This document shows, piece after piece, positions 1-64,000 of a stretch of 64,000 nucleotides of DNA. Numbering within the stretch: the stretch's first letter is position 1; each line of letters opens with the position of its first letter. The translations under genes and the position numbers were made by a program. Location of the stretch: assembly GCA_028718945.1 (NCBI GenBank), contig JAQUKT010000002.1, forward strand, positions 7,874 to 71,873, given 5' to 3'. The notes under the pieces were generated by a model. It made no database searches. It was not told the origin of the DNA and was given only the letters and a program-made list of their open reading frames with translations. Source of the DNA: Actinomycetota bacterium (GTDB taxonomy: Bacteria > Actinomycetota > Geothermincolia > Fen-727 > JAQUKT01).

Positions 1-156
1 GGAATAAGCTCACAAAAAAACAACGTCCTTGAAACGCTGGACCTTCTTTTCCTCTAAGAAGCCTAACAAGACAATCTTCCTCAGAAGTACAAACAACCTT
101 ACTAATTATACCACCGTTTTTGATGATATTTCAGGTCCAATCGAAAACAGCTCGCA

Positions 157-615
157 CTATTGTTTCTCGCCCTTCGGTTTTGCTCTGGCCCTCACCATTC
201 TCTCAAGAGCAATCCTCAAATCCTTGTCCTTGATGTCAGACAACCCATGCATAACAACCGGGCTATCGTCATCCTCACAGTTCAAATGTTCTTCTTTTCT
301 TTTCACTTCGCTCACAAATAGTGTCGGTTTCGACTCAATTTTCACTGCCTTGACTTTCTTCGAGCCAAGAATCGCCTCAGCACAATTTCTTATATTCTCC
401 GACGCCATCTGCAACTCTGCTGCCCACGATGAGCCATTCGCGGCCACGTGAAGCGTGCCGGCTCTAATTCTCATTGGCCGAGAATTTCTGCTGAGCTCCT
501 CACCCACTACTTCCCCCCACCTCATCCTCAATATCTCGAGCTGATACTTCCTCTTCACCCTTGCTTTCATTGGGATTGATGATATTACTTTGCCGATTCT
601 CTCAGGACCGTCCAT
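157..615 (-). CDS. DUF721 (DciA-like) domain protein in origin cluster
   Basis: 152-aa ORF. Motif 'RIRAGTLHVAANGSSWAAELQ...ILGSKKVKAVKI' is typical of DUF721 proteins found next to dnaN/recF/gyrB. Confidence 0.7.
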   Translation of the reverse strand: MDGPERIGKVISSIPMKARVKRKYQLEILRMRWGEVVGEELSRNSRPMRIRAGTLHVAANGSSWAAELQMASENIRNCAEAILGSKKVKAVKIESKPTLFVSEVKRKEEHLNCEDDDSPVVMHGLSDIKDKDLRIALERMVRARAKPKGEKQ

Positions 616-792
616 CCGACTCCTCTGACTTCATCCCAACTTCCACCACAATAGATATTCTCAAGTAGAAACCCTTCTCCCTTCTATCAAGCCAGAACAC
701 ACCTCCCAAAAATCAACCATGAAAAAAGGACTCTTGAGAGTCCCTTCTTCCTCTTTGCCCCATGCTGTAATATGCGGCTTTTGTTCTTACGT

Positions 793-1887
793 CTAACGCA
801 ATCTCACTGGCATCAAAACGTATTTGAATTTGTCGCTCTCCTCCCCCTTGATCAAAGCCGGCTTTTGCGGCTCCTCGAGATAAATCAAAACATTCTCTCC
901 ATCCACGGCCCCTATCCCCTCGACAAGATATGAGCCGTTAAAACCAACTACAATTCCATCTCCTTCAACCGAAGCCGGTATGACCTCACTTGAATTACCA
1001 ACCTCAGGAGTCTCCGCCATGATTGATAGCCTGTCTTCTCCCACTTCAACCCTTAAATTGTGACCAAAAATAATCGCTCTCTTTATCGCTTGAAGTGCCG
1101 CCTCCTTTTGAATATTTACAACCGTCTTGCCTCCCGAAGGAACCAACTGTTTGTAGTTCGGAAACTGACCTTCTATTAGTCTCGTGGAGACAACAGTTTC
1201 ATCAAGGGAAAAAACAGCAACTTTCCCAATTGTTTTTAGTTGAACATCAACGTTAGAAGCGCCACAAATCCTTGACACTTCACTCAATGCCCTTGATGGA
1301 ACAATCGAGTCATCCCATGCTGCCATGCTTCCATCGACCTTTATCTCTCGCATAGAAAGTCTGTAGCTATCCGTCGAAACAAGCCTCATCAAACCTTCTT
1401 GTGAATCCTTCTCCATCAATGTTCCGGTTAGCACAGGCCTTTTTTCATCATTGGAAGACGCTCTTGCTGTCTGTTGGACTCCCCTTGTAAAATCATTTCC
1501 ACTAACTTTCAAAGCTTCTCCTTGGTCCCATTCAGTAACTTGCGGGAAGTCCTCAGGTAACATCTCTCTCAATCTGAATTCTCCAGAAGTGCTCTTTATC
1601 ACTAAATACTTTTCTTCCGTCCTTAATAGAAGCGATTCTCCCTCGACATTCTTCACGATATCACCGATTAACCTTCCGGAAACCACCGTCAAGCCTTCCT
1701 CCTCGATATTTGCCTCACAATTAACCCTTATGCTCATCTCAAGGTCCGTTCCTGCTACTGTTAACTCCTTTCCCTCAGCTCTCATAAGCAGTCCGGTTAG
1801 TACTGGCATTGTGACCCTCGTTGAAACAGCTCTCAGTGAAGTTTGCACTAATCTGTTTAGGTTCTCTCTTGAAACGGAGACAATCAT
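793..1887 (-). CDS. dnaN: DNA polymerase III beta sliding clamp
   Basis: 364-aa ORF immediately downstream of dnaA on the same strand. Three-domain clamp-like length and sequence (LTGLL...GTDLEM...). Canonical dnaA-dnaN synteny. Confidence 0.9.
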   Translation of the reverse strand: MIVSVSRENLNRLVQTSLRAVSTRVTMPVLTGLLMRAEGKELTVAGTDLEMSIRVNCEANIEEEGLTVVSGRLIGDIVKNVEGESLLLRTEEKYLVIKSTSGEFRLREMLPEDFPQVTEWDQGEALKVSGNDFTRGVQQTARASSNDEKRPVLTGTLMEKDSQEGLMRLVSTDSYRLSMREIKVDGSMAAWDDSIVPSRALSEVSRICGASNVDVQLKTIGKVAVFSLDETVVSTRLIEGQFPNYKQLVPSGGKTVVNIQKEAALQAIKRAIIFGHNLRVEVGEDRLSIMAETPEVGNSSEVIPASVEGDGIVVGFNGSYLVEGIGAVDGENVLIYLEEPQKPALIKGEESDKFKYVLMPVRLR

Positions 1888-2266
1888 TTCGCTTCTCCTT
1901 CCTTAATAAGAACAAAGTCAAAAACGGTAGTATTATATCTCAGTTCACTACCTTTTTGATTCAGTATTTCAAGACAAGTGGATTGTAAACATGCGTGAGT
2001 TTTACCGGTGTCGTATTTATAATAATAAGAGTAGTAGTAGTAAGGAACTGTTGAAAAGTGGAAAGAAGCGGAAATAGCTGTAAAAACGTGGTTTGTTGAA
2101 AAAAATCTGCTGGAAAAACTGTTGAAGTTGAGGGATTATTTGAACATCGTGAACCGTGATGTTAGGGAAGTTACACTATAATAGTGGAAATTGTAGACAC
2201 TAAGAACAAGGTTTCCACAGGCACATCCACATTTGTGGCTATTTAAAGAGTGAAGGTTAGCCTTGG
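1888..2266. promoter_or_regulatory. dnaA-dnaN intergenic region with degenerate DnaA boxes and an AT-rich stretch (possible second origin half)
   Basis: GTTTCCACA at 2212-2220, CATCCACAT at 2224-2232 and TGTGGCTAT at 2235-2243. AT-rich 'tatttataataataagagtagtagtagtaagg' at about 2016-2045. Confidence 0.35.
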
Positions 2267-3706
2267 TCAGCCGCCACAGATTGATCTGTTGACCGTGTTC
2301 GTGAGTTCGCTAACCTCTTTCAGGGTGTCCCTGCTGCTCCTTAGGAGGGACTCAACTTTATGACAGGAATGGAGTACTGTACTATGGTCCCTCCCCCCGA
2401 ATTGCGAACCTATTGATATGAGCGTCTCATTAGTGAGCTCCCTGGAGAGGTACATGGCAATCTGCCGACCATAAACCAGGGATCTTGATCTGCTTTGTCC
2501 AGTAAGGTCCGCAACCGGGAGCCTGTAGTAATTCGAGACAACGCTCTGGATTAATTCTACAGTGGCAGATTTAGATGGGTTCTGCTCTGCGAACTGGTCC
2601 TTCAGGACCTCCTGAGCCATGGGCAAGTCAATCTTCAGCCCATATAATCTGGCGTAGGCAACGACGATATTCATATGACCCTCGAGAGTTCTGATATTGT
2701 CCTTGACCATGGAGGCAATGAACACCAAGACATCATCTGGTATATCAATACTTTCGGCACGAGCCCTCATTCTGAGTATTGCAAGTCTCGTTTCAAGGTC
2801 GGGGGGCTTGATGTCAATGATGAGCCCACCTTCGAATCTCGATTGTATCCTGTCCGAAAGCTGTGCCATATCTCTTGGTGGCCGATCACTCGACAGAACG
2901 ATATGGCTATCAGAGCCATATAGAACGTTGAAGATGTCGAAGAATTTGGTTTGTGTAGCGTCTGTTCCCGAGAGTGCCTGAATATCATCAAAAAGCACTA
3001 TTTTGTTGTTGATGTACTTCTTGTCAAAGGTAGCTTTATCTCTCTTGAGGGTTATGGTAACAACAAACTCATCTATAAACTCCGAGGTTCGGACATAGCG
3101 GACTTTGATGTTTGGATGAAGCTTCTCAGCGTAGTCTTTGATGGCATAAAGGAGATGCGTCTTGCCAAGCCCAGTTCCTCCGTAGATGAAAAGGGGGTTG
3201 TAATTACGACCGGGCATTTCTGAGACCATGAGGGAGGCATTGTATGCAAACTTGTTTGAATCTCCTACGACGAAATTTTCGAAGGTGTACTTTTTTATCT
3301 GGGGAATTTCGGCGATTACCTTTCCTCCCTTGCCTTCATTGTTTGATTCGAGGTACGGCTTGGTTACGAACTGGTCGTTTTTTTCATCAATTTCAGCCGG
3401 GTTCTGGGTTTCTGACTGTGGAAGGATGACCAGCGAGACTGAAACTTCTCTCTTGAGGACAGAGGATGCAGCATGCCTGATCGGCTCAAGATAGCTTGAT
3501 TCTATGAGCTCGCGAGTGAAGGAGTTTGGCACACCGAGAGTAATACTTCCGTTTTCTATGGAGATGGGCTTCAACTGTGACAGAACCGACATAAGGATCG
3601 AAGAAGGTATCAGCCCGCTAAGATCCTTGAGGATCCCTTCCCAAGCGTTATCAATGGAGGAAGTTGTTTGACATACGCTTGATTCGTAACGTTCATCCAT
3701 CTTCAT
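2267..3706 (-). CDS. dnaA: chromosomal replication initiator DnaA
   Basis: 479-aa ORF with AAA+ Walker A 'GGTGLGKTHLL', sensor motifs and a C-terminal DnaA DNA-binding domain ('...VLHSCHKVESLL...'). Diverges from rpmH. Confidence 0.95.
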   Translation of the reverse strand: MKMDERYESSVCQTTSSIDNAWEGILKDLSGLIPSSILMSVLSQLKPISIENGSITLGVPNSFTRELIESSYLEPIRHAASSVLKREVSVSLVILPQSETQNPAEIDEKNDQFVTKPYLESNNEGKGGKVIAEIPQIKKYTFENFVVGDSNKFAYNASLMVSEMPGRNYNPLFIYGGTGLGKTHLLYAIKDYAEKLHPNIKVRYVRTSEFIDEFVVTITLKRDKATFDKKYINNKIVLFDDIQALSGTDATQTKFFDIFNVLYGSDSHIVLSSDRPPRDMAQLSDRIQSRFEGGLIIDIKPPDLETRLAILRMRARAESIDIPDDVLVFIASMVKDNIRTLEGHMNIVVAYARLYGLKIDLPMAQEVLKDQFAEQNPSKSATVELIQSVVSNYYRLPVADLTGQSRSRSLVYGRQIAMYLSRELTNETLISIGSQFGGRDHSTVLHSCHKVESLLRSSRDTLKEVSELTNTVNRSICGG

Positions 3707-3739
3707 ATCCCCCGGTTCGTTGGAGTGATGAGAGCAATT

Positions 3740-4060
3740 AAATTTCTTGTGGAATTTACATTAGCGTGTTTTAAGGAGTTTTCCACAATATTGTTATTAA
3801 CCGAGAGCCTAAAAATCCTCATCTCGTTCCCCCCTGAGACTCAGAAAAAGTTTGTCAATACATCTCCTGCAGTAATCCACAAGGTTTTCCACACTTGTGG
3901 AAAAGCTGCCAAAGAGAACTTAAGCCCCGGGATTTCTCCCATGGGCTTCGGTGGGATTATAGCAACGCATATGGGGGGAGGCAATAATGTTTGAAACAAA
4001 AGTTGATTAAATTATTTTATTAGTTCGATAAGCATATGTTGTAATTGGTGCGCACGGATG
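3740..4060. promoter_or_regulatory. candidate oriC / dnaA autoregulatory region: five DnaA boxes plus an AT-rich unwinding element
   Basis: TGTGGAATT at 3748-3756, TTTTCCACA at 3779-3787, TAATCCACA at 3873-3881, TTTTCCACA at 3885-3893 and TGTGGAAAA at 3897-3905. AT-rich 'aataatgtttgaaacaaaagttgattaaattattttattagttcgataagcatatgttgtaatt' at about 3984-4050. Confidence 0.6.
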
Positions 4061-4141
4061 GTCAAGGAAGATCGTGCCGGGGCACAGGGCGACTGCGGCA
4101 GAAAAGAGGAGTTGGCTTGAAGTACTACGTAGCAGCGCTTC

Positions 4142-4169
4142 TTGACACGAGATTACACCAAAGTATAAT
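4142..4169 (+). promoter_or_regulatory. sigma70-type promoter for rpmH operon (TTGACA-16-TATAAT)
   Basis: TTGACA at 4142-4147, 16-nt spacer, TATAAT at 4164-4169, about 47 nt upstream of the rpmH start. Confidence 0.6.
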
Positions 4170-4215
4170 TACTTAATCCGATGGCTACAGCTTAAGACAG
4201 TCTAAGGGTGGAGCA

Positions 4216-4350
4216 TTGAAGAGAACTTACCAGCCAAAAGTCAGGAAAAGAAAGAGAAAGCACGGTTTCAGGAAGAGAATGAGCACGGAGTCTGGTAGAG
4301 CAATACTAAAGAGAAGGCGTGAAAAAGGAAGAGTTAGGCTTACGATTTGA
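4216..4350 (+). CDS. rpmH: 50S ribosomal protein L34 (TTG start)
   Basis: Translation [44 protein letters not shown] (44 aa) matches the universal L34 sequence. It is not in the ORF track because it is under 60 aa. Confidence 0.9.
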
Positions 4351-4351
4351 T

Positions 4352-4711
4352 TTGGCGGGAGCGAGTCCTAACCTTCTGTGGTTGAGAAAGAGACATGCGC
4401 CCTTCGAAGCCAGAAAAAATCTGCGGGCATCGAAAGGCAAATATGCTGATGTCCGGTTCGGAAGATACTGCTGCAGCGCTTCCCAGGACGGGGTATTTGC
4501 GAGTGTTGAAGCCCACGGATTTCGGCGCGCGGTTGACCGGAACTTGGCGAAAAGGAGAGCCAAGGGTTGCCTGTACGATTTGAGGGACTTCTTGAAACCG
4601 GGAAATCTTTATATAGTTATATGTAGGCCTGGATCGGAGGCAATGGATTACCAGGTATTGGTAAATGATATCAAGAAAGCGATTTCGGAATCCGAGAGAT
4701 TCGGGAAGTGA
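4352..4711 (+). CDS. rnpA: ribonuclease P protein component (start uncertain: TTG 4352 or 4382; track gives ATG 4319 overlapping rpmH)
   Basis: Immediately follows rpmH. Basic protein with RnpA-like 'LRKRHAPFEARKNLRASKGKYADVRFGRY...RRAVDRNLAKRRAKG' motifs. Conserved rpmH-rnpA-yidD-yidC-jag order. Confidence 0.75.
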   Translation: MAGASPNLLWLRKRHAPFEARKNLRASKGKYADVRFGRYCCSASQDGVFASVEAHGFRRAVDRNLAKRRAKGCLYDLRDFLKPGNLYIVICRPGSEAMDYQVLVNDIKKAISESERFGK

Positions 4712-4937
4712 ATCCCGTTTCCATATCTGGATTGTTTGGCTTTTCCTTCTCCCAATCCGATTCTACAGATTGTTTGTTTCCCCAAACCTGAAGCCAAGGT
4801 GCAGGTTTTACCCGAGTTGTTCGGAGTATTTTGAGATCGCAGTCAGAAAATATGGTGTTTTGAGGGGAGCCGGGAAGGGTATGTGGAGGATATTGCGTTG
4901 CAACCCGCTTGGTGGTTCGGGTTACGATCCGCCATGA
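4665..4937 (+). CDS. yidD: membrane protein insertion efficiency factor YidD
   Basis: 90-aa ORF with the YidD signature 'IRFYRLFVSPNLKPRCRFYPSCSEYFEIAVRKYGVLRG...RILRCNP'. Overlaps the rnpA 3' end as is usual. Confidence 0.8.
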   Translation: MISRKRFRNPRDSGSESRFHIWIVWLFLLPIRFYRLFVSPNLKPRCRFYPSCSEYFEIAVRKYGVLRGAGKGMWRILRCNPLGGSGYDPP

Positions 4938-4990
4938 TGCGTTGTCGGACATGGCTATTTTAAGAAAAGGTTGCTTGGCGGTGATGTTAA

Positions 4991-5977
4991 TTGATTTCGT
5001 CAATAATCCCGGGGCTCGACGTGCTTTCCAAGGGAATAGCATACGTGCTCTGGGGATGCAATAAGATTACGGGGAACTTTGGTTTGGCAATAGTGTTGGT
5101 AACGCTTGGCATACGAGCGATACTCCTTCCACTGACGATCAAGCAAACGAAGTCCATGATACAGATGCAGAAGATACAGCCTAAGTTGAAGGAGGTTCAG
5201 AAGAAACACAAGGATGACCGCGAAAAGATGGGTCAGGAGATGATGAAACTCTATAAGGAGCATAATGTGAGTCCATTAGGTGGTTGTCTACCTCTCATTC
5301 TGCAACTCCCCATTATCTTTGCTGTTTTTGAGGTGTTGAGGGCTCCATTGAATTTCAAGAGTATCATAGGGGAACCGAATTTGATGTTCATAGGCGTTGA
5401 CGTTACAAAAGCGGGGAGTTTTGCTTGGCAACATGGACATTACTGGCAATTTATTCTGTTCGCAGTTCTAACCATAGTGACAGGATACGTTTCTTCAAAG
5501 CAGATGCTGACCGACCCAAAACAGTCAAAGATGATGCTAATGATGCCTTTACTGATGGGTGTTTTTGCATGGACTCTTCCAATTGGCGTGACGGTATATA
5601 TTGTGGCGACGAATGTTTTCACGATTGCTCAGCAATTCCTGCAACTCGAAATCGAAGGGTTTTATAAGGAGAGAATTGAGAAATTGAGGAGACAAACCGA
5701 GCCTGATGGCAGGGTAGACAGGTTTGTGTTTAGGTTTAGGACGTTGCTGGACAGACTGCTCGTTTGGATGAAAATAAGGAAGCCGCCAAAAAGAACGATG
5801 CCGGCAGAAAAGGATGTTGGGAAGAAAGATAAAGGGAAAGCAACAAGCAAGGGAGGCTCTTTAGGGAAGACCGATAAAGTGCGTAAAGAAGCGGAGGGTG
5901 TAAGTAAGGTTGGGGAAATTAAACGGCAATCCCAAAAGGGAAAAGGGGGAAGTCGAAATAAAAGGAGAAAGAAATGA
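4991..5977 (+). CDS. yidC: membrane protein insertase YidC (short Gram-positive-like form with Lys-rich C-terminal tail)
   Basis: 328 aa with multiple TM segments and conserved YidC/Oxa1 core residues. C-terminal tail 'KKDKGKATSKGG...RNKRRKK'. ATGA overlap with jag. Confidence 0.85.
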   Translation: MISSIIPGLDVLSKGIAYVLWGCNKITGNFGLAIVLVTLGIRAILLPLTIKQTKSMIQMQKIQPKLKEVQKKHKDDREKMGQEMMKLYKEHNVSPLGGCLPLILQLPIIFAVFEVLRAPLNFKSIIGEPNLMFIGVDVTKAGSFAWQHGHYWQFILFAVLTIVTGYVSSKQMLTDPKQSKMMLMMPLLMGVFAWTLPIGVTVYIVATNVFTIAQQFLQLEIEGFYKERIEKLRRQTEPDGRVDRFVFRFRTLLDRLLVWMKIRKPPKRTMPAEKDVGKKDKGKATSKGGSLGKTDKVRKEAEGVSKVGEIKRQSQKGKGGSRNKRRKK

Positions 5978-6651
5978 GAAGTGATTCACGAGATTACTCA
6001 GGGAAGACTGTTGAGGAAGCGGTGCAAACAGCTCTCGAGGAGCTTGGCGTGCGGAGAGAGGATGTAAGTATAGAGATTGTCGAGGAACCACAAAAAAGCT
6101 TCTTTGGAATAGGCGGGAAGGAAGCAAGAATTAGAGTGGAATTGATTCAGGGAGAAGAGAGCGGTGGGAGCGATAAAGAGAGCCCGGCTGAGCAAATACT
6201 TGGTACTCCGGATGAGATTTTGCGAAAAATAATTGAGATATTTGAATTTGATGCGGTTATTGATTCGAAGGAGACTCTGGATGAGACAAGCTTGGAGGTC
6301 TGGGGTGATAATCTTGCACTGCTTATTGGAAAAGGTGGTTCTACCCTGGACGCGCTGGACTTTCTGGTTAACGTGTGTGCACGGAAGAGAGGCGTGAGAA
6401 AGAGGGTAACAGTTGACATAGAGGGTTACCGAAAAAGAAGAAATTCAAGAATTGAGAAGGAAGCAATAGAGTTAGCAAAAAGGGCACTCGCTGAGGGGAA
6501 AACCTTAGAGATGCCCGCAACGGGTTCAGCAAACAGGAGAATTGCCCATATAGCAATTCGTTCTGTTGAAGGGGTGTGGTCTGAGAGTGTCGGGGAAGAG
6601 CCACAAAGGAGGGTTGTTGTTCATCCGAAAAATGAAAAAAGTTTCACGTGA
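5974..6651 (+). CDS. jag: Jag/KhpB RNA-binding protein (KH + R3H domains)
   Basis: 225 aa. KH-like N-terminal region and a C-terminal R3H domain ('GYRKRRNSRIEKEAIELAKRALAEGKTLEMPATGSANRRIAHIAI'). Conserved position after yidC. Confidence 0.85.
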   Translation: MRSDSRDYSGKTVEEAVQTALEELGVRREDVSIEIVEEPQKSFFGIGGKEARIRVELIQGEESGGSDKESPAEQILGTPDEILRKIIEIFEFDAVIDSKETLDETSLEVWGDNLALLIGKGGSTLDALDFLVNVCARKRGVRKRVTVDIEGYRKRRNSRIEKEAIELAKRALAEGKTLEMPATGSANRRIAHIAIRSVEGVWSESVGEEPQRRVVVHPKNEKSFT

Positions 6652-6654
6652 AAC
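6641..6654. repeat. perfect 14-bp palindrome GTTTCACGTGAAAC, copy 1 (overlaps jag stop codon)
   Basis: Exact self-complementary 14-mer. An identical copy lies at 7170-7183. The two copies bracket an ORF-free region. Confidence 0.8.
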
Positions 6655-7053
6655 AAAGACCTTCCGATTGGAATCAGTTGCTTGGTATTGGGCGAATAGG
6701 GCATCTTGCCTAAAAATTTGAGTTGGAGCAACTCCCCGGTTGATTTCAAATAGCCTAAACCTCGACCTTAGATTCTAAGTCAATATTGTGTTTATGTACA
6801 TATGCTTACGTATATTTCGAGAACGAGTTCTGATGTTTCGAGCCGGAATATAAAATTTGTCGGAAATGGGGCCAAGAATTTTACAGGTGCCCTTACCTTA
6901 GATTCTGGAGATATGGGGATATTCAAGGAGATGGGTCAAGTAATTCGATTGTCCCGACCGAAGTATAGTGGTTTTAGTTGAGATACTTGGTTAAAGACTT
7001 TCAAGAATTAGAAGGTTGAGATTTGCGCTCCTAAAGATGGATATTGGTTTTTT

Positions 7054-7130
7054 TGTGGAAAATTGACGAAATCGGCAGGATTTCTTTTCATATTAGGGCG
7101 ACTTTTCAACAAAGTGTGTTTTTTTCCACA
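7054..7130. promoter_or_regulatory. pair of perfect DnaA boxes (TTTTCCACA) in inverted orientation in jag-rsmG gap
   Basis: TGTGGAAAA at 7054-7062 (bottom-strand box) and TTTTCCACA at 7122-7130. This matches the box variant used three times upstream of dnaA. Confidence 0.5.
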
Positions 7131-7169
7131 AAATTTGTTGATAAACGTGGCGTGAGAGTGGATGTTGCA

Positions 7170-7183
7170 GTTTCACGTGAAAC
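7170..7183. repeat. perfect 14-bp palindrome GTTTCACGTGAAAC, copy 2
   Basis: Identical to the 6641-6654 copy, 529 bp away. Confidence 0.8.
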
Positions 7184-7384
7184 ATGAATCTAAGCCGATT
7201 TAATTTTTCTTGAATGATAAATTGATAAGGACCGGATAAGAGGATTGTCTTGATGTAGTATGTTCTATCTGATAGTACAGGTTAAAAAATGGAAGAGATA
7301 ATGTGAATAAGAGAGAAGGGAATGACGAGGGATCAAAGAACGAAGTTGGCAAGATTTACCAATATTAGCTGAGGGCAGCTTGTT

Positions 7385-8068
7385 GTGGTGGGGGTAAATA
7401 AATTGGCACACGAGCTGATCGCGAGGATAGCAATGAGCTATGGGTTCGAGGAAACTGAAAAGTGTGTGGAAATGGTAGAAAGGTACGTTCACATATTGAA
7501 GACTGATAACAAATGGGGGAAGTTGGTTTCTGAGAATGTGCTCAAGCAGCCGGATTTGTTCTTAGAGCCAGCTCTTGGTGTTTTTAGCTTCCTCTCTCCG
7601 GGTGGGAGGAGGAAGGTTGGGGACTTGGGAAGTGGGGCGGGGGTAGTTGGAATAATGGTTGCTATGCTCTGTGCCGATTGGGAGGTAAGCCTTATTGAGG
7701 CGTCGGCGAAAAAATGTGCTTTTCTGGCGGAGACAATAGGGAAGATGGGGCTTACGAACGCCAAGGTTGTCGCGGGAAGGGCAGAAGTAGTGGACAAAAA
7801 AGATTGTGTGGATGTGGTAATTTCTCGCAGTTTGGGTAGAATATCGAAAGTCGCACCAATTGTTGCGAATCTTCTTCGAGAGGGGGGCTATTATATAGCA
7901 ATTAAGGGCAGGGACCCGGCTCGCGAGGTGGAGGAATCCCTGAAGGACATAAACAGCGCTGGGATGTCGCTCTATCGGATCTTGGTTCCGAGCCATTATA
8001 GGAAGCTACAAATAGAGCCCAGGTCATCGCTCGTGGTGCTCAAGAAATCTAACTATTGCGAGAATTGA
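7385..8068 (+). CDS. rsmG: 16S rRNA (guanine527-N7)-methyltransferase RsmG (GidB)
   Basis: 227 aa with SAM-binding 'VGDLGSGAGVVGI' and an RsmG-like N-terminal region. Lies upstream of parAB as in many bacteria. Confidence 0.9.
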   Translation: MVGVNKLAHELIARIAMSYGFEETEKCVEMVERYVHILKTDNKWGKLVSENVLKQPDLFLEPALGVFSFLSPGGRRKVGDLGSGAGVVGIMVAMLCADWEVSLIEASAKKCAFLAETIGKMGLTNAKVVAGRAEVVDKKDCVDVVISRSLGRISKVAPIVANLLREGGYYIAIKGRDPAREVEESLKDINSAGMSLYRILVPSHYRKLQIEPRSSLVVLKKSNYCEN

Positions 8069-8120
8069 AGGGATTGACAAGCCCTTGAGAGAATGAGGGA
8101 ATCTCTGTTGAGGGAGGGCA

Positions 8121-8903
8121 ATGAGGACGATTGCGATAGCGAATCAGAAAGGTGGAGTCGGGAAGACAACGACCGCAATAAACTTGAGTACTGCGCTCGC
8201 AATACTTGGCATGAGGGTGCTCATGGTTGATATGGACCCGCAGGGGAATGCAACAAGCGGGGTTGGAATAGGAAGAAGTGAGATCGGGGAGTGCGTCTAT
8301 GACGTCATTATGAACGGCTTGGATCCCGGGGGGGCCATAAAGAACGGGCCGGTGGACGGCATGAGGGTTCTTCCTTCAACGCTTGACCTTGCGGCGGCTG
8401 AGATAGAGCTTGCGGCGGAGCTTTCAAGGGAAAACCGCTTGAAGAGCGCTCTTGAGAAAGTCGAGAAGGATTACGAGTACATAATAATCGACTGTCCGCC
8501 GTCACTGAGCTTGCTGACCGTGAACAGCCTCACTGCGGCACGTGAGGCAATCGTTCCTATTCAGTGCGAGTTTTACGCTCTTGAGGGTCTCGTTTACCTC
8601 ATGACAACGATGCGAAGGATAAAAACTCATCTTAACCATGAACTAAGAATAACGGGTATTCTACTGACCATGTTCGATGTCAGGACAAATCTTTCCCGGG
8701 AAGTGGAAAAGGAAACAAGGCGGGTGTATCCGGAATTGACCTTGAGGACGGTCATCCCGCGCACTGTAAGGCTCTCGGAAGCCCCGGGCTTCGGGAAGCC
8801 GATTGCTCTCTATGAGCCGAAATCCAAGGGTGCCAAGGCTTACATGGAACTTGCGAAGGAAGTGATGGACTGTGGCCAGGAAGGGTCTGGGAAAGGGACT
8901 TGA
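8121..8903 (+). CDS. parA: chromosome partitioning ATPase ParA/Soj
   Basis: 260 aa with deviant Walker A 'KGGVGKTTTAINL' and ParA family motifs. Confidence 0.9.
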   Translation: MRTIAIANQKGGVGKTTTAINLSTALAILGMRVLMVDMDPQGNATSGVGIGRSEIGECVYDVIMNGLDPGGAIKNGPVDGMRVLPSTLDLAAAEIELAAELSRENRLKSALEKVEKDYEYIIIDCPPSLSLLTVNSLTAAREAIVPIQCEFYALEGLVYLMTTMRRIKTHLNHELRITGILLTMFDVRTNLSREVEKETRRVYPELTLRTVIPRTVRLSEAPGFGKPIALYEPKSKGAKAYMELAKEVMDCGQEGSGKGT

Positions 8904-9750
8904 TGCAATTATTGGATCTGCCGCGAATACTGAGGGGCAGAGGCTCTTAGAGGTGCCGGTGGCGGACATCAAACCCAACCCCGGCCAGCCGCGAACCAGA
9001 TTTGATAGAGAGTCAATTGAGGGGATGGCTCGGTCGATAAAAGCTTTCGGGGTCCTTCAGCCGGTGATCCTCAGGCCAGTTGGAACGGAGTATGAGCTGA
9101 TTGCCGGTGAACGGAGGTGGCTTGCTGCAAAGGAAGCGGGGTTAGAAAGAATACCAGCCATAGTGAGAGAGTCATCGGAGACAGGTTCACTTGAAATTGC
9201 ACTGATTGAGAATATCCACAGGGATGGGCTAAATGGAATAGAGCAGGCGCATGCGTATCAACGCTTGCTGGATGACTTTGGCATTACGCACGAGGAACTT
9301 TCCGGAAGGCTCGGGAAAAGCAGGGTATCGATATCAAACACAATGAGATTGCTTAAACTGCCTTTGGAAGTCCAGGACTACATTATGAATGGGGAAATCA
9401 CCGAGGGGCATGCTCGGGCGATTCTACAGGTGGAGGGCGACGAAGCACGGAAAAATCTTGCGAGAAGGGTCGTAAAAGAGGGTCTGTCGGTAAGGGAGAC
9501 TGAGATTTATGCCGGAAAGTTAGAGAATGCTGCTCTTGATGCTGGGGCCGAGAAGAGAAAGAAGGGTACAGTTCCAGTTGAGGTTTCGAGCATATTGAGG
9601 AGACTCGAGGAGATTCTCGATACACGGGTCAGAGCAAGCTTTGGGAAGAAGAAAGGCAGAGTGATTGTTGAAGTAAAGGATATTGGTGATCTCAAAAGGA
9701 TAGCCGATATTGTCGAATCCGGCGTGGCTGACACGGAACGCTTCAGGTAG
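8872..9750 (+). CDS. parB: chromosome partitioning protein ParB/Spo0J
   Basis: 292 aa with N-terminal 'GLGKGLDAIIG' and ParB box 'GERRWLAAKEAG' plus an HTH region. Overlaps the parA 3' end. Confidence 0.9.
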   Translation: MARKGLGKGLDAIIGSAANTEGQRLLEVPVADIKPNPGQPRTRFDRESIEGMARSIKAFGVLQPVILRPVGTEYELIAGERRWLAAKEAGLERIPAIVRESSETGSLEIALIENIHRDGLNGIEQAHAYQRLLDDFGITHEELSGRLGKSRVSISNTMRLLKLPLEVQDYIMNGEITEGHARAILQVEGDEARKNLARRVVKEGLSVRETEIYAGKLENAALDAGAEKRKKGTVPVEVSSILRRLEEILDTRVRASFGKKKGRVIVEVKDIGDLKRIADIVESGVADTERFR

Positions 9751-9815
9751 CCTTCGTAGTTTGGTAGCCTTTCCTTAGATAGTCCCTCCGCGAAATCGGC
9801 GCGTCTTGATTAGCA

Positions 9816-10754
9816 TTACTCCCCAAGAGCCAAGCGGACGAGTCTTTCAACGAGATCCCCGAAGGAAATGCCGGCTGCCTCAGCAGCGATTGGTAGCAAA
9901 CTGGTCTCAGTCATGCCGGGGCTTACATTCAATTCCAGAACGTAAGGAACACTGTCTTTGCCCACGATAATATCGACTCTTGATATGTCTTTACAGCCAA
10001 GGAGTTTGTGAGCCTCGAGTGCCATCCTCTCAGCTTCTTTGAGCACCTTCTCTTCGAGCCTTGCTGGGACGAAATACTCTGTTTTGCCCGGAGTGTACCT
10101 GGAGTCGAAATCGAAGAATCCCGATTCTGGGACTATTTCGACTGGCGGAAGGACAGAGAGGTCCTGATCGCCGATAACACTGACTGCGATTTCGCATCCA
10201 TCGATAAACTCTTCAATGAGAACCTTGTCATCGTAGCCAAGAGCGGAAAGAATTGCGCTTGCCATGTCGCTTTTGTTGGATACTATACTGAGGCCGAGTG
10301 CAGAGCCCTGGGCAGAAGGCTTGACGACGAGTCGGGGACCTAACTTCCCCCAAATTGGATCGAGTAGTTTTGCCGCTCCCATACCCTCAAACGTCGGCGC
10401 GCTGAGGGCATAGTATCTTGGCGTGGGTATTCCATGCCTCTTGAACAACTCCTTTGAAAGTATTTTGTTGAAGCCAATGATGCTTGACAGGGGCCCCGGA
10501 CCAGTGAAGGGAATTCCCATCAATTCGAGAAGTTCCTGAATAGTCCCGTCCTCTCCATATTTACCGTGCAGTGCGATGTATACGAGGTCGGGTTTCTGTT
10601 CAAGGAGGGTGGGGACCAGTAATTCGTTGACATCTATTTCTAACACAGAGAAGCCTCTACCCCTTAAAGCCTGTGCCACTCTTCTTCCGGATTTGAGCGA
10701 TACGCTCCTTTCAAGCGAGCGACCACCCATCAGTACTGCTATTTTTGACTTCAT
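9816..10754 (-). CDS. ddl: D-alanine--D-alanine ligase
   Basis: 312 aa with ATP-grasp fold. N-terminal 'IAVLMGGRSLERSVSLKSG' and C-terminal 'LELNVSPGMTETSLLP' are typical of Ddl. Confidence 0.9.
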   Translation of the reverse strand: MKSKIAVLMGGRSLERSVSLKSGRRVAQALRGRGFSVLEIDVNELLVPTLLEQKPDLVYIALHGKYGEDGTIQELLELMGIPFTGPGPLSSIIGFNKILSKELFKRHGIPTPRYYALSAPTFEGMGAAKLLDPIWGKLGPRLVVKPSAQGSALGLSIVSNKSDMASAILSALGYDDKVLIEEFIDGCEIAVSVIGDQDLSVLPPVEIVPESGFFDFDSRYTPGKTEYFVPARLEEKVLKEAERMALEAHKLLGCKDISRVDIIVGKDSVPYVLELNVSPGMTETSLLPIAAEAAGISFGDLVERLVRLALGE

Positions 10755-10771
10755 GCGATTTCCTCCTTTGG

Positions 10772-12019
10772 TCAGTGGCTATTGTTGAGCCCTAACGAGT
10801 GATAAAGGCTTATCTCCCTTTCTACAACCTTGCCGAGCCTCATGATACCCTCGGATATCTGAGGCTCCGTAGGGAAGCTGAAGTTCAATCTCATCATGTT
10901 TGCCCCGCTGCCATCCGCAAAAAAAGCGACGCCAGGGACGAATGCGACCCCGGATTCGATTGCTAAAGGCAGCATCTTGGTTGTATCAAGGTATTCCGGG
11001 AGTGTAACCCAAATAAACAAACCACCCTCGGGGTTTGTCCAACGGCATTCGCTCGGGAAATGTTTTTCTAATGACCTTATCATGGCATCCTTTCGCGATT
11101 TGTAGATTGGTTTCAGGTTGTTGATGTTCTTCTTCCAAAGGTCACGCGAGATGAGACGCTCTGCGAACATTTGATTTAGGCTGGATGAGCAAAGGTCTGC
11201 GGACTGCTTGAGTATGGCAAGGCGGTCTATTATCGGAAGAGGTGCGTTGACCCACCCGATGCGGATTCCCGGAGAAACTATCTTAGAGAGAGTTCCAAGG
11301 TAAACTACTCGGGTTTTCTCGAGTGCAACTATTGGCAGGAGCGGCTCCCCGTCGAACCTCAGGAGACCGTACGGGTTGTCTTCTATTATCAGGAAGTCAT
11401 ATTCTTCGGCAAGTTCAATAAGCCTTTTTCGCCGGGGTGCGCTCATTGTGACACCCGCCGGGTTGTGAAAGTTGGGGACCACGTAGGCAAACTTGGGCTT
11501 AAGGCCATTTTTGAGTTCTCTTGAAAGAATATCTACATCCATCCCCATGTGGTCTAATGGTATCGTCGTAAAATTTGGCATCGCGGCACGAAAGGCTGAC
11601 AGGGCTCCAACGTATGTTGGACCTTCCACTACGATGCTGTCACTGGGATCTATGAAGATTCTGGCGAGAAGATCGAGCGCTTGCTGGCTTCCTGTTGTGA
11701 TGAGGATGTGGTTTTCTTCTGCCGTTATTCCTTCGGAAGCCATCACTTTAATAAGTGCTCTTTTTAGAGGCATTCTTCCTTCAGTTTCGCAATATTGAAG
11801 TGCCTCAGCGTGGGACTCCTTGAGGACTTGGAGCATGGCGTCGGAGACTTCCCCAGCGGGAAGACTTTCCGTAAATGGTAGCCCGCCAGCAAAAGAGATA
11901 ACATCGCCACGGCCACCAGCACTCATCAGGTCCCTGATTTCTGAAGACCTGAGATGGTGACTCGACGAAGAGTAGAAACTGGCGTACGGGTCGAAAGTTA
12001 TTCCGGAAGACATTCTCAC
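10772..12019 (-). CDS. PLP-dependent aminotransferase, fold-type I (AAT-I / LysN-MocR-like catalytic domain, no HTH)
   Basis: 415 aa. 'ISFAGGLP' N-terminal motif and 'YLGTLSKIVSPGIRIGW' containing the PLP-lysine region. Lies 17 nt upstream of ddl on the same strand. Confidence 0.8.
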   Translation of the reverse strand: MRMSSGITFDPYASFYSSSSHHLRSSEIRDLMSAGGRGDVISFAGGLPFTESLPAGEVSDAMLQVLKESHAEALQYCETEGRMPLKRALIKVMASEGITAEENHILITTGSQQALDLLARIFIDPSDSIVVEGPTYVGALSAFRAAMPNFTTIPLDHMGMDVDILSRELKNGLKPKFAYVVPNFHNPAGVTMSAPRRKRLIELAEEYDFLIIEDNPYGLLRFDGEPLLPIVALEKTRVVYLGTLSKIVSPGIRIGWVNAPLPIIDRLAILKQSADLCSSSLNQMFAERLISRDLWKKNINNLKPIYKSRKDAMIRSLEKHFPSECRWTNPEGGLFIWVTLPEYLDTTKMLPLAIESGVAFVPGVAFFADGSGANMMRLNFSFPTEPQISEGIMRLGKVVEREISLYHSLGLNNSH

Positions 12020-12278
12020 TCCATCCTATTCCATCCTATTGCCCGCGGCTTAGGTGAAACTAATGCAATTGAAGGCTGCTGTCAAATCATCCAAATGGTA
12101 GGATAACTGGTAAGGGGGAATTCCTAAAAGCGCACGGGGCACGCCCATGCGCAGTTGCGTTGGTTTCATGGCTTGCGTCGTTTATGCTGAAAGAAAACAA
12201 AGTTCTTGGCAGGACGATGATTATTCGCTTTCGGTGAAATATAATTGTTGGCGGAAACAATTGAGGGGGCACTAAGAG

Positions 12279-13133
12279 TTGGACGAAAAAGAGGCTTTGG
12301 CGCTCTTGAAGAGAAGAATCCTCATTGACCGAGGGTTTGATGTTAGGCAATACAAAGAAAACTATCTGAAGAGAAGGGTTGCCGTCAGAATGAGAGCAAC
12401 AGGCACAGCGAACATGTTTGATTATTTGAGACTCCTCAGGGATGACTCAGGCGAATACTCGAAGTTGTTTGACGAGCTTACCATAAACGGGACCCAGTTT
12501 TTCAGGGACGAGGATGTATATATAAAGCTTAGAGACAAAGTGATTCCCGACATAATAGATAGGAAGAAGGATATATCGGCGAGATCCATAAGGGCCTGGA
12601 GTGTCGGTTGTGCGAGTGGGGAAGAGCCGTATTCTATTGCAATGCTCATTGACTTCCTCCTCGGAAGCGAGATGAACAGTTGGAATGTTAGAATACTCGC
12701 AAGCGATATTGATGAGGGAAGCCTTGAGGCCACAAAGCGAGCAATATACCAGACCTGCGGGGTGTTGAAGGGCATGGACCCCGATAGATACTTCATTGTT
12801 GAGGAGACTGAAAGTGGCAGGGTTTACAGGGTGAGAGATGAGATAAAGCGACACGTCAGGGTAGAGAAGATAGATTTGCTCAAGGAAAACGAAAAAAAGC
12901 ATTTTGACCTCCTGCTTTGCAGGAATGTGCTTATCTATTTTTCGAAAGAGGTTCAAAGGGAAATAGTTTTATCGCTTGCGTCGAGCATGGTCAGAGATGG
13001 CTATCTTGTTCTCGGTAAGTCGGAGACACTTGGTCCCGAGGGATTGTCCATTCTTGAACCCGCTTTTCCACGGGAGAGAATATTCAGACTTGTTGGAGAG
13101 ACTCGAGGTGAGGTTAGCAGGCGGCATTCTTAG
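12279..13133 (+). CDS. cheR: chemotaxis protein methyltransferase CheR (TTG start)
   Basis: 284 aa. N-terminal all-helical domain followed by SAM-MTase 'RAWSVGCASGEEPYSIAM'. First gene of the che operon. Confidence 0.9.
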   Translation: MDEKEALALLKRRILIDRGFDVRQYKENYLKRRVAVRMRATGTANMFDYLRLLRDDSGEYSKLFDELTINGTQFFRDEDVYIKLRDKVIPDIIDRKKDISARSIRAWSVGCASGEEPYSIAMLIDFLLGSEMNSWNVRILASDIDEGSLEATKRAIYQTCGVLKGMDPDRYFIVEETESGRVYRVRDEIKRHVRVEKIDLLKENEKKHFDLLLCRNVLIYFSKEVQREIVLSLASSMVRDGYLVLGKSETLGPEGLSILEPAFPRERIFRLVGETRGEVSRRHS

Positions 13134-13145
13134 ACGGGGGCAGAG

Positions 13146-14489
13146 GTGAAAGAGAAAGGGATAATGGAAGAGAGAAATAGCAATGAGACTGGTGAGTCGG
13201 GAGTCGTGCTCAAATGGCGGAACCTTCCAATGAGCACAAGATTCATGCTGAGAACCGCAGCCTTTTCGCTTCCGGCAACTATCATTGCTGGAGTCATATT
13301 TGTGATTGTTCTCGTTCCCCATCCGAGCCTCGGGAAGTATCTTCAGGGCGTGGGCCTTGGTTTCGCAGCTGGGGTAGTCGCAATCGCCACTGCTGGAACT
13401 GCTGCGGTCATAATGTATGTAAGACCCGTGGAGCGAATGAGGCAGGTTGCTGAGAGCCTTGCCGGACGCGATTTCACCGTAGAGGTTGACCTCGGCAAGC
13501 GATTGGAACTGCTTCCAATACAGGATTCTTTCAACGGAATGATCTCCTCGATCAGGGAAATAGTTGAACAGATGCGTTTGGTTGCTGATAGCGTGGCAGG
13601 TTCGAGCAGCTTAATGGCGTCGGTTGCAAAGGATACGAGCGATGCGGTCCAGAGCACTGCGTCAACTGTTGCAGGTCTTGCGAAGGGTGCGGAAGATCAG
13701 GTCAACTCTATGATGGTTGCCTCGAGCACCATAAATCAGATGGCGGAGGAGATAAACAGGGTTGCTGAAGCAACACGTGAGGTTGCAAGGTATAGCATAG
13801 AGGCAAGGGTAACCGTTGAGGAGGGTGTCAACGCGATTGATCAGTCGAGACAGAAGATAGAGAGACTTGTTGAAACCACAAGCGCAAGCGCAGCTTCTGT
13901 GAGAAACCTCGGAGAGCTCTCGGAGCAAGTGGGACTGATTGTTGATGTGATCACTGACATTGCAGACCAGACGAATCTTCTTGCTCTCAATGCTGCGATC
14001 GAGGCCGCAAGAGCTGGGGAACATGGAAAGGGCTTCGCTGTTGTTGCGGGCGAGGTGCGAAAGCTTGCTGAGGGTTCGGCGCGAGCCGCAAGCCAGATTG
14101 CGAGCATCATACGGGAAATCCAGAAATCGATAGGTGAAACTTCCAAGTCAATGGAGGGGAGTTCCAAGGATGCCTCAGAAGGTTCGAGTGCAGTCGGCGA
14201 TGCCGAGAGCGCGCTCCATACAATAAAGGAAGCGGTTGAGACAATTGGTGCAGAAACTCACGAGATCTCTCAGGCTACGGAGACTCTGGATGAGGGCTCA
14301 AACAAGGTCGTGGAGATAATAGGCTCGGTGGCGAGCATCTCGGAAGAGTCGGCCTCTGCGACGCAAGAAGTATCTGCAACGGTTGAGGAGCAGACTGCTT
14401 CAATGGAGGAAGTGTCGGCAACGGCAGCTGAACTTGCCGAGGCTGCGGAGAGGTTAAGAAAAATAATCGAGGAAATAAGGACGCAGTAG
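13146..14489 (+). CDS. methyl-accepting chemotaxis protein (2 TM, HAMP, MA domain)
   Basis: 447 aa with two TM helices, a HAMP domain and the conserved MCP hairpin '[37 protein letters not shown]'. Confidence 0.9.
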
Positions 14490-14506
14490 ACCAGCGTGGA
14501 GGGGAA

Positions 14507-15010
14507 ATGGGAGAAAGAAGGTTTACGGTTGCGGGCGAGATGCAGCTGGTAGCTTTCAAAGTAGGGAAAGAGAGCTTTGGCGTGGATGTAAAGAAGGTTG
14601 AGGGTGTAATTTCTCTGGTTGACATAACAAGGATGCCCCGCTCCCCTTCCTTTGTTGAGGGAATAATAAACTTAAGGGGACAGATAATTGCCGTTGTTGA
14701 TCTTGCTTCGAGGCTCGGGATAGAGGGTTCAGGGCGGGGATCGAAGACGAGGATTGTTGTAGTTGAATCCGAAGATGTGAAGATTGGGCTGATTGTTGAC
14801 TCGCCAGAAGTGATTGCGATCAATCCGGAAGATATTGAACCCACTCCACAAATTGCTGTTGGTGAGGTTGAGTCATCATTCATAAAGGGAGTGGTGAAGA
14901 TGGATGACAAGCTGCTGATCCTGCTCGATGTGGACAGAGTTCTCTCGGAAGAGGAGAGGGCTGACGTTAGCGATTTCGAGCATGAGGAAAAGGGAACAGG
15001 GGGTATCTGA
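14507..15010 (+). CDS. cheW: chemotaxis coupling protein CheW
   Basis: 167 aa with CheW-like domain ('VAFKVGKESFGVDVKKV...INLRGQIIAVVDL'). Confidence 0.9.
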   Translation: MGERRFTVAGEMQLVAFKVGKESFGVDVKKVEGVISLVDITRMPRSPSFVEGIINLRGQIIAVVDLASRLGIEGSGRGSKTRIVVVESEDVKIGLIVDSPEVIAINPEDIEPTPQIAVGEVESSFIKGVVKMDDKLLILLDVDRVLSEEERADVSDFEHEEKGTGGI

Positions 15011-15051
15011 CCCCGTGGGGAATTTCCATCACAAGAGGAGGGAATACGCGT

Positions 15052-15423
15052 ATGGGTCCTACCGTGCTGATTGTTGATGATGCGCTTTTCATGAGGATGA
15101 TGATAAGAGACATCCTTACGAAAGATGGATTTGAAATTGTTGGCGAGGCTGAGAATGGCGTCGAGGCGGTCAAGAAATATGCCGAGCTCAATCCTGACCT
15201 CGTGACGATGGACATCGTGATGCCGGAAATGGACGGAATCGAAGCCGTGAGGAACATAATAAAAAACGACCCTGGTGCCAAGATACTTATGTGCAGTGCA
15301 ATGGGGCAGCAACCGATGGTGGTGGAGGCTTTGGAAGCGGGTGCCAAGGATTTCATCATAAAGCCGTTTCAGCCGGCAAAGGTGTTGGAGGCCGTGAGGA
15401 AAGCTTTACGTGGAGAAGAGTGA
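15052..15423 (+). CDS. cheY: chemotaxis response regulator CheY
   Basis: 123-aa single REC domain ('VLIVDD...VTMDIVMPEMDG...K'). Confidence 0.85.
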   Translation: MGPTVLIVDDALFMRMMIRDILTKDGFEIVGEAENGVEAVKKYAELNPDLVTMDIVMPEMDGIEAVRNIIKNDPGAKILMCSAMGQQPMVVEALEAGAKDFIIKPFQPAKVLEAVRKALRGEE

Positions 15424-16477
15424 TTTGAGCAAGCGGGGAGAAAAGATCTCTGTTCTGGTTGTTGATGATTCTGCGCTGGTAAGGCAGATTCTGACGGACA
15501 TGATTTCAAAGGATCCCGATCTCTTCGTTATCGGGACAGCTAAGGATGGAGTCGAGGCGGTGAAGCTCACAAGTGAGCTCGACCCCGATGTGGTAACGAT
15601 GGACATTAACATGCCTGACATGGATGGTCTTTCTGCACTCGAGTACATAATGAAGAAGAGCCCGAGACCGGTGGTGATGCTTTCCGCCCTCGTGAAAGAG
15701 GGGGCGGATGTGACGATGAAGGCTCTCGAGCTTGGGGCAGTTGATTTCATTTTGAAGCCGTCGGAGTTTCCCACTTCCGTGTGTGAAATCAAAGATGATG
15801 TGATCGGTAAGATAAAAGCCGCGGCTGGCTCGAGGGTAAGAGAAGTCTGGGAGAGAGCGCGCAAAATAAGTGCTCCAAGAAGGCTGAAACTCAAGAAGGC
15901 AGGAGTACGAGGGGGGAGAATGGTTGTCATTGGTGCGTCTGCTGGTGGGCCAAGGGCAATAAGCGAGGTACTCGAGGTTATACCAAAGGAATTTCCGGGC
16001 TACATGGTTGTGGTTCAGCACATGCCGGGACACTTTACAGAGTCATTTGCGGAAAGATTGAATGAAAGGTCCGGCATATTTGTGAAGGAAGCGGAAGACG
16101 GGGAAGAAGTTACTCCAGGGTGTGCCCTCGTTGCTCCCGGTGGGAAGGACATGTTGATCGAGGGAGAGGGGAGTTCGTTAAGGGCCAGGCTTCTACAGAC
16201 CGTTGCGAGGCATGGAGCGAGCCCCGTGATTGATGTCACCATGGAGAGCGTCGCTAAGGTTTTCTCTGACAAGGCTATTGGCGTGATATTGTCGGGCATG
16301 GGCAACGATGGGGCTATGGGTCTCGGGATGATTAAGGATGCAGGCGGCTTGACCATCGCCCAGGACGAATCCACCTGTCTCGTGTATGGAATGCCTAGGG
16401 TAGCTATCGAGATGGGGCTTGTGGATGTCGTTTTGCCGCTGGAGAAAATCGCCAAGGAGATACTGTCCAACTTATGA
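15410..16477 (+). CDS. cheB: chemotaxis response regulator protein-glutamate methylesterase CheB (GTG start)
   Basis: 355 aa with an N-terminal REC domain and a C-terminal CheB methylesterase ('VVIGASAGGPRAISEVL', 'GMGNDGAMGL'). Confidence 0.9.
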   Translation: MEKSDLSKRGEKISVLVVDDSALVRQILTDMISKDPDLFVIGTAKDGVEAVKLTSELDPDVVTMDINMPDMDGLSALEYIMKKSPRPVVMLSALVKEGADVTMKALELGAVDFILKPSEFPTSVCEIKDDVIGKIKAAAGSRVREVWERARKISAPRRLKLKKAGVRGGRMVVIGASAGGPRAISEVLEVIPKEFPGYMVVVQHMPGHFTESFAERLNERSGIFVKEAEDGEEVTPGCALVAPGGKDMLIEGEGSSLRARLLQTVARHGASPVIDVTMESVAKVFSDKAIGVILSGMGNDGAMGLGMIKDAGGLTIAQDESTCLVYGMPRVAIEMGLVDVVLPLEKIAKEILSNL

Positions 16478-16489
16478 GAGGTTTTTGTC

Positions 16490-18541
16490 ATGGAGATGGA
16501 TGTTTCACAGTATAAGGAGCTATTTATCTCTGAATCGAAGGAACACCTCGAGTCTCTTAACAGATTTCTTCTCGAGCTGGAGAACGACCCGTCGAACACA
16601 GATGTACTAAACGAGATATTCCGCTCCGCGCATACACTGAAGGGCATGTCAGCCACCATGGGTTATGACGCACTGATGAAACTCGCTCATGAGATGGAGA
16701 ATCTCTTGGAGCATTTGAGAACGGGCTCTATAAAAATCAGTGCTGCTGTCATTGATACACTTTTTATGTGCTTTGATGCTCTTGAGGCGATGATAAATGC
16801 GATAGCGGAGGACAAGCTTGATCAGGCGGAGCTTGAAACCGTTATCGCGGCAATAAGGGAGATAATAGGAGGCTCCGAGGAGCAATCGATTTCGAGAAGA
16901 GTGCTCGCTACTGATGAACGCGAGCGTGAGAAGGAAGCCGAGAAGCCGGAAGAGAGGCACGAAGCTCTTGCTGAGAGAATAGAAGGAGAACACGAGGAGC
17001 AGAAGACCTTAGAGGTCGAGGAAGAGAAACTTAAAAGATATTCCTCTATTCCGGGAATGAGGGTTATGAATGTAGAGGTAGGGCTGGCAGCCGGGTGCCT
17101 CCTTAAGTCTGTGAGAGTATTCATGGTTTTCAAAAAATTATCTCAAGTTGGAGATGTGATTGCTTCCCAGCCACCTGTTGAGGAGCTTGAGGACGAAAAG
17201 TTTGAAACAGCTTTCAAAGTTGCGGTTGCCTCGCCCGAGACGCCGGAAAAGGTCGAAAAAGCACTGCTTGGGATTGCCGAGATAGAGAGAGTTTCGGTTG
17301 AGACGATTCTTGAGCCGAAGATTGCCGCTCCTTCGGGAGAGGTTGAGAAACCAGAGGTGGAAGCCAGAGCTGGAACAGCTGCGGTCTTGCGGAAGACTCA
17401 GAGCGTGAGGGTGAATATCGAAAGGCTGGACACTCTGATGAATCTCGTCGGGGAGCTCGTGATAAACAGAACCAGGCTTTCCGAGATAGCTTCTTCGTAC
17501 AATATACCCGAGTTGAGAGAAGCGCTTGACCAGACTGCCAGACTGACGTCGGAGTTGCAGGACGAGGTAATGAAAACGAGGATGGTTCCCGTTGAGAACA
17601 TATTCAACAGATTTCCGAGAATGGTGCGAGACCTCGCGCATTCCAGTGGCAAAGAGATTGATTTTGTCATTGAAGGAAAAGAAATTGAGTTGGATCGCGC
17701 CATACTGGACGAAATATCCGATCCGCTCGTACACATGATACGAAACGCTGTTGATCATGGCATATCGACGCCAGAGGAAAGAGTGAAGCGTGGCAAGCCG
17801 GCGAGGGGGATGATAAAGCTCTCCGCGTATCGCGAAAGGAATTTTGTTGCGATTGAGGTTGAGGATGACGGGGAGGGAATTGACCATCATGAGGTTTTCA
17901 AAGCGGCGGTGAAGAGGGGGCTCGTAGCAGAAGATGAGAGCAGGCAACTTACCCGGGATGATATATTGAGGGTGATTTCAATGCCTGGTTTTTCTACCAC
18001 CGAGGAGGTCAGCGGGGTATCGGGACGTGGAGTAGGCATGGATGCCGTAAAGTCCAAGACCGAATCTCTCGGAGGGCATGTTGTTCTCGATACCGAGGAG
18101 GGAAGAGGAACGAGGGTAACTCTAATGCTGCCGCTCACTCTTGCGATAGTCCAGGCGCTCCTCGTTGAGGTTTCAGACGAGATATATGCGATTCCGCTTG
18201 GGACAGTGAGGGAAACGCACGTTACGAGTCCCGCAGAAATAAAAACAGCCCAGAATCAGGAAACTATCTTTTTGAGGGACAGCGTTATCCCCCTGGTGAG
18301 ACTTGATAGACTGCTTGGATGCAGCAGAGTTTTGAATGGTTCTGAGGCGTTTCCTGTGGTGATAACCGAGAGTGGCCACAGGCTTGTTGCGATAGGTGTT
18401 CATTCCCTGATCGGACAGCAGGAGATAGTGATAAGCACGCTCGATAAGTTCCTCAAGAAGATAGAAGGTTTCGCTGGGGCGACGATCATGGGGAGTGGGA
18501 GGGTTGCGCTAATACTGGATGTTCCGAGCTTGGTTTTTTAG
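16490..18541 (+). CDS. cheA: chemotaxis histidine kinase CheA
   Basis: 683 aa. HPt 'AHTLKGMSATMG', dimerisation domain, HATPase_c ('IRNAVDHGIS...IEVEDDGEGID') and a C-terminal CheW-like domain. Confidence 0.9.
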   Translation: MEMDVSQYKELFISESKEHLESLNRFLLELENDPSNTDVLNEIFRSAHTLKGMSATMGYDALMKLAHEMENLLEHLRTGSIKISAAVIDTLFMCFDALEAMINAIAEDKLDQAELETVIAAIREIIGGSEEQSISRRVLATDEREREKEAEKPEERHEALAERIEGEHEEQKTLEVEEEKLKRYSSIPGMRVMNVEVGLAAGCLLKSVRVFMVFKKLSQVGDVIASQPPVEELEDEKFETAFKVAVASPETPEKVEKALLGIAEIERVSVETILEPKIAAPSGEVEKPEVEARAGTAAVLRKTQSVRVNIERLDTLMNLVGELVINRTRLSEIASSYNIPELREALDQTARLTSELQDEVMKTRMVPVENIFNRFPRMVRDLAHSSGKEIDFVIEGKEIELDRAILDEISDPLVHMIRNAVDHGISTPEERVKRGKPARGMIKLSAYRERNFVAIEVEDDGEGIDHHEVFKAAVKRGLVAEDESRQLTRDDILRVISMPGFSTTEEVSGVSGRGVGMDAVKSKTESLGGHVVLDTEEGRGTRVTLMLPLTLAIVQALLVEVSDEIYAIPLGTVRETHVTSPAEIKTAQNQETIFLRDSVIPLVRLDRLLGCSRVLNGSEAFPVVITESGHRLVAIGVHSLIGQQEIVISTLDKFLKKIEGFAGATIMGSGRVALILDVPSLVF

Positions 18542-18561
18542 TGAAGTTTAGAGGGTCGAAA

Positions 18562-19188
18562 ATGAGCGAAAAAAAGTTCGATGGTGTCTTGAGCAGCGTG
18601 CAGATAGACGCTCTCAGGGAAGTAGGAAACATAGGGGCGGGGAATGCAGCAATAGCCCTTTCGGAGATGGTCGAGAAAAGAGTAGAACTTTCGGTTCCCA
18701 AAGCGAACCTTCTACCTCTGGCGAAGGTGCCCGCTCTCGTGGGCGGCCCGGAAACGCCGGTTGCCGGTGTGTACTTGCGGGTATTCGGCGAGACGCGTGG
18801 AAGCATCCTTTTGCTCCTGGAAAGGGACAGCGCGATGTCGCTCGCGGATTTCATGGTGAACCGCAAGCTCGGCAATTTTGACGATGAAAAATTGCGTAGG
18901 TCGGCGCTCAAGGAAACGGGAAGCATAATCTCCGGGGCTTACCTTTGTGCTTTGAGCGAGCTGACGGGGCTGAATTTCAAGCAATCAGTTCCTGCCTTTG
19001 CAATGGATATGGCGGGGGCGATACTCGACCATGTCCTGGTTGGCCATGCAGAGTGTGAAGACTACGTGCTGGTTGTTGAAACCGACTTCAAGGTCGAGGG
19101 AGTGAGAATTCAGGGGCATCTCATTCTCTTTCCTGACCTTGGGACATTGAGTGTTATTCTTGAACGTCTTGGAGTGCCGATTGAGTGA
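18562..19188 (+). CDS. cheC: CheC-family chemotaxis phosphatase (probable ATG 18562; track ORF starts GTG 18541)
   Basis: CheC/FliY motifs 'DALREVGNIGAGNAAIALSEM' and 'ETGSIISGAYLCALSEL'. RBS GAGGG before the ATG at 18562. Confidence 0.8.
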   Translation: MSEKKFDGVLSSVQIDALREVGNIGAGNAAIALSEMVEKRVELSVPKANLLPLAKVPALVGGPETPVAGVYLRVFGETRGSILLLLERDSAMSLADFMVNRKLGNFDDEKLRRSALKETGSIISGAYLCALSELTGLNFKQSVPAFAMDMAGAILDHVLVGHAECEDYVLVVETDFKVEGVRIQGHLILFPDLGTLSVILERLGVPIE

Positions 19189-19696
19189 GGTAACGCCGGT
19201 TGGCGTCGCCGAAATAAGGGCTTCGAAGAATTCGGAGATACTTGCAAGCTACGGGCTTGGCTCCTGTGTTGCAGTGGCTATTTTCGATCCCATGAAGAAG
19301 GTGGGGGGCCTTGTGCATGCCCTGCTCCCCGAAAGCCGCGGGAGAGATTCCGGTGAAAATCCAGGGAAGTTTGCTGACACCGGAGTTGCAAGCCTCGTGG
19401 AAAAGCTTATTGAATTGGGGGCGAGGCGCCGCTTCCTTAGAAGCAAGATAGTGGGAGGAGCCTGCATGTTTGAGATGCCTTCGGGTGCATGGAGCTCGAG
19501 TGGAAAGGATGGAAGAAGTTTCCTGTCCGATATCGGTAGAAGGAATGTCGAGGCGGCGAAGCAAAAGCTTGAAGAATTGAAGATACCCCTTGTGGCGGAA
19601 GATACTGGGGGGAACTACGGAAGGACCGTGAAGCTCAATACTGAAACGGGAGATATTGAAGTGAATTCGCTCTTTCATGGGAGCACTCATATTTGA
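19151..19696 (+). CDS. cheD: chemoreceptor glutamine deamidase CheD (start may be TTG at 19178)
   Basis: CheD signature 'LASYGLGSCVAVAIFDP...GGLVHALLP'. Paired with cheC as in Bacillus/Thermotoga-type systems. Confidence 0.8.
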   Translation: MLFLNVLECRLSEVTPVGVAEIRASKNSEILASYGLGSCVAVAIFDPMKKVGGLVHALLPESRGRDSGENPGKFADTGVASLVEKLIELGARRRFLRSKIVGGACMFEMPSGAWSSSGKDGRSFLSDIGRRNVEAAKQKLEELKIPLVAEDTGGNYGRTVKLNTETGDIEVNSLFHGSTHI

Positions 19697-19735
19697 AGAA
19701 ATCCTGGTTGGGGCTTGAGCTTCTTGGACGGATTT

Positions 19736-21232
19736 TCATAGTTTGAACCGCTTGACCATCCCTTTCAAATCGCTTGCCATTTTTGATAACTTTCTCGCGG
19801 CAGAGGCAATTTCCCTTGACGCCAAGCGCTGCTCCTGACTCGCGGTTGCTATCTGGGCTGCTTTACTTGAGCAAATGTCGATGAGCATCTCTTCCTTTGA
19901 TAGAAGTTCTCTCTGTTCGGCGTAGGGGGATGTTTCGAGGAGCTCGGGCGGAATCTTACTCAGACGCTCTTTCAGCCCAGAAATTTCCCTTTCTTGTTCC
20001 TCGATGTTTCTAATGAGCACGAGTAATGAATCAACGACTTCCTCGGTTTCCTTAAGGAGGTCTCTTGTGGCGGATATTTGCTCTTCGGCAAGGGCGGATA
20101 TTTCCTCGCAGGCATATGAAGTCTCTGAGAGAGCCACGCGGAGGAAATCCCTCATCCTTAGCATGGAGGCGGCAAGTGTTCCTATCTGGTCGTGGGTTCT
20201 TATCTTCACCTCAGGCGTGAGGTCGCCAGAGCCAAGTGCTTCAGCGACCAAGGCGAGTTCTTTGATGGGGGTAGTGATGCTCCTCCCAAGGAAGATGGAA
20301 GTTATTGTTGCGACCACTAATATCACAAGCGTAAGGAAGATCAAAATGGAAAGAATTTTTCTGGGCGCGGCATACGCCTCGCCTTCCGGGACTGCTACCC
20401 CAACTCCCCAGTCGGCTTCGGATATTGAGGCTGATGGTTTTGATATGGGCGTATGTGAGACAAGATAAGTTTTTCCCTTGAGACGAATTGTATCCTTTCC
20501 CGGACGGCCACTCGATATACGCTGGGCGAGTTCAGTAAGTTTGCTTTTCTCTTCTCTCGAAAGGGACATTCGAGCTCTACCGAGATATCCTGCTATGAAT
20601 ACGCTATCGCTTGCGATGAGAAACGCGTGCCCGGAGTCAGAGATCCTGACTCCCTCGATGGCTTTCGTTATGTCATCCACTGTTGTGAAGGCAATCACGT
20701 ATGCGAAAATCTGACCCCTTGAATCTCTTACTGGAGTTGACGCTGTGATTACAGGGTGCTTGAAGGAGAGGCTTAGGAGTTCGCTTTCTGCGCTTATATA
20801 TGTGAAGGTTACGTGCGCGGTCTGGGCGAGACTGAACCATTCCGTGCCGCTTATATTACCGATGGCACCAAGGTTTCCACTTCCGCATATAACCTTGCCG
20901 GCGGTGTCGGCAATGAGTAAGCCTTCGCCGATTGTCCAGTCGGAAATAAATAGCTCGAGGGTAGATTTCTTGGACTCGATACTGGCGTCGGGGTCTCTCA
21001 GGATGGGAAAACTTGAAAGGAGTTTCATTCTTGAAACCCTCCGCTCGAGAGCAACCTCGACGAGGTTCCGGGTCATTTCGGCTGATTCAACCATTGTCTC
21101 GTCGATGTTGCTGCGGACGACATGGTCTATTAGCAGGTATGAGATGGTTGAAGAGACCACAAGTGAGAGGAGCGCCAATCCAGTCATGAAAACGATTATT
21201 CTTGCACGAAGGTCTTTCCCAAAGATTCTCAT
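19736..21232 (-). CDS. Cache-domain / HAMP sensor with short MCP-like C-terminal coiled coil (no canonical MCP signalling hairpin)
   Basis: 498 aa. N-terminal TM, a periplasmic Cache-like region, a second TM and a HAMP domain. The C-terminal tail is only about 150 aa and has methylation-region-like 'EEISALAEEQISATRDLL', but the '[13 protein letters not shown]' motif is absent. Confidence 0.6.
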   Translation of the reverse strand: MRIFGKDLRARIIVFMTGLALLSLVVSSTISYLLIDHVVRSNIDETMVESAEMTRNLVEVALERRVSRMKLLSSFPILRDPDASIESKKSTLELFISDWTIGEGLLIADTAGKVICGSGNLGAIGNISGTEWFSLAQTAHVTFTYISAESELLSLSFKHPVITASTPVRDSRGQIFAYVIAFTTVDDITKAIEGVRISDSGHAFLIASDSVFIAGYLGRARMSLSREEKSKLTELAQRISSGRPGKDTIRLKGKTYLVSHTPISKPSASISEADWGVGVAVPEGEAYAAPRKILSILIFLTLVILVVATITSIFLGRSITTPIKELALVAEALGSGDLTPEVKIRTHDQIGTLAASMLRMRDFLRVALSETSYACEEISALAEEQISATRDLLKETEEVVDSLLVLIRNIEEQEREISGLKERLSKIPPELLETSPYAEQRELLSKEEMLIDICSSKAAQIATASQEQRLASREIASAARKLSKMASDLKGMVKRFKL

Positions 21233-21254
21233 TTTACGGACACCTTTTCAAGGT

Positions 21255-22352
21255 TCACTCCTCTGCACTGGATTTCACACCCGAGAAGTACTTCTCGGTT
21301 GCCCTCAGAATTGCCGTGGCTATCCTCAAGATGAACCCTTCTTCTTCTGCTATTTTCTCGTCAACTGGATTTGTGATGAAGATGGGTTCGGTTACTACAA
21401 CCGGCATCTTTGTTTCTCTAAGGAGAATGAAGGCGGCTCCGTTTGCTTTTAGATCCGGAGCTTGGAGTTCACTTGTGAGCTCGCTCTGAAGATGGTGGGC
21501 AAGCCTGAACCCATACGGCGAGCGGTAACCGCCCCTTGCATAATAACTGGAGGAGACACCACGCACAACCGGGTCGGCTGACTCGTTCGCGTGTATGCTC
21601 AGAACAAGATCTACACTCATTTCATTTGCTCTTGAGGCGCGTTCAGACTCGCTCGGGCACTCTCCCCGCCTTCTCGAATATGTGACGAGGGCGCCGCCCT
21701 TGATCAGGAGCTGTCCTAAATGCTCGGATATTCTTTCGGCAAGGTCGCTTTCACACATTCCTGAATGGCCAACCTTTCCGGGATCTACCGGAGAGCCATG
21801 TCCAGGGTCTATCATGATTTTCCTCCCTTTCATGCCACATTCTGGCAGGCCTCTTTCGGACTCGCGGACGTAGGCAATTCCTTCGTGTCTTGTTATTCTG
21901 GAAAGACGGAGAAGAGCCTCAATTGTTTTTGGGCCGGCAATCCCATCGGGGTGGAGACCGGAGTTCCTCTGAAATTGCTCAACTGCTGACGCCGCCTGCT
22001 CATCAAATATCCCGTCTTCCTTTCCGCTGTAGAAGCCGAGTGCATTAAGCCTGCGCTGTAGCTCGGCAACGTCATCGCCCCTGAAACGGGGCTCTTTGAG
22101 GTAGAGAAACCGACAACCGAGAGTGTATCCAGCTTCCACAAGAGAGTGCCATGTGTCTGGACCAACTATGCCGTCAACCCTCAAGCCTCTGCTTTCCTGG
22201 AATTCCCGGATTGCCCTTTCCGTCTCGCTGCCGAAGAATGAATCGGCAAGTTCAGAAGACTTGGCCGAGAGAAACCCCAGAGAAACAAGCCTTGATTGGA
22301 TATCTAAAGCTTCGCGACCACTTGACCCTTTCTTGAAGAGAACCAAGATCAA
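21255..22352 (-). CDS. N-acetylmuramoyl-L-alanine amidase (Amidase_3) with two N-terminal peptidoglycan-binding domains
   Basis: 365 aa. Two PG_binding_1 repeats ('AIREFQESRGLRVDGIVGPDTW', 'AVEQFQRNSGLHPDGIAGPKT') followed by an Amidase_3 domain ('IMIDPGHGSPVDPG...'). Confidence 0.85.
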   Translation of the reverse strand: MILVLFKKGSSGREALDIQSRLVSLGFLSAKSSELADSFFGSETERAIREFQESRGLRVDGIVGPDTWHSLVEAGYTLGCRFLYLKEPRFRGDDVAELQRRLNALGFYSGKEDGIFDEQAASAVEQFQRNSGLHPDGIAGPKTIEALLRLSRITRHEGIAYVRESERGLPECGMKGRKIMIDPGHGSPVDPGKVGHSGMCESDLAERISEHLGQLLIKGGALVTYSRRRGECPSESERASRANEMSVDLVLSIHANESADPVVRGVSSSYYARGGYRSPYGFRLAHHLQSELTSELQAPDLKANGAAFILLRETKMPVVVTEPIFITNPVDEKIAEEEGFILRIATAILRATEKYFSGVKSSAEE

Positions 22353-22504
22353 CCCCTCATTTGAGTGAAATCAGAAGGATTCCCTGACAATTATGCAACT
22401 TTAGATTAACATTTCATGCTTGAATGTTGTAATTATATTAGCGAGAGATTTTGAGGTAAACCGTTTTAGGATTTTGGGTAAATTAGTTTGTGTCGATTTG
22501 GGCT

Positions 22505-22534
22505 TTGACTTCAGGTGCCTTGTCTTCTTATACT
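22505..22534 (+). promoter_or_regulatory. promoter for SRP RNA (TTGACT-18-TATACT)
   Basis: TTGACT at 22505-22510, 18-nt spacer, TATACT at 22529-22534, about 10 nt upstream of the predicted SRP RNA 5' end. Confidence 0.5.
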
Positions 22535-22544
22535 AAGAAACAAG

Positions 22545-22822
22545 AGTGACTGTGCTAGGTGGGGAGCTAGCGGTGCCCTGTACCCGCAATCCGCTATAGC
22601 GGGACCGAATTCCCGCCCGAGGCTGGAAGGAACCGGTACCCATGCTCCGGAAAGCGGTGATGAAGACCGGGTCCCACGCAACGGAAATTTGCGAACCCCG
22701 TCAGGTCCGGGAGGAAGCAGCGGTAAGCAAAATAATTCTGTGTGCCGTGGATAAACGTGGTTGGAGCTGGCTTCCGGGTCATAGTCCTGTTCCAAAGGTC
22801 GGAGGTGGGTGCACGGTCACTT
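22545..22822 (+). ncRNA. ffs: signal recognition particle RNA, long Bacillus-type (with Alu domain)
   Basis: Domain IV motif 'GUCAGGUCCGGGAGGAAGCAGCGGUAAG' at about 22699-22727. The 5' region 'GUGCUAGGUGGGGAGCUAGCGGUGCCCUGUACCCGCAAUCCGCUAUAGCGGG' closely matches the B. subtilis scRNA Alu domain. A terminal helix pairs 22546-22555 (GUGACUGUGC) with 22811-22820 (GCACGGUCAC). Conserved ffs-dnaX-ybaB-recR synteny. Confidence 0.8.
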
Positions 22823-22854
22823 TGCTGTGGTATGCTTTGATACGGTGAATTGTC

Positions 22855-24759
22855 ATGGAGCATATTTCTCTTTATCGAAAATGGAGACCAAAGGATTTTT
22901 CTGAACTGGTTGGTCAGAAGCACATCACGAATACTCTTGCGAGTGCTCTCGAGAGTAGAAAGATTGTTCACGCCTACCTTTTTGCCGGTCCCAGGGGTAC
23001 TGGCAAAACAAGCACCGCGAGAATTCTTGCTAAGGCGATAAACTGCTACGAGGGTCCCACCGCAACGCCATGCAACAAATGCGATGCGTGCGTCTCGATA
23101 TCGGAAGGGACGGCACTTGACGTTATTGAGATTGACGCTGCAAGCAACAGAAAAATCGATGAAATAAGGGGACTCCTCGAAAAGATACCATTTTCTCCAA
23201 CTGCGCTCAGATCAAAGGTGTATATCATCGATGAGGTGCATCAGCTCACCGCGGAGGCTTCCAGTGCTCTATTGAAAACTCTCGAAGAACCTCCGGCTCA
23301 TGTGATTTTTGTCCTTGCGACAACAGAACCGCAAAAATTACTTCCGACAATTGTTTCGAGGTGCCAGAGGTATGATTTCAAGCTCGTGCCGGCAAGGGAA
23401 ATTGATAAGGTCCTCAGGTCCATTTCAAGGAGCGAGGGAATTGAAATCGAGGATGAGGCTGTCACGGTTATTGCCGAGCATGCCCGAGGTTCCGTAAGAG
23501 ATGCAATAGGGGTGATCGACCAGGTTTCGGGTTTTCAAAGAGAGCGAATAACTTCAGCACAGATTGCTGAACTTCTTGGTGCGGTTGAATCGGGCGTCCT
23601 CTTCAAAATGATCGACCTGATTGTCGAAAGAGACACGCCCGGTGTCCTTGCTCTAATTGGGGAAGTTGTCGAGTCCGGCAGGGATCCAAGCAGGTTCGCT
23701 GAATCATTGATTTCTCATCTGAGATCTTTGTTTCTTGTGCAGAATGCTTACAATCCGAGGGAGATTGTAAGCGCAACCGATGAGCATTTTGAGAGGCTTG
23801 CCGAGCAGGCGAGCAGGCTGAAAACCTATGAGGTCTTGAGGTTGATAGAGAGATTTGGCGAAGCTTCGAGGGAAATGCGCTCAAGCGAGTATCCGAGGCT
23901 AATTCTCGAATGTGCCGCAGTCAAGGCAGTTAGAGTTGATGCTGATGTGACGCTTGAAGGGTTGATTTACAGAATAGATGAACTTGAAAGAAGAATAACT
24001 CCTCTGTTGAAAGGTGGTGGGTCACCACGAGCGGGAACCGAAGAGATTTCGGGGGAACCGGCAGGACGAAAAGGGAGAGAGAAAGAGAATGCCCGCGGTT
24101 TGCTGGCCGGGACTCCTGTCGGTGGCGAACCGGGCTCCGGAGATTTGGGGGAAAGAGAGTCTCAAGAGAAGGCGGAGGTTAGGAGGAAACCAGGGGGGCC
24201 TCGAGAGAAGGGTCGCGAGGTTGGTAGTGTTTCAGAGGGTGAGACCGCGGGAGATTATTCGATTGAAGCGTCGATATCAGGCGACGAGCTAACAAGAGAC
24301 GAGGCAAGGAGAGCATGGTCAGCGGTGCTTGCGGAGCTAAAAAGGGCGGGGAAGATAAGGCTTTATGCTTTGCTTGCAAGGGCAAGGGTCGAGGATGTGA
24401 ACGCAGGGAAGGTTTTGATTGTTTTCAGTCAAGGGGCTTCCTTCAATCTTGAAGTCCTGAAAGACTCGCTTGAAGTTTCAGAGGTGGAGAAGATTTTTTC
24501 AAAGGTCATAGGGCGGAAGGTGAGTATAGAACTCAACACCCGAGGAGGTTCCAAGAAAGCAGGAAGAGGCCTCATGAAGGACGCTCCTTTCGTGAGGAGG
24601 GGCGATTCGGGAGGAGCGCCTGATGATTCGGGGGGGGAGCAGAAACCCGAATCACAATTAAATGAAGTTGAGGGAAAGCAGGAACCAAAGGGCTTGGATG
24701 CAGGGGGGATTGTGAATTATATCGAAAAAACATTTGACGGGAGTACGTTGGAGGAATAA
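22855..24759 (+). CDS. dnaX: DNA polymerase III subunits gamma/tau
   Basis: 634 aa. AAA+ 'GPRGTGKTSTARILAKAINC', a Zn-binding Cys cluster, and a low-complexity tau C-terminal region. Confidence 0.9.
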   Translation: MEHISLYRKWRPKDFSELVGQKHITNTLASALESRKIVHAYLFAGPRGTGKTSTARILAKAINCYEGPTATPCNKCDACVSISEGTALDVIEIDAASNRKIDEIRGLLEKIPFSPTALRSKVYIIDEVHQLTAEASSALLKTLEEPPAHVIFVLATTEPQKLLPTIVSRCQRYDFKLVPAREIDKVLRSISRSEGIEIEDEAVTVIAEHARGSVRDAIGVIDQVSGFQRERITSAQIAELLGAVESGVLFKMIDLIVERDTPGVLALIGEVVESGRDPSRFAESLISHLRSLFLVQNAYNPREIVSATDEHFERLAEQASRLKTYEVLRLIERFGEASREMRSSEYPRLILECAAVKAVRVDADVTLEGLIYRIDELERRITPLLKGGGSPRAGTEEISGEPAGRKGREKENARGLLAGTPVGGEPGSGDLGERESQEKAEVRRKPGGPREKGREVGSVSEGETAGDYSIEASISGDELTRDEARRAWSAVLAELKRAGKIRLYALLARARVEDVNAGKVLIVFSQGASFNLEVLKDSLEVSEVEKIFSKVIGRKVSIELNTRGGSKKAGRGLMKDAPFVRRGDSGGAPDDSGGEQKPESQLNEVEGKQEPKGLDAGGIVNYIEKTFDGSTLEE

Positions 24760-24782
24760 GGAAGCAAGAAGGAGAGTCTGAC

Positions 24783-25133
24783 TTGTCGAAAGGAAGATAT
24801 TACCCGAAGGGGGCTAAGCCACAGAAGCAGGGGTCGGCGGAAATCTTGAGGAAGTTAGGCGAGGAAATTGAAAAGGCGCGCGAAAGCTTGAGCGAGATGA
24901 CGGTTGAGCACTCTGCGGGAGGGGGGGCTGTTGTAGCGGTTGTTGACGGCACACAAAAAATAAGGAGCATAAGAATATCGCCGGAAGCGATTGACCCGGA
25001 CGATACTGGGCTCTTGGAAGATATGATAATTGCGGCTGTAAATGGAGCGATCGAGGAGTCGAAGGAAACCGCTGAAGAGACAATGAGCAAGCTTACTGGA
25101 GGACTTGGCCTTCCGGGGGTTCCCGGCTCTTAG
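24783..25133 (+). CDS. ybaB: nucleoid-associated protein YbaB/EbfC
   Basis: 116 aa with YbaB family motifs ('TVEHSAGGGAVVAVVDGTQKIRSIRISPEAIDPDD...LEDMIIAAVNGA'). Between dnaX and recR. Confidence 0.85.
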   Translation: MSKGRYYPKGAKPQKQGSAEILRKLGEEIEKARESLSEMTVEHSAGGGAVVAVVDGTQKIRSIRISPEAIDPDDTGLLEDMIIAAVNGAIEESKETAEETMSKLTGGLGLPGVPGS

Positions 25134-25253
25134 TTGGATGCGCCTTCAAGCAAAGCAGTTGAGAGGCTGAGGCTTCTTTTTTGAAAGGATAGAGAGGCGG
25201 AATTTGCCTGGGCTTGCCCGCAAAGGTGGGGTTATCTGGCAGAATGGAGGGCT

Positions 25254-25859
25254 TTGAAAGTCATGGGTGTTTACGCTGAACCACTCGAGCGCGTCATCGA
25301 GGAGCTTTCAAAACTACCGGGCATCGGTCCTAAGTCGGCGCAGCGGATTGCGTTCTTTCTGATGAACCGCCCGGAAGAAGATGTAGCTGCACTTGCAAGG
25401 GCAATTTTTGAACTTAAGGCGAAAATAAGGTTTTGTTCCGAATGCTATAACATATCTGATGGGGAGAAGTGCTCCATCTGTATGGACGAGAAGCGGGACC
25501 CATCGCTTATCTGCGTTGTAGAGGAGCCGCGCGATGTGGTTGCAATAGAGCGCACCGGTAACTTTCGGGGAAGGTACCATGTTTTAGGGGGTGCGCTTTC
25601 TCCCATTGATGGGATTGGTCCCGAGGAGCTCAGGGTTTCGGAACTTGTTGAGCGTGTTTCAACAGGGGTTACCGAGGTAATAATTGCGACAAATCCTAAT
25701 TCAGAAGGAGATGCAACTGCTCTTTATTTGGCAAAAGTCCTGAAGCCCCTTGGAATCAGTATTTCGCGCATTGCGAGTGGTCTTCCTGTCGGCGGAGACA
25801 TCGAATACGCTGATGAAGTTACCTTGGGGAGGGCGCTCGGGGGGCGCGTTACTCTTTAG
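25254..25859 (+). CDS. recR: recombination protein RecR
   Basis: 201 aa with HhH ('LPGIGPKSAQRIAFFL'), a C4 zinc finger ('CSECYNISDGEKCSIC') and a Toprim domain. Confidence 0.9.
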   Translation: MKVMGVYAEPLERVIEELSKLPGIGPKSAQRIAFFLMNRPEEDVAALARAIFELKAKIRFCSECYNISDGEKCSICMDEKRDPSLICVVEEPRDVVAIERTGNFRGRYHVLGGALSPIDGIGPEELRVSELVERVSTGVTEVIIATNPNSEGDATALYLAKVLKPLGISISRIASGLPVGGDIEYADEVTLGRALGGRVTL

Positions 25860-25867
25860 ACCAGATC

Positions 25868-27064
25868 CTATTCGTATCTGAGTGCCTCAATGGGGTCGAG
25901 CAGGGAGGCTTTGCGCGCTGGATAAACCCCAAAGAAGATTCCAACCATCATTGAGAATACGAACGCGAGAAGTATTATCCAGATAGTAACCTGCGCCTTT
26001 ATATGAAAAATAGCTTCGTAAATGCTGGCTCCGGCAGATGAAAGAGCAACCCCGATTGCTCCGCCAATGAGGCTCAATATGATTGACTCGATCAAAAACT
26101 GGAGCATGATGTCACGCGTTTTTGCGCCAACCGCTTTTCTAATTCCAATCTCGCGGGTCCTCTCGGTTACGGATACAAGCATTATATTCATTATTCCGAT
26201 ACCTCCCACTAAGAGGGATATACCGCCGAGACCGCCCAAGAGATATGTCATTATTCTGGTGGCGTCGCTTGCTATTGACAGGATGTCTTTTTGGGTTATC
26301 ACCGAGACTTCATCGCTTGAGAACTCCTTTGAGAGCGTTTTTTTGATTTCCGCAACCTCTTTTTCTACGGACTCTTGTGATTTTGCCTCAACCATGATCG
26401 TGTCGGGGTTAGGTTTTCCGTACATGCGGATGCAGGTTGTTATTGGAATCCATGCGAACGAGTCAAGGTCTATCATGCCCATCGTGGTGCCCATTGATTT
26501 ATGGATTCCCACTATTTTGAATCTTCGGCCCTTGATTTCTATGTATCTTCCAACTGGGTCTTCGTCCCCGAAAAGGGATTTTGCGGCACTCGGACCCAAT
26601 ACCACCACGGTTTTTGCGGAGTTTACTTCTGCCTGGGAGAAAAATCTACCCGACTGTGGCTTGAGCTTTCTGACGTCAAACTGTTTTTCTGTGGTGGCAT
26701 TGATTAGCATGAACTTTTTTCGACCGCGATGAATTATGTAGGATTGGCGCTGAATTATCGGACTGACTCTTTTCGGGTCTCCTATCGCTTTGGCTATTTC
26801 GTCCACCGTCTTCAGCGTGAGTTTGTTCGCGGTAGTGGTGGGGGAGCCCATCTGCATAAGGGATTCCGGCGTCATGGCTCCCGTCAGATTAATCTTGAAG
26901 GGGACAACCATTATCAGGTTTGAGCCCAATCCCTGTAGTGCCTGTGTAATCTCCGCTCTTGCTCCGGAGCCGAGAGCAACAAGAAGAATCACAGAGCTTA
27001 CTCCGATTATGACACCGAGCATTGTCAGGGCAGAGCGCATCTTGTTTGCCCTCAGTGAATTCAA
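25868..27064 (-). CDS. ABC transporter permease, MacB/FtsX family
   Basis: 398 aa. N-terminal TM, a large periplasmic domain and a C-terminal FtsX-like 4-TM region. Directly downstream of a MacB-type ATPase. Confidence 0.85.
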   Translation of the reverse strand: MNSLRANKMRSALTMLGVIIGVSSVILLVALGSGARAEITQALQGLGSNLIMVVPFKINLTGAMTPESLMQMGSPTTTANKLTLKTVDEIAKAIGDPKRVSPIIQRQSYIIHRGRKKFMLINATTEKQFDVRKLKPQSGRFFSQAEVNSAKTVVVLGPSAAKSLFGDEDPVGRYIEIKGRRFKIVGIHKSMGTTMGMIDLDSFAWIPITTCIRMYGKPNPDTIMVEAKSQESVEKEVAEIKKTLSKEFSSDEVSVITQKDILSIASDATRIMTYLLGGLGGISLLVGGIGIMNIMLVSVTERTREIGIRKAVGAKTRDIMLQFLIESIILSLIGGAIGVALSSAGASIYEAIFHIKAQVTIWIILLAFVFSMMVGIFFGVYPARKASLLDPIEALRYE

Positions 27065-27080
27065 TGCTGTAAGGATGCTT

Positions 27081-27860
27081 TCAAGTAACTTGATTTCGAA
27101 TCGCCCCTTGCTTTTCTTCCTGCACTTCCTTGAGGCGCCTCAAGTTTGAGACTGCCTCGGCTGCTTTCTGTTTCTCGCGAACCGTTTCTTCATCGACGAT
27201 TCTTCCATCCCGTATATGAATTATGCGGTCGCCGTGCTCAGCAACTTCTTTTTCGTGAGTAACCATCACAATTGTGATTCCGCGAGAATTCAAATCCTGT
27301 AAGATAGAGAGGACCTCAGCCCCCGAAAGAGAATCGAGGTTCCCGGTTGGCTCGTCCGCCATTATGATTGGCGGATTCATAATGAGCGCTCTTGCTATTG
27401 CGACACGTTGTTGCTCCCCTCCGGACAGCTGGGATGGATAATGCTTTATGCGATGCGAGAGCCCAACCTGCTCAAGGGCGCTGACCGCCTGCTTTTTTCT
27501 CTCGGATGCTGGCACGCCTCCATAAAGAAGTGGAAGTTCGACGTTGTTCTCCGCGGTCGTCCTCGAAAGAAGGTTGAACTGCTGGAAAACAAAACCTATT
27601 TTCCTGTTGCGCATTTCAGCCAGTCTTGAAACGCTTGCTTTGCTTATGTCCTCGCCATCTATGTAGAGAGACCCGCTTGTTGGATGGTCGAGACACCCGA
27701 GGATGTGCATGAGGGTCGATTTGCCAGAGCCGGATGCTCCCATTATTACTAAGAATTCACCCTTGGCAACCTCAATCGAAACCCCTCTGAGGGCTTCAAC
27801 AGGCTGCTCTCCCGTTTCGTAACGCTTGACAAGGTCGTAAGCTTTAACAATCTTTTCCAT
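27081..27860 (-). CDS. ABC transporter ATP-binding protein (MacB/LolD-type)
   Basis: 259 aa with Walker A 'GASGSGKST', signature 'LSGGEQQRVAIARAL' and Walker B 'IIMADEPTGNLD'. Confidence 0.9.
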   Translation of the reverse strand: MEKIVKAYDLVKRYETGEQPVEALRGVSIEVAKGEFLVIMGASGSGKSTLMHILGCLDHPTSGSLYIDGEDISKASVSRLAEMRNRKIGFVFQQFNLLSRTTAENNVELPLLYGGVPASERKKQAVSALEQVGLSHRIKHYPSQLSGGEQQRVAIARALIMNPPIIMADEPTGNLDSLSGAEVLSILQDLNSRGITIVMVTHEKEVAEHGDRIIHIRDGRIVDEETVREKQKAAEAVSNLRRLKEVQEEKQGAIRNQVT

Positions 27861-27908
27861 GGTTTACAAAACTTTCTGTTTGGCTTCCGATGTGCCTAAT
27901 CCGAGAAA

Positions 27909-29267
27909 CTAAATCTTTACCGGTTGTCCATTTTTGAGTTTTCTGACATTCTTTGTTATTACCCTATCTCCTCTTGAAAGACCCCTTGTTATTTCTACTT
28001 CGGTCTCCGTTGTGATTCCGGTTTCAACCTCGGTGAGCTTGGCTTTCCCGCCCTCGATCTTGAAAACGTAGTTCCTGCCGTTTTTTTCGAGCATGGCCCC
28101 AGCTGGCACAACGATACTATCCTTTTTGGAAGCGACTGTAACATCGCCGCTTCCAGTCATGCCGATTTTCAGGGGAATGTCGGACATGTCTAATTGAATT
28201 GTGATATCAAAGGCTGTAGCCCCAGCTTCATCTGTGGTTGCCGTGTTTGCGATTTTGGTTACCATCCCTTTGAATCGTTTTTCTGGGTATGCTTCAAGTG
28301 AAACCGAGGCAATCTGGTTGACATTGAACTTGACAACGTCAGTCTCTTCAACCTTGGCGACCATGGACATGTTTCTCAGGTCCACAATTGTGTAAATGGG
28401 GCTGCCTGGAATAATGAAAGACCCCGGGACAAGAGTGCCGCCCGATGGCAGTCCAAAGCCACCGAGCGCAGAACCAAGACCGGAAAGAGACCCGAGTGAG
28501 CCAAGGCTTAAGCCCGCTGGAAGTAGACTCGAAAAACTCGACATTAGTGTGGAAAGCATTCCCTCGAGGGAAAACCCTCCTCCTGTTGGGGTGATGACGG
28601 TGCCCGAGACGGGCGCGGCTATCGTTGCGGCTTGGAGGTCCTTCATCGCGTTTTCAATAGCCTTGTTGGCGGAAGCCTCCTGAGCTCCCGTTGAAGCGCC
28701 TCCAACTCCGGGCAAAGTTGGAATCTGACTCTGTGCTGTTGAAGCAAGGTAATCCTGATACGAGCTTTCAATTGCTTTGATTAAATCCATCCTATACTGT
28801 TCAGGAACTGCAGGTACAATAGATTTTGCGAAGTCGAAAAGGCCAGCAACGCCTGTGTCAACGCTTGTCATAACGGAATTCAAGGATTGTGAGATTTCGG
28901 AGGGGATTGAAGCAAGGCTGTTCATCATCGAAGCCATTGAACGAATGGATTCGAGACCCGCCTTTGCCGCAAGAAGTGCTTGCTCGAGGTCGGTTGAATC
29001 CAGTTTGACCAGCGGCTGACCGGCTTGAACCTCCTGCCCCTCTTGGGCAAATACCTGTTCTACTGTTCCATAGACCTTTGGCATTACCTGGCAGGGATTG
29101 CTGGCTTCTAATTTCCCTAAAACCGTTACTTTTTCCTCTATTTCACGCGGCTCGAGCCGGATTGATTCAACTTTCGTAGGTCCACTGCATCCTGCTGATA
29201 TTGATGCGAGGATTATCAAAAGAACTCCAATTTTACAAGCAAGCCTGCCAATGCGACTGGTTTTCAC
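27909..29267 (-). CDS. efflux periplasmic adaptor subunit (MacA/HlyD family) with Gly/Ser-rich low-complexity insert
   Basis: 452 aa. Lipoprotein-like N-terminus ('LASISAGC'), coiled-coil/lipoyl/beta-barrel organisation and an insert 'LLPAGLSLGSLGSLSGLGSALGGFGLPSGG'. Confidence 0.8.
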   Translation of the reverse strand: MKTSRIGRLACKIGVLLIILASISAGCSGPTKVESIRLEPREIEEKVTVLGKLEASNPCQVMPKVYGTVEQVFAQEGQEVQAGQPLVKLDSTDLEQALLAAKAGLESIRSMASMMNSLASIPSEISQSLNSVMTSVDTGVAGLFDFAKSIVPAVPEQYRMDLIKAIESSYQDYLASTAQSQIPTLPGVGGASTGAQEASANKAIENAMKDLQAATIAAPVSGTVITPTGGGFSLEGMLSTLMSSFSSLLPAGLSLGSLGSLSGLGSALGGFGLPSGGTLVPGSFIIPGSPIYTIVDLRNMSMVAKVEETDVVKFNVNQIASVSLEAYPEKRFKGMVTKIANTATTDEAGATAFDITIQLDMSDIPLKIGMTGSGDVTVASKKDSIVVPAGAMLEKNGRNYVFKIEGGKAKLTEVETGITTETEVEITRGLSRGDRVITKNVRKLKNGQPVKI

Positions 29268-29728
29268 TTCTTCCTCCTCAAGTGTAAAATCTCTTTTCCT
29301 TCCTTTCGCCCATTATCAGATAACTCTTCTTTGTTGCCCCAAAGAATCCATTCCCTTGTCTTCAAAGATGAGCCTTAATATTCTTTTGTCAGGTTTTCTC
29401 ATACACCTTCTTGCAATTACATTTTCTTCAAGTTTGTCGGTGAACCTCCATTTTCTGCGGGAAGTACATTCCGAATAGATCTGAATAGCGGCCCCCAACC
29501 ACCAAACCTCTTCGATTCGATGTTTTCCGCAAAACTTCTCGTTTTTGGTTATCGCGCTTTCAACCATCGATGCTACATAAATGTTGCTGTTTGATCATAC
29601 CATTGTTCAACGCGCAACGCACCTGCTAATTTGTATTAGCCGTTGAAATATTTTATCAACAGGGATTTTGATGTCAATTTCATTGGTTTTCTCTCGGCTG
29701 ATGGAGTCTCACTGAACTCGAGCGCAAG

Positions 29729-30676
29729 CTAAATGTGAAAGATGATTGAAGAGAGAAATACGAGTCCGTTGTAAGTGGCATGAAGTGCAACTGGAGCTGA
29801 GATTGAACGATTTTTTGCGTAAAGATAACATGCGCATAACCCGATGAGGAACCTCGGAATAAATCCAATAACCCAGAGGATCGAACCTTCCGTGTGAAGA
29901 GCGGCGAAAACAATCCCATTCATGATCATCGCATTCCGAACGCCCAGTTGGTTTCCCATTGCCGGGAAGAGGTAGCCACGAAAGAAAATCTCCTCGAAAA
30001 GAGGGGCAAGAACCACGATTGTCACAAACAAAATGAAAATGTAAAATGGACCAACCCCGCCCTGCAGGGATTTTGTAAGCATATCATCCTTGGTTGGACC
30101 AATGATAAACTGCCATATTTTTTCCACGAGTATTGCCACAAAGAACAGGGGGACCCCCAAGGCAAGCCCCTTGAGAGACTCCAAGAAATTACAACCATTG
30201 CCCAAGCCTATGTTCCCAAGGCTTCCACCATGCCTTGAGCCGACTGAATATGATACCCCGAAGTACAGCAGAGCATAAAAGATGGCGCTGGTAATGAACG
30301 TGAGGATTACGAACGCCTCTGGATTGGAAGAGGCGGAAGTAGCCCCTACCGCGGATAGGAGGACCGTGGATATTGCCCCAAGAGCAGTGACAACCAAAAG
30401 GGCAATTCCAAATATTATGAGCGCTTCGCCTACTCCCCATTTCGCCTCCGGGAAAGAGTTCTCGCTTCGGGATGTTTTTCCAATAGGAGGTTTGTGCTCC
30501 TGGTACCCTGTTTCATTTGGCTGGGCGTAGAGAATGGCATTTGCGCATGTCTGGCAGTAATTGCGGTTTCCTACAATGCGCCTGCAAGAGGCACAAACCA
30601 GGCGCCCGCAGATAACGCACTTTGCGACTGCGACTCTATTCGCGTGGACGTAGCACGTTTCTAACCCCGGATTCAT
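29729..30676 (-). CDS. CPBP-family intramembrane metalloprotease (Abi/CAAX protease) with N-terminal zinc-ribbon
   Basis: 315 aa. N-terminal Cys4 'CVICGRLVC...CQTC'. Multiple TM segments and CPBP motifs 'EEIFFRGYL' and 'FAALH'. Confidence 0.75.
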   Translation of the reverse strand: MNPGLETCYVHANRVAVAKCVICGRLVCASCRRIVGNRNYCQTCANAILYAQPNETGYQEHKPPIGKTSRSENSFPEAKWGVGEALIIFGIALLVVTALGAISTVLLSAVGATSASSNPEAFVILTFITSAIFYALLYFGVSYSVGSRHGGSLGNIGLGNGCNFLESLKGLALGVPLFFVAILVEKIWQFIIGPTKDDMLTKSLQGGVGPFYIFILFVTIVVLAPLFEEIFFRGYLFPAMGNQLGVRNAMIMNGIVFAALHTEGSILWVIGFIPRFLIGLCACYLYAKNRSISAPVALHATYNGLVFLSSIIFHI

Positions 30677-30706
30677 TCAGCACCACGGACGTCGAGACAG
30701 TCCATT

Positions 30707-31711
30707 TCAAATGTTCCCACTTTTGATGAGAAGTTCGGCGATTTGGATTGCATTGAGTGCGGCGCCCTTTCGCAGATTGTCGCTAACAATCCACATATTG
30801 AGGGAGTTCTCACGGGAAAAATCAAGCCTAATGCGTCCAACGAAAGTAGCATCCTTTCCAACGCAGTGGATTGGAACCGGGTACAGATTTTTTTCGGGCT
30901 CATCGACAACCTCGATACCAGGTGAATCATTTAAGACCTGGCGAGCCAGGTCGGGCGTAATTCGCTTTTCGAATTCAATGTTTACCGACTCGCTGTGTCC
31001 AACGAAAACAGGCACCCTGACGGTTGTTGCAGTTACTGGAAGATCCGGGATTCCCATGATTTTTCGGGTCTCGTTTACCATCTTCATTTCTTCCTTCGTG
31101 TACCCGTTTTCGAGAAATTCATCTATATGTGGAAGGCAGTTGTACGCTATCTGGTGAGGGTAAACGCTCTTGGTCACTGGTTTTCCCTCCTCGATCTGCC
31201 GCACCTGCCCTTTCAACTCCTCAACGGCTTCTTTGCCCGTGCCGGATACGGACTGGAATGTTGTTACGACGACCCTTTTTATGACAAATCTCCGGTGAAG
31301 GGGCGCAAGTGCAACCACCAGCTGTATGGTGGAGCAGTTCGGGTTTGCAATTATTCCCTTGTTGGCGAAGGCAGCATCCGGGTTGACCTCGGGGACGATG
31401 AGAGGAACATCGGGGTCCATCCTGAACGCGCTTGAATTGTCAATGACAGCAGCTCCGCGCTCCGAGGCAATGGGAGCAAATTCCTTGGAAATAGAGGCGC
31501 CGGCGGAGAAGAGAGCTATGTCTATGCTGAGAAACGATTCGCCAGATAGAACCTCAACCGGAATCTGTTTTCCCCTGAACGAAAAATTTCTTCCACGCGA
31601 GCGTTCAGAGGCAAGAAGACGAAGAGAATCTACGGGGAAGTTTCTCTCATCAAGAATTTTTTGCATTTCAATGCCAACCATTCCGGTGGCGCCCACAATT
31701 GCTACGTTCAT
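30707..31711 (-). CDS. asd: aspartate-semialdehyde dehydrogenase
   Basis: 334 aa. 'VAIVGATGMVG' NAD(P)-binding motif and active-site 'NPNCSTIQLV' cysteine motif. Confidence 0.9.
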   Translation of the reverse strand: MNVAIVGATGMVGIEMQKILDERNFPVDSLRLLASERSRGRNFSFRGKQIPVEVLSGESFLSIDIALFSAGASISKEFAPIASERGAAVIDNSSAFRMDPDVPLIVPEVNPDAAFANKGIIANPNCSTIQLVVALAPLHRRFVIKRVVVTTFQSVSGTGKEAVEELKGQVRQIEEGKPVTKSVYPHQIAYNCLPHIDEFLENGYTKEEMKMVNETRKIMGIPDLPVTATTVRVPVFVGHSESVNIEFEKRITPDLARQVLNDSPGIEVVDEPEKNLYPVPIHCVGKDATFVGRIRLDFSRENSLNMWIVSDNLRKGAALNAIQIAELLIKSGNI

Positions 31712-31818
31712 TTCATCACCTGCTTATTGAGGATAACATAAAGAGCGCTCTTTTGTGTTTGTAGTCTGCCTTGAGTATCGGGAGTTGTTTCAAAGAGAAA
31801 AGAGGGCTCAACTCGGAA

Positions 31819-33027
31819 TCAAAGTCCGAATTCTTTGTGGAGCACGCGGACTGCCTTCTCCCCGTTTTCTTCCCTGACGACAACAGAAATCTTGATCGGA
31901 GAGGTGCTTATCATTTCTATGTTCATGCCGTTTTCCGCAAGGGTCCTGAACATACGCGCTGCAATGCCGGGATTGGTTTTCATCCCTGCGCCGATCAGGC
32001 TTACTTTTGCTATTCTCTCGTCAAACCTCGTGTCTTTTGCATGTATCGACTCTGCGATTTTCATTGATATTTTGCGAACATCTCGAAGGTCATCTTGATT
32101 CACCGTAAAAGAGATGTCAGTCCTTTCCTTTTCGCTGACATTCTGAATGATCATGTCAACATTGATATTGGCATCGGCCAGTGCGCCAAACAACTCGGCG
32201 GCGACGCCCGGTTTGTCCGGGACGCCGAGGAAAGTAACCTTTGCTTCACTTGAGTCATGTGTTACTGCGCTTACGATTGGTTTTTCCATGATTTTATCCT
32301 CACTCCTTACCCAGGTTCCCTCCCCTTCGTGGAAACTCGACCTAACGTGAAGGGGAACATTGTAATTTCGCGCGTATTCGACAGAGCGGGACTGCAAGAC
32401 TTTAGCGCCGGTTGCGGCCATCTCGAGCATCTCCAGGTAAGAGACCTCGTCAATCTTGTGAGCCCCTGGCACGACCTTCGGGTCTGCCGTAAAAACTCCG
32501 TCCACATCGGTATATATTTCACAGTAGTCAGCATGGAGCGTTGCGGCGAGTGCAACAGCTGTTGTGTCCGAGCCACCTCTCCCAAGAGTAGTTATCTCAC
32601 CATCACTGGTGACACCCTGGAAGCCTGCTACTACAACTATTTTCCCCTTTCTCAATTCCTGTATTACTCGCTCTGCTCCCACATGCCTGATTTTCGCTTT
32701 CGTGTGACCCGTATCTGTGATTATTTCAACCTGCTGCCCGGTCATGCTGACAGCATCAGCGCCCATTTCGTTGAGCGCCATGGCAAGAAGAGCCATCGAG
32801 ACGTTCTCGCCGGTTGAAAGTAGCATGTCAGTTTCTCTCTCAGGCGGGTTGCTTGTTATCTGTCTCGCGAGCTCTAATAACTGGTCGGTTGTATCGCCGA
32901 GCGCACTCACCACAACCACCAGATGGTCGATTCGCTTCTTACTCTCAGCCACACGTCTGGCTACATTCTTTATTTTCTTTACATCCGCAACGGACGTTCC
33001 TCCGAACTTCTGAACAACTAAAGACAT
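31819..33027 (-). CDS. lysC: aspartate kinase
   Basis: 402 aa. '[10 protein letters not shown]' N-terminus, a kinase domain and two C-terminal ACT domains. Confidence 0.9.
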
Positions 33028-33121
33028 CCTTCCTCCAAGAAGGGGTCAGGTCTTGCAAGGACACATTTTTGGATTTCCTCTTTCTGACCGGAAACATTCT
33101 AAGCGAGTTATCCGGAATGTT

Positions 33122-35410
33122 TTAAGCTTTGATGGCATTTTCCTTGCTGCAAGTTTCGGGGTCTCGCATGCGCTCTGGTGCCTTGTAGCGAAGAAGCGAC
33201 TTGTTTATGGGTCCGAGTTTCTTGATTGCGTCAACCATGTTCTTTATTGTACTTGCGAATTTTTCTCCCTCGGAAGCTGAAATCCAGGCAAGTTCAAGCC
33301 TTTCGGGTTCGATTCCTAAGGCTTCGATATATTCTTTTAGCGCATTGTAGCGCTTTTCGGTCATTAGGTTCGCGGATATATAGTGGCAGTCTCCAATGTG
33401 GCATCCGGACATAAGCACGCCATCAGCGTTGTGCCTGAAGGCCTCTAAAACATAAAGCGGATCTATTCTTGCGGAACACATGAGTCTTATTATCCTTACA
33501 TTTGGAGGGTACTGCATGCGGGAAACCCCTGCATAGTCTGCGCCCGCGTACGAACACCAGTTGCAGGTAAATGCAAGGATCTGTGGCTCGAAGCCCTTTC
33601 CAGGTTTCGTTGGCTCCGGGAAAGCAGCCTTTATCTGCGCAAGTGTTTGGTCCTCCGTGAAATGCTGGGTTTTTATGGCAAGAGTGGGGCAGCCCGCCGC
33701 GCACGCTCCGCATCCTTTGCACAGTGCCGGATTTATTGATGAGACAAGTCTCATCTGTTCATTGATGACCATTTTTACAGCGCCAAACGGACACACCCAC
33801 TCACAGAAACCGCAACCGATGCAGGAATCCTCATCGACGCGTGAGGTTATTGCTTCAGTGCGAACGATTCCCTGCCTCATCGGATTGACCGCGTGAGAGG
33901 CGGCAGCATGAGCCTGTGCGACGCTCTCTGCAACATCTTTTGGTCCTTGGGCTGTTCCGCAGACGTATATGCCATCCGTTGCAAAGTCAACAGGTCTTAA
34001 CTTTGTGTGCGCTTCAAAAAAGAACTTATCCTGCCCAATTGGAACCCGCAAGTATTTTGAAAGAGAAAGACCGTCTTCTGTCTGGATTAGCGGGGTGGAA
34101 AGAACTACGAGGTCAGCGGGATAGGAAGCTTCCCTTTGAAGGAGGTCGAGGTATGTCCTTACCTCGAGTCGCCCATCTTTTTCCGCCACCTCGGGTATTT
34201 TTTCGGGATCAAATTTTCTGAACCTTATTCCTGCGGCTCGAGCTTTCCTGTACCATTCCTCCTGTATTACTCCATAGACTTCAATATCGTTATGAAGTAT
34301 GCTAACGCGCGCGTCGGGAAACTTTTCCTTGATGTTGAGCGCATTTTTTATCGCCACCATGCAGCAAATTCTGCTACAATACGAAACAAGCATGCCCCGG
34401 CTTCCCGCGCATTGTATCATCACAACATCGTGAAGAGCAGGAAGTCTGTCATCTAAAAGCATTTTCTCAAGCTCGCCCTGAGTGATGACATCTTTCAATT
34501 TTCCATATCCGTAAAGCCCTTCAGGCTTCAGTTCGGAAGAGCCGGACGCGACAATTATAGTTCCACACTTTATCGAGAAATCACCTTGCTTTGATGTAAT
34601 TTCAACCTCAAAATTTCCGAAGAATCCCTTGACTGACTTGATAAGCACATCGGTGTAAAGATGTACCTTGGGATTTGAGTTTATTCTTTCAATATAGCCT
34701 TTGATTAATCGCTTAGGATCCGCTCCTGTTGGGGTCAGATTATAAAGGGAGTTGAGCATCCCCCCTGGTTGTGATTCTTTCTCCAACAAGTGAACATCAT
34801 ATCCCTGTTCAGCGATTGAAAGGGCTGCGGTCATTCCGGAAATGCCCGCTCCTATTATGCATGATACAGGATTGATTTCTACAGAAATGTCTTCAAGACC
34901 CTCCAGATGAGAGACCCTCATCACGCTCATTCTTACAAGGTCTTTAGCCTTCTCGGTTGCCCTTTCCCAGTCGTGCATGTGCACCCATGAACACTGGTCT
35001 CTTATGTTTGCGAACTCGAAAAGATACTTGTTGAGCCCCGCGTCCTCGCATGCTTTTCGGAACAGGGGTTCATGTGTTCGAGGAGTGCAGGCGGCCACCA
35101 CCACTCTGTTGAGGTTGTGTTTTGAAATAGCTTCCTTGATTGAAGCGATACCGTCTTCTGCGCATGTATACAGGTTTCTCTTCACGTATTTCACATTGGG
35201 AAGAGTCTCTGCGTACTCTGCCACCTCTTCAACATCCAAGAAGCCCGCAATATTGGCACCGCAATGGCAAATAAAGACGCCAACTCTTGGTTCGGCCTTT
35301 TCCGGCTCAGTTGGTTTTTCTCTTGAAGGTTTTGCGGGTTTGCCCTGCGCACTCTTTACGGTAGCTCGGCTTCTCGCCACCTTTTCGGTGGCCGCCTTCA
35401 CTTCGCCCAA
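33122..35410 (-). CDS. HdrA-like flavoprotein (C-terminal-half type) fused to MvhD/FlpD domain (TTG start)
   Basis: 762 aa. Contains 'GVFICHCGANIAG', 'VVVAACTPRTHE...FANIRDQCSWVH', FAD motif 'CIIGAGISGMTAAL', two ferredoxin motifs 'CIGCGFCEWVCP' and 'CKGCGACAAGCP', and the MvhD domain 'ILAFTCNWCSYAGADYAGVSRMQYPPNVRIIRLMCSARIDP...SGCHIGDCHY'. Confidence 0.8.
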   Translation of the reverse strand: MGEVKAATEKVARSRATVKSAQGKPAKPSREKPTEPEKAEPRVGVFICHCGANIAGFLDVEEVAEYAETLPNVKYVKRNLYTCAEDGIASIKEAISKHNLNRVVVAACTPRTHEPLFRKACEDAGLNKYLFEFANIRDQCSWVHMHDWERATEKAKDLVRMSVMRVSHLEGLEDISVEINPVSCIIGAGISGMTAALSIAEQGYDVHLLEKESQPGGMLNSLYNLTPTGADPKRLIKGYIERINSNPKVHLYTDVLIKSVKGFFGNFEVEITSKQGDFSIKCGTIIVASGSSELKPEGLYGYGKLKDVITQGELEKMLLDDRLPALHDVVMIQCAGSRGMLVSYCSRICCMVAIKNALNIKEKFPDARVSILHNDIEVYGVIQEEWYRKARAAGIRFRKFDPEKIPEVAEKDGRLEVRTYLDLLQREASYPADLVVLSTPLIQTEDGLSLSKYLRVPIGQDKFFFEAHTKLRPVDFATDGIYVCGTAQGPKDVAESVAQAHAAASHAVNPMRQGIVRTEAITSRVDEDSCIGCGFCEWVCPFGAVKMVINEQMRLVSSINPALCKGCGACAAGCPTLAIKTQHFTEDQTLAQIKAAFPEPTKPGKGFEPQILAFTCNWCSYAGADYAGVSRMQYPPNVRIIRLMCSARIDPLYVLEAFRHNADGVLMSGCHIGDCHYISANLMTEKRYNALKEYIEALGIEPERLELAWISASEGEKFASTIKNMVDAIKKLGPINKSLLRYKAPERMRDPETCSKENAIKA

Positions 35411-35425
35411 CTGCTTTGTCCCCCC

Positions 35426-35569
35426 CTACTTCTTTGTCGGCTTCTTCGCAGCTTTCTTTGCCGGCTTCTTCGCAGCTTTCTTCGCAGCTTTCTTCGCAGC
35501 TTTCTTTGCCGGCTTCTTCGCAGCTTTCTTTGCCGGCTTCTTCGCAGCTTTCTTCTTTGCAGTTGCCAT
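35426..35569 (-). CDS. 47-aa Lys/Ala-repeat basic micro-protein (histone H1-like / HupB-tail-like AKKAAKKP repeats)
   Basis: ATG preceded by a strong RBS GGAGGTG (6-nt spacing). Translation MATAKKKAAKKPAKKAAKKPAKKAAKKAAKKAAKKPAKKAAKKPTKK. The TAG stop lies 15 nt before the hdrA-mvhD TTG start. The underlying DNA is a 24-nt-period tandem repeat. Not in the ORF track because it is under 60 aa. Confidence 0.5.
   Translation of the reverse strand: MATAKKKAAKKPAKKAAKKPAKKAAKKAAKKAAKKPAKKAAKKPTKK
35429..35566. repeat. tandem DNA repeat (period about 24 nt, about 5.5 copies) encoding AKKAAKKP units
   Basis: 'ggcttcttcgcagctttctttgcc' iterated. It produces spurious repetitive ORFs in other frames (FFAAFFAG, SCEEAGKE). 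Confidence 0.85.
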
Positions 35570-35579
35570 CTCCCACCTC

Positions 35580-36923
35580 CTATCTTTCCTTACCGACTTT
35601 TACCTCGACCTTAGCCCTGTTTTCTTCAATCTCGTGTGCAGCCCTATCTGCGGCTGCCCCTCCTTGTGTTACTGCATCTGTCACATCCATGGGGCGCGTG
35701 CATGCACCGGCTATGAAGACGCCGGGCACGTTTGTGTCCATTGGCGCAAGAAGATCATCTCGGGCCTTGAAAAACCCGAACTTGTCTGATTCTACACCAA
35801 GAGTTTTCGCAAGTTTTTCAATTCCCTTAGGCGGAACGAATGCCACTGATAGAACTACCATTTCAACTTCAAGCTTCTTAACGCCGCCTGATTCCGTATC
35901 ATCATACCAGATGTAAAGATTCTTTGTTTTTTCATCTTCTGTTATTTCACCTGGTCTTGCTCTTATGTACTTTATCTTATATTCATCCCTTCCTCTTCTT
36001 ATATATTCATCGAAACCTCTGCCGAATGCTCTTATATCTGTGTAAAAAATAAAGTTTTCGGTATCACCGTTGTGCATGTACGCAAGCATCGCGTCCTTTG
36101 TTGCATACATGCAGCATACTGAGCAACAATACGGATGACCAGACTTCAAATCCCTTGCGCCAACGCATTGAATATACGCGATTCTCTTAGGTCTTTCGCC
36201 ATCCGAACGGCGTGTGAGATTCCCCCCGGTTGGTCCACCGGCGTTTATTAGCCTTTCGTATTCCATGGAGTGAATAACGTTTTCAAAACGACCATAACCA
36301 TATTCAGTTACGGGTGTTGGGTCAAAGATGTCGAGCCCGGTTGCCACGATAATAGACCCGACGTTGAGGTTTATGATTTCATCCTTCATTTTGAAATCAA
36401 TTGCCTCTCGGGCACATGCGGTCAGACACTTTGACTTACACTTCCCCTTGGTGAATAAAAGACAGCTTTCAGGGTCAACAAGAGCGGCTCTCGGGACCGC
36501 CTGCGCGAATGGGATGTAAACCGCAGCTCGTTTGCCCAAACCCTCGTCCCACTCGTTTGGGATTCTATTTGAAAGCACACACTCTTCCGCACAGCTTCCG
36601 CATCCGGTACATTTACTCTCATCAATGTATCGTGAATGCTTTCTTACTCTCACACTAAAATTGCCAGACCTCCCCTGGAGTTTCTCCACTTCGGCATAAG
36701 TGATCACTTCTATTTTTGAATGATTGAAGCACGTTATCATTTTTGGGGCTAAAATGCATATCGAGCAATCGTTGGTAGGAAAGACCTTGTCGAGAAGTGC
36801 CATCCTTCCCCCGATTGACGGTTTTTTCTCAACAAGATATACATCATATCCCTTATCGCCGAGGTCAAGGGAAGCTTGAATTCCGCAAACACCACCGCCA
36901 ATCACCAGAACCGAGTCTGACAT
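35580..36923 (-). CDS. HdrA-like FAD-dependent oxidoreductase (N-terminal-half type with inserted ferredoxin domain)
   Basis: 447 aa. 'VLVIGGGVCGIQASLDLG' FAD motif, 'FPTNDCSICIL', inserted 4Fe-4S 'CTGCGSCAEEC', 'YIQCVGARD' and 'CCSVCCMYATK'. Homologous to residues 1-440 of the 1002-aa HdrA at 38685-41693. Confidence 0.8.
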   Translation of the reverse strand: MSDSVLVIGGGVCGIQASLDLGDKGYDVYLVEKKPSIGGRMALLDKVFPTNDCSICILAPKMITCFNHSKIEVITYAEVEKLQGRSGNFSVRVRKHSRYIDESKCTGCGSCAEECVLSNRIPNEWDEGLGKRAAVYIPFAQAVPRAALVDPESCLLFTKGKCKSKCLTACAREAIDFKMKDEIINLNVGSIIVATGLDIFDPTPVTEYGYGRFENVIHSMEYERLINAGGPTGGNLTRRSDGERPKRIAYIQCVGARDLKSGHPYCCSVCCMYATKDAMLAYMHNGDTENFIFYTDIRAFGRGFDEYIRRGRDEYKIKYIRARPGEITEDEKTKNLYIWYDDTESGGVKKLEVEMVVLSVAFVPPKGIEKLAKTLGVESDKFGFFKARDDLLAPMDTNVPGVFIAGACTRPMDVTDAVTQGGAAADRAAHEIEENRAKVEVKVGKER

Positions 36924-36929
36924 ATTATC

Positions 36930-38651
36930 TCACCCCTGTTTCTTCTTGACAGATTCCTGTGCTTTTGGACTCTTTTTTGCGGCTTTTTTCGTAGGAACGG
37001 GCTTTCCCTTCTTCTTTTCTGTTTTAGAGATTGGCTTGGCTTCTGACGTGGATTTTACGCCAGGAGCCTTCATTGCTTTGGCGATGATTGAGGTTATGTC
37101 ATGAACGTCGATGGCTGGCTTTTCCCTTTCGGTAGGGACCTTCCCCGAAAGCGCGCATCTGAAGTGAATCAGGCACTTTGGGCATGAGGTCAGAAGAGCG
37201 TCCGCGCCAGTCGAGCAAGCCTCCTCGAGCCGGTCAATCTGAATGCACTTTGATGTTGCGCCACAAAGTACCCAGGAACTGACACCACAGCATATTGCGT
37301 CGGCACCGGAGTGTTTCATCTCAACGAGTTCAACACCAGGTATCGAGTTTATGACCTTCCTTGGCGCCTCATATATCCCCATGTGACGACCGAGCCGACA
37401 GGGGTCCTGGTAAGTGACTTTCATTTCGAGAGTCTTGTTGAAAGAGATCTTTTTTTCATCAAGTAACTTGCTCGTGAGTTCCGTTATATGCATAACGTCA
37501 ATGTCCCAGTTCTTGATGACCCTCGGGTATTCGCGTGAAAAAGTGAGGTACCCTTCAGGACATGAAAAAACAACCCTTCTGACCCCTGCTTCTTTGATTG
37601 CTTTTGCATTCTTTTTTGCAAGTGTTTCGAAGGATTCGGTGTCGCCTGCCGCAAGAAGGTCATGACCGCAGCAGCATTCGTTTTCGAGCACAACTGGAGT
37701 GATTCCGGCAGCGTTGAGTATTGAGATGGTATTTTTTGCTATGTCAAGGGAACCAGGTCTTATGTACGAGTGTGAGATTTCATAATACGGCAGGCAGCCA
37801 ACAAAATACATTATGTCATTCTTGCTGCTGGCACTTCTTTTGATTCTCATCCCATCGGTAAAGGAAGTGCGGTTCTGGCGAATGCCTTCTGAAGCCATTA
37901 TTCTCATCCAGGAATACATGAGCCCTGATTTCGTTCCAACTTTATTATCCCTTATTTCCTTTGAGGCAACCCTTCGCTGGTAGATGAAGTCCGAGAATCG
38001 GACATCGAAGGGGCACCGTTCCTCGCACGTCGCGCAGGTAAGGCACTCCCATATCCCGTCGGTTTTTTCGAGGTCCGAAACAAGGTTTTCAAGTGAGTAT
38101 TCCACCAGTTTCCTTGGGCTGAACTCAGGGTTTCTCCTCGCAACGGGGCATGACGCGGTGCACTTCCCGCACTCAACGCAGAGCATGGCGTTGGTGCTTT
38201 CTATAGAGTCGTCGAGGGATGGTGCTTTCAAGACCCTTTGCCTGGCTTTCTTGAGAGGATTCGGACCGAGCTTCTTGAGAGCCTTGACGAAATCGGTGAT
38301 TTCTTCTGCAAACTGCTCCCCTTCATTTGCGTTGACCCACTTTATTCTCAATCTATCTGAACCGAGACCAAGAAGGTCGAGGAGCCTCCCGGTTGACTCG
38401 ACTCCCTCCTTTGCCCTCATATTGCCTGTTTTGTAGTGGCAGTCGGCTTCGTGACAACCACCGACCAAAACGCCATCAGCACCGCTTTCGAAGGCTTTAA
38501 GGATGAAGGCAGGTTCAATCCTGCCCGAGCACATGACGCGGATTATTCGTACATTTGCCGGATACTGGATTCTCGATACGCCAGCGTAGTCGGCGCCGGC
38601 ATATGCGCACCAGTTGCATGTGAACGCAATTATCCTTGGCTCAAAAGCCAA
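36930..38651 (-). CDS. MvhD-HdrC-HdrB fusion protein (MvhD domain + 2x[4Fe-4S] + two CCG domains) with Lys-rich C-terminal tail
   Basis: 573 aa. N-terminal MvhD 'IIAFTCNWCAYAGADYAGVSRIQYPANVRIIRVMCSGRIEP'. HdrC-like 'CVECGKCTASCP...CLTCATCEERCP'. HdrB-like CCG motifs 'CCCGHDLL' and 'CCGVSSWVLCG'. Tail 'KKKGKPVPTKKAAKKSPKAQESVKKKQG'. Confidence 0.8.
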   Translation of the reverse strand: MAFEPRIIAFTCNWCAYAGADYAGVSRIQYPANVRIIRVMCSGRIEPAFILKAFESGADGVLVGGCHEADCHYKTGNMRAKEGVESTGRLLDLLGLGSDRLRIKWVNANEGEQFAEEITDFVKALKKLGPNPLKKARQRVLKAPSLDDSIESTNAMLCVECGKCTASCPVARRNPEFSPRKLVEYSLENLVSDLEKTDGIWECLTCATCEERCPFDVRFSDFIYQRRVASKEIRDNKVGTKSGLMYSWMRIMASEGIRQNRTSFTDGMRIKRSASSKNDIMYFVGCLPYYEISHSYIRPGSLDIAKNTISILNAAGITPVVLENECCCGHDLLAAGDTESFETLAKKNAKAIKEAGVRRVVFSCPEGYLTFSREYPRVIKNWDIDVMHITELTSKLLDEKKISFNKTLEMKVTYQDPCRLGRHMGIYEAPRKVINSIPGVELVEMKHSGADAICCGVSSWVLCGATSKCIQIDRLEEACSTGADALLTSCPKCLIHFRCALSGKVPTEREKPAIDVHDITSIIAKAMKAPGVKSTSEAKPISKTEKKKGKPVPTKKAAKKSPKAQESVKKKQG

Positions 38652-38684
38652 CCGTCCTCCTTAGTCTTTGCGCAAACGAAAGCC

Positions 38685-41600
38685 TCATTTCACTGCTGAC
38701 CTTATCATCGCTTCGATTTGCTCATCCGTAAAGTGAGAAATTGTTATGGCGTCGCTCCAGCATGACACCGCGCACATGCCGCAGCCGACGCAAAGAGCCT
38801 CATTGACTTCGGCGACAGGAATTTTTGTACCATCGCTTTTGACACTTATGGCTCCGAATTCGCATGCGTCCTCGCAAGCACCGCAGCCCCGACATCTTTT
38901 CGGGTCAACTTTTGCTATCGCACCTTCACCGATGACATATTCTTTTGACAGGACTGTGATGGCTCTTCCTGCGGCACCGAGACCCTGGGAGATTGCTTCA
39001 CACGCAAGCTTTGGATGATGGCATGTTCCGGCGAGGAATATTCCCGCTGTCGAGAAATCGAGTGGTCTCAGTTTTACGTGGGCTTCAAGGAAGAAGCCGT
39101 CCTCATCGGTAGGTATCTTCATCATCTCGGAAAGGGCGACGTTCTCATCATCGGGGACAACCGGTGTGGAAAGAACAACTAAGTCAGTTTCTATTTCAAT
39201 CTCGTGGGGAACTTGAGGGCTATTGAGATTGACGGTTAAACCATTCTCTTCCTCCTTGATTTGCGGCGGTTCCTTGTCATCGTATCTTATGAACAGTATC
39301 CCTCGCTCTCTTGCTTTCCGATAGAGTTCTTCGTGAAGTGCGTAAACAACAATATCGCGGTAGAGAACAAAAACGTTTGCTCCTGTGTTTCTTTCCTTGA
39401 ATGCAATGGCGTTCATGAGGGCATGGATACAGCAAACGCGGCTGCAGTAAGGTCTCTCCTCGTTCCTCCCCTCGACGCATTGAATCATCACGACCGATTT
39501 TGCTTTTAGTGTGGGGAGTTTTTGCCTGAACTCTTTTTGTGTCATCACTTTTTGGCTCTTACCGAAGAGATAGGAGGATGGGATATGCTCTCTTCCTCCG
39601 GTTGCAACTATTACCGCGCCCGGCTTGATTTCTTTCAAGCCTTCCCCGGATTGAACGAGTGCCCTGAAATTTCCAATGTAGCCGGAGAAGTCAACGACTC
39701 TTGATGAAGTGTGAACGACCACGTTCCTTAGTTTCTTGAGTTCCGAAATCACAGACAGGATGCCCGTGCGGATGTCTTCTGTTTCCTCGATGCCAAGGTT
39801 AGCCGGAATGCTGTTGACGCCTCCACCCAGGTGTTCTTCTTTCTCAACGATGTGAGTTTTGAAACCCGATTTTGCAAGTACGAGCGCTGAGGAGATTCCC
39901 GCCGGACCGCCGCCTATTACAAGAGCTTCGTGGTTTACCTTTACCGGAAGTAGAGGGAGCGGCTCGAGCAACCTTGCTCTTGAGACTGACATCCCCACAA
40001 GGTCCTTTGCTTTCTCCGTTGCTCTTTCGGGCTCGAGGCTGTGAACCCACGAACACTGGTCGCGGATGTTCGCGAATTCAAGGAGGTAACGGTTCAAACC
40101 AGCCTCCCGAATTGTGTCTCTGAAAAGTTTTTCGTGAGTTCGGGGAGTGCATGCCGCCACGACTACCCTCGTGAGTTGGTGCTCATGAATTGCCTGCTTT
40201 ATTCTTTCGCAGGATTCCGATGAGCATGTATATGTGTTTTCCTCGACATATACCACATTCCCAAGAGTGCGAGCATATTCTGCGACGGCACCCGTATCTA
40301 CGAAGTTAGCGATGTTCTTCCCGCAATGGCAGACAAAGACGCCGATTCTTGGTTCCCTCACTTTTGTATCAGCTTCAGGTGGCAGTTCCTTTTCTTGAAT
40401 GAGTGTTCCGCGAGCCTCAGAGAGAATCGAGGAGCAATTGCCAGAAGCGCCCGCTGCCTGGGAAACAGTTTCCGGTATGTCCTTTGGACCAGTCGCTGAG
40501 CCACATGCGAATATCCCGGGCACTGAAGTTTCGGTAGGATTCTCCTGCTTGGTTTCGATGAAGCCGTATTGATTCAACTTTACGCCTGCTTTTTCGAGCG
40601 CGGTTATCGGGGAGGCTTTGAGCCCGACGGAAAGTGAAACGATGTCAAACTCATCTTCTTCCCATCCATCTTCCGTGAGGAACCGTATCCTCAAAGTATC
40701 CGGACCTGCGATTTCAACCGAGGGAATCTTGAATCTGGTAAATCTTATTCCGTACTCGTCTTCTGCTCTTCTTTTGAATCGTTCAAATCCCTTGCCAAAT
40801 GTTCGCATATCGATGTGGAATATGTGGCAGGCTATATCCGGGTCGTGTTCCTTGATAACTGTTGCCTGCTTTATTGCGTAGGTGCAGCAAACCCCGGAGC
40901 AGTAGGGATTGTGGAAAATGTCGCGAGAGCCGGCGCACTGGACGAAGGCAATTCTTTTTGCCGGTTTTCCATCCGATGGTCTTACTATTTTCCCCGCGTA
41001 CGGACCGCTTGCGCACATGATTCTTTCGAGTTGAATCGAGGATACTACATTCGGGTGTTCAGGGTGGTAGGGAGAAAGCTCCTTGATACTTGATGCATGA
41101 GCTCCGGTGGCAGCGACTATCGAACCCACCTCGATTTTCTTGGGTTCCGGTTTCTGGTCGAAGTCTATCGCTTTGGCGGTGCATGCTTCCTGGCACGGAG
41201 CCTTGCACTTCCCCTTCGTGAACTTGAGGCAGGCATTTGTATCAATGAGAGCAATGCGAGGGACGCTCTGGGCGAAGGGGATATAAATTGCACTCCTTTT
41301 TGAAAGACCGGCGTCGAATTCCGATGGGATTCTCTCGGAGAGAACGCATGCTTCTGAACATGCGCCACAGCCGGTGCATAACTCGGTTGAAACGAAGCGA
41401 GGATTTTGAATATATTCAACTGCGAAGTCCCCGGGACCGCCTTTGATTTCTTTGATTTGGGCAAGAGTGATTATCTCTATGTTCGGGTGCTGGCTTGCCT
41501 CCACCAGTTTTGGAGAAAGGATGCACATTGAGCAGTCGTTGGTAGGGAATGTCTTGTCTAACATTGCCATCAGGCCACCTATGGATGGACTGCTTTCAAG

Positions 41601-41693
41601 AATGTAAGCCTCAAAGCCGCTCTCTGCTACATCGAGCGCTGCTTCGATCCCGCCTATTCCTCCACCGACTACGAGGACAGAGCCCTTTTTCAT
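38685..41693 (-). CDS. tandem (double) HdrA-like flavoprotein, 1002 aa
   Basis: Two FAD-binding units ('VLVVGGGIGGIEAALDVA' and 'ALVIGGGPAGISSALVLA'). Inserted ferredoxin 'CTGCGACSEAC', Trx-like 'GVFVCHCGKNIANF', and C-terminal 2x[4Fe-4S] 'CRGCGACEDACEFG...CVGCGMCAVSC'. Confidence 0.85.
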   Translation of the reverse strand: MKKGSVLVVGGGIGGIEAALDVAESGFEAYILESSPSIGGLMAMLDKTFPTNDCSMCILSPKLVEASQHPNIEIITLAQIKEIKGGPGDFAVEYIQNPRFVSTELCTGCGACSEACVLSERIPSEFDAGLSKRSAIYIPFAQSVPRIALIDTNACLKFTKGKCKAPCQEACTAKAIDFDQKPEPKKIEVGSIVAATGAHASSIKELSPYHPEHPNVVSSIQLERIMCASGPYAGKIVRPSDGKPAKRIAFVQCAGSRDIFHNPYCSGVCCTYAIKQATVIKEHDPDIACHIFHIDMRTFGKGFERFKRRAEDEYGIRFTRFKIPSVEIAGPDTLRIRFLTEDGWEEDEFDIVSLSVGLKASPITALEKAGVKLNQYGFIETKQENPTETSVPGIFACGSATGPKDIPETVSQAAGASGNCSSILSEARGTLIQEKELPPEADTKVREPRIGVFVCHCGKNIANFVDTGAVAEYARTLGNVVYVEENTYTCSSESCERIKQAIHEHQLTRVVVAACTPRTHEKLFRDTIREAGLNRYLLEFANIRDQCSWVHSLEPERATEKAKDLVGMSVSRARLLEPLPLLPVKVNHEALVIGGGPAGISSALVLAKSGFKTHIVEKEEHLGGGVNSIPANLGIEETEDIRTGILSVISELKKLRNVVVHTSSRVVDFSGYIGNFRALVQSGEGLKEIKPGAVIVATGGREHIPSSYLFGKSQKVMTQKEFRQKLPTLKAKSVVMIQCVEGRNEERPYCSRVCCIHALMNAIAFKERNTGANVFVLYRDIVVYALHEELYRKARERGILFIRYDDKEPPQIKEEENGLTVNLNSPQVPHEIEIETDLVVLSTPVVPDDENVALSEMMKIPTDEDGFFLEAHVKLRPLDFSTAGIFLAGTCHHPKLACEAISQGLGAAGRAITVLSKEYVIGEGAIAKVDPKRCRGCGACEDACEFGAISVKSDGTKIPVAEVNEALCVGCGMCAVSCWSDAITISHFTDEQIEAMIRSAVK

Positions 41694-41726
41694 GCCGCGC
41701 TGCTCCTTTGAGTCATTGGTTTCTGC

Positions 41727-42662
41727 CTAAAGCACTCCTGCTTCGGATCGCCTGACGAGTCTTTCAAATGAATCGTCAACTCTTTTCTGAATTTCCTTTA
41801 TGTCTTCCTCTTTGAGATGGCGAAAGCGACCCTGTGACCTTAGGTATTCGAGAACTGGTTTTCTTTTTTCCATGAAATAGTTCAATTTGAGTTTTCCGTC
41901 TATGATTTCATAGAGTGGGAAGACGCCTGTTTCGACCGCAAGCCTTCCCATTTCAACGGTAAGTTTGCTGTCGAACCTCCACCCGGTAGGGCAAGGAGTC
42001 AGGATGTGAAGATAGGTTGGTCCTTCTGTTTCGAATGCTATTTTTGCTTTGCGCAGAAGGTCCATGGGGAAACTTGGGCAGCATGTCGCAAGATAGGGAA
42101 TTTCATGAGCTGCAACGATCATGGGAAGATTCTTTTTGTTTGTAACCTGCCCTATTGATTCCTTTCCCGCAGGGCTTGTTGTGGTGCTTGCGCCGTACGG
42201 GGTTGCGGATGAGCGCTGGATGCCGGTATTCATATATGCCTCATTGTCTGTGCAGATGTATGTGAAATCGTGAAATCTCTCGAAAGCGCCAGAGAGAGCC
42301 TGAAGACCGATGTCTGCGGTTCCTCCATCACCGGCAAGGGCGATAATTGTTGTCCGCCCCTGCTTGTAGCGCTTCTTGTTCCTTAGTGTCTTGATTGCCG
42401 ATTCAACTCCGGATGCCACCGCAGCGGCATTTTCGAATGCAACGTGTATCCAGGGAACTCGCCATGCGGTTTGCGGATAGGGGCTTGATATGATTTCAAC
42501 ACAGCCTGTCGCGCTGCATACAATTGTATCCGGACCTGCCGCTTTCATAAATTGCCTGATGGCAAGAGCTTCTCCACAACCTTGGCAGCCACGGTTGCCC
42601 TCGGCGAAATATTCCTGCGGAGGAATAAGCCTGGGGATGAAGTCGAAGTTGCTCTCCGTCAT
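41727..42662 (-). CDS. porB: 2-oxoacid:ferredoxin oxidoreductase beta subunit (TPP-binding; PorB/VorB type)
   Basis: 311 aa with 'GCQGCGE' and the TPP-binding 'GDGGTADIG' motif. Fourth gene of a porG-D-A-B order block. Confidence 0.85.
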   Translation of the reverse strand: MTESNFDFIPRLIPPQEYFAEGNRGCQGCGEALAIRQFMKAAGPDTIVCSATGCVEIISSPYPQTAWRVPWIHVAFENAAAVASGVESAIKTLRNKKRYKQGRTTIIALAGDGGTADIGLQALSGAFERFHDFTYICTDNEAYMNTGIQRSSATPYGASTTTSPAGKESIGQVTNKKNLPMIVAAHEIPYLATCCPSFPMDLLRKAKIAFETEGPTYLHILTPCPTGWRFDSKLTVEMGRLAVETGVFPLYEIIDGKLKLNYFMEKRKPVLEYLRSQGRFRHLKEEDIKEIQKRVDDSFERLVRRSEAGVL

Positions 42663-43837
42663 TCCCTCACTCCTATCATGAAGTACTCCTCCTCAAAACC
42701 CTCTGAAAGCGCTCGTTCGGCAATTTCTACGATTTGTGTGAAATCTTCAATTGTGACATCTCTACCGCCCAGTCCTGCGATGAAGCCTATGGTTAGCGGC
42801 TTTTTCTCGAGGGGATACAATGCACTTCTGAGCTCTGAGCACATGGGCCCGCCCGGCCCCCCGAAGGAAAGGCATCGGTCAACTACGGCTACGGCTTTTG
42901 CATTTTGAACGGCATCCCTTATGTCATTGAAGGGGTATGGTCTCCATAGCCTGGTTGTAAGAAGCCCGACTTTCTTGCCAGACTTTCGCATCTTGCTCAC
43001 AGCGACTTTTGCGGTTCCGGAAATCGAGCCCGCAAGATTGATGATGATTTCAGCATCTTCTGTCATGAATTTCTCGACGGGAGAATATTTTCTGCCAAAC
43101 TTCAAAGCGAAATCTTCCCAAACCTCGAGAATCACGGGATAAGCCCCGAGAATCGCTTCGTTCTGCTGCTTTTTTATCTCTGTATAGATTTCCGGAAAAC
43201 CAACCGGACCAATGGATACGGGGTTTTCGGGGTCGAGTTTCAATTTCGGATTGAACGGGGGGAGAAAGGAATCAATGTCCTCCTGGCTCTCGACGAACAG
43301 CGGTTCAATAACATGAGAGAGTGTAAATCCGTCAATGTTTACGATTGAGGGAGTGAGCACCCTTTCATCTTCAGCCCACTTGAACGACTGTATGGTGAGG
43401 TCGAAGGATTCCTGCCCTGTTTCGGCAAAGACCTGTATCCAACCGCAGTCTCTTTCGGCCATTATGTCACTCTGGTCTCCCCAGATTGAAAGAGGTGCCG
43501 ATAATGCTCTGTTCGCAACAGCCATCACAACGGGGAGTCGGAGACCAGAAGCAATGAAGAGAACCTCGTGCATGAGCGCGAGGCCCTGTGACGCTGTAGC
43601 GGTGAAGGTGCGCGCGCCTGCAGCGGAGGCGCCGCAGCAAGCGCTCATTGCGGAATGTTCGGATTCAACCATGATAAACTCTGAGTCGAGTTCTCCATCG
43701 GCTACCATGCGAGCCAGCTCTTCTACGATATGTGTTTGTGGCGTAATCGGATAAGCCGCAATTACATCCGGCCTGCACAGCTTTGCCGCTTCGCTTATTG
43801 CAAAGGAAACCTCGAGTCCGACTCTTTTGCCCATCAC
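42659..43837 (-). CDS. porA: 2-oxoacid:ferredoxin oxidoreductase alpha subunit
   Basis: 392 aa with PorA-like N-terminal 'AYPITPQT' and 'ESEHSAMSACCGASAAGARTFTATASQGL'. Confidence 0.85.
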   Translation of the reverse strand: MMGKRVGLEVSFAISEAAKLCRPDVIAAYPITPQTHIVEELARMVADGELDSEFIMVESEHSAMSACCGASAAGARTFTATASQGLALMHEVLFIASGLRLPVVMAVANRALSAPLSIWGDQSDIMAERDCGWIQVFAETGQESFDLTIQSFKWAEDERVLTPSIVNIDGFTLSHVIEPLFVESQEDIDSFLPPFNPKLKLDPENPVSIGPVGFPEIYTEIKKQQNEAILGAYPVILEVWEDFALKFGRKYSPVEKFMTEDAEIIINLAGSISGTAKVAVSKMRKSGKKVGLLTTRLWRPYPFNDIRDAVQNAKAVAVVDRCLSFGGPGGPMCSELRSALYPLEKKPLTIGFIAGLGGRDVTIEDFTQIVEIAERALSEGFEEEYFMIGVRE

Positions 43838-44121
43838 TTCTCCTCTTCAACCATCTTTATCGCGTTTCTCGGACATTCGTGGGCGCATATCCCGCATCCC
43901 TTGCAGTGTTCATAATCGACCTCATAGTATCCCTCTTCGTTGATGAACAGCGAGGATTCGGGGCAGAGAATCCAGCATAGTCCGCATTTGTTACAGGCTT
44001 CCGGGTCGCGCAGTGGCTTTTCGCTTCTCCATTCCCCAGTTTTTTGTTGCGTCGCGCTTCCCGGCTCAGAAATTGCAGCCGCAAGCGGGAAGGCTTTCCA
44101 TTTTGGAAGATCAGTCATCAC
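43834..44121 (-). CDS. porD: 2-oxoacid:ferredoxin oxidoreductase delta subunit (2x[4Fe-4S] ferredoxin)
   Basis: 95 aa with 'CNKCGLCWILCP' and 'CKGCGICAHECP'. Confidence 0.8.
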   Translation of the reverse strand: MMTDLPKWKAFPLAAAISEPGSATQQKTGEWRSEKPLRDPEACNKCGLCWILCPESSLFINEEGYYEVDYEHCKGCGICAHECPRNAIKMVEEEK

Positions 44122-44693
44122 TCACCCTCAAGGATCGTTTCGCTGTAAGCTCGCTTCATAGCATTTACGTTTTTTTCTGCGACTTGAGGAAACATCTCTT
44201 CAACTTGTTTTGCCAGCGAATCAATTGAAACCAGGCCGGAAACTCTCGAGAGAGCTCCCATCATTGTTGTGTTGGTTATGGGCCTCCCAATTTCCTCGTG
44301 TGCTATTTTGCTTGCGTTAACAATACAGACTTTCTGAGATATCTTGAATTCCTGCTTTACTTCCGAAATCGTTTTGCGCGTGTTGACTATAAGCGTGCCG
44401 TCTGGAGAAAGACCCTCGGTGGTATCAACCGCACTCATTACCGAGGGGTCGAGAACAACAACAATATCCGGACTCGTTATGCCGGACCTTATGAAGATGA
44501 ATTCATCGGATATCCTCGTGAACGCCATCACGGGGGCTCCCCGCCTTTCAGGTCCAAAACTCGGGAAAGCCTGGGCGTATTTGCCATCTTCTATTGCTGC
44601 AAGTGCAAACATCTGGGCCGAGGCAACGGCTCCCTGGCCGCCTCTCCCGTGCCATCTTATCTCGGTAATATTTTGAGCGCTTAAGTCTTCCAT
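44118..44693 (-). CDS. porG: 2-oxoacid:ferredoxin oxidoreductase gamma subunit
   Basis: 191 aa with 'IRWHGRGGQGAVASAQMFALAA', typical of the PorG/KorC gamma subunit. Confidence 0.8.
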   Translation of the reverse strand: MEDLSAQNITEIRWHGRGGQGAVASAQMFALAAIEDGKYAQAFPSFGPERRGAPVMAFTRISDEFIFIRSGITSPDIVVVLDPSVMSAVDTTEGLSPDGTLIVNTRKTISEVKQEFKISQKVCIVNASKIAHEEIGRPITNTTMMGALSRVSGLVSIDSLAKQVEEMFPQVAEKNVNAMKRAYSETILEGE

Positions 44694-44696
44694 GGT

Positions 44697-45569
44697 TTAC
44701 CCGATTTTTTTCATAAGACCATCGACTCCCACCCTGTGAGCCTGAAGCCCGAGAGCGGAAGGGTCGTTGCCGAGGGAGATTGCAAGCAACTGGCAATAAT
44801 GTAGCACAGGAATCTGATAGTCTTTTTTGAGCTTGCGTTTGATTTCAAGTTGACCAAAGTCAAACTGCTCGAAACAGGCGGGGCAAACTACGACAATTAC
44901 ATCTGCGCCGGAATCTTTCATGGCCTTGCATTTGTTGCTTGCCATTGAAAGAGAGAGCTCAGGGGAGCGAACCGCATTTCCACAGCAGTCCGTGTAACCA
45001 TCGTACTTCACGACCTCACAGGAGAGAGCCTCAACCAAGTGCTCGAGAACTTCTGGATTGAATGGATCGTCGAATGAGACCAAGCGGGAAGGTCTCAAGA
45101 GATGGCAGCCATGATGAATCGCAACTTTCAGACCTTTGAGCGGCTTTCTTACAAGTGATGATATTCTTTCCGCGCCGACCTCTGCGAGGCACTCTGCAAC
45201 ATGCTTGACCTTCGCTTTTCCATTCAAAGAAAGCCCGAGCGGTGAAAGCTTTTCTGAGATAGTTTGTTTTTCGCCGTTTTCTTTGAGGATTTGGGAGGCT
45301 TCCTTGAGTGTCGAATAACACCCGTTGCAAAGTGTAAGCAAATCGCGGTTTCCCCTTTCGGCAAGAGCGATATTTCTGGAAGCAAGAGTAAGCCAGTCTT
45401 CGAGGGAGGAAGCTTTGATATTCCATGGTTCGGGGCAACAGGAGAAACCTCTGACATCTATCAGGTTTATTCCGCATTGTGGTAGAGCAATACGCGCCGC
45501 AAGTTCTATTTGCGGATGTCTCAGAGGTATCATGCATCCTGGAAAGAAAGTAAAATCCGTCCCTTTCAA
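44697..45569 (-). CDS. hdrB: HdrB-like protein with two CCG (Cys-rich) domains
   Basis: 290 aa. Two CX(n)CCX(n)CXXC units ('...SCCPEPW...CNGC' and '...DCCGNAV...CPAC'). Confidence 0.8.
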   Translation of the reverse strand: MKGTDFTFFPGCMIPLRHPQIELAARIALPQCGINLIDVRGFSCCPEPWNIKASSLEDWLTLASRNIALAERGNRDLLTLCNGCYSTLKEASQILKENGEKQTISEKLSPLGLSLNGKAKVKHVAECLAEVGAERISSLVRKPLKGLKVAIHHGCHLLRPSRLVSFDDPFNPEVLEHLVEALSCEVVKYDGYTDCCGNAVRSPELSLSMASNKCKAMKDSGADVIVVVCPACFEQFDFGQLEIKRKLKKDYQIPVLHYCQLLAISLGNDPSALGLQAHRVGVDGLMKKIG

Positions 45570-45572
45570 TTG

Positions 45573-46028
45573 TCACTCCATGATTTTTTTCACTTGTTCG
45601 GCGACCGTTGAATCAACTTCAGGCAGTCCAAGTTCTCTCCTTCTTTTCTTGATTGCTTCAGAAAGAGGGATGAATGTTCCGTTTTCGATTACATGAACAC
45701 GCGAGTCTTTTATTTCTTCGGGTGAATTTCCAGACTTATACGCCACGTTCTTGAGCGCTGTTATGACTTCAACGGGGTGTGTTCCCTGGGGACAGAACTC
45801 GTAGCATTTGTAACATGTGGCACATTCCCAGATTATGGAATCCTTGTCGATTAGTTCCCCTAAACCAAGCGACGCGGAAAGCACTATTTCGGCTGGATTG
45901 AAGCGAGAGTCAAGGCGAGCTGTCGGACATTCAGATACACACGCATTACATTGATAGCAGTGGTCGATTTCTCCTGCTTTTTCAACCTCACTCAGGTTTT
46001 TCTTGAAATCAGGGTTTACTGAAACCAA
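45573..46028 (-). CDS. hdrC: HdrC-like 2x[4Fe-4S] ferredoxin subunit
   Basis: 151 aa with 'CYQCNACVSECP' and 'CATCYKCYEFCP'. First gene of the hdr-por operon. Confidence 0.8.
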   Translation of the reverse strand: MVSVNPDFKKNLSEVEKAGEIDHCYQCNACVSECPTARLDSRFNPAEIVLSASLGLGELIDKDSIIWECATCYKCYEFCPQGTHPVEVITALKNVAYKSGNSPEEIKDSRVHVIENGTFIPLSEAIKKRRRELGLPEVDSTVAEQVKKIME

Positions 46029-46076
46029 GGTGACGCCTCATCGAAAGAATTTTTTCAGCAAAAAATTATAGGCGTC

Positions 46077-46106
46077 ATTATATTCAAATCAATGGTCAAA
46101 CGTCAA
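46077..46106 (-). promoter_or_regulatory. candidate sigma70-type promoter of the hdrC-hdrB-porGDAB-hdrA... operon (TTGACG-18-TATAAT on minus strand)
   Basis: Minus-strand -35 TTGACG (plus coordinates 46101-46106), 18-nt spacer, -10 TATAAT (46077-46082). About 50 nt upstream of the hdrC start, with palindromes in the leader. Confidence 0.5.
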
Positions 46107-46178
46107 ACGCGTAAACAAGAACCTTACTGTTTGTGCGCAAACAGCCAGAGTTCGTAACTATGCCTGGGGGCGCTCAGG

Positions 46179-47279
46179 TTATTCCGATTCAATCTGCTCA
46201 TAAGTTGGTATCCACTCGTTCTCCATATACCACCTGACGGTTTCAAACCATCCCTTCCTCAAGTCCGGATACCTGAGCTTGTAACCGAGTTTTTTGAGTT
46301 TCTCATTGGAGAAGTAGTATTCTCCTCTACCGAATGAAGTAAATCCCGGGTCGAACCTCGGGCTCATTGCTGGAACAAGACGATGCTCAGTTATGACTTT
46401 ATCCCACTGACTCTGGAAGAATTCGGTAACCTTCGTGAAGAAGATTTGTGGAAAATGGGAAATAGCACTTGCGCCGATTGCAATCAATTTGTTTGCGGAC
46501 GGTAATACTCTTTTTGTCTCAATTCCCACTGAGTTTAGCAGTACTTCAATCAATCCTCCGTATGGCATCGCCGAGTCATCTGAAACGTTATATGCCTGAC
46601 CAATTGCTTCGTCTTTTTCAAGAAGGAATGCGGCGGCACCCACGATGTCCTCCACATGAACGAGATTTGCATTGAAGCCATCCTTGGGAAGGGGGACCAT
46701 TTTCAGCCCTGTTTCTTTCAGCAGAACCGGGAGTCCAAGGAACAGACCCATTACATACACACATCTTGGTCCGTAGATTGTTGTTGGTCTGATAACGGTT
46801 ACCGGAAGGCCGTGAAGCTTGTGATAGCGAAGGGCGGCCTGCTCGCCGAACAGCTTGGTTATTGAATAAAGATTTATCGGCTTTTGGGGATAGTTCTCGT
46901 AAACGGGCGAATATTCCGGCGGGCCGTATGTGTCGCATGTGGAAAAATGCACGAAGTGTTTGACGCCTTTTGAAAGAGCCGCTTCACATGTCGTGACAGT
47001 GACGTGGTAGTTCGCAAGTTCATACTCCGGGCGCGTCATAAAATAATTCATGCGTGCTGCAGTATGCACGACCCTATCAACCCCGTCCATAGCCTTGAGT
47101 GCTTCTTTGAGTTTCAGAAGATTAGCAGGAACTATCTCGCAGTTCTGGCGTTCGATGGCGGAATAATCAGCCTCGGGAAGGTCGGTCGCGCGAACCTCGT
47201 ATCCTTTTTTCTGAAGCTCCTCGATCATAAATGGGCCTACGAACCCACACGCACCTGTAACGAGTACCTTTTCTGCCAT
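46179..47279 (-). CDS. NAD-dependent epimerase/dehydratase (extended SDR family)
   Basis: 366 aa with 'VLVTGACGFVGPFMIEEL' Rossmann motif and a YxxxK catalytic motif. Confidence 0.85.
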   Translation of the reverse strand: MAEKVLVTGACGFVGPFMIEELQKKGYEVRATDLPEADYSAIERQNCEIVPANLLKLKEALKAMDGVDRVVHTAARMNYFMTRPEYELANYHVTVTTCEAALSKGVKHFVHFSTCDTYGPPEYSPVYENYPQKPINLYSITKLFGEQAALRYHKLHGLPVTVIRPTTIYGPRCVYVMGLFLGLPVLLKETGLKMVPLPKDGFNANLVHVEDIVGAAAFLLEKDEAIGQAYNVSDDSAMPYGGLIEVLLNSVGIETKRVLPSANKLIAIGASAISHFPQIFFTKVTEFFQSQWDKVITEHRLVPAMSPRFDPGFTSFGRGEYYFSNEKLKKLGYKLRYPDLRKGWFETVRWYMENEWIPTYEQIESE

Positions 47280-47480
47280 AACGAAATCACCCCTCTCTTG
47301 TTTCGTTACATTTATTTTTCAATGAAGGCATTTAATTCTCTCTAATGAAGCCTCAAAAGTCAAATTTAGTTCATCCTTGCTCAGTGTTTTTAGCCGAGTG
47401 AGTCCAATTGTGGGTTTAATTTTGTTTTGATGATACTTTTCTAATCTTGTAGTATTCTCTGTGCAGGATAGGAGGGAAAC

Positions 47481-47975
47481 AATGTATATGTCGGTTTGCG
47501 GGAGTTCTCATTGTAACGAGGAAGTTGCGTCAACCGCTTACAAAGTCGGTGCTGAAATTGCAAAAGGGGGCACATCCTTGTATGTGGAGGTCTTGGAGGC
47601 GTGATGGATGCCGCTGCGCACGGGGCTTATGATGGAGGAGGGATGGCGGTTGGGATACTTCCGGGACCCGACAGGTCCGAGGCAAGCAAGTGGCTGAAAG
47701 TTGCGATCCCGACTGATATGGGACATGCGAGGAACGCACTCGTTGCTCTTTGCGCCGATGCCATAATTGCGGTTTCTGGCGGGTATGGGACACTTTCTGA
47801 AATTGCCCTCGGGCTAAAGATGGGCAAACCAGTTGTTGGGCTCAATACATGGGAGCCGGGTGAATGCGCGGAAGAGGAATCAAGAGTAATCAGGGCGGAA
47901 ACATGCGAGGAGGCAGTTTCAATTGCTGAAAAACTTGGCAGCAAGCCAGCACATTTCAATCCTGCCTTCGCATAG
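47481..47975 (+). pseudogene. TIGR00725 / LOG-like Rossmann-fold protein with apparent 1-bp frameshift near 47560-47600
   Basis: The N-terminal 40 aa 'MYMSVCGSSHCNEEVASTAYKVGAEIAKGGTSLY' end in frame at a TGA stop at 47602-47604. A neighbouring frame continues '(C)GGLGGVMDAAAHGAYDGGGMAVGILP...AIIAVSGGYGTLSEIALGLKMGKPVV', and the track ORF 47601-47975 is that second half. Together the two halves match a single TIGR00725 protein of about 165 aa. Confidence 0.55.
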
Positions 47976-48281
47976 GTCTAAGACAAATTCTAATCTACAC
48001 AGAATCGAGGTCAATGAAAGTTCAACCGGGTGCCGTTCCTGCTTCCAAACAGTTATTGAAAGAGAAACTCTAAAAGCCGCGCAAAAGAATGCTATTGCCG
48101 CAAAGGCAGGGGAATGGCCGTTGTTACTTCTTGTCCGGGAGGAGATAGATTGTGGTGGCCACCTGTTGTCAGGCACTATTCGAAAAGAAAGCATTTCCGC
48201 CGAAAACTTGCATTTGATGTTCGACATTCAGTTGAGAGCTGTTAGCTTAAAGCCAAGCGCGAGCTCGGAAAGGGGTTATTC

Positions 48282-49511
48282 TTGAGGGAATTCAAAGTTG
48301 TCATAGCGCCGGATAAGTTCAAGGGAAGCCTTACTGCAGTTGAGGCTGCAAAGTCTATTGAGGCAGGCGTAAGGGACGTGGTGCCGGAAGCTCAGATTGT
48401 ACTTTGCCCGATGGCTGATGGCGGGGATGGTACCGTTGAGGCGGTGGCTCAAGCGATTGGGGCTCAAATACACAGTGAAGATGTACAGGGGCCCCTTCCC
48501 GGCCAGAGAGTGCGAGCTATGTGGGCTTCATTCAATTCTGAAATGATATCTGGGCGGGAACGCACCGAGAGGCTCCTGGAGGAATATGGATTTTCTGTAG
48601 ATGCAGGAATTGCTTTAGTTGAAATGGCGCAGGCTTCGGGGCTTTCCCTAATAAGGCCAGTGGGGTTGAGAGACCCGATGAAAACAAGTACGGTTGGGAC
48701 CGGGGAACTTGTCAAGAGAGTGATGGATGAGGGTTTCAGACAAATTATCGTGGGAGTTGGAGGAAGCGCCACTGTGGATGGAGGCGCCGGACTCGCGGCG
48801 GCGCTCGGCTACAGGTTTCTTGGTTCGGGAGAAGCAAAGATTGAGCCATGTGGGGGATCGCTTGAGGAGATTGTGGATATAGATGTAGCGGGCAGAGACC
48901 CGAGAATTGAAGAAGCAAAATTCCTTGTCGCCGTAGACGTCAGTAATCCACTCTTGGGAGAAAATGGGGCGGCAAGGGTTTTTGGTCCGCAAAAAGGGGC
49001 AACGCCTGAGCAGGTTGAGATTCTTGAGAGGGGGCTTGAGAGTTTCTATTCACTGATTGAGGAGAGGCTTGGTGTGGATGCAACAAAACTTCCTGGCTCG
49101 GGGGCAGCTGGCGGACTTGCAGCGGGGATGGTTGCGTTCTGCGGCGCAAAAATTGTAAGTGGTGTTGAGGTCATATCGGCGACTGTTGGGCTTGAAGAAA
49201 TGATGGAAGGCGCCTCTCTTATTCTTACCGGCGAGGGGAACTTTGATGCGCAGACAACATCGGGGAAGGCTCCAGCAGGAGTTGCTGAAATCGCTTTTCG
49301 GAAAAGAATACCGGTTATTGTTCTTGCCGGGGGCATTGCCAGTGAGAAAAAGCCAAATGAGCTGACGGTCCCCGTCACGGTGGTTCCCGGTCCCGTTGCG
49401 GAGGATTACGCGATGGAAAATGCGCGGGAGCTTCTACGTCAGGGGACAAGGCGAACAATGGAGCTTCTCAGGCTTGGATGCCTCGTTTTTGGAGACATGA
49501 ACCCAGCGTAA
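48282..49511 (+). CDS. glycerate kinase (TTG start)
   Basis: 409 aa. 'KVVIAPDKFKGSLTA' N-terminus and Gly-rich motifs of the GlxK/GckA family. Confidence 0.85.
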   Translation: MREFKVVIAPDKFKGSLTAVEAAKSIEAGVRDVVPEAQIVLCPMADGGDGTVEAVAQAIGAQIHSEDVQGPLPGQRVRAMWASFNSEMISGRERTERLLEEYGFSVDAGIALVEMAQASGLSLIRPVGLRDPMKTSTVGTGELVKRVMDEGFRQIIVGVGGSATVDGGAGLAAALGYRFLGSGEAKIEPCGGSLEEIVDIDVAGRDPRIEEAKFLVAVDVSNPLLGENGAARVFGPQKGATPEQVEILERGLESFYSLIEERLGVDATKLPGSGAAGGLAAGMVAFCGAKIVSGVEVISATVGLEEMMEGASLILTGEGNFDAQTTSGKAPAGVAEIAFRKRIPVIVLAGGIASEKKPNELTVPVTVVPGPVAEDYAMENARELLRQGTRRTMELLRLGCLVFGDMNPA

Positions 49512-49672
49512 TTTGCTTGTCGAAGTCATTTTGGGATCGCATGAGGTTTGGCACTATAGAATTTTTACTGCGGATAGCAGGATGTTGGGGTATAATCAAA
49601 TTCGAGTTGGGGGATCTATCGAGGGAAATGTATTATTGCAAGACCTGACCCTCTGGAGGGGAGGCGCCTGTT

Positions 49673-52255
49673 TTGAATGGCGAAGAGTCCGATAGAGTGC
49701 TTGATGATGAATACGAAAGGGATGCAGTTCTTTTCGTTGTGAATTTGCACGCGGCTACTGTGAATATGCGTCTTTATCCTCCCACAAGTTCTATGGTAAC
49801 CGAAACAATCGAAAAGGCTTTTTCAATTCTTGACGGGCTTCTTTGCAAAGGTGAACGCCTCGCTATAAGTGTTGTTGAGAATAACCTTGTCGTGAACGGG
49901 GTAAGGCTCGATGATACCGAGCAATCGAGGACTCCGGTAAAGTCATTCGTTGCCTGGATGACAGAGCGCGAAATATCAAGCATTGATTTCTTGAAGGGTG
50001 TTACCCCTGAAGAACTCAAGAAACTTTTTGAAATTCTCGCGGGACTTTCTGATAGTGAAACAAGGGCAAATCTGCCAGGCATTCTTTCGGAGGCTCATAT
50101 TGAGCATATAACCGTGAACCAGAGAGTTTATGTTGCAATTTCCACCGGGGATGATGTAGCGGGAATCTCAGGTGGAATAACTGCCGCGGACCTTTCAGGA
50201 AGGAAAGAATCATCACTCGACGCATTGAAGGACGAGCTCCTTATCCGTTACCTGATGGGCAAAGTCAGCCTTAGCGATGTGGGGGAAGAGGATGTGAAGC
50301 AAATAATCGCAAGCCCCTTGAAGGTTGGCGGGCTGTTATCGAAATTCATTGAGGAGGAGGGTGAAGAAGGCAGCGGCATCTTGGTGAGAAGCGAAAAGGC
50401 TGAGGAAGCACTCGAGAAGCTCTCGGATATGATTTCCGGCGTCAAGGATGAGAGCCTCAAGGAAAAGCTCTCCGGGCAGGTATCTGAAGTGATTGCCGAG
50501 ATGGACCCGAGGCAAATGACAAGCGTCCTTTCCGGAGGAACACTGAAGATGGACATGGCGCATGTCCGTGAGGACGTAATAAGAATGATTACAGATGAAA
50601 AACTGCTTGACATTGTTGATGCTTTGATTGATGAGTACCTGGAAATGGGGGACAAGCCCGGCGAGCTCAGTGATGAGTGGACCACAGAGCATCTTCGAAA
50701 CCTCAATGAAGTTCTTTTACAACTCAAACGCGGTTCGCGAGGGGAGACGCTCTCGGACGCGATAGATGAAAAAATAAGAAAGGCAGGAATTCAAGAGGAG
50801 AGGGATAAAAGCACCGGCAAGAGAGTTCTTTCGGCATGCCAGATACTTGGCAAACCGCTCGAAGAAGAGCAGATACCCGATTTGGGCGAGGGTGTTGATG
50901 AGAATGTTTCAAGGCAGGTCTGTAAGCTTCTCGCCATGGGAGAAAAAGACCTTTCCTCGGGGATTCTTCTGAAACTTGTTGAGCATCTCAAAAGTGAAGA
51001 CAGGTCAATAAAGAGATATGCAGCCTCTCTCATCTTTGACACCTGGGATAATCTTGAGAAACTCGGACCTTCTGAGAGAATTCACGCGTCCTTCGCTATC
51101 GAGCCCGAGTTGCGAAGGAGTGCCATAGGGGAGACAGATTATCAGGTATTTGTTTTCGTTACCGATTGCCTCGCGGGAATATGCGCACTTTACTTGAAGG
51201 AGGGCCTTGCTGAGGAGGCATTGAAGATACTTGAGGTTCTCTCGGCTCAAAGTTCGCCTGAAAGTGGCAAGGAAATAGAGCTTAAGAGGCATGCGAGAAG
51301 GGTTTTCGAGGGGCTGCTTGGCTCCGAGGGGGCTGTTTCTCCGGTGCAGATACTATCCGAGCCTGACCGAGAAAAGAGGGCGAGGGTTGTAAAAGCCCTT
51401 TCGAAACTTGGTCCTGAAGGGATAGCGCCGATTGTTGATCTCGTTAAGGACAGGGGACAGATGGAATTCCGGGGAAGGGTACTCGAGGCCATAGGAGAAG
51501 CTGGTGAGGCAGGAACCGCTTCACTGCTTTTGGAATTAGGAAAGGACAATCCATGGTATGTTTACCGGAACTTGTTGGGCGTCATTTCCGAATTGAGGCT
51601 CGCCGGAGCGCTTGACCAGATTGAGGCAATGGTTTCACACCCCGATGAGAGGATAAGAAAGGAAGCAATAAGAGCGGCTGCAAGAATAGGAGACAAGCGT
51701 TCACTTCCTGTGGTGATGGAGAAAACAAATGATTCGAGCGCGTCAGTTCGAATGACTGCAGTCAGAGTGCTTGGTCTTTTCAAGGAGCCCGGGGTTGGTG
51801 ACTATCTTCTTGATATCATTGTAGGAAAGGGTCCACGCGGAAAGGAAGAGGAGCAGGCAATAGTCGAATGCGCATGCCTTGCTCTTGGGGACCTGAATGA
51901 TCCGGCTTATATCGATGATTTGGCTGGACTGATTCGTAAAGGCGGGGTTTTCAAAAAAGGAAGGGCTGACGAAGTAAGAGCAGCAGCCTGTGTTGCACTT
52001 GGGAATATTGGTCATGAGAAAGCAATTCCGGCGCTCGAGAAGGCGATGAAGGATTCAGCCATGATGGTGAGAAGCAGCGCCGAAAAGTCGATCAAGAAGA
52101 TTAAAGGGGAGGTTACCGCGCCTCAAATCGCTTCACCCAATGAGAGGGCGGAGATTTCACGGGGAACCGAAGGGAAGCGTTTATTGAGCAATGTTGGGGA
52201 GGAGAAACCCGATAAGTCGGGCATGGAGAGAAACGAGCCCTCAAGCTGGAAGTAA
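49673..52255 (+). CDS. large HEAT/PBS-lyase-repeat protein, function unknown (TTG start)
   Basis: 860 aa. C-terminal 300 aa carry repeated HEAT-like units ('ERIRKEAIRAAARIGDKRSLPVV', 'ASVRMTAVRVLG', 'DEVRAAACVALGNIGHEKAIPALEKAMKDSAMMVRSSAEKSI'). The N-terminal 500 aa are acidic and helical with no recognised domain. RBS GGAGG 8 nt before the TTG. Confidence 0.6.
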   Translation: MNGEESDRVLDDEYERDAVLFVVNLHAATVNMRLYPPTSSMVTETIEKAFSILDGLLCKGERLAISVVENNLVVNGVRLDDTEQSRTPVKSFVAWMTEREISSIDFLKGVTPEELKKLFEILAGLSDSETRANLPGILSEAHIEHITVNQRVYVAISTGDDVAGISGGITAADLSGRKESSLDALKDELLIRYLMGKVSLSDVGEEDVKQIIASPLKVGGLLSKFIEEEGEEGSGILVRSEKAEEALEKLSDMISGVKDESLKEKLSGQVSEVIAEMDPRQMTSVLSGGTLKMDMAHVREDVIRMITDEKLLDIVDALIDEYLEMGDKPGELSDEWTTEHLRNLNEVLLQLKRGSRGETLSDAIDEKIRKAGIQEERDKSTGKRVLSACQILGKPLEEEQIPDLGEGVDENVSRQVCKLLAMGEKDLSSGILLKLVEHLKSEDRSIKRYAASLIFDTWDNLEKLGPSERIHASFAIEPELRRSAIGETDYQVFVFVTDCLAGICALYLKEGLAEEALKILEVLSAQSSPESGKEIELKRHARRVFEGLLGSEGAVSPVQILSEPDREKRARVVKALSKLGPEGIAPIVDLVKDRGQMEFRGRVLEAIGEAGEAGTASLLLELGKDNPWYVYRNLLGVISELRLAGALDQIEAMVSHPDERIRKEAIRAAARIGDKRSLPVVMEKTNDSSASVRMTAVRVLGLFKEPGVGDYLLDIIVGKGPRGKEEEQAIVECACLALGDLNDPAYIDDLAGLIRKGGVFKKGRADEVRAAACVALGNIGHEKAIPALEKAMKDSAMMVRSSAEKSIKKIKGEVTAPQIASPNERAEISRGTEGKRLLSNVGEEKPDKSGMERNEPSSWK

Positions 52256-52503
52256 GTGATTTCTGCTTTCAATTCTGTTCAGGGCTTTCGGGCTTTCGAA
52301 CGTCTTTCCGTCGGAACAGACGGCGAGCGTTTTGAACCCTCTTTTGACTTCTCTTTTTATATGTAACTTATCCCTACGACATTCTTTTTTACATCATAGG
52401 AAAATACTGGTATTCTTGTCTTTAGAAAATTGGTCCGCCTTCATCTCTCACCTAAAGGAAGTGGGCTTCCCAGCGGACGGAAGAAATTAAAAGGGGTAGT
52501 TTT

Positions 52504-53019
52504 ATGGATGTTTCGATGAGAATGAGAGTTACTAAATTCTTGCTGGCTTGCATTCCGATTGCTATTGCGCTTTTCCCTATTTTGGGATGCGAAGGCACCT
52601 CTCGTACCACACCCCCAGAGAGCCTCGTGAGTTCTCCTTCTGGACCCAAGAGTGTTGAGAAGAAAGTCAAGATATTTCTTCTAAGGGGCGAGGAAATGAC
52701 TCCTGTCGAGAGAGCTTCCAAGCAGAGCGGGGTTGAGGCTGCCCTTGAGGAGCTCCTTTCTGGTCCCCGGGCGAGTGAGGAGAAAGCCGGAATAACAACT
52801 TCTATCCCCGCGGGAACAAAGCTTTTGAGTTACAGGCTGGAAGATGACACGGCAAAGGCAGATTTCTCGCGTGAGATTCTTTCGTATGGAGGCGGCTCCG
52901 CCATAGTTCAGGCCATAACGGGACAGATTGAAAAGACAATTCTCGCTAATGATGAGAATGTAAGAAAGGTTGAGATTTTTGTTGGGGGGGAACCAGCTGA
53001 GGAGGCTCTTCAACCCTGA
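52504..53019 (+). CDS. GerMN-domain lipoprotein
   Basis: 171 aa. Signal peptide plus lipobox 'FPILGC'. Germane-domain-like 'VKIFLLRGEEMTPVERAS...ALEELLSGP...AGTKLLSYRLEDDTAKADFSREI'. Confidence 0.6.
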   Translation: MDVSMRMRVTKFLLACIPIAIALFPILGCEGTSRTTPPESLVSSPSGPKSVEKKVKIFLLRGEEMTPVERASKQSGVEAALEELLSGPRASEEKAGITTSIPAGTKLLSYRLEDDTAKADFSREILSYGGGSAIVQAITGQIEKTILANDENVRKVEIFVGGEPAEEALQP

Positions 53020-53054
53020 TTTCTCAAGAGAATAAAATGCAGTGAAGCAAATAC

Positions 53055-53483
53055 TCAGTCATCTATAGTTAGTCTTTTTTGCATACGGATCGTTGTTCCC
53101 AGTTCGCTTGATGTCGCCTCGACCTCATCCATGAGTGAGTAAATCAAGAAAAGCCCACGACCTTGCTGCGCGAGCGGCTTCGGATCTTCTGGCGGAATGA
53201 AATTCCGGACCTCAAATCCGTGCCCCCTGTCACTCACCTCCACTGTTACACCTTCATCATGAATTCTCAAGACTATGTCAACGGGGCTCTCACAGTTGGG
53301 GTTATGCTCGATGGCGTTCTTGCACGCCTCATGAGTGGCGGTAATTATGTCACAGATGTGTGGGGAAATCGAACTGAAGGGCTCAAGAGTGGAACGAATG
53401 AATTCGCGCACACTTGCCAAGCTCGCCCTGCCTGGATACATTGCGTATCTTGACATCTTTCTGCTCTTTTTTTCAGGGCTCAT
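53055..53483 (-). CDS. anti-sigma factor serine-protein kinase (RsbW/SpoIIAB-like, HATPase_c)
   Basis: 142 aa. 'HEACKNAIEH' N-box, 'VSDRGHGF' G1 box and 'GRGLFLIYSLMDEV' G2 box. No adjacent STAS or sigma gene. Confidence 0.7.
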   Translation of the reverse strand: MSPEKKSRKMSRYAMYPGRASLASVREFIRSTLEPFSSISPHICDIITATHEACKNAIEHNPNCESPVDIVLRIHDEGVTVEVSDRGHGFEVRNFIPPEDPKPLAQQGRGLFLIYSLMDEVEATSSELGTTIRMQKRLTIDD

Positions 53484-53708
53484 GAAATTGTTTTCCTGGC
53501 TCCTTGCAAAAACTCGTTAATTTTACATTTTCGCTGACTCCCAGTAAACAGGGGTTTCAAGAAAATTTTTTCAGGAAATTTACCAAGATCTCTTGGTGCT
53601 CCGCTTGGCACCTCTTGATTGAATGTTAGTATTGACCGATAGATTCGAATCTTGAATCCGGGTAAAATCTGGCGTATTGGTAACGGTACATTTCGTGAAG
53701 GAGGAAAG

Positions 53709-54260
53709 ATGCCTATCATAGAGTTCAACGGAAAGAAGCCAAGGATTGCCGAGGATGCGTTCATAGCCCCAACCGCTGTCTTGATCGGTGATGTTGTTGT
53801 AGAATCTGGCGCCAGCGTTTGGTGGGGTGCGGTCCTTCGAGCAGATTGGAATACAATCAGTGTGGGAAAGAGAACAAGTGTTCAGGATAACTGCGTTGTT
53901 CACTGCACTCTTACTTCTGGGACAAAAATAGGAGACGATGTCACAGTTGGGCACGCAGCGGTTATTCACGCATGCACGGTTGGGGACGGTGCACTTGTGG
54001 GGATAAACTCGGCTGTTCTCGATGGCGCGGTGGTGGGGGAGAGAAGCGTGGTCTCGGCAGGAGCGGTTGTTACTCCGAGAACTGTCGTTGAGCCAAAAAC
54101 ACTTTATGGCGGAGTCCCGGCGAAAAAAATCAGGGAACTATCCGAGGATGCGATGCGGGGATTTGAGTCTGGGAAGACCGCTTATGTTGAGCTTGCCAAG
54201 GTTTACTTGAGCAGGCAGGCTGGGAAAACGAAATCGTGCGGAGGGGATGGACAGGATTGA
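53709..54260 (+). CDS. gamma-class carbonic anhydrase family protein (left-handed beta-helix, hexapeptide repeats)
   Basis: ATG at 53709 preceded by RBS GAAGGAGG. 'IAPTAVLIGDVVVESGASVWWGAVLRAD...IGDDVTVGHAAVIHACTVGD' are LbH repeats, and the His ligands of the YrdA/PaaY type are conserved. Confidence 0.8.
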   Translation: MPIIEFNGKKPRIAEDAFIAPTAVLIGDVVVESGASVWWGAVLRADWNTISVGKRTSVQDNCVVHCTLTSGTKIGDDVTVGHAAVIHACTVGDGALVGINSAVLDGAVVGERSVVSAGAVVTPRTVVEPKTLYGGVPAKKIRELSEDAMRGFESGKTAYVELAKVYLSRQAGKTKSCGGDGQD

Positions 54261-54335
54261 TGGGCAGACTGTTTGTTTATGTGCACCTTTGGGTTAGAAT
54301 CAAATGCATGACGAGCGAATGGAAGGATTTGGGGA

Positions 54336-54704
54336 TTGAAAGGAGGCCCAATGGGATTTCTTGACAAAGTGCAGGAGACAATAAAGACAGCCACTGACCA
54401 GACCAAGACGAAGGCGCAGGAAGCCCAGTTTAAGCGTGAGCGAAACGCGAGGCTAAAGGATCTCGGAGAGCAGGTTTATGGGCTTTTCCTTGCTGGCAAT
54501 CCTGTTGACGAACAAATCGCTTCTGTTTGCAGGGAAATAGCCGAAATTGACAGAAAAATTGCTGATGCTGAATCCCAGAGTCAAGCGGCAAGACCAGGGC
54601 CAGGAGGGTCTTGCGGAATTTCTGAGAGTGGCGAAACGCCCCAATCCTCGGGAGAGACCAGCGGGCAGGATGTGCCTCCGCCTCCTCCCCCAAGCTGCGC
54701 GTGA
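54336..54704 (+). CDS. hypothetical small protein (N-terminal helical, Pro/Ser-rich C-terminus)
   Basis: 122-aa ORF with helical 'KVQETIKTATDQTKTKAQEAQFKRERNARLKDLGEQVYGLF'. No recognisable domain. Confidence 0.4.
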   Translation: MKGGPMGFLDKVQETIKTATDQTKTKAQEAQFKRERNARLKDLGEQVYGLFLAGNPVDEQIASVCREIAEIDRKIADAESQSQAARPGPGGSCGISESGETPQSSGETSGQDVPPPPPPSCA

Positions 54705-54842
54705 TTTTTTGACCGGAGCCTGAGGGTGAATCCCATGGCAGGAGTTCCAAAGGGGGGCAAAAACAGGGTAGTTAGCCGGAGAAGTGATATTTTTCACGTC
54801 TCTAATAATAAGTGGGCGAGATTCGGTGGAGGTAGAAATTCG

Positions 54843-55403
54843 ATGCCTATATTTGAAAGAAGAATGAAAGACTGCTGCATAAGGGTATTTTTTGCCGTTT
54901 TTTTGCTTGTGCTTTTTGTTCCGGTACTTCAAGGGTGCTCTCCTTCTTCTGCAAAGGAAGCAGCCGTCAGGTACATTGAGGCACGTGACAGCAATGACTG
55001 GGAAGGCGTTATGCGAGTGGTTCTTCCGGATAGGGTTCGTTCGATGACGCAGAGGGATATTGATTACAGGAAGCAGTTACTTCAAAAGATGTCTGAAGGG
55101 ATGGACTTTAATGTTGATAAAATGAAATTCAAGATCAGATACGAGGGAGTGGACCGCGCTGTTGTCGAGATAGTAGATGGAATTATCAATTTCAAGTCGC
55201 CTACATATCCGGAGGGGACGCTTGACATGAAGAAGATGGAAATCAGATATAAAGACCCTGCAACAAGAGAGGAGCATGTGGAGGTACTAAAGGGCGATGA
55301 CCTTGAGATGATGAAGAATAGCTTCGCAATAATAGATATGAAAAAATACAAAGGCCACTGGTATGTTGACGTCGACCTGAGTGCTCCCGAGGAGAGCTAT
55401 TAG
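54843..55403 (+). CDS. lipoprotein, paralog A (DUF4878-like; 'SNDWEG...VLP' motif)
   Basis: RBS GGAGG 9 nt before the ATG at 54843. Signal peptide with lipobox 'VLQGC'. 'AAVRYIEARDSNDWEGVMRVVLPDRV' parallels the downstream paralog. Confidence 0.55.
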   Translation: MPIFERRMKDCCIRVFFAVFLLVLFVPVLQGCSPSSAKEAAVRYIEARDSNDWEGVMRVVLPDRVRSMTQRDIDYRKQLLQKMSEGMDFNVDKMKFKIRYEGVDRAVVEIVDGIINFKSPTYPEGTLDMKKMEIRYKDPATREEHVEVLKGDDLEMMKNSFAIIDMKKYKGHWYVDVDLSAPEESY

Positions 55404-55522
55404 GTTATATTCAAGATGGATCGCTTTTTGTGCGGTACGCAGATTTATGAATGATCAATATGGTTGATTAGAGCAGATTTTCAATTATCCGAGGAAAGAC
55501 AAGATTCGAGGAGGTTTGACAA

Positions 55523-55978
55523 ATGGCCATTAGGGAAAAGGGAGTCCGCCTGATAGCTCTTTTTTCTTTTCTCGTGATTGCTCTAATTCTTCAGTGTGGA
55601 TGTGGGGGCGATTCTCCCGAGGCGGCTGTGAAGAAATTTGTCGGTGCGTGGAGCAGTAGTGACTGGGAAGGAATAAAAAAGGCGGTCCTGCCGGAGGATG
55701 CGAAGTTTACTAAGGAGCAGGAAGAGCTTGCTAAACAGAAGTTTGAGCAGATAAAGGTGAAATTTGAGAATGTCCGGATGGAAACGTCTTTTGATAAGAA
55801 AGATAGGAATAAAGCACGCGTGGTTCTTGTTTCCGGGGAAATTACTTACCAGGCGAGGATTGGCGGGAAAATTCAGAAGCAGGCAATGGACATAAAGAAG
55901 ATGGAAAAAAGCACTCGCCCTTATTTTGATTGCATCAGAAGAAACAAGACCTGGTACGTGCACAGAAAAATTGATTGA
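55523..55978 (+). CDS. lipoprotein, paralog B (DUF4878-like)
   Basis: RBS GGAGG before the ATG. Signal peptide with lipobox 'ILQCGC'. 'AAVKKFVGAWSSSDWEGIKKAVLPEDA' is homologous to paralog A. Confidence 0.6.
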   Translation: MAIREKGVRLIALFSFLVIALILQCGCGGDSPEAAVKKFVGAWSSSDWEGIKKAVLPEDAKFTKEQEELAKQKFEQIKVKFENVRMETSFDKKDRNKARVVLVSGEITYQARIGGKIQKQAMDIKKMEKSTRPYFDCIRRNKTWYVHRKID

Positions 55979-56002
55979 GATTTGTTTCCCTTGGAAGCTT
56001 TG

Positions 56003-56416
56003 CTATTCCTTAGAAAGAACTTCGATAAGAGTTTTGATCAAATCTGTCTCGGTGATAATCCCGACGAGCTTATCGTTATCACAGACAGGAAGGCCCCCGA
56101 CTTTCAACTCGAGTATCAGGCGCGCCGCTTTGGCGATGTCGTCGTTCGGTGAGACAGTTTGAGGATTTGCCGTCATGATTGATTCAATCTTGACCGTATC
56201 GAGTAGGAAGTCATGGTATTTCTTTTCCGTCAGAACTACCGAAGAGGCAGTTGCGTTTCTCAAGTCGCGGTCGGTGACAATCCCGACGAGCTTATCTCCA
56301 TCCAGCACCGGAAAGCGTCTGATTTTTCTTCCCTGAACAATATCCCAGGCAACTCTTATTGGTTCGTCCACTTGAACGGTTACCAATTCTGTGCTCATTC
56401 GTTCCCGAACCTTCAC
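56003..56416 (-). CDS. CBS domain pair protein
   Basis: 137 aa with two CBS motifs ('VAWDIVQGRKIRRFPVLDGDKLVGIVTDRDL' and 'AARLILELKVGGLPVCDNDKLVGIITETDL'). Confidence 0.8.
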   Translation of the reverse strand: MKVRERMSTELVTVQVDEPIRVAWDIVQGRKIRRFPVLDGDKLVGIVTDRDLRNATASSVVLTEKKYHDFLLDTVKIESIMTANPQTVSPNDDIAKAARLILELKVGGLPVCDNDKLVGIITETDLIKTLIEVLSKE

Positions 56417-56514
56417 TTCTCCTCCCTTGATTTTGTTTTTGCATCTTGCAACGTCATTTCAATTATACTTGTTCTGGCAATTATAGTCGCTTTTATGGTT
56501 AGACGGAGCCGACT

Positions 56515-57309
56515 TTGAGAAGAGCAAAAAAAGAGCAAAGGAAGAAGGAGGAAAAGCAACCTCGGGAAAGCACTCTCAAGCCTGGTGAGGCAAAAAGACC
56601 ATTGTTCATTGCAGGCTGGGGGGGCGTCCTCGGTGAAACACTATCGCCGCCAAAACCTGAAGCTCCTCCACGAAAGAACAAAAAAGCGCTCGATACTCCC
56701 CGTGGGATGGTGGAAATTGAAAACTACTCCCCTTCTTCAATGCTCGAGAAACTGAGTATTGATGATGGAATCTTCATGTTCAGCAGGCACAACCCAGAAA
56801 GGCAAAAAGAGGCGCTTGTCAATGTTGCGAAATCGGATGGTGGCAATGTCGTCACGGCCGTAATTGGGGAAACATTGGTTGGTTATGTTGGAATTCACCA
56901 CCCCTCTGAAAGGGAGCGATGGGGCAAGCCAAAGTACAACTGGCTTTTTGAGCTTGGGGCAATAGAAGTAAGCAGGAACTACAGGAAGCTCGGGATTGCA
57001 AACGCGATGCTACAGGCTACCTTTGACGACCCGTTCTACGAGGACAAAATTGTTTTCGCGACGGGCTTTACTTGGCACTGGGACATGGAAGGAACGGGAC
57101 TCGACAAGTTTCAATACAGGTCGATGGGTGTGAAATTTTTTGGCAGGTATGGCTTCATGGAGATGTCAACGGACGAAAGCAACATATCAATGGACCCCGC
57201 TAACTTATTCTTGGTTAGGCTCGGCAAAAGCACAACCTTCAGCCAGTACCAGAAGTTTGCGGCGCTCCTTTTCGCAAATGAGTGGGAAGCGATGCTCCGG
57301 GGAATTTAG
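56515..57309 (+). CDS. acuA: acetoin utilization protein AcuA-like GNAT acetyltransferase (possibly shorter: ATG 56707); Lys-rich N-terminal extension
   Basis: The C-terminal 200 aa align with B. subtilis AcuA ('LFELGAIEVSRNYRKLGIANAML' and 'TGFTWHWDMEGTGLDKFQYRSMGVKFF...MDPANLFLVRLGKS'). The N-terminal 'MRRAKKEQRKKEEKQPRE...' may be a mis-extended start. Confidence 0.7.
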   Translation: MRRAKKEQRKKEEKQPRESTLKPGEAKRPLFIAGWGGVLGETLSPPKPEAPPRKNKKALDTPRGMVEIENYSPSSMLEKLSIDDGIFMFSRHNPERQKEALVNVAKSDGGNVVTAVIGETLVGYVGIHHPSERERWGKPKYNWLFELGAIEVSRNYRKLGIANAMLQATFDDPFYEDKIVFATGFTWHWDMEGTGLDKFQYRSMGVKFFGRYGFMEMSTDESNISMDPANLFLVRLGKSTTFSQYQKFAALLFANEWEAMLRGI

Positions 57310-57326
57310 CTTCCTTCGTCAATGCC

Positions 57327-58421
57327 TTAAGCCGGCAAGAATCTGTCTTTCAATTTCTTCATGACGCTTGGCATGGTCGTATATTCCATCTCGTCAAGCG
57401 GCAAGCGGTGTGGCTCAAAAGGTCCATGTCTTCTTAGGTAATCCGCAGCATCGAGAGCAAGCTGCCTTGCATTGTCGAAGCTTTTGTCTCCGAGCATATC
57501 CCGAGGACCGATGAGTTTCCCATCCTTTAACTGAAACCCACGCCCGACAACTCGAGGCGGACCATCAAAGCGAGTCGGAGTGTCATCTTCAAGAGCAACT
57601 GGCATAAGAGGACCGTGATGAGAGCCCCTCATCCAGCCGGCGACCGCGTGAGGAAAGGCGAACGGCTCCACGACCTCCCCCACTGCCGGAAGGCCGCTTT
57701 GGCAACGAACAGCCATTACCGGATCGTCTTTTCCTATGTATCTGCCGGCCATGAGAAAAAGCCTCTGAGTGGAGGTTACTGCTACGGGTTCATCGCTACT
57801 CTTCCTGAAAACGTGTTTTATGACAAAGCGAGATGGAGAACCGATGAACACGAGCATGTCATACATCTCTTCCGGGCAGTTGAAAATTATCTTCTTCTCA
57901 TCGATCAGGTCATGGACCTCGAATCTGAATCCATCGTGCATGCTGGGGTCAATCACGAGACCAATTGTGTTGAACGGGTCTGCAAACATTCTGAAAAGTG
58001 GCATGTTCCATGCTCCGGGCTCGGTTTTGTCGGCAAGAAATATAATAACCGGCTCACTTGGCCTTTCGTTGAAGGTCATCTCGGCGAAGCCTGGACCCAT
58101 TCCCTTTAAATTCCCTGAGAACGCATCAACCAACAGGTCCTGCCCTGCGCCGTACTGCCCGAACTCTTTTGCGACTTCGGTCATTGCAGTGAAGGTGTCC
58201 CAGGCAAATTTGTGGATTTCCTCGTTTTCCACTCCTTTCTGGTGCGTCATAATCAGGGCAATGTCATCTCCAACCTCGCCTTGGCTGAAATCAATTATCA
58301 GGCCATTCTTTTTTGCCTTTTCGAGTTGCTCCACAGCCTTACGTCTGAGCTCAGGGTGAACGTCAGAATGACCGACGTAGCCCCCAACGTCAGCTTTTAT
58401 GATGCTTAGCGTTATTTCCAC
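57327..58421 (-). CDS. fbp: bifunctional fructose-1,6-bisphosphate aldolase/phosphatase (class V FBPase)
   Basis: 364 aa. 'ITLSIIKADVGGYVGHSDVHP' N-terminus and overall collinearity with archaeal/Aquificae FBP aldolase/phosphatases. Confidence 0.85.
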   Translation of the reverse strand: MEITLSIIKADVGGYVGHSDVHPELRRKAVEQLEKAKKNGLIIDFSQGEVGDDIALIMTHQKGVENEEIHKFAWDTFTAMTEVAKEFGQYGAGQDLLVDAFSGNLKGMGPGFAEMTFNERPSEPVIIFLADKTEPGAWNMPLFRMFADPFNTIGLVIDPSMHDGFRFEVHDLIDEKKIIFNCPEEMYDMLVFIGSPSRFVIKHVFRKSSDEPVAVTSTQRLFLMAGRYIGKDDPVMAVRCQSGLPAVGEVVEPFAFPHAVAGWMRGSHHGPLMPVALEDDTPTRFDGPPRVVGRGFQLKDGKLIGPRDMLGDKSFDNARQLALDAADYLRRHGPFEPHRLPLDEMEYTTMPSVMKKLKDRFLPA

Positions 58422-58777
58422 CTTGAGGACCTCCTTTTTCTCTGGAACGAAACTGTTGCCTCCAAAATTCGCTCAGAATTTCCTTGAGCGATTTTATTAC
58501 ATTGGCATTAGTGTTTCAAATTCGAGGTTGGGTGTCAAATTGAGCGTTGCTGTGAGTGCCATGGATTAATAATGAAAATCTCAATTGAACAAGGTAGGGA
58601 CGTAGGTTGTGGCTCTTCCTTCCGTCAAGTTGCTTCTTGAGTCCCCCCTTTGCACTTAGGGGTCTTTTTGAGGGAAATGCGAAAGTTTCAAGTCAGGAAA
58701 ACTCGAGTGGCATTATCGAAATTTCTAATGATGTGCGCGACAGGATAAAGATTTTGTCTTGAGGAATCAGAGCCGGG

Positions 58778-59539
58778 TTAAATTCTATCCCTGACAAAGT
58801 CGAAGTGTTTTTCTCCCGTGAGGAACTTATCGAGATCTTCCCCGTCGTAAAGTTTAGTTACTATTCTTCTTACCTTTGCGGCAATCATGTCCATCAGGTT
58901 TTTTGTTATTGGTTCTTCGTAAAGAGGTGAAAGGTCGAGAGGGCGTCCGATTCTTGGGGTGACTTTTCGGTAAGTGATAAGTTCAACTCCCTTTTTCGCT
59001 TGCGGGTGTTTTACGAACGGGCTTGTGAGGAAACCGGGGATCTTGAAAAATTCCTTTTCTTCCTCGGCAACTATGGCGCAGGGAATGATTGGTACATGGT
59101 TTTCAAGTGCTATCCTTGCAAATCCGGTCTTGAATTCAGATATTTTGTTTCCTCTGTGAACATACATGAATGACTCTATTCCTTCGGGGAAAAGACCCAC
59201 CAACTCCCCGTTTTGCAGCAGGCGTCCGGCCTCGTCAATGCTTTTGTCACCTTCCTCGCCGCCGTAAATGCTGACTTGGAAGAAACCAAGTAGTTTCATT
59301 ATTGGTTTCGAGCCCGGAACAAGGTAGAGGTGTGAACCTGCCCCGAAGTTTACGAAGCGTTCGATAGAGTACGCTATGACAAGAGGGTCAAGGTACGAAC
59401 GGTGATTAGCGATAACAATCGCGCCGCCTTCCTGCGGAACATTTTCCTCGCCCTCGGGTTTGAGTCTCAAGTGAAGTGAAAAAAGAGGACCGAAAAACGT
59501 TCGCAGACCTTCATAGAAAAGCATGCTTCCTATTTCCAA
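58778..59539 (-). CDS. plsC: 1-acyl-sn-glycerol-3-phosphate acyltransferase family protein
   Basis: 253 aa with HX4D motif 'NHRSYLDP' and 'FPEGIES' acyltransferase motif III. Confidence 0.8.
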   Translation of the reverse strand: MEIGSMLFYEGLRTFFGPLFSLHLRLKPEGEENVPQEGGAIVIANHRSYLDPLVIAYSIERFVNFGAGSHLYLVPGSKPIMKLLGFFQVSIYGGEEGDKSIDEAGRLLQNGELVGLFPEGIESFMYVHRGNKISEFKTGFARIALENHVPIIPCAIVAEEEKEFFKIPGFLTSPFVKHPQAKKGVELITYRKVTPRIGRPLDLSPLYEEPITKNLMDMIAAKVRRIVTKLYDGEDLDKFLTGEKHFDFVRDRI

Positions 59540-59554
59540 ATGGATCCTTTCGGT

Positions 59555-60637
59555 TTATTCCGCGGATATGGTGTATTTACCGTATGACGGCTCGTTTTCC
59601 CCCCAGGTAATGTTCGAGTTCCTGTCCGTCAAGGCTTCGACTGCGCCTGCAATTTTTGCCGCATAGAGTATCTGGTTGTATGCACTTTTTATCTCGACCG
59701 AAACGGAACTTTCGGTTGTTTGAAAGGAAACCGGATAGCCAAACCCGCGAGCCCCCATTTCGGAAAGGTATTCGTTCCAGAAAGAGTGGTGGTTGGCGGT
59801 CTCGGCTTTCTTTGATTCGAGTTTCTGCCGCGAGTACTGTTTCTGGGAGTCATAAAGCATGTCCAAGACTTCCTCGCCGAGTTCATGGGCAAGCTCTCTC
59901 AAAATTGCGTTCATGGACTGAACTGCCACCATTCCCTCTCTCATTCCGGTTTTTTTATTTCTTATTTCTCCGGCTTCTAAGTTCCAGATGAAAGATTGGG
60001 AAATTCTTTCAGGCACCCCGCACCTGCATTTTTCAAAGGTAAGCTTCCCTTCCCCGGATGAAGGTTCCTCCAGATAAAGGCGTTCGGCTGAAACTCGGGA
60101 TTCCTCTGCATGGCTCATCCGCACGTAGAGAGTTCCGCCCTCGACCTTATATTCCGCACTCGAGCCCGGCATCTCCTCGACACATTCGTAAATGCCGAGA
60201 CAGTTGCCGACTACCATCGGTATCAAGCAGGGATTTATGAATGAGAGAGTTGCGGATTCTCCTGCTTTGTAAGAAACAAGGCCTATACTTCCTGCTCCCA
60301 TTGCTGCTACGTAATTTCTCACAGACCAGATGAGGAGTTTCGCGAGAAACTGAAGTTTCAAAAACGAGGGGATGCGCTTGACATCTATGTTCATATACAA
60401 TCCCCGGGCTATCTCATATATTGTTTTCCCGACGTTTTTCTGGGCTTCGATGAGGATATGCTCGACTGGCGAGCCAACCTTGCTCGTAAGTTCGTTGAAA
60501 ATGAAATCCCATTCATTGACCTCGAGGAACATGAGCGGCATTCTTAGCCTTTGGCTTGCTAAGATTGTCCCGTCGCCTTGCCATTCGAAGACGGAAGAAT
60601 ATCTCCTCGGGAAACCGCAAATTTTGCACCTGAGCAT
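59555..60637 (-). CDS. hypothetical protein (no recognised domain), 15 nt upstream of plsC
   Basis: 360-aa ORF with N-terminal 'CKICGF' and later 'CRCG' cysteine pairs. Same strand as plsC with a tiny intergenic gap. Confidence 0.5.
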   Translation of the reverse strand: MLRCKICGFPRRYSSVFEWQGDGTILASQRLRMPLMFLEVNEWDFIFNELTSKVGSPVEHILIEAQKNVGKTIYEIARGLYMNIDVKRIPSFLKLQFLAKLLIWSVRNYVAAMGAGSIGLVSYKAGESATLSFINPCLIPMVVGNCLGIYECVEEMPGSSAEYKVEGGTLYVRMSHAEESRVSAERLYLEEPSSGEGKLTFEKCRCGVPERISQSFIWNLEAGEIRNKKTGMREGMVAVQSMNAILRELAHELGEEVLDMLYDSQKQYSRQKLESKKAETANHHSFWNEYLSEMGARGFGYPVSFQTTESSVSVEIKSAYNQILYAAKIAGAVEALTDRNSNITWGENEPSYGKYTISAE

Positions 60638-60759
60638 TTTAGCCCCCTTGCGCTGATTGCCGACTGACTGAGAACCATGCCGAATCCCAGTACAAAAACT
60701 GAGTTCTTACATTTTGAGGTACATAATACCAGATCACTCGAGTGCAGTCTTATGCCTTG

Positions 60760-63285
60760 TTAGAAGCCGACCACATCGTGCCCACCGGTCCAACCGTTGT
60801 AGTTGAAGTACATTGGGCGCTCAGCCACCACGGGCTTGTCCGCCTGCACCCTGGCCGAGACATCATGGCCGCGGCCGATCACGCCGGCGACATTCAGGGT
60901 CGCGCGCGCGCGCGCGCTGATGTCTAACTGCTGGGCTCTCTGCTCACCCGTCCCGAGCATAAAGGTGATCGTTACGTGTGCCTTCTCGCTGCCCGGGTTC
61001 CCTATGCAGATGTACTCGTCGAAGCCCTCGCGGGTGCACCCCTCGGCGAAGAACCAGCTCGTCTTGTCCGTTGATGAACCGAGCACATCGTGCCCACCGG
61101 TCCAACCGTTGTAGTTGAAGTACATTGGGCGCTCGGCAACCACGGGCTGGTCGCTCTCGATGGTCATCGAGGAGTCGACCCCTTGCCCGAGGGGCACGCT
61201 CACGTCCAGAGTCCAGCGGGAGTTGGAACCGACTGTGTAACTCTCGCTCTGCTGGGTCCCGTCCCCCTTGAAGAAGTGGACCGTTATATGTGCGTCGGCG
61301 GGGTTCGCGTTCTGAACTGCAAGCCACTCCTCGAAGCCGGGCTGGGTGCTCCCCTCAGCGAAGTACCACAAGTTCTTGGGGAAGTCGGCCCCCATCACGA
61401 CATGGCCGCCGTCCCACTTGCTGTGGTAGTTGAAGTACATTGGGCGCTCGGCGACGATGGAGTCATCGCAGTGAACGTGCACGGAGACATCCTGGCCGGG
61501 ACCCACGTCGCCGTTCACGAAGACGGACACGCGCGAGTGTGCCGGCACGTTGTACTCCTTCTGCTGCATGTAGGCGCCAGCGGATATGTAGAAGACCTTG
61601 ACATTGACAGCCTTGCTGTTCGGGTTCTGTATGCAGATCCACTCCTCGAAGCCTTCTCTGGTTGTGCCCTCCGCGAAGTACCAGTCGCACCCGGGCGAGA
61701 CGGCCCCGGTCACGCAGTGCCCACCCGTCCAGGAGAAACCAGGCTGACCCATCTTGTAGTTGAAGTACATGGGGCGTTCGGCGTAGAACTCACCCTCGGC
61801 GAGTAGCATCACCGATACGTCCTGCCCCGGTCCTATATCTTCATTCACGTTTATGGAGGTGCGCGAGGTGGCATCGATGGTGTAAGTTTTTTCGATAGGC
61901 GCCCCTCCGGCCAGCATATATGTGGCGGTGACCTCCAGCGCTTTTTTGCCCGGGTTCTGCAGGCATAGCCATTCATTGAAGCCCTCGCGGGTGCACCCCT
62001 CGGCGAAGTAGTAGGAGTAGTAAGTGGGTGTAATCACGGTGAAGGTCTTGGGATTGGAGATGCCGCCGGGCGTCACGACCTTCAACTCCACCTGGCCCGA
62101 AGCCCCCGCGGGGACCTTTGCGCTTATGCGCGTATCCGACCAGGCTGTGTACTCGGAGGCATCAATGGAGCCGAACCCCACGTACGAGCTGTCCCGGGTG
62201 TCCCCGAAGTCTGTACCTCTTATGGTTACCTCCGCGCCGACGCGCCCGGAGGTCGGCGCGATGCTCGATATGCGGGGCGGGTTGCGGTAGCCGCCTCCAT
62301 CGGTGGTGTGCAGTACAATGCCGCCCTCCCCGACGGCCCAGGCGTTCTTCGCATCCGCCGCCGCCACGCCGGTGAGTTCCGCGGTTACGCCGGACGACTG
62401 CGGGAACCAGGTCTTCCCACCATCGACCGTTTTCCAGATCGTCCCCCGCCCACCGACCGCCCAGGCCGTGTTCTCGTCGACCGCGCAGACTGAGACTGAA
62501 CCTTGCGATTGAGGATCCAGCTGCTTGTTCCAAGTCGAACCACCGTTCGTCGATTTGTATATGCCGCTTCCCACGGCCCAGATTACCTGTGAGTTGACGG
62601 CCCATATATCGGACATCACCGTTCCCATGTCATTGACCGTCCAGTGCGCTCCGCCGTCGGTTGTCTTGATGAGCGAACCGTCGGTCCCGAGCGCCCATGC
62701 GGTCTGGGCGCTGACGGCGGTCACCGATCGCAAGAAGCTTGAGTATCCGGTCTTCTTCCGGCTCTGCCAGTGCGCTCCGCCGTCGGTGGTCCTCGCGATG
62801 GCGCCACCTTCTCCCACGACCCACACGGTCTGGGTATCGACGGCCCATATGGCCCAGTAGGTCTGGGAGAGTCCCGTATCTATCTCTGACCAGTTCGTGC
62901 CACCATCGAGGGTGTGGAGTATCCGGTCTAACCCGATCGCCCATGCGTCGTTCGCGCCGGCTATTGAGATGTCTAGGGCCTGCCTCGGGGGGACATATCT
63001 ATTCCAAGTGCCGCCCCCGTTATGAGACCACAGCAATATGCCCGACGGATTGGCTCCGCCTATGTAGACGTTGTCCTTGCCCCAGTTGGCGACCCCGGTC
63101 AGGCCGATCGAGGTCCCAGCGTCCACCAACTGCCATCCGAGAGGAGTGGCGGCGGTGGTCTCTGCCTTGATCGATGGAGCTGCAACCGACATCGCCAGCA
63201 GCACGAGCAGCGGTACTACCACTGCGACCGAATGCCTCAGCCTTCTGCTGTTCGCCATCTCTCCAACCTCCTTGTTATCAGACAA
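60760..63285 (-). CDS. secreted beta-propeller (BNR/Ycf48-like) - IPT/TIG - 5x repeat-domain protein; high-GC island
   Basis: 841 aa. Signal peptide 'VAVVVPLLVLLAMSVAAPSIKA'. About seven 'TxDGGxxW' blades. IPT-like 'PRISSIAPTSGRVGAEVTIRGTDFG'. Five repeats of about 104 aa ('YFAEGxTREGFxEWxCxQNP...AERPMYFNY'). Local GC is about 62-65% against about 50% in the flanks. Confidence 0.7.
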   Translation of the reverse strand: MSDNKEVGEMANSRRLRHSVAVVVPLLVLLAMSVAAPSIKAETTAATPLGWQLVDAGTSIGLTGVANWGKDNVYIGGANPSGILLWSHNGGGTWNRYVPPRQALDISIAGANDAWAIGLDRILHTLDGGTNWSEIDTGLSQTYWAIWAVDTQTVWVVGEGGAIARTTDGGAHWQSRKKTGYSSFLRSVTAVSAQTAWALGTDGSLIKTTDGGAHWTVNDMGTVMSDIWAVNSQVIWAVGSGIYKSTNGGSTWNKQLDPQSQGSVSVCAVDENTAWAVGGRGTIWKTVDGGKTWFPQSSGVTAELTGVAAADAKNAWAVGEGGIVLHTTDGGGYRNPPRISSIAPTSGRVGAEVTIRGTDFGDTRDSSYVGFGSIDASEYTAWSDTRISAKVPAGASGQVELKVVTPGGISNPKTFTVITPTYYSYYFAEGCTREGFNEWLCLQNPGKKALEVTATYMLAGGAPIEKTYTIDATSRTSINVNEDIGPGQDVSVMLLAEGEFYAERPMYFNYKMGQPGFSWTGGHCVTGAVSPGCDWYFAEGTTREGFEEWICIQNPNSKAVNVKVFYISAGAYMQQKEYNVPAHSRVSVFVNGDVGPGQDVSVHVHCDDSIVAERPMYFNYHSKWDGGHVVMGADFPKNLWYFAEGSTQPGFEEWLAVQNANPADAHITVHFFKGDGTQQSESYTVGSNSRWTLDVSVPLGQGVDSSMTIESDQPVVAERPMYFNYNGWTGGHDVLGSSTDKTSWFFAEGCTREGFDEYICIGNPGSEKAHVTITFMLGTGEQRAQQLDISARARATLNVAGVIGRGHDVSARVQADKPVVAERPMYFNYNGWTGGHDVVGF
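60772..60822. repeat. exact 51-bp intragenic DNA repeat, copy 1 (second copy 61084-61134)
   Basis: 'cacatcgtgcccaccggtccaaccgttgtagttgaagtacattgggcgctc' occurs identically 312 bp (104 codons) apart. It marks a recent duplication of the last protein repeat unit. Confidence 0.85.
61084..61134. repeat. exact 51-bp intragenic DNA repeat, copy 2
   Basis: Identical to 60772-60822. Confidence 0.85.
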
Positions 63286-63621
63286 CCCCTACTCCACGCG
63301 GAACCTCTATTCTTTAATTCAGCGCCTGGAACGTACCGCTTATGTAAAGATACTGCATATGTATGCGCCATTAACCTTTTCGGGAAGTGCTGCCATTTTG
63401 CTCATGGTTTTCATCGACATGGTAGCGGATGAACTTTACCCTGTCAATCGCTCGAACTGTGAGTTTGCCCCGGGCTGCCTTTTCTATTCCCGCTCCTTCA
63501 CGGTTGTTGTCTGGAATCTCAAAGCCCCGTCGTATGAATGAAACAGTTGACCGAGGACTTACCGAGGAGTAGTATTCTCCCCCGGGATACATCAACTTTA
63601 GGGAGTTTCAAGGAGGTTTCG

Positions 63622-64000
63622 ATGAGAAGAGCAGTTTCTTTTTTATCGGTCCTATTTTTACTCGTTCTTCTTCCATTCTTTTCGCTCCCCGCTTTGGCTG
63701 AGCACTCCGGTGGTTCGATTGGCTCATGGAGCCTCGAAGTGTCGCGTGGATTTGGAGCGGGAGCGGCAAACACGGCAGCGGGTCCTCTTGTCACTTATAA
63801 TGGAAAACTATACGCCGGGGTTGCAAACGAAGCAGGCGCACGGGTGATGGTGAGGGATGGGAACTGGAAGGCTATAAATACCGCTGGCTTTGGAGATTCA
63901 AAAAACGCGGATATCCCAAGGATGGTTGTGTACAAGGGGAAGCTCTACGCCGGGACCATGAACCAAAATGGTTGTCAAGTATGGAGTTATGATGGGAGCA
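63622..64000 (+). CDS. secreted repeat protein, 5' partial (runs off window end)
   Basis: RBS AGGAGG at 63611-63616. Signal peptide 'VLFLLVLLPFFSLPALA'. Repeated 'GKLYAG(V/T)xNxxG' motif (beta-propeller-like). Divergent from the high-GC gene. Confidence 0.5.
   Translation, partial: MRRAVSFLSVLFLLVLLPFFSLPALAEHSGGSIGSWSLEVSRGFGAGAANTAAGPLVTYNGKLYAGVANEAGARVMVRDGNWKAINTAGFGDSKNADIPRMVVYKGKLYAGTMNQNGCQVWSYDGS

What the first reader, a model, noticed from the sequence alone, without database searches (positions are those of the whole stretch)
6641..7384. 733-bp ORF-free gap where mnmE-mnmG should be, bracketed by two identical 14-bp palindromes and containing two perfect DnaA boxes
The usual jag-mnmE-mnmG-rsmG order is broken, and jag is followed by 733 bp without any credible ORF.

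The gap begins and ends with the same perfect palindrome GTTTCACGTGAAAC, at 6641-6654 (overlapping the jag stop) and 7170-7183. Inside the gap are two perfect TTTTCCACA DnaA boxes on opposite strands (7054-7062 and 7122-7130). This is the same box variant that dominates the dnaA upstream cluster.

This could be the true oriC or a second DnaA-titration/origin element, placed next to the gid genes as in E. coli. It could also be a deletion scar whose palindromes are operator sites for an unknown regulator. The region also carries a direct repeat 'ccttagattct' at about 6768 and 6896.
Basis: seen in the sequence. Interest (0 to 1): 0.55.

Follow-up and report, generated by a model that had tools for sequence, protein, structure and literature searches.

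The report
Centromere sites beside DnaA-box cluster
The gene-free stretch between jag and rsmG holds the chromosome's two ParB-binding centromere (parS) sites and a conserved cluster of DnaA-binding boxes next to one of them; it is neither the replication origin itself nor a deletion scar, so it is mostly ordinary, with one modestly interesting twist.

Summary

- **Palindromes:** both are canonical parS centromere sites (AGTTTCACGTGAAACA, 15/16 to TGTTNCACGTGAAACA). A parS-type ParB is encoded 1.7 kb downstream.
- **Missing mnmE/mnmG:** this is normal, because the window is a deep-branching Actinomycetota MAG (near Ca. Geothermincolia) and the phylum lost both genes. No pseudogene remnant is detectable.
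- **DnaA boxes:** the two perfect boxes belong to a four-box cluster (7054-7144), the densest in the window, ending 25 bp before parS2.
- **Conservation:** seven relatives found through ParB homology alone (53-64% identity, 44-63% GC) also have a long ORF-free gap upstream of rsmG (0.5-2.6 kb). All seven keep the DnaA-box cluster at fixed spacing from parS2. The six that retain jag also keep parS1 at its 3' end. Nothing else in the gap is conserved.
- **Unwinding origin:** it is predicted in the dnaA-dnaN spacer, which has an AT-rich stretch, a TAG-type DnaA-trio run, a 5-bp spacer and tandem boxes. The local GC-skew flip falls there too.

The gap is therefore an origin-proximal centromere plus an auxiliary DnaA-box cluster upstream of rsmG-parAB. 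The closest parallels are Pseudomonas oriCII, B. subtilis DBC[thdF-jag] and DnaA binding at the Caulobacter centromere. Similar box-parS pairs recur near par genes in several other lineages. Binding and function are inferred, not shown.

The parts
5974..6651 (+). jag (khpB); its last codons and stop are encoded inside parS1
   Evidence: Pfam Jag_N, KH and R3H. ORF coordinates.
6640..6655 (.). parS1: AGTTTCACGTGAAACA, a predicted ParB nucleation site overlapping the jag stop codon
   Evidence: 15/16 match to TGTTNCACGTGAAACA. The 14-bp core is exact. A parS at the jag 3' end is kept in six relatives in different reading frames or just past the stop.
6656..7053 (.). Non-conserved, ORF-free, AT-enriched spacer between parS1 and the DnaA-box cluster. 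Contains the private 12-nt direct repeat ACCTTAGATTCT at 6765-6776 and 6895-6906.
   Evidence: No gene call, no Pfam hit, no Rfam hit. Fold z-scores are -0.5 and +0.3. No nucleotide or protein similarity to the gaps of relatives. Repeat; no counterpart in relatives.
7054..7062 (-). DnaA box a (TTTTCCACA), 116 bp before parS2
   Evidence: A minus-strand box at -116 to -137 is present in 8 of the 15 loci of this lineage.
7103..7111 (+). DnaA box (TTTTCAACA), an extra box in this genome
7122..7130 (+). DnaA box b (TTTTCCACA), the most conserved box of the module
   Evidence: Invariant columns in alignment A1. Present at -30 to -71 in all 15 loci of this lineage, including all 8 found without using the motif.
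7136..7144 (-). DnaA box c (TTATCAACA), head-to-head with box b (14 bp start to start)
   Evidence: A plus/minus box pair 12-14 bp apart start to start occurs in the module in 11 of the 15 loci. The same geometry occurs upstream of dnaA.
7169..7184 (.). parS2: AGTTTCACGTGAAACA, a predicted ParB nucleation site 25 bp after the last DnaA box
   Evidence: Invariant core in alignment A1.
7185..7384 (+). AT-rich leader or promoter region of rsmG-parA-parB; the promoter is not located
   Evidence: 78% AT at 7189-7228. No convincing sigma-70 match here. Fold z-score +0.3. The corresponding parS2-to-rsmG distance in relatives varies from about 150 to 1200 bp.
7385..9750 (+). rsmG (7385-8068), parA (8121-8903) and parB (8872-9750): the genes served by the region, including the protein predicted to bind the palindromes
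   Evidence: Pfam. ParB matches the Caulobacter ParB-parS structure 6T1F at E=1.5e-52, keeps the parS-type residues R and G, and has the GERRW motif.
2020..2065 (+). Context: the predicted real unwinding element in the dnaA-dnaN spacer. It reads TAA TAA TAA GAG TAG TAG TAG TAA (DnaA-trios, 2020-2043), spacer GGAAC, box TGTTGAAAA (2049-2057) and a second degenerate box (2057-2065).
   Evidence: It is the only strict TAG-trio array in the 64 kb, and the same array sits in the dnaA-dnaN spacer of relatives. BUS definition from PMC8287927. GC-skew flip at about 2000.
3779..3904 (.). Context: the dnaA-upstream DnaA-box cluster (3779 +, 3885 +, 3896 -), using the same box variant and the same head-to-head pairing

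Best explanation
The jag-rsmG gap is the origin-proximal centromere and control region of the rsmG-parA-parB operon in a deep-branching actinobacterium.

**parS sites.** The two 16-bp palindromes are parS sites. ParB is encoded 1.7 kb downstream and carries the CTP-clamp motif and parS-type recognition residues. It should nucleate on both sites, which are 529 bp apart, and spread or slide over the gene-free spacer and into rsmG-parAB. That would build the partition complex about 5 kb from the origin.

**DnaA-box cluster.** Four consensus DnaA boxes sit 25-116 bp before parS2. They have no DnaA-trios and no unwinding element, so DnaA bound here cannot open DNA. The cluster is an auxiliary DnaA-binding site that links initiator level to the segregation locus. 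The box-to-parS2 spacing is fixed within about 10 bp across relatives, whereas the distance to the rsmG start varies about eight-fold. I therefore favour a direct cis interplay at parS2: DnaA acting as a boundary or gate for ParB loading or sliding, or ParB spreading controlling DnaA occupancy. DnaA control of rsmG-parAB transcription, as at Pseudomonas oriCII, is the second, compatible function.

**Origin and mnmE/mnmG.** DNA unwinding is predicted in the dnaA-dnaN spacer. mnmE and mnmG are absent because the phylum lacks them.

**Shown versus inferred.** Shown: the identity of the motifs, their statistical excess and their conservation. Inferred: binding by ParB and DnaA, and every functional consequence.
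For: **parS identity**
- Both copies match the consensus at 15/16, and they are the only two exact copies in 64 kb.
- The neighbouring ParB has HTH_ParB and ParB_N domains. It aligns to Caulobacter ParB of the ParB-parS co-crystal at E=1.5e-52 with GERRW. It keeps R and G at the two parS-contacting specificity positions (R173 and G201 in ParB; Q and R in Noc).
- Mycobacteria carry TGTTTCACGTGAAACA upstream of gidB in the same jag-gidB-parA-parB order (PMC2346475).

**Conservation**
- Seven relatives fetched by ParB homology alone (53-64% identity, 44-63% GC) all have a 0.5-2.6 kb ORF-free gap upstream of rsmG.
- The six that retain jag have parS1 at its 3' end, in different reading frames or just past the stop. 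All seven have a DnaA-box cluster just before parS2.
- Blastn and tblastx find nothing else shared between the gaps.
- Across all 15 loci, box density is 15 per kb in the 200 bp before parS2 against 0.35 per kb elsewhere. Boxes sit at about -125, -55, -42 and -22.
- In alignment A1 the invariant columns fall only in boxes b and c and in parS2.
- No TTWTC[CA]ACA box lies within 200 bp of parS1 in any of these loci.
- In L008 the upstream gene is not jag, yet the module stays with rsmG-parAB.

**Box statistics in the window**
- 14 matches against 2.3 expected; 9 of the 14 lie in the three origin-region spacers.
- Four boxes in 91 bp were never reached in 500 shuffles.
- DnaA domain IV keeps R399, D433, H434 and H439 in E. 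coli numbering.

**The origin is elsewhere**
-.

**Precedents**
- P. aeruginosa oriCII is a DnaA-box cluster that activates gidAB-parAB and is dispensable for replication (PMC13438810).
- B. subtilis has DBC[thdF-jag] (PMC3245932).
- DnaA binds the Caulobacter parS region (Mera 2014, via PMC6399470).
- The two-box-plus-parS pattern recurs in 36 species genomes. Seven belong to this lineage. Others lie upstream of parA in high-GC Gemmatimonas-like and Clostridia genomes, and in Actinoplanes and related genera.
Against: - There is no binding, expression or replication data for this uncultured organism. Everything rests on motifs and conservation.
- The rsmG promoter could not be located. A promoter sitting right at the module, followed by a leader of variable length, would explain the fixed box-parS spacing without any DnaA-ParB interplay.
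- Seven of the 15 loci of this lineage were found with a pattern that contains the motifs, so they cannot count as independent evidence of conservation. The eight loci found without using the motif do count.
- A looping contribution of this cluster to initiation is not excluded.
- ParB has K at the position equivalent to A184, as Noc does. That position is reported to vary among true ParBs.
- The chance expectation for the genome-wide pattern scan is my own rough estimate (a handful of hits), not a measured control.
Confidence: 0.8

Rival explanations
1. The DnaA-box cluster is purely a transcriptional operator. DnaA activates or represses the rsmG-parAB promoter, as at P. aeruginosa oriCII or the B. 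subtilis thdF operon, and ParB at parS2 autoregulates the same promoter. The proximity of boxes and parS only reflects two regulators sharing one promoter.
For: - In P. aeruginosa, DnaA boxes upstream of gidAB-parAB raise p1 activity and ParB level.
- In M. bovis BCG, a parS overlaps the -10 element of P1gidB.
- In L008, where jag is replaced by another gene, the module stays with rsmG-parAB.
- An AT-rich stretch follows parS2.
Against: - No conserved promoter is recognisable around or after parS2.
- The distance from the module to the rsmG start varies from about 150 to 1200 bp, while the box-parS2 spacing is fixed.
- In Actinoplanes the same pair lies about 2.4 kb downstream of parB, not upstream of a par gene.
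Confidence: 0.3
2. The cluster is a working part of a multipartite origin. DnaA bound here loops to the clusters flanking dnaA and helps assemble the initiation complex, as the upstream and downstream box clusters do in B. subtilis or H. pylori. Alternatively it serves as a DnaA sink that times initiation, like the B. subtilis DBCs or E. coli datA.
For: - It is the densest consensus-box cluster near the origin.
- It uses the same head-to-head box pairing as the dnaA-upstream cluster.
- B. subtilis DBCs near oriC restrain initiation and act synergistically with Spo0J.
- Pseudomonas oriCII can drive plasmid replication.
Against: - The cluster lies 5 kb from the predicted unwinding site and 3.2 kb from the dnaA-upstream boxes.
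- A pure sink or looping site would not need a fixed spacing to parS2.
- In L008 the module is apparently separated from the jag side of the region.
Confidence: 0.15
3. The gap is the true origin of replication, where unwinding takes place.
For: - Four consensus DnaA boxes lie in an AT-enriched gene-free region next to a gid gene, as in E. coli.
Against: - There is no DnaA-trio array in the gap. The single strict array in 64 kb is at 2032-2043 in the dnaA-dnaN spacer, with the same layout in relatives.
- GC skew flips at about 2000, between the co-oriented dnaN and dnaA, in this genome and in six relatives.
- The gap's most AT-rich 40-mer (78% AT) is well below the window's maximum, 88% AT at 3983-4022 in the rpmH-dnaA spacer.
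Confidence: 0.04
4. The gap is a decayed remnant of mnmE-mnmG, and the palindromes are operators for an unknown regulator or a dispersed repeat.
For: - The gap lies where mnmE-mnmG sit in Bacillota and Proteobacteria.
- Gap length varies widely among relatives, from 0.5 to 2.6 kb.
Against: - No Pfam hit in any frame at E<=1.
- tblastn with Pfam-verified MnmE and MnmG proteins finds nothing below E=0.01 in the window or in 15 related loci.
- Both genes were lost at the root of the phylum.
- The palindrome is the parS consensus, occurs only twice in the window, and has a cognate ParB next door.
Confidence: 0.02

Closest known systems
Mycobacterial jag-gidB-parA-parB locus with parS upstream of gidB (M. 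tuberculosis, M. bovis BCG, M. smegmatis; PMC2346475)
   Same: Same phylum and same gene order without mnmE/mnmG. Same parS sequence (TGTTTCACGTGAAACA). Two origin-proximal copies, one of them in the jag-gidB spacer.
   Different: In mycobacteria the second copy lies inside parA or the 5' end of gidB, not at the jag stop codon. That paper describes no DnaA-box cluster next to parS. I could not examine the mycobacterial sequence here.
Pseudomonas aeruginosa oriCII, the DnaA-box cluster upstream of gidAB-parAB (PMC13438810)
   Same: A cluster of consensus DnaA boxes upstream of the gid-par operon and a few kb from the dnaA-linked origin. It binds DnaA, raises operon expression and ParB level, and is dispensable for chromosome replication.
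   Different: In Pseudomonas the parS sites are about 10-20 kb away, and gidA is present. Here the boxes end 25 bp from a parS with conserved spacing. Function here is untested.
Bacillus subtilis DnaA-box cluster DBC[thdF-jag] (PMC3245932, PMC2533591)
   Same: A DnaA-box cluster immediately after jag and ahead of the gid-containing operon. It lies outside the unwinding origin and is part of a set of clusters that act synergistically with Spo0J/ParB in controlling initiation.
   Different: It is followed by thdF (mnmE), and I found no report of a parS adjacent to it. The distance between the boxes and any parS was not examined here.
DnaA binding at the Caulobacter crescentus centromere (Mera et al. 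2014, as reviewed in PMC6399470)
   Same: DnaA boxes lie inside the parS region. The initiator acts at the centromere separately from its action at the origin.
   Different: Different phylum and a different arrangement. A role in segregation is shown there by experiment and is only conjectured here.
Vibrio cholerae chromosome 2 parS2/rctA region (PMC3688505; PMC6399470)
   Same: A centromere site lies directly beside initiator-binding sites, with ParB spreading reported to modulate the initiator. It serves as a mechanistic model for a possible cis interplay.
   Different: The initiator there is RctB, not DnaA, and the replicon is plasmid-derived.
Basal unwinding system (BUS) of B. subtilis-type origins (PMC8287927)
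   Same: The dnaA-dnaN spacer of this window fits it: tandem boxes, a 5-bp spacer, 3'-GAT-5' trios and an AT-rich stretch.
   Different: It applies to the dnaA-dnaN spacer and not to the flagged gap, which lacks trios.

Membership tests
Chromosomal parS centromere site (ParABS) | 16-bp palindrome matching TGTTNCACGTGAAACA | tested here: met
   Both copies read AGTTTCACGTGAAACA, a 15/16 match with the 14-bp core exact.
Chromosomal parS centromere site (ParABS) | Cognate chromosomal ParB with an HTH domain, parS-type specificity residues and the CTP-clamp motif | tested here: met
   Pfam ParB_N and HTH_ParB. Aligns to Caulobacter ParB 6T1F at E=1.5e-52. Has GERRW. The residues equivalent to R173/T179/A184/G201 are R/T/K/G; Noc would have Q/K/K/R.
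Chromosomal parS centromere site (ParABS) | Few copies, clustered near the origin and the parAB genes | tested here: met
   Only two exact copies in 64 kb. They lie 1.5 kb and 0.9 kb upstream of parA and 4.6-5.1 kb from the predicted unwinding site. The rest of the genome was not available.
Chromosomal parS centromere site (ParABS) | The site is conserved as DNA, independently of coding | tested here: met
   parS1 is kept at the jag 3' end in six relatives in different frames or just past the stop. parS2 is kept in all 14 related loci.
Chromosomal parS centromere site (ParABS) | ParB binding, spreading and segregation function | not testable with these tools
   Needs ChIP-seq or in vitro binding.
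DnaA-box cluster outside the unwinding origin (B. subtilis DBC or Pseudomonas oriCII type) | Three or more consensus 9-mers (TTWTNCACA-like) within about 100-150 bp, beyond chance | tested here: met
   Four TTWTCMACA boxes lie in 91 bp. None of 500 shuffles reaches this. The window total is 14 against 2.3 expected.
DnaA-box cluster outside the unwinding origin (B. subtilis DBC or Pseudomonas oriCII type) | The organism's DnaA has a canonical box-reading domain IV | tested here: met
   Pfam Bac_DnaA_C. 49% identity to E. coli domain IV. R399, D433, H434 and H439 are kept; T435 is S and P423 is I. The E. coli sequence and contact residues are from my own knowledge.
DnaA-box cluster outside the unwinding origin (B. 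subtilis DBC or Pseudomonas oriCII type) | Cluster conserved in relatives | tested here: met
   Present at fixed offsets from parS2 in all seven relatives found by ParB homology alone, and in seven further loci found by pattern.
DnaA-box cluster outside the unwinding origin (B. subtilis DBC or Pseudomonas oriCII type) | DnaA binding, with an effect on transcription or initiation timing | not testable with these tools
   Needs EMSA or footprinting, reporter fusions, or deletion in a surrogate host.
Replication origin, unwinding module (BUS) | DnaA-trio array of at least three NAN trios (3'-GAT-5' preferred) within 16 bp of a DnaA box | tested here: not met
   There is no strict TAG-trio array in the gap. 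The only one in 64 kb is at 2032-2043 in the dnaA-dnaN spacer, 5 bp from box 2049-2057, and the same holds in relatives. Criteria are from PMC8287927.
Replication origin, unwinding module (BUS) | Adjacent AT-rich unwinding element | tested here: inconclusive
   The gap's best 40-mer is 78% AT (7189-7228). It lies beyond parS2, not next to a box with trios. The window maximum, 88% AT, is at 3983-4022 in the rpmH-dnaA spacer.
Replication origin, unwinding module (BUS) | Strand-composition switch at the site | tested here: not met
   The cumulative GC-skew minimum is at about 2000. dnaN has skew -0.31 and the co-oriented dnaA has +0.05, and six relatives show the same sign change. Only 2 kb lies to the left of that point and gene-specific composition is a confounder, so this is suggestive only.
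mnmE/mnmG pseudogene remnant | Residual protein-level similarity to MnmE or MnmG in the gap | tested here: not met
   No Pfam hit at E<=1 in six frames. tblastn with Pfam-verified MnmE and MnmG finds nothing below E=0.01 in the window or in 15 related loci.

The most novel reading that the evidence does not exclude
The DnaA-box cluster and parS2 form one dedicated cis-acting coupler between replication initiation and chromosome segregation. DnaA oligomers assembled 10-25 bp from the ParB loading site would gate or bound ParB loading and sliding. Alternatively, ParB spreading would control how much DnaA this site sequesters. On this reading the module is ancient or repeatedly reinvented. It is fixed in Ca. 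Geothermincolia-like actinobacteria. Similar two-box-plus-parS arrangements occur near par genes in Actinoplanes relatives, in high-GC Gemmatimonas-like genomes and in Clostridia. They also occur in Treponema and some Gammaproteobacteria MAGs, where the gene context was not determined. A corollary is that a DnaA-box cluster at the head of the gid/par gene block is an old feature. It would have survived the loss of mnmE/mnmG here and could be what gave rise to gidA-linked origins such as E. coli oriC.
Probability: 0.25. Interest if true: 0.7.

Novelty: new member of a known kind. Interest (0 to 1): 0.4.

Why it matters
It turns an apparent anomaly into a clear map of the origin region of an uncultured, deep-branching actinobacterial lineage. 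The unwinding element is at dnaA-dnaN. A two-site centromere brackets a gene-free stretch. An auxiliary DnaA-box cluster sits at the head of rsmG-parAB.

The part worth keeping is the fixed pairing of DnaA boxes with one parS. It persists across genomes that share no other detectable similarity in this region, and it recurs in other lineages. That gives a simple, testable sequence handle on how bacteria tie initiation to segregation. So far this link is documented experimentally only in a few models (Caulobacter, B. subtilis, Vibrio, Pseudomonas).

Tried and rejected
- **Non-coding RNA in the gap.** Rfam found nothing credible at E<=1 in window 1-12000 and nothing above gathering score in six related loci. 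There are no tRNAs. RNA folding of 6655-7045 on both strands and of 7184-7384 is no better than shuffles.
- **Hidden gene or pseudogene.** Gene callers place nothing in the gap. Six-frame Pfam is empty. tblastx between the gaps of relatives gives only two weak hits, which fall on the box/parS module itself. MnmE/MnmG tblastn is negative.
- **Iteron-like role for ACCTTAGATTCT.** The repeat has two copies only. It is absent from relatives, and no analogous private repeats occur in their gaps. I treat it as unexplained and possibly chance.
- **Promoter and terminator scans.** There are three weak promoter-like hits against 2.2 expected, none conserved, and no terminator after jag. The rsmG promoter stays unlocated.
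- **Close relatives through RsmG.** RsmG is too divergent to be useful; the next hit is 44% identical over half its length. ParB worked instead.
- **Literature on a general DnaA-box/parS module.** The search found only the specific cases cited. Its absence from the searched library does not prove that it is undescribed.
- **Weak parS-like sites.** The matches at 28291 and 60337 (2 mismatches each) are within chance expectation and were not pursued.
Full report
**What is in the sequence.**
The window opens with a textbook origin neighbourhood, confirmed by Pfam. On the minus strand lie dciA (157-615), dnaN (793-1887) and dnaA (2267-3706). On the plus strand lie rpmH (4216-4350), rnpA, yidC (4991-5977) and jag (5974-6651). 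After the 733-bp gap come rsmG (7385-8068), parA (8121-8903) and parB (8872-9750).

- GTTTCACGTGAAAC occurs exactly at 6641-6654, overlapping the jag stop codon, and at 7170-7183. It occurs nowhere else in the 64 kb.
- TTTTCCACA lies at 7054-7062 (-) and 7122-7130 (+). The same variant occurs three times upstream of dnaA.
- The gap has no called gene, no Pfam hit in six frames, no Rfam or tRNA hit and no unusual RNA folding.
- The direct repeat is 12 nt, ACCTTAGATTCT, at 6765-6776 and 6895-6906.

**The palindromes are parS.**
Both copies extend to the same 16-mer, AGTTTCACGTGAAACA, which matches the chromosomal parS consensus TGTTNCACGTGAAACA at 15 of 16 positions. The ParB encoded 1.7 kb downstream has ParB_N and HTH_ParB domains. 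It aligns to Caulobacter ParB of the ParB-parS co-crystal at E=1.5e-52, with the GERRW motif. At the four positions that decide parS versus Noc-site specificity (R173, T179, A184 and G201 in Caulobacter ParB; Q, K, K and R in Noc; PMC7383237) it has R, T, K and G. The two DNA-contacting positions are therefore of the ParB type. In mycobacteria the canonical 16-mer TGTTTCACGTGAAACA sits upstream of gidB in the same jag-gidB-parA-parB order (PMC2346475). 'Operators for an unknown regulator' is therefore not needed.

**Why mnmE and mnmG are missing.**
The RsmG and ParB proteins are identical to those of an NCBI MAG labelled 'Actinomycetota bacterium'. Named relatives recovered later belong to Candidatus Geothermincolia. 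MnmE and MnmG are reported as absent only in Actinobacteria, lost at the root of the phylum (PMC6063277). Nothing scored below E=0.01, and nothing credible fell in any gap. The gap is not a recognisable deletion scar.

**Relatives.**
Seven loci were fetched through ParB homologues of 53-64% identity, without any use of the motifs. Their GC content ranges from 44% to 63%. Six show the same gene order. In the seventh (L008) the gene upstream of the gap is not jag. All seven have a long gene-free stretch upstream of rsmG: 529, 1803, 1035, 2589, 902, 1035 and 1811 bp. Blastn between these gaps finds only short matches, all on the motifs, and tblastx finds nothing beyond two weak hits over the same module.

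Two things are kept.
- The six relatives that retain jag have a parS at its 3' end. It sits in different reading frames or just past the stop, so selection acts on the DNA site and not on the protein.
- All seven have a second parS preceded by a cluster of DnaA boxes at stereotyped offsets. A minus-strand box lies about 116-137 bp before it, a plus-strand box about 47-59 bp before it, and minus-strand boxes lie about 34-46 and 20-25 bp before it.

The window fits this layout, with boxes at -116, -67, -48 and -34 relative to parS2.

Across the 15 loci finally assembled, box density is 15 per kb in the 200 bp before parS2 and 0.35 per kb elsewhere. In a MAFFT alignment of the module, the invariant columns fall only in box b, box c and parS2. 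No TTWTC[CA]ACA box lies within 200 bp of parS1 in any locus. In L008 the module still precedes rsmG-parAB. Seven of the 15 loci came from a pattern scan that contained the motifs, so only the eight loci found without it count as independent evidence.

**Statistics in the window.**
TTWTCMACA occurs 14 times against 2.3 expected. Nine of the 14 lie in the three origin-region spacers, which total 1.6 kb. The four boxes in 91 bp of the gap form the densest cluster, a density never reached in 500 shuffles. DnaA domain IV is 49% identical to that of E. coli. It keeps R399, D433, H434 and H439, with T435 changed to S and P423 to I. The E. coli sequence and its contact residues come from my own knowledge.

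**Where the origin opens.**
The dnaA-dnaN spacer reads as follows:
- an AT-rich run;
- TAA TAA TAA GAG TAG TAG TAG TAA (2020-2043);
- the spacer GGAAC;
- the box TGTTGAAAA (2049-2057);
- an overlapping second, degenerate box.

This is the layout of the basal unwinding system: a box, a spacer of at most 16 bp, at least three NAN trios with 3'-GAT-5' preferred, and an AT-rich stretch (PMC8287927). A strict TAG-trio array occurs only once in the 64 kb, at this place. In the relatives that show one, it lies in the dnaA-dnaN spacer and never in a jag-rsmG gap.

Cumulative GC skew has its local minimum at about 2000. dnaN has skew -0.31 and the co-oriented dnaA +0.05, and six relatives show the same sign change. 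This is suggestive only, because the left flank is short and genes differ in composition. The most AT-rich 40-mer of the window (88% AT) is in the rpmH-dnaA spacer, whereas the gap's best is 78% AT at 7189-7228. The gap is therefore not the unwinding site.

**What the cluster most likely does.**
Three experimentally studied systems are close.
- In P. aeruginosa, oriCII is a DnaA-box cluster upstream of gidAB-parAB. It binds DnaA, raises operon expression and ParB level, and is dispensable for replication (PMC13438810).
- In B. subtilis, one of the six DnaA-box clusters outside oriC lies between jag and thdF. Loss of the clusters is synergistic with loss of Spo0J (PMC3245932).
- In Caulobacter, DnaA binds boxes in the parS region and acts on segregation (Mera 2014, via PMC6399470).

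Here the box-to-parS2 spacing is fixed within about 10 bp, while the distance to the rsmG start varies from about 150 to 1200 bp. I therefore lean towards a direct cis interplay between DnaA and ParB at parS2, with transcriptional control of rsmG-parAB as a compatible second role. A contribution to initiation by looping or titration is not excluded. All of this is inference, and no promoter could be located.

**Beyond this lineage.**
A scan of one genome per species for TCCACA-N3-30-TGTTGAWAA-N3-33-GTTYCACGTGRAAC gave 36 loci. My rough estimate of chance co-occurrence next to real parS sites is a handful; it was not measured. The hits break down as follows.
- Seven are from this lineage, with the module between jag and rsmG wherever those genes fall inside the locus.
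- Twelve are Actinoplanes, Paractinoplanes or Winogradskya species. In the one locus spanning both flanks (L011), the module lies between parB and ddl, about 2.4 kb downstream of parB.
- Four are high-GC Gemmatimonas-like genomes, with the module about 100 bp upstream of parA.
- Several are Clostridia, with the module 0.2-2.8 kb upstream of parAB.
- The rest are Treponema and other spirochaetes, three Gammaproteobacteria MAGs and one Bacilli MAG. For these, no par gene was detected in the 8-kb locus.

The pairing of DnaA boxes with a parS is thus not unique to this genome. I found no paper describing it as a general module, which is not proof that none exists.

**Verdict.**
The region consists of two parS sites plus a conserved auxiliary DnaA-box cluster at the head of rsmG-parAB. 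It is a new member of known kinds, and it carries one lead worth testing: the conserved coupling between the boxes and parS2.

Noticed in passing
window 2020-2065 (dnaA-dnaN spacer); same place in L003, L005, L006, L009, L019, L026: A textbook basal unwinding system: an AT-rich run, TAA/TAG trios, a 5-bp spacer and tandem DnaA boxes. It contains the only strict TAG-trio array in the 64 kb and is conserved in relatives. This is the predicted site of origin opening.
   Followed up: yes
L010-L045 (genome contigs pattern scan): The arrangement of two DnaA boxes plus a parS recurs outside this lineage. It is found in 12 Actinoplanes, Paractinoplanes or Winogradskya species, in 4 high-GC Gemmatimonas-like genomes (about 100 bp upstream of parA), in several Clostridia (upstream of parAB), in Treponema and other spirochaetes, and in 3 Gammaproteobacteria MAGs. 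Three unrelated groups share a 16-nt gap between the two boxes.
   Followed up: partly
window 6640-6655 and 7169-7184; L002 7954/8339; L007 7527/8210; L009 6439/7828: Within each genome the two parS copies share the same flanking bases: A...A here, T...A in L002, C...GT in L009 and ...AT in L007. The flanks differ between genomes. This could reflect gene conversion between the copies or co-evolution with each ParB.
   Followed up: no
window 157-615 (-): A DciA-family gene (the ancestral helicase-loader partner) lies immediately beside dnaN. Most relatives have recF between dciA and dnaN, but this genome and L002 do not.
   Followed up: partly
window 3983-4022: The most AT-rich 40-mer of the whole window (88% AT) lies in the rpmH-dnaA spacer, about 80 bp from the dnaA-upstream DnaA boxes. 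It could be the dnaA promoter region or a second easily melted element.
   Followed up: no
window 40910, 46447 and 46938 (all minus strand): Three further perfect TTTTCCACA boxes lie inside coding sequences. One is in a 1002-aa FAD/Fe-S oxidoreductase gene. Two, 491 bp apart, are in an NAD-dependent epimerase gene. They are isolated boxes, not clusters.
   Followed up: partly
window 6765-6776 and 6895-6906: The exact 12-nt direct repeat ACCTTAGATTCT, spaced 130 bp, lies in the non-conserved half of the gap. It has no counterpart or analogous repeat in relatives, so its significance is unclear and it may be chance.
   Followed up: partly
window 12279-14489 and onward; L002, L003, L005, L007, L008, L009: A chemotaxis gene block (cheR, MCP genes, cheW, cheY, cheB, cheA) is conserved just beyond ddl and an aminotransferase gene in the relatives, next to the origin region. 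In the window itself only cheR and one MCP gene were confirmed.
   Followed up: no
window 4665-4937 (+): A 90-aa ORF lies between rnpA and yidC, where relatives have yidD. It was not checked against any family.
   Followed up: no
L003 6678-8480, L006 5907-8495, L009 6436-8246: In some relatives the gene-free gap upstream of rsmG is 1.8-2.6 kb, which is very long for a bacterial intergenic region. No homology, Rfam family or repeat was detected apart from the box/parS motifs. One assembly's gene caller placed an unannotated 168-aa ORF just before rsmG (L004 7974-8480).
   Followed up: partly

Follow-up and report, generated by a model that had tools for sequence, protein, structure and literature searches.

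Among the known systems compared in this study, the HdrABC-MvhAGD complex of hydrogenotrophic methanogens (PDB 5ODC) shares with the present locus the FAD, the HA1-HA6 cluster motifs, the HdrC di-cluster, the CCG noncubane-cluster motifs of HdrB and the [2Fe-2S] site of MvhD. However, the host here is a bacterium without CoM/CoB metabolism, its proteins miss all the NCBIfam equivalog cut-offs of the methanogen Hdr subunits, and HdrA, a homodimer in methanogens, is split or fused into asymmetric A'/A pairs. In the Mvh/Fdh-Hdr-Fmd supercomplexes, low-potential electrons are wired straight into a CO2-fixing enzyme, which resembles the wiring proposed below for Por, but hydrogenase, FDH and polyferredoxin are missing here and the partner is Por instead of Fmd. 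The heterodimeric or tandem HdrA proteins of ANME and the MetFV-HdrABC-MvhD of Moorella (Chadwick et al. 2022) have likewise lost the N-terminal domain in one module and Cys197 in the other, and their modules are also fused or adjacent and have non-hydrogenase partners. In contrast to them, the fusion here has the reverse order and begins with the truncated module, Por takes the place of FdhAB-like proteins or MetFV as the partner, and one operon holds two pairs. HdrA2B2C2 of Methanosarcina acetivorans takes the low-potential electrons of acetyl-CoA-level oxidation via ferredoxin and reduces a disulfide (Yan et al. 2017). An HdrA-MvhD fusion exists in both systems, and three HdrA proteins here score higher against HdrA2 than against any other NCBIfam family, although below its cut-off (741-895 versus 1100 bits). 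Cys197 and the inserted ferredoxin domain are missing from the fusion described here, while HdrA2 is complete as a single module.

Por-Bfu, a predicted class of the BfuABC family (Schut et al. 2022), also combines four Por subunits and a bifurcating module in one operon, and a locus of this type (L086) encodes a PorA 61% identical to that described here. The bifurcating modules are nevertheless unrelated, being NuoE/NuoF-like FMN-FeS proteins there and HdrA FAD proteins here; NAD(H) is an evident substrate there, whereas the hdr-por cluster holds thiol/disulfide sites and no NAD(P)-binding module. Class II benzoyl-CoA reductase (BamBCDEFGHI), compared at the domain level, contains a tandem HdrA-like BamE together with MvhD-like and HdrD-like subunits and likewise joins a non-hydrogenase catalytic module to low-potential chemistry; two of the loci collected here (L095 and L171) add AOR-family and ferredoxin genes. 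The DNA under study differs in having no AOR-family (BamB) or NuoEFG-like (BamGHI) genes, Por being the catalytic partner. Archaeal-type PorABDG (PDB 9BT4) has the same subunit set and the same porG-D-A-B order, and PorB here passes the pyruvate-synthase cut-off, but the por genes are embedded between hdr genes and PorA falls below its equivalog cut-off. The sequence-only reading had left room for an already characterised, named system; no such Hdr-Por system was found in the searchable literature, where the predicted Por-Bfu comes closest. This undescribed pairing may offer an insight into how pyruvate is formed or consumed by such bacteria at very low redox potential.

The eleven-gene hdr-por unit

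The window, i.e. the whole 64,000-nt stretch of DNA analysed, belongs to a MAG of the Actinomycetota, a relative of Ca. Anoxymicrobiaceae in the class Geothermincolia. The host is an anaerobic actinobacterium, and both it and the organisms with related loci are all uncultured. Eleven closely spaced genes (33122-46028, all on the minus strand) were verified as ORFs and are listed below in order of transcription, with the promoter-like site ahead of them.

46077..46106, minus: promoter-like site, TTGACG-18 nt-TATAAT, 11/12 consensus matches
45573..46028, minus: hdrC, 151 aa, two CX2CX2CX3C [4Fe-4S] motifs, Pfam Fer4_8
44697..45569, minus: hdrB, 290 aa, two complete CCG motifs, Pfam CCG 89 bits
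44118..44693, minus: porG, gamma subunit, 191 aa, PF01558, start 3 nt past the hdrB stop codon
43834..44121, minus: porD, delta subunit, 95 aa, 2x[4Fe-4S] ferredoxin-like, TIGR02179 106.7 bits (cut-off 60)
42659..43837, minus: porA, alpha subunit, 392 aa, POR_N and PFOR_II matches
41727..42662, minus: porB, beta subunit, thiamine pyrophosphate (TPP)-binding, 311 aa, NF008819
38685..41693, minus: tandem HdrA'A, 1002 aa, matching HdrA of 5odc and 8rvu (E ~1e-181, three aligned stretches)
36930..38651, minus: MvhD-HdrC-HdrB (HdrD-like) fusion, 573 aa, FlpD 176 bits, CCG, Fer4_8
35580..36923, minus: HdrA', 447 aa, FAD core, Cys197, inserted ferredoxin domain
35426..35569, minus: AKK-repeat micro-ORF, 47 aa, 24-nt tandem repeat
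33122..35410, minus: HdrA-MvhD fusion (HdrA2 type), 762 aa, from NF040770, FlpD and alignment

The gaps between these genes are, in order, 3, 3, -4, -4, -4, 33, 33, 6, 10 and 15 nt, the por genes overlapping each other by 4 nt. A thirteen-gene operon with gaps of 40 nt or less had been proposed; the tight packing applies to the eleven genes, but lysC and asd follow after gaps of 94 and 107 nt. An acetate-CoA ligase alpha gene stands in their place in a more distant relative (L083). Given these gaps and this replacement, the conserved unit comprises eleven genes and lysC-asd are mere neighbours.

The candidate promoter ahead of hdrC was found again as a promoter-like site. With its 11/12 matches it is the top score of the promoter scan, in a region where the overall count of promoter-like matches is not above chance, and hdrC starts about 50 nt downstream of it, with a TTG codon at 46028. 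A TATAAT-like -10 element occupies the corresponding position in front of hdrC in the majority of the related loci (L001, L003, L004, L006-L009 and L089).

The micro-ORF consists of a repeat with period 24, 5.2 copies and 91% matches (Tandem repeat finder), ends with TAG, and shares its frame with the next gene by chance. Comparable small ORFs, 23 to about 100 aa long and all starting with MAA(A)KK, were found in L002, L003, L005, L006 and L081, and none of this type in L007, L083 and L013. Their frame relation to the flanking genes varies among loci, and the product is probably a variable lysine/alanine-rich peptide or a linker remnant.

Domain structure of the Hdr and Por proteins

Pfam, NCBIfam and PDB sequence searches upheld the HdrA, HdrB/C, MvhD and Por assignments made from the sequence alone. 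HdrC carries its motif cysteines at positions 24/27/30/34 and 69/72/75/79 and scores 102.6 bits against TIGR03290 (HdrC; cut-off 160). HdrB aligns over its full length with M. wolfeii HdrB (5odc_B, E = 1.8e-70), reaches 287 bits against TIGR03288 (cut-off 345), and has the CCG motifs C12..C44C45..C81xxC84 and C155..C195C196..C229xxC232. The domains of the MvhD-HdrC-HdrB fusion were likewise found as described, with the correction that its HdrB part is HdrD-like: the first CCG motif is incomplete, lacking the last Cys (C364-P-E-G), and the second is complete. The MvhD part matches 5odc_D (E = 1.7e-47) and the HdrCB part 9ojn_A, an 'iron-sulfur-binding reductase' (E = 3.5e-33); the C-terminal tail is rich in lysine.

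Alignment with M. wolfeii HdrA revealed four HdrA-type flavin modules in the operon instead of the three paralogs counted earlier. Residues 1-435 of HdrA'A form module A', with an FAD core, Cys194/Cys197 and an inserted 2x[4Fe-4S] ferredoxin domain, and residues 436-1002 form module A, with an N-terminal FeS domain, an FAD core and a C-terminal ferredoxin domain, but without Cys197 and the inserted domain; the whole protein scores 894.6 bits against NF040770 (HdrA2; cut-off 1100). The 447-aa HdrA', which lacks the N-terminal domain and the C-terminal ferredoxin domain, is 64-77% identical to its orthologues in related loci. The 762-aa protein had been taken for a C-terminal half, yet behind a K/A/P-rich N-terminal extension it holds an N-terminal FeS domain, an FAD core, a C-terminal ferredoxin domain and MvhD, again without Cys197 and the inserted ferredoxin domain (NF040770 740.9 bits, below the same cut-off; FlpD 176 bits). 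The four modules thus make two complementary pairs, in each of which one member has Cys197 and the inserted ferredoxin domain and the other the N-terminal FeS and C-terminal ferredoxin domains. This loss pattern is the signature of asymmetric or heterodimeric HdrA in methane-oxidising archaea (Chadwick et al. 2022). The redundancy need not imply two distinct complexes, as had been suggested, since the modules pair up as published for HdrA heterodimers; the MvhD-HdrCB fusion could tether both HdrA units in one assembly. The idea that the split hdrA is a broken gene was rejected, because the block hdrA'A, mvhD-hdrCB, hdrA', hdrA-mvhD also occurs, without por, in Thermoplasmata and Desulfobacterota.

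Por is the sole substrate-converting partner in the cluster, in which neither a hydrogenase nor a formate dehydrogenase was found, in agreement with the earlier reading. PorG scores 229.5 bits against TIGR02175 (cut-off 81) and 225 bits against PRK08534 (cut-off 225), and PorB reaches 428 bits against NF008819 (pyruvate synthase PorB; cut-off 405). The best PDB match of PorA is 9bt4_B, the alpha subunit of a four-subunit PFOR (E = 3.9e-108), but its score against PorA_Arch, 509 bits, is under the 550-bit cut-off; the substrate is therefore only presumed to be pyruvate or another 2-oxoacid.

Conservation of the hdr-por linkage

The hdr-por co-occurrence was confirmed by gene-neighbourhood comparison. 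The complete order was found in at least 12 related Actinomycetota loci (L001-L009, L081/L082, L083 and L089) with protein identities of 50-80%, HdrA'A being the one that goes down to 50%; recurrence of the full order at such identities is more than chance. Two further gene orders link por and hdr in unrelated high-GC and low-GC lineages. On low-GC contigs the hdr genes are interleaved between porA and porGDB, and the high-GC L090 and L091 show AOR-Fd-hdrC-hdrB-porGDAB without hdrA, the HdrC/B proteins of L090 being only 27-30% identical to those here. In L095 and L171, two AOR-family genes are interleaved with por and hdr. Being conserved and recurring in unrelated lineages, the linkage argues for real functional coupling.

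Outside this group, 70 tandem-HdrA loci of other phyla have no por, and their core is paired with hydrogenase or formate dehydrogenase. The hdrC-hdrB-hdrA'A-mvhD core occurs with a [NiFe] hydrogenase in L084 and with an FdhAB-like pair in L087, and the double-Hdr block is present without por in L013, L058 and L072. The unit formed by hdrC-hdrB directly ahead of hdrA'A in many phyla suggests that por was inserted into a pre-existing hdrCB-hdrA'A. A second Por paralogue, in tandem with the first, is encoded in several relatives.

Proposed electron flow between Por and the Hdr modules

Our preferred, though tentative, reading is that of a single redox machine, encoded by the eleven genes and co-expressed from them, in which PorGDAB would be wired to a double asymmetric Hdr-type flavin module, with Por on the low-potential branch. 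Unit 1 would be the fused HdrA'A and unit 2 HdrA' plus HdrA-MvhD. Each would contain a truncated HdrA' (FAD, HA4 cluster, Cys197, inserted two-cluster ferredoxin domain), an HdrA with an N-terminal 'shuttle' cluster domain and a C-terminal input ferredoxin domain, one MvhD [2Fe-2S] adaptor and one HdrC/HdrB-type thiol/disulfide site, the latter presumably provided by HdrC plus HdrB and by the MvhD-HdrCB fusion. A complete bifurcation path is predicted at the A' flavin only, leading on the high-potential side through HA4 and HdrC to HdrB and on the low-potential side through the shuttle cluster to the inserted ferredoxin domain. At this low-potential 'ferredoxin port' Por may dock via its ferredoxin-like delta subunit, so that free ferredoxin would be bypassed. 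In cells growing on C1 compounds or acetate, mid-potential electrons from a donor encoded elsewhere would enter at MvhD and be bifurcated to a disulfide and to Por, which would act as a pyruvate synthase in the reductive carboxylation of acetyl-CoA to pyruvate, in parallel to methanogen Hdr feeding formylmethanofuran dehydrogenase; in pyruvate oxidation the wiring would run in reverse.

The hard-wired arrangement is supported by the complementary loss of Cys197 and the N-terminal domain, which matches the heterodimeric HdrA model (Chadwick et al. 2022), and by the fit of the modules to the Mvh-Hdr-Fmd electron path, in which electrons pass from FAD' over HA4' to HdrB and from FAD' over HA3 to HA5'/HA6'. 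It is also supported by the tight gene coupling behind one promoter-like site with a conserved -10 element, by the full order in the related loci together with the other and interleaved por-hdr orders, and by the exchangeable partners of the hdr core in L084 and L087, which indicate modularity. The Hdr-Fmd supercomplexes set a precedent, as they deliver low-potential electrons to a CO2-fixing enzyme, and PFOR has been mentioned as another possible acceptor. For the predicted Por-Bfu, a role in pyruvate synthesis under energy limitation has been proposed (Schut et al. 2022). The host lineage carries the Wood-Ljungdahl pathway and therefore needs a pyruvate synthase. Against this reading, the cluster encodes neither an electron-donor module nor a candidate disulfide carrier, and the hydrogenase or FDH beside hdrA-mvhD in comparable clusters is the donor, which by analogy would make Por the donor. 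The L090/L091 arrangement is thermodynamically sensible only with pyruvate as donor, and the ADP-forming acetate-CoA ligase gene beside the L083 cluster fits a catabolic conversion of pyruvate to acetate. In addition, por-linked HdrA'A has no specific insertion that might mark a docking surface, and no Por-Hdr fusion protein was found among ten long HdrB homologues checked.

The same wiring with reversed flow appears somewhat less likely. Here pyruvate or another 2-oxoacid would be oxidised at about -500 mV and the electrons passed via PorD into Hdr, whose modules would reduce a disulfide at the HdrB or HdrD-like site, comparable to the ferredoxin-dependent activity of Methanosarcina HdrA2B2C2; some of the electrons might also be bifurcated by the flavin to an acceptor of lower potential than ferredoxin. 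The operon would then be self-contained, with donor and Hdr together as in the Mvh-, Fdh- and Flx-Hdr clusters and in L084 and L087, and HdrA-MvhD scores best against the family of HdrA2, whose complex reduces heterodisulfide with reduced ferredoxin. The joining of AOR, ferredoxin, HdrC/B-like proteins and Por in L090 and L091, the ligase gene of L083 and the tandem Por paralogues also favour Por as donor, as does the gene interleaving in L095/L171, which resembles class II benzoyl-CoA reductase, where Hdr-like modules yield potentials below that of ferredoxin. However, pyruvate reduces ferredoxin directly anyway, with no obvious gain by bifurcation, and passing -500 mV electrons to a disulfide is wasteful unless there is a third, very low-potential acceptor, none of which is encoded in the window. 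The HdrC/B of L090 are distant from those here, and Por-Bfu, the only published proposal of Por with a bifurcating module, is anabolic.

That Por and Hdr are separate enzymes sharing an operon through a common soluble low-potential ferredoxin pool, one making and the other consuming reduced ferredoxin, is considered improbable. The lack of fusions and of HdrA'A insertions noted above would be expected in that case, Por is a standard four-subunit enzyme with 60-61% identity to the stand-alone Por of Thermosulfurimonas marina, and the double-Hdr block exists without por. But por lies inside the hdr genes and not beside them, with only 3 nt between hdrB and porG, and this insertion was retained down to the lowest HdrA'A identity. 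Moreover, the linkage recurs in different orders, one of them interleaved, a recurrence typical for subunits of one complex, and in methanogens the low-potential output of Hdr is now known to be wired directly into a partner enzyme. Co-expression of a six-subunit HdrCB-PorGDAB 'pyruvate:disulfide oxidoreductase' and an independent double-HdrA complex (HdrA'A, MvhD-HdrCB, HdrA' and HdrA-MvhD) would agree with the hdrA-less L090 and L091 and the por-less L013, L058 and L072, but is highly unlikely, as it leaves two HdrA'A units with a single HdrCB module, the L090 HdrC/B are distant, and the hdrC-hdrB-hdrA'A unit of many phyla points to an insertion of por.

Gene organization of the hdr-por cluster

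Eleven open reading frames encoding heterodisulfide reductase (Hdr)-like proteins and a four-subunit pyruvate:ferredoxin oxidoreductase (PorGDAB) follow one another in the window on the minus strand.

Genes of the hdr-por cluster, in order from 46028 to 33122, minus strand
hdrC, 151 aa
hdrB, 290 aa
porG, 191 aa
porD, 95 aa
porA, 392 aa
porB, 311 aa
hdrA'A, tandem HdrA, 1002 aa
mvhD-hdrC-hdrB fusion, 573 aa
hdrA', truncated HdrA, 447 aa
AKK-repeat ORF, 47 aa
hdrA-mvhD fusion, 762 aa

The spacers between these genes are, in order, 3, 3, -4, -4, -4, 33, 33, 6, 10 and 15 nt, and the gaps to the following lysC and asd genes are 94 and 107 nt. The sequence-only reading had described a thirteen-gene operon ending with lysC-asd. 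The operon as such stands, but these two genes were ruled out as members by the 94-nt gap, which holds a weak promoter-like site, and by the more distant actinobacterial locus L083, where an acetate-CoA ligase alpha gene occupies their position; lysC-asd are therefore neighbours and the unit comprises eleven genes.

The site TTGACG-18-TATAAT at 46106-46077 (11 of 12 matches) is the top promoter-like site of a region in which the overall count of such hits is not above chance expectation, and its TATAAT element is kept at an equal distance from the hdrC start in most orthologous loci. Just downstream of this -10 box lies a perfect 8-bp inverted repeat (46048-46067, AATTTTTT-GCTG-AAAAAATT), which may be an operator and has no obvious conservation among the relatives. 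A regulatory RNA in the leader and a lysine riboswitch before lysC were considered and dismissed, the sole Rfam match in the window being the bacterial large signal-recognition-particle RNA (22550-22816, 196 bits) directly upstream of dnaX.

The micro-ORF at 35426-35569 is a 24-nt tandem repeat (5.2 copies, 91% identity) encoding (AAKKPAKK)n and ending with TAG. In five relatives (L002, L003, L005, L006 and L081) this position is taken by small ORFs of 23 to about 100 aa that begin with MAA(A)KK; the loci L007, L083 and L013 have none. K/A/P-rich stretches also form the N-terminal extension of HdrA-MvhD (35290-35410) and the C-terminal tail of the MvhD-HdrC-HdrB fusion (36930-37060). Selenocysteine, pyrrolysine, read-through or a frameshift joining the micro-ORF to hdrA-mvhD was rejected as a conserved recoding event because the frame relation of hdrA', micro-ORF and hdrA-mvhD differs among L002, L003, L005 and L081 and because L007 and L083 lack the micro-ORF.

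Domains and cofactor motifs of the Por and Hdr proteins

All domain assignments of the sequence-only reading hold in Pfam and NCBIfam searches. The Por proteins certainly belong to the archaeal-type four-subunit pyruvate/2-ketoisovalerate subfamily. PorB scored 428 bits, above the pyruvate-synthase equivalog cut-off of 405; PorG scored 225.0 bits against a cut-off of 225 (subfamily model, 229.5 against 81), PorD passed the subfamily model (106.7 against 60) and stayed below the equivalog (109.7 against 120), and PorA, at 509 bits, fell just under its cut-off of 550. The closest solved structure to PorA is a four-subunit PFOR (9bt4_B, E = 3.9e-108). Pyruvate is the likely substrate.

The stand-alone HdrB aligns over its full length with M. 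wolfeii HdrB (5odc_B, E = 1.8e-70) and carries both complete CCG motifs (CXnCCXnCXXC), and HdrC carries both complete CX2CX2CX3C cluster motifs. The two MvhD domains (PF02662) scored 175.9 and 176.4 bits, where the cut-off is 22.3, and that of the MvhD-HdrC-HdrB fusion aligns with 5odc_D (E = 1.7e-47), including the CNWC...MCS...GCHxxDCHY cysteines. The HdrCB part of this fusion is HdrD-like, its best solved relative being 9ojn_A ('iron-sulfur-binding reductase'), and its first CCG motif lacks the final Cys. The host is a non-methanogenic bacterium, and none of the Hdr proteins of the cluster reaches the NCBIfam equivalog cut-offs for methanogen enzymes: HdrB scored 287 bits with TIGR03288 (cut-off 345), HdrC 102.6 with TIGR03290 (cut-off 160), and the HdrA proteins 894.6, 529.3 and 740.9 bits with the HdrA2 model (cut-off 1100) and 651 bits with the HdrA model NF041778 (cut-off 1400).

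Four HdrA modules were aligned to M. wolfeii HdrA, the sequence of which was rebuilt from the printed alignment of a PDB sequence search.

Features of the HdrA modules
A' modules: HdrA'A residues 1-435; 447-aa protein
A modules: HdrA'A residues 436-1002; 762-aa protein
N-terminal cluster domain (CHCG...; HdrA'A 436-570 and the 762-aa protein): absent from A', present in A
Cys194/Cys197 (PTNDCSxCIL): present in A', absent from A
Inserted two-cluster ferredoxin domain: present in A', absent from A
C-terminal ferredoxin domain: absent from A', present in A

All four modules have the FAD-binding GxGxxG motif (VVGGGIGG, VIGGGPAG, VIGGGVCG and IIGAGISG, with Pyr_redox_2/FAD matches) and the core [4Fe-4S] cysteines toward HdrC (QCxGSRD...YCSxxCC). 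None of the four is a complete canonical HdrA, for the inserted and C-terminal 2x[4Fe-4S] domains never occur in one module and the N-terminal cluster domain is completed by Cys197 only across pairs. This complementarity means that the operon encodes two A'/A units, one fused and one split, as well as MvhD domains and HdrB-type sites, two of each. The description of three HdrA paralogs, two of them N- and C-terminal halves, was accordingly right relative to the tandem protein and missed the paired A'/A logic. The same complementarity pattern was reported by Chadwick et al. 2022 for tandem or fused HdrA of ANME archaea and of the Moorella MetFV-Hdr, taken there as asymmetric heterodimers. When the module complementarity is combined with the electron path of Mvh-Hdr-Fmd (FAD' to HA4' to HdrB, and FAD' to HA3 to HA5'/HA6'), only the A' flavin would have a complete bifurcation path.

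Two further possibilities concerning HdrA were set aside. The split hdrA is not a pseudogene, as its ORFs are intact, are 62-77% identical across relatives and show the same split in Thermoplasmata and Desulfobacterota. A comparison of 11 por-linked with 91 unlinked HdrA'A sequences gave no Por-specific docking insertions, only indels of 3-5 residues and 17 clade-specific residues that are inseparable from phylogeny.

Conservation and other arrangements of por and hdr genes

The nearest relatives of the window are Ca. Anoxymicrobium and Ca. Anoxymicrobiaceae (class Ca. Geothermincolia). The full order hdrC-hdrB-porGDAB-hdrA'A-mvhD·hdrCB-hdrA'-(micro-ORF)-hdrA·mvhD was found in the actinobacterial loci L001-L009 and L081/L082 (55-80% identity per protein), in L089 (PorA 63% identical) and in L083 (HdrA'A 50% and PorA 59% identical). 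In five relatives (L002, at 1975-5025, L003, L004, L006 and L009) hdrC has directly upstream of it a second porGDAB paralogue, which is about 46% identical and has its closest matches in archaeal PorA/PorB; an NAD-dependent epimerase/dehydratase gene has this place in the window (46179-47279).

Outside this group, no por gene lies within 10 kb of any of the 70 other tandem-HdrA loci (WOR-3, Thermoplasmata, Bathyarchaeia, Desulfobacterota, Bacillota and others). The same core of hdrC, hdrB, hdrA'A and mvhD is joined there by the small and large subunits of a [NiFe] hydrogenase on a Bathyarchaeia contig (L084:10001-17283) and by an FdhB/FdhA-like pair, adjoining Wood-Ljungdahl genes, on L087 (8611-16572), which shows that the partner modules of the core are exchangeable; in a third locus, L088, this core is accompanied by genes for FeS proteins and for one PyrK-like and one HdrD-like protein. 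The block hdrA'A-mvhD·hdrCB-hdrA'-hdrA·mvhD occurs with no partner at all in L013, L058 and L072. Given these partner-less double-Hdr blocks and the other partners elsewhere, a modular double-Hdr cluster evidently existed first and later took up por.

Outside the clade, the closest Por orthologues form three groups: stand-alone, as in Thermosulfurimonas marina; beside NuoE/NuoF-like genes; and hdr-linked in other arrangements. The second group is represented by L086 (9135-15247), where NuoE-like, NuoF-like and FeS genes come after a Por orthologue whose PorA is 61% identical. The locus corresponds to Por-Bfu, a type predicted by Schut et al. 2022 in which a different bifurcating family is attached to Por of the same kind; the Complex1_51K and 2Fe-2S_thioredx domains present in L086 are absent from the cluster described here.

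Hdr-linked por clusters with other gene orders, on other contigs
L090:3177-10159 and L091:4137-11300, AOR-Fd-hdrC-like-hdrB-like-porGDAB, no hdrA nearby
L095:64-9681 and L171:4778-16139, interleaved Por/AOR-Hdr cluster with an AOR-like gene of 430-441 aa

The first order is that of the contigs L090-L092 (68-69% GC), and the HdrC and HdrB of L090/L091 share only 27-30% identity with their counterparts in the window. The second (L093-L095 and L171, 34-38% GC) reads AOR-Fd-hdrA'A-porA-AOR'-Fd-hdrC-hdrB-porG-porD-porB, so that hdr genes split porA from porGDB, and may represent a Bam-like Por/AOR-Hdr machine. That the linkage recurs in three gene orders, including an interleaved one, speaks more strongly than any other evidence for Por and Hdr acting together. 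A Rosetta-stone search of 1.84 billion representatives gave no HdrB-Por fusion among the ten long HdrB homologues checked, which were HdrB-HdrC or HdrC-HdrB fusions, TPR-HdrB proteins or CCG matches only. The interleaved cluster of L095 is followed by a NarI-like gene and one for an FeS protein. The genes dnaX-ybaB-recR immediately precede the L090 cluster and dnaX-ybaB lie upstream in L171; dnaX and recR are about 8 kb away in the window.

Electron flow, relation to known systems and genome context

Production of reduced ferredoxin and synthesis of pyruvate lie at the thermodynamic edge of anaerobic life, and the use of Hdr-like genes and their disulfide substrate in non-methanogenic bacteria are long-standing questions. 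Direct observations comprise gene content, cofactor motifs, complementary modules, tight packing, conservation and the recurrent linkage; whatever goes beyond gene content rests on comparative genomics of uncultured organisms. No electron-donor module is encoded in the window, where the Por couple and thiol/disulfide-type sites are all that can be read. The earlier proposal of a ferredoxin- and 2-oxoacid-linked bifurcating or confurcating complex is partly supported. Por would be electrically connected to the Hdr flavin system and would dock via PorD at the ferredoxin port on the low-potential side of the A' module.

We tentatively take Por to be the low-potential sink, a reading that seems possible and somewhat short of probable. 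A slight lean toward pyruvate synthesis comes from the Wood-Ljungdahl pathway in the host lineage, from methanogen Hdr, in which the low-potential output is wired directly into a CO2-fixing enzyme, and from the anabolic nature of Por-Bfu, the sole published proposal of Por with a bifurcating module; PFOR has also been suggested in the literature as a further acceptor for the low-potential output of methanogen Hdr. Against these points, a role of Por as electron source, with pyruvate being oxidised, is rather doubtful and has several arguments in its favour: the cluster encodes neither a donor module nor a disulfide carrier, in sister clusters the partner enzymes are donors, the L090 type without hdrA would be sensible only with pyruvate as donor, an acetate-forming ligase adjoins the L083 cluster, and reduced ferredoxin is what HdrA2B2C2, the characterised family that matches best, uses to reduce disulfide. 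Coupling of Por and Hdr through soluble ferredoxin only appears improbable, and two separate complexes, or something else, we hold very unlikely.

With Por as sink, a further proposal, which we regard as lying on the unlikely side, would be a bacterial Hdr-pyruvate synthase supercomplex in which an asymmetric HdrA flavin of the heterodimer type injects bifurcated, very low-potential electrons directly into the Por FeS chain without free ferredoxin and so drives the reductive carboxylation of acetyl-CoA, as a member of a wider undescribed Por/AOR-Hdr family in at least three unrelated lineages. If true, it would be an anabolic equivalent of the CO2-fixing Hdr-Fmd supercomplexes found in methanogens.

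Tandem or heterodimeric HdrA, HdrA-MvhD fusions, MvhD-HdrCB-type fusions and four-subunit Por are already known. In the sulfur-oxidising sHdr system the gene set hdrC1B1A-hyp-hdrC2B2 goes together with LbpA, HdrA is short and lacks ferredoxin domains, and lbpA, dsrE and tusA are neighbours. The HdrA modules described here, in contrast, match methanogen HdrA at E ~1e-181 and sHdrA (6tjr_A) at only 1.7e-31, and genes for lipoate-binding or sulfur-carrier proteins are absent from the window. In papers on the host lineage, por and hdr are listed apart from each other and the metVF-hdr cluster is the only one discussed. A full-text search of the freely readable literature returned no named or characterised Hdr-Por system. 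The cluster is classed as a predicted Hdr-type bifurcating complex with a new partner enzyme, which is not revolutionary because HdrA is already known as highly modular, and which is notable and testable for the bioenergetics specialist. The conserved eleven-gene Por-double Hdr operon offers a concrete, expressible target for finding out if a carbon-fixing 2-oxoacid synthase can be wired directly to Hdr-type bifurcation in organisms other than methanogens, by what mechanism asymmetric HdrA heterodimers operate and which thiol/disulfide couple serves them. Metabolic reconstructions of Wood-Ljungdahl Actinomycetota (Geothermincolia), in which por and hdr are now annotated as unrelated functions, would change.

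Several other loci of the window may be recorded. The chromosomal origin neighbourhood (dnaN, dnaA, yidC, jag, rsmG/gidB, parA and parB) lies at 793-9750, with a change in the sign of GC skew between 1-2000 and 2001-4000, about 30-45 kb from the hdr-por cluster. A chemotaxis set at 12279-19696 (cheR, MCP, cheB, a cheA-cheW fusion and cheC/cheX) fits the flagellar motility genes reported in basal anaerobic actinobacterial classes. A bifunctional archaeal-type fructose-1,6-bisphosphate aldolase/phosphatase (57327-58421; FBPase_3, 599 bits) and a glycerate kinase (48282-49511) are gluconeogenic genes and fit the building of sugars from pyruvate.

Follow-up and report, generated by a model that had tools for sequence, protein, structure and literature searches.

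Bacterial H1-like proteins are ∼125–200 aa long or longer and are the products of stand-alone nucleoid genes that are not known to be embedded in metabolic operons; on a non-DNA protein, YidC, a polybasic tail serves in ribosome binding. In actinobacteria, DNA-binding tails rich in Lys, Ala and Pro are carried by HupB/MDP1 (C-terminal PAKKA/KAAK), Ku, Streptomyces TopA (lysine repeats), DdbA and HbhA; these tails are repeat-encoded, variable in length and presumed to be disordered, and they bind polyanions by non-specific electrostatic interaction (PMC6821194, PMC10739243, PMC3643593, PMC10665949). Among the papers searched, none links Hdr with lysine-rich peptides, and none describes Hdr in Geothermincolia/Anoxymicrobiaceae. 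Here we analyse a micro-ORF of this composition that lies within an hdr operon. The 'window' is the whole 64-kb stretch of DNA that was analysed, and the features that concern us are collected in Table 1.

Table 1. Features of the micro-ORF locus, with window coordinates.
Feature	Position	Strand	Basis or remark
Micro-ORF, 47 aa, poly(A/K/P) polycation, TAG stop	35426..35569	-	Counterparts in the same slot in ∼55 related loci
Shine–Dalgarno GGAGG of micro-ORF	35576..35580	-	Overlaps last base of hdrA-N TAG stop; 6 nt to ATG
Tandem DNA repeat, 24-nt period, 5.2 copies, 91% matches, score 215, encodes AKKAAKKP	35430..35554	.	Tandem Repeats Finder
hdrA-N, first HdrA-like FAD/Fe-S module, 447 aa	35580..36923	-	43% identity to residues 5–431 of unsplit paralogue
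hdrA-C-mvhD, second complete HdrA module plus MvhD	33122..35410	-	Aligns to residues 435–1000 of unsplit paralogue
K/A/P/S/E-rich low-complexity N-tail of HdrA-C, ∼39 aa before RVGVFICHCG motif	35294..35410	-	In frame with micro-ORF
mvhD-hdrC-hdrB fusion gene, immediately upstream, same operon	36930..38651	-	Pfam content
Lys-rich C-tail of MvhD-HdrCB fusion (...KTEKKKGKPVPTKKAAKKSPKAQESVKKKQG)	36930..37061	-	Variable; partly co-occurs with micro-ORF in relatives
Unsplit tandem-HdrA paralogue, 1002 aa	38685..41693	-	Inter-module linker marks split site

Translation of window positions 35426–35569 (minus strand) gives the peptide MATAKKKAAKKPAKKAAKKPAKKAAKKAAKKAAKKPAKKAAKKPTKK, followed by the stop codon. 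It contains 23 K, 17 A, 4 P, 2 T and 1 M, with a computed net charge of +23, a mass of ∼4.9 kDa and a pI of 11.3. Its ATG (35569–35567) comes 10 nt behind the stop codon of hdrA-N (TAG, 35582–35580), and the coordinates, together with alignment to the paralogue, confirm the original prediction of a 47-aa ORF with a ribosome-binding site placed exactly at the HdrA-module junction. In the window, the micro-ORF shares its frame with hdrA-C and not with hdrA-N; its TAG and five further codons part it, in frame, from the TTG at 35410 that starts hdrA-C (NCBI protein P0001 instead begins with the GTG at 35401). A G-rich Shine–Dalgarno sequence lies 9 nt ahead of this TTG, and a TTG start is also used in the closest relatives.

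The flanking genes had been described as the two halves of a split hdrA. They are as described, and Pyr_redox_2, Fer4 and FlpD (MvhD) Pfam domains are present in them, but what was taken for a C-terminal half is a whole canonical HdrA module, with an N-terminal Cys domain, an FAD domain and ferredoxin domains, fused to MvhD. The two genes are collinear with the N- and C-modules of an HdrA2-type tandem HdrA-MvhD protein (43–44% identity). Because the second module is complete, we conclude that the pair represents a tandem-HdrA (HdrA2-like) gene split between its modules, and not one HdrA cut in two. Two F/A-rich ORFs on the plus strand (34977–35789 and 35416–35916) are antisense to the hdrA-N/hdrA-C coding sequence and were taken as spurious.

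An ORF of this kind occupies the corresponding position in ∼55 related loci (genomes and metagenome contigs) of Geothermincolia-like Actinomycetota, including 11 of the 17 GTDB species-representative genomes. The counterparts encode 23–108 aa and start 10 nt past the hdrA-N stop; a ATAGGAGGT(A/G)GGAG-ATG context is kept in nearly all of the related loci. Their C-termini mostly read ..A(A/K)RKR or KKR before the stop, which comes directly behind the array (TAG in 35 and TAA in nine of 44 arrays). Relative to the RIGVFxCHCG motif of hdrA-C, all three frame relations are found, and the micro-ORF is therefore not a broken piece of hdrA-C; read-through of the TAG into hdrA-C as a conserved feature is ruled out by the same variation in frame. 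A +1 frameshift fusion to hdrA-N was also rejected, as in most relatives a stop codon closes the micro-ORF frame one codon ahead of the ATG. Both of the clade's deepest branches include carriers of the ORF, and its losses are nested. Where it is absent, hdrA-C starts 0–27 nt past the hdrA-N stop, in the same slot, the hdr genes are retained and the HdrA-C N-termini are short or acidic, and the polycation is therefore dispensable for the enzyme.

Annotation of the micro-ORF in this operon varies: it may be predicted as a gene, overlooked, or merged out of frame into hdrA-C, as in protein P0007. An exact look-up of the window peptide in an encoding-contig index returned no recorded gene product, and ten micro-ORF products were all absent from a protein-cluster collection on exact look-up. 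Such absence is not proof that an ORF is unannotated, because the 86-aa product of the L090 type, predicted by gene callers in six of six places, is a called gene. The repeat, too, bears on annotation, because it breaks or collapses short-read assemblies.

On the comparative evidence, the micro-ORF looks like a genuine, independently initiated small gene that is translated, as had been proposed from the ribosome-binding site: the Shine–Dalgarno sequence, start and stop are conserved, the frame is kept across species, silent sites vary, and codon use and 3-nt periodicity agree with this. Among 44 unique arrays, which were chosen by a composition filter (at least 85% A/K/P/R), residues are 42.7% K, 36.8% A, 10.7% P and 7.8% R (98% K/A/P/R), with only four D/E in ∼3150 residues. 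Replacements are confined to K/R and A/P, acidic and hydrophobic residues being virtually absent; of the one-transition changes from AAG, AGG (Arg) occurs 195 times versus a single GAG (Glu). Ala and Pro use all four of their codons in genome-like proportions, with third positions varying freely, whereas AAG makes up 98.4% of Lys codons, compared with 74.9% in the adjacent hdrA-N. The high AAG share is in keeping with a translated Lys stretch in which slippery poly-A is avoided. These features appear to point to selection for a polycation, although amplification of units and shared ancestry of lineages make the codon counts non-independent, and concerted evolution of tandem repeats can produce uniform composition, period and codon choice without selection. 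Pairs of arrays of the same length differ at 27 synonymous and 44 non-synonymous codons where 23% synonymous would be expected, a weak excess of synonymous changes that is confounded by repeat mis-registration. A Glu-rich alternative frame (an 89-aa ORF at 35307–35576, the N-terminus of P0007) was rejected, as it has 14 stops across the arrays and no conserved end, and as its frame in the window is not that of hdrA-C. Trypsin would cut the peptide to di- to tetrapeptides, and tryptic shotgun proteomics therefore cannot detect the product.

The 24-nt repeat is by far the strongest repeat that Tandem Repeats Finder reports in the window, and 185 of the 185 periods that it reports in the 44 unique related arrays are multiples of 3. 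The expectation that the array is a hotspot for copy-number slippage was borne out, since variants of 45, 86, 93 and 95 aa are found on contigs with 0–4 mismatches per kb of flank, and several assemblies break, collapse or hold Ns inside the array. Part of this copy-number variation may be repeat collapse in short-read assemblies.

The peptide had been called histone-H1-like, and in composition it is: 44 of its 47 residues are K/A/P, which places it among H1-CTD-like/PAKKA-type polycationic low-complexity sequences, a compositional class (>80% K/A/P(R), tandem short repeats, no acidic residues) and not a homology family. The label did not extend to family membership. The window peptide has no Pfam match, HC2 (PF07382) giving none even at E ≤ 10, and its homologues score 10.1, 17.8 and 34.4 bits against an HC2 gathering threshold of 40 bits. 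Similarly, the window peptide matches no NCBIfam H1-like model, and its homologues reach only ∼21 bits with NF038053 (hist_H1_lk_Burk, curated cut-off 80 bits) and 8–12 bits with NF038052 (Hc2, cut-off 135 bits). A homology search with the peptide scored 8000 candidates, none at E ≤ 0.001, and a PDB search gave no match; HMMER composition correction makes homology searches with an AKK peptide uninformative. Judged from sequence, the resemblance to H1-like proteins is compositional, with homology not demonstrable, and the peptide is a candidate binder of DNA, RNA or another polyanion.

The Lys-rich C-tail reported on the neighbouring MvhD-HdrCB fusion is present and, with the micro-ORF, makes up the only AKK-like sequence in the 64 kb, both being in the same operon. 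The suggestion that polylysine tails are in general use in the organism found no support here: the C-tail of YidC (4991–5977) is ordinary basic, K/R/G/S/Q-mixed and free of tandem repeats, the N-terminus of the GNAT protein is a K/R/E/Q mixture, and the proteome contains 6.1% K. In relatives that carry the micro-ORF, HdrA-C has K/A/S-rich N-tails of 40–74 aa. A sister lineage (P0029, from L087/L088) has no micro-ORF; its HdrA-C begins 14 nt past the hdrA-N stop with a fused 86-aa K-rich N-tail.

Because the K-rich stretch forms part of HdrA-C in this sister lineage, we believe that the micro-ORF probably originated as a severed N-terminal tail of HdrA-C. The same-slot hdrA-C starts, the kept K/A/S-rich N-tails and the single in-frame TAG in the window support this origin fairly well. 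An ancestral tandem HdrA-MvhD gene would have been split between its two modules, and the free N-terminus of HdrA-C would then have gained a Lys/Ala-rich low-complexity tail via repeat slippage. Later, the tail may have been cut off by an internal stop codon or frameshift, in which case the old start codon and Shine–Dalgarno sequence now drive the free AKK peptide and HdrA-C starts at a new downstream codon. The lineages show corresponding stages (unsplit gene, split gene, split gene with long tail, severed tail), and the locus would be a clean natural example of the birth of a microprotein gene from a low-complexity protein terminus.

The product is intrinsically disordered, about half Lys/Arg and the rest Ala/Pro. 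We propose, as the best explanation of the whole and with about an even chance of being right, that the micro-ORF is a real small gene for a disordered polycation, which arose as a severed tail and has an electrostatic role together with the Hdr tails. The peptide might then be a trans-acting equivalent of the Lys-rich cis tails on HdrA-C and MvhD-HdrCB and bind a polyanion electrostatically and without specificity, with acidic ferredoxin, nucleic acid or anionic membrane as candidates; in-frame copy-number changes would tune its charge from about +11 to +52. This in-trans function is tentative. hdrA-N has the same net charge whether the ORF is there or not (−10.9 with it, −8.6 without it), giving no sign of charge compensation, and the HdrCB C-tail co-occurs only partially with the micro-ORF in relatives. 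Regardless of how it arose, a free peptide with a charge of at least +23 would associate with RNA or DNA in any cell.

Several other explanations have to be weighed against this proposal. An artefact, in which sequencing or assembly error broke the N-terminus of HdrA-C or the linker of an unsplit hdrA, or the array is an untranslated spacer repeat, seems to us extremely improbable and is already largely refuted by the comparative data. In its favour, only one TAG interrupts the frame that the window's ORF shares with hdrA-C, the array is a frequent site of breaks and collapses in assemblies, and a fused form really exists in one lineage; but more than 50 independent assemblies hold a separate ORF with conserved Shine–Dalgarno sequence, ATG and stop, the window's closest relatives (L023 and L089) have it out of frame with hdrA-C, and the hdrA-N stop is kept throughout the clade. 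The original prediction had itself raised the concern that the stretch is simply a linker inside an unsplit hdrA; AKK linkers joining the two modules in one gene are seen in none of the relatives, and the unsplit homologues of archaea and Desulfosudaceae have short linkers with no AKK repeats. A lysine-sensing leader peptide, with ribosomes stalling on 20–50 Lys codons to modulate downstream genes, would suit the ∼45% of Lys codons and the lysine-pathway genes ask (31819–33027) and asd (30707–31711), which follow hdrA-C directly in conserved synteny. We rate it as highly unlikely, since 2.3 kb of hdrA-C intervenes before ask, ask has a promoter-like site ahead of it, Ala/Pro account for half of the residues, and in L090–L095 an oppositely oriented IS200-type transposase gene parts hdrA-C from ask while the micro-ORF is kept. 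Past the ORF, we found no convincing terminator or terminator/antiterminator pair, no riboswitch and no Rfam family, and in the array RNA no stable fold (z = +0.86).

The lack of stable structure in the array RNA would be in keeping with a relay ORF, whose translation carries ribosomes from hdrA-N to hdrA-C, the benefits being translational coupling, mRNA unfolding and protection from Rho, and whose peptide is a functionless, rapidly degraded by-product. The tight spacing (10 nt before the ATG and, in the window and many relatives, 15–18 nt from the stop to the weak TTG of hdrA-C), the unconstrained length (23–108 aa) and the clean loss of the ORF at least twice also speak for such a relay. 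However, the distance from stop to hdrA-C start ranges from 15 to ∼125 nt among lineages, the ORF being kept ahead of a 93-nt spacer with a hairpin (L090 type) or ∼125 nt (L010/L052 type), and this disfavours the earlier suggestion of translational coupling only. A relay would also tolerate changes such as K to E, yet the arrays vary at silent sites and contain virtually no acidic or hydrophobic residues, and we consider this explanation possible but unlikely. We hold a similar opinion, that it is improbable though a serious candidate, of a general nucleoid- or RNA-associated small basic protein, like a minimal H1 C-terminal domain, with no Hdr role and a position in the hdr operon that reflects only its birthplace and good operon expression. 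Prokaryotic Lys-rich low-complexity regions are enriched in DNA-/RNA-binding proteins (PMC6821194). The K/A/P make-up with ∼0.5 positive charge per residue fits such a protein, the sole family matches, all sub-threshold, are to H1-like nucleoproteins (HC2 up to 34 bits, NF038053 ∼21), no charge signal ties the ORF to hdrA-N, and the hdr genes persist in lineages that lost the ORF. Against this, the AKK array was found solely at the hdrA-N/hdrA-C junction in all loci searched, subunits of the same operon bear similar cis tails, with an HdrA-C fusion in one lineage, and the peptide passes no family threshold; moreover, known bacterial H1-like proteins are mostly >100 aa.

Returning to an electrostatic role alongside the Hdr tails, a more specific form of it, which we regard as decidedly doubtful, makes the AKK peptide a putative accessory subunit held by electrostatic attraction in a bacterial electron-bifurcating complex of the Hdr type. 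POR and Hdr enzymes both belong to this operon, and ferredoxin is the redox partner common to both. The peptide could, for example, act as a fly-casting capture arm for an acidic ferredoxin shared between POR and Hdr, or as a tether or condensate-former that co-localises the two. If so, in-frame repeat slippage would be a strain-level rheostat of peptide charge, and a redox complex would have a hypervariable, gene-encoded polycation as a component. If the peptide acts on Hdr/POR, this would suggest that electron-bifurcating complexes of uncultured anaerobic Actinomycetota have electrostatic appendages that have so far gone unnoticed.

Comparison with known systems sets the locus apart in several respects. 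The HupB/MDP1-type tails come from the same phylum and share K/A/P composition, repeat encoding and variable length, but are covalently attached to a folded DNA-binding or -processing domain, whereas here the peptide is free and of 23–108 aa; its cis relatives sit on Fe-S flavoprotein redox subunits, and the HupB-type tails on DNA enzymes. Chlamydia Hc2 (PF07382, NF038052), the Burkholderiales H1-like protein (NF038053) and the eukaryotic H1 CTD resemble the peptide in composition and repeat character. YidC/Oxa1-type insertases resemble the locus in having a basic disordered tail on a non-DNA protein, and the window's own YidC has one, but that tail is attached to its protein, mixed and non-repeat, and is not evidence for a genome-wide AKK habit. 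HdrA2-type proteins (Methanosarcina HdrA2, and the 1140–1186-aa 'hydrogenase iron-sulfur subunit' of Asgard archaea/Bathyarchaeia) have the domain order of hdrA-N plus hdrA-C-mvhD, and the micro-ORF lies exactly at the position of their inter-module linker; they are unsplit, with a mixed-charge linker of ∼25 aa and no AKK repeats, whereas here the gene is split with a separate ORF at the junction. Lys/Ala/Pro repeat polycations in bacteria are known almost only as tails on DNA-handling proteins; here, a free-standing K/A/P microprotein has long been kept in one slot of a redox-enzyme operon.

Comparison across related loci indicates that the 47-aa Lys/Ala/Pro ORF between hdrA-N and hdrA-C (micro-ORF) is a real, conserved and hypervariable microprotein gene. 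Its product, MATAKKKAAKKPAKKAAKKPAKKAAKKAAKKAAKKPAKKAAKKPTKK*, contains 23 K, 17 A, 4 P, 2 T and 1 M, with a mass of ∼4.9 kDa and a pI of 11.3. The Lys/Ala-repeat ORF with a GGAGG ribosome-binding site described in the original prediction was confirmed by coordinates, Shine–Dalgarno (SD) spacing and repeat score, and goes far beyond what chance would give. Neither a stable fold (z = +0.86) nor a matching Rfam family was found for the array RNA.

Coordinates of features in the window
Feature	Coordinates	Strand	Remarks
Micro-ORF	35426–35569	-	
Micro-ORF ATG	35569–35567	-	10 nt past hdrA-N stop
GGAGG, consensus SD site	35580–35576	-	6 nt upstream of micro-ORF ATG
hdrA-N stop codon TAG	35582–35580	-	
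AKK repeat	35430–35554		Period 24, 5.2 copies, 91% matches, score 215 vs 64 for the runner-up in the 64-kb window (Tandem Repeats Finder, TRF)
hdrA-N	35580–36923	-	FAD/Fe-S modules (Pfam)
hdrA-C-mvhD	33122–35410	-	FAD module, ferredoxin domains, MvhD (FlpD) domain (Pfam)
mvhD-hdrCB	36930–38651	-	MvhD-HdrC-HdrB fusion (Pfam)
Unsplit hdrA paralogue	38685–41693	-	1002 aa
2-oxoacid:ferredoxin oxidoreductase gamma	44118–44693	-	
2-oxoacid:ferredoxin oxidoreductase delta	43834–44121	-	
2-oxoacid:ferredoxin oxidoreductase alpha	42659–43837	-	
2-oxoacid:ferredoxin oxidoreductase beta	41727–42662	-	
Single long same-strand cluster	33122–46028	-	
ask and asd	30707–33027	-	Directly 3' of hdrA-C
Promoter-like site	33125–33096		
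YidC homologue	4991–5977		PF02096
GNAT protein	56515–57309		
(CG)8.5 dinucleotide run	60901–60917		Inside large ORF 60760–63285

The unsplit paralogue aligns through residues 5–431 with hdrA-N (43% identity) and through residues 435–1000 with hdrA-C (44% identity), and this collinearity places the micro-ORF exactly at the inter-module junction. Because the hdrA-C product opens with the RVGVFICHCG domain found at the N-terminus of canonical HdrA, the supposed two halves of a split hdrA, while indeed a split gene, are more aptly called a tandem-HdrA (HdrA2-like) gene divided between its two modules. Homologues in Asgard archaea and Bathyarchaeia are, in contrast, unsplit (1140–1186 aa, MvhD included) and have short linkers without AKK repeats; hdrA is likewise unsplit in a Desulfosudaceae locus (L019).

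The minus-strand operon runs hdrC, hdrB, por gamma/delta/alpha/beta, hdrA (long), mvhD-hdrCB, hdrA-N, micro-ORF, hdrA-C-mvhD, then ask and asd. The hdr/mvhD genes of the cluster, apart from hdrC and hdrB, comprise an unsplit tandem hdrA, mvhD-hdrCB and a split tandem hdrA-mvhD, and the presence of four oxidoreductase subunit genes among them thus groups a ferredoxin-producing enzyme with two Hdr-type modules. Synteny with the aspartate kinase and aspartate-semialdehyde dehydrogenase genes (ask, asd) is conserved in related loci L087, L089 and L090–L095, the last with an IS200/IS605-type Y1 transposase gene (PF01797; 5305–6066, minus strand) between hdrA-C and ask. These genes encode the first lysine-pathway enzymes and lie 2.3 kb downstream of an ORF with ∼45% Lys codons; the adjacency is probably a coincidence, because no attenuator or riboswitch was seen and ask has a promoter-like site in front of it.

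The hdrA-C product has a 100% identical NCBI counterpart, P0001, from a MAG that carries the label 'Actinomycetota bacterium'; relatives at 63–77% identity come from Anoxymicrobiaceae/Geothermincolia MAGs and from numerous metagenome contigs of peat, permafrost and sediment. When the region 3' of hdrA-N was translated in every related locus, an A/K/P(R) ORF starting 10 nt past the hdrA-N stop was found in ∼55 loci, among them 11 of the 17 GTDB species representatives (contig ends cut three of the 11). These counterparts, of 23–108 aa, start MA(A/T)(A)KK and usually end ..ARKR* or KKR*, and their 5' context, ATAGGAGGT(A/G)GGAG-ATG, hardly varies. The window's micro-ORF shares its frame with hdrA-C and is followed by TAG, five codons and a TTG; among relatives all three frame relations to the hdrA-C motif RIGVFxCHCG occur, which makes the micro-ORF a cistron in its own right and rules out a damaged hdrA-C fragment. 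A frameshift fusion to hdrA-N, relative to which the window ORF lies in the +1 frame, is excluded by an in-frame stop one codon 5' of the ATG in most relatives. The possibility that the stretch is simply a linker inside an unsplit hdrA was also tested, and no relative has such a gene.

In a neighbour-joining tree of hdrA-N, the window and L089 form the first branch of the clade, followed by L009 (no ORF), L088 (a fused form) and then a large ORF-bearing clade with nested loss (L038/L043/L046); this fits a single origin of the micro-ORF and at least two subsequent losses or fusions. A more distant Geothermincola-like clade (L012–L015, L056, L057) has the split gene and lacks the micro-ORF. In the L010, L011, L052 and L053 sub-lineage the micro-ORF is richer in Ser/Thr (MSPAKKTAAKKSSSGSRCASKKSAAKKATAKK...SAR*), hdrA-C starts ∼125 nt away and the HdrA-C N-terminus is not basic; here it looks most like an autonomous gene.

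We infer from comparative signals that the micro-ORF is translated and under selection. In 44 unique arrays, selected by a composition filter, the product is 42.7% K, 36.8% A, 10.7% P and 7.8% R (remainder ∼2%), with four D/E in ∼3150 residues; D and E are likewise absent from the L010/L052 variant, which falls outside the filter. Silent sites are variable and replacements restricted: alanine uses GCA/GCC/GCG/GCT 187/289/403/118 times, proline uses all four codons, both in proportions resembling adjacent hdrA-N, and Arg AGG occurs 195 times vs once for Glu GAG, each a single transition from AAG. AAG makes up 98.4% of Lys codons in the arrays vs 74.9% in hdrA-N (Fisher p ∼2e-66, on non-independent counts). 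Because ribosome sliding occurs on runs of AAA lysine codons, this avoidance of AAA fits a translated Lys run. Every one of the 185 TRF periods in the arrays is divisible by 3, and of the reading frames the AKK one uses the simplest alphabet and is free of stops, vs 14 across arrays in the Glu-rich frame. Repeat homogenisation can partly mimic these composition, codon and period signals, and same-length array pairs show only a weak excess of synonymous changes. Gene callers predicted the L090-type micro-ORF in 6/6 places, with no Pfam hit.

The most economical history would make the micro-ORF the severed N-terminal tail of HdrA-C, in four steps: an unsplit tandem HdrA would have undergone fission, slippage would have extended a Lys/Ala tail at the new N-terminus, and a stop or frameshift would then have severed it, with the old SD and ATG retained for synthesis of a free peptide. 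The window's micro-ORF and hdrA-C share a frame and are parted by one TAG, and most ORF-bearing lineages keep a 40–74-aa K/A/S-rich N-tail on HdrA-C. ORF-less lineages start hdrA-C in the same slot, 0–27 nt past the hdrA-N stop. In L087/L088 the gene starts 14 nt past that stop (TTG, AAGGGG SD) and has an 86-aa K-rich tail (MAEKKRATKKKVASAKKARGRGKKPAKKAAAKK...) fused directly to HdrA-C-MvhD, with no separate micro-ORF; the present tree would also accommodate this form as a secondary re-fusion. At L089 5001–7328, the public gene call (P0007) carries the Glu-rich frame of the repeat (MGDGNEEGCKEAGKESCEE...) into hdrA-C (compare window 35307–35576, minus strand). That N-terminus is probably a mis-call and a downstream TTG the likelier start, because a TTG with a GGGGAG SD lies 18 nt 3' of the micro-ORF stop, mirroring the window's TTG after GGGGGGG.

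The predicted slippage hotspot is supported by length differences between contigs with near-identical flanks. Six L090-type contigs share an identical 766-aa HdrA-C and flanks with 0–4 mismatches per kb, and have micro-ORFs of 45, 86, 93, 95, 93 and 45 aa; other such sets give 45/75/86 and 80/90/107 aa. Contigs L001 (at 1589), L005, L008, L011, L037, L041, L048, L053 and L059 end inside the array, L002 has a run of N there, and a Logan contig exactly matching the window hdrA-N ends 14 codons into the micro-ORF. Repeat collapse in short-read assemblies may account for some of the variation, and the window's copy number could be an underestimate. In L028, L060 and L076 the hdrA-N 3' end is apparently partly duplicated before the SD and micro-ORF (..GKASAKAGS..stop, then ..A(N/*)AG(S/P)GR-stop), which suggests local duplication or slippage outside the array too.

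In our preferred, tentative reading the peptide would be a disordered polycation held electrostatically to a polyanion (candidates are an acidic ferredoxin, nucleic acid or membrane), acting as a detached version of the Hdr complex's cis tails. A role in the complex is favoured by the MvhD-HdrCB C-tail, encoded in the same operon, being the only other AKK-like segment within 64 kb, by comparable fast-changing tails on HdrCB and HdrA-C in relatives, and by confinement of the array to the hdrA-N/hdrA-C junction across ∼400 kb of related loci. Pointing the other way, hdrA-N carries no charge-compensation signal, Lys-rich tails co-occur with the micro-ORF only in part, and HdrA-C N-termini are short or acidic in lineages that lost it. 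A general nucleic-acid-binding, H1-like peptide, whose composition it shares, seems unlikely to us. We are similarly doubtful that it is a translated by-product, a relay ORF, given the restricted replacements. Translational coupling alone is unlikely because the spacer to hdrA-C differs among lineages, from 15–18 nt in some to 93 nt with a hairpin (L090 type) and ∼125 nt (L010/L052 type). The 93-nt spacer (L002/L090 lineage; L090–L095 ∼2908–3000) has a GC-rich hairpin (GGGCTTCC...GGAAGCCC) with an A-run, not a T-run, after it; this hairpin could serve in RNA processing or stability and does not occur in the window.

The further original suggestion that the organism uses polylysine tails broadly finds no support in the window: the YidC homologue ends in an ordinary basic tail, the N-terminus of the GNAT protein is a K/R/E/Q mixture, and K and R make up 6.1% and 6.0% of the crude proteome. 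Our literature search found no paper linking Hdr with lysine-rich peptides, and the hdrA-mvhD clusters of related Wood–Ljungdahl Actinobacteria were described with no mention of such an ORF (PMC7325909). The window peptide matches no Pfam or NCBIfam family, and its homologues score 10–34 bits against HC2 (threshold 40) and ∼21 bits against NF038053 (threshold 80). The term histone-H1-like thus fails for family membership and holds for composition, which is also that of the K/A/P tails on actinobacterial HupB, Ku, TopA, DdbA and HbhA (PMC6821194, PMC10739243, PMC3643593, PMC10665949).
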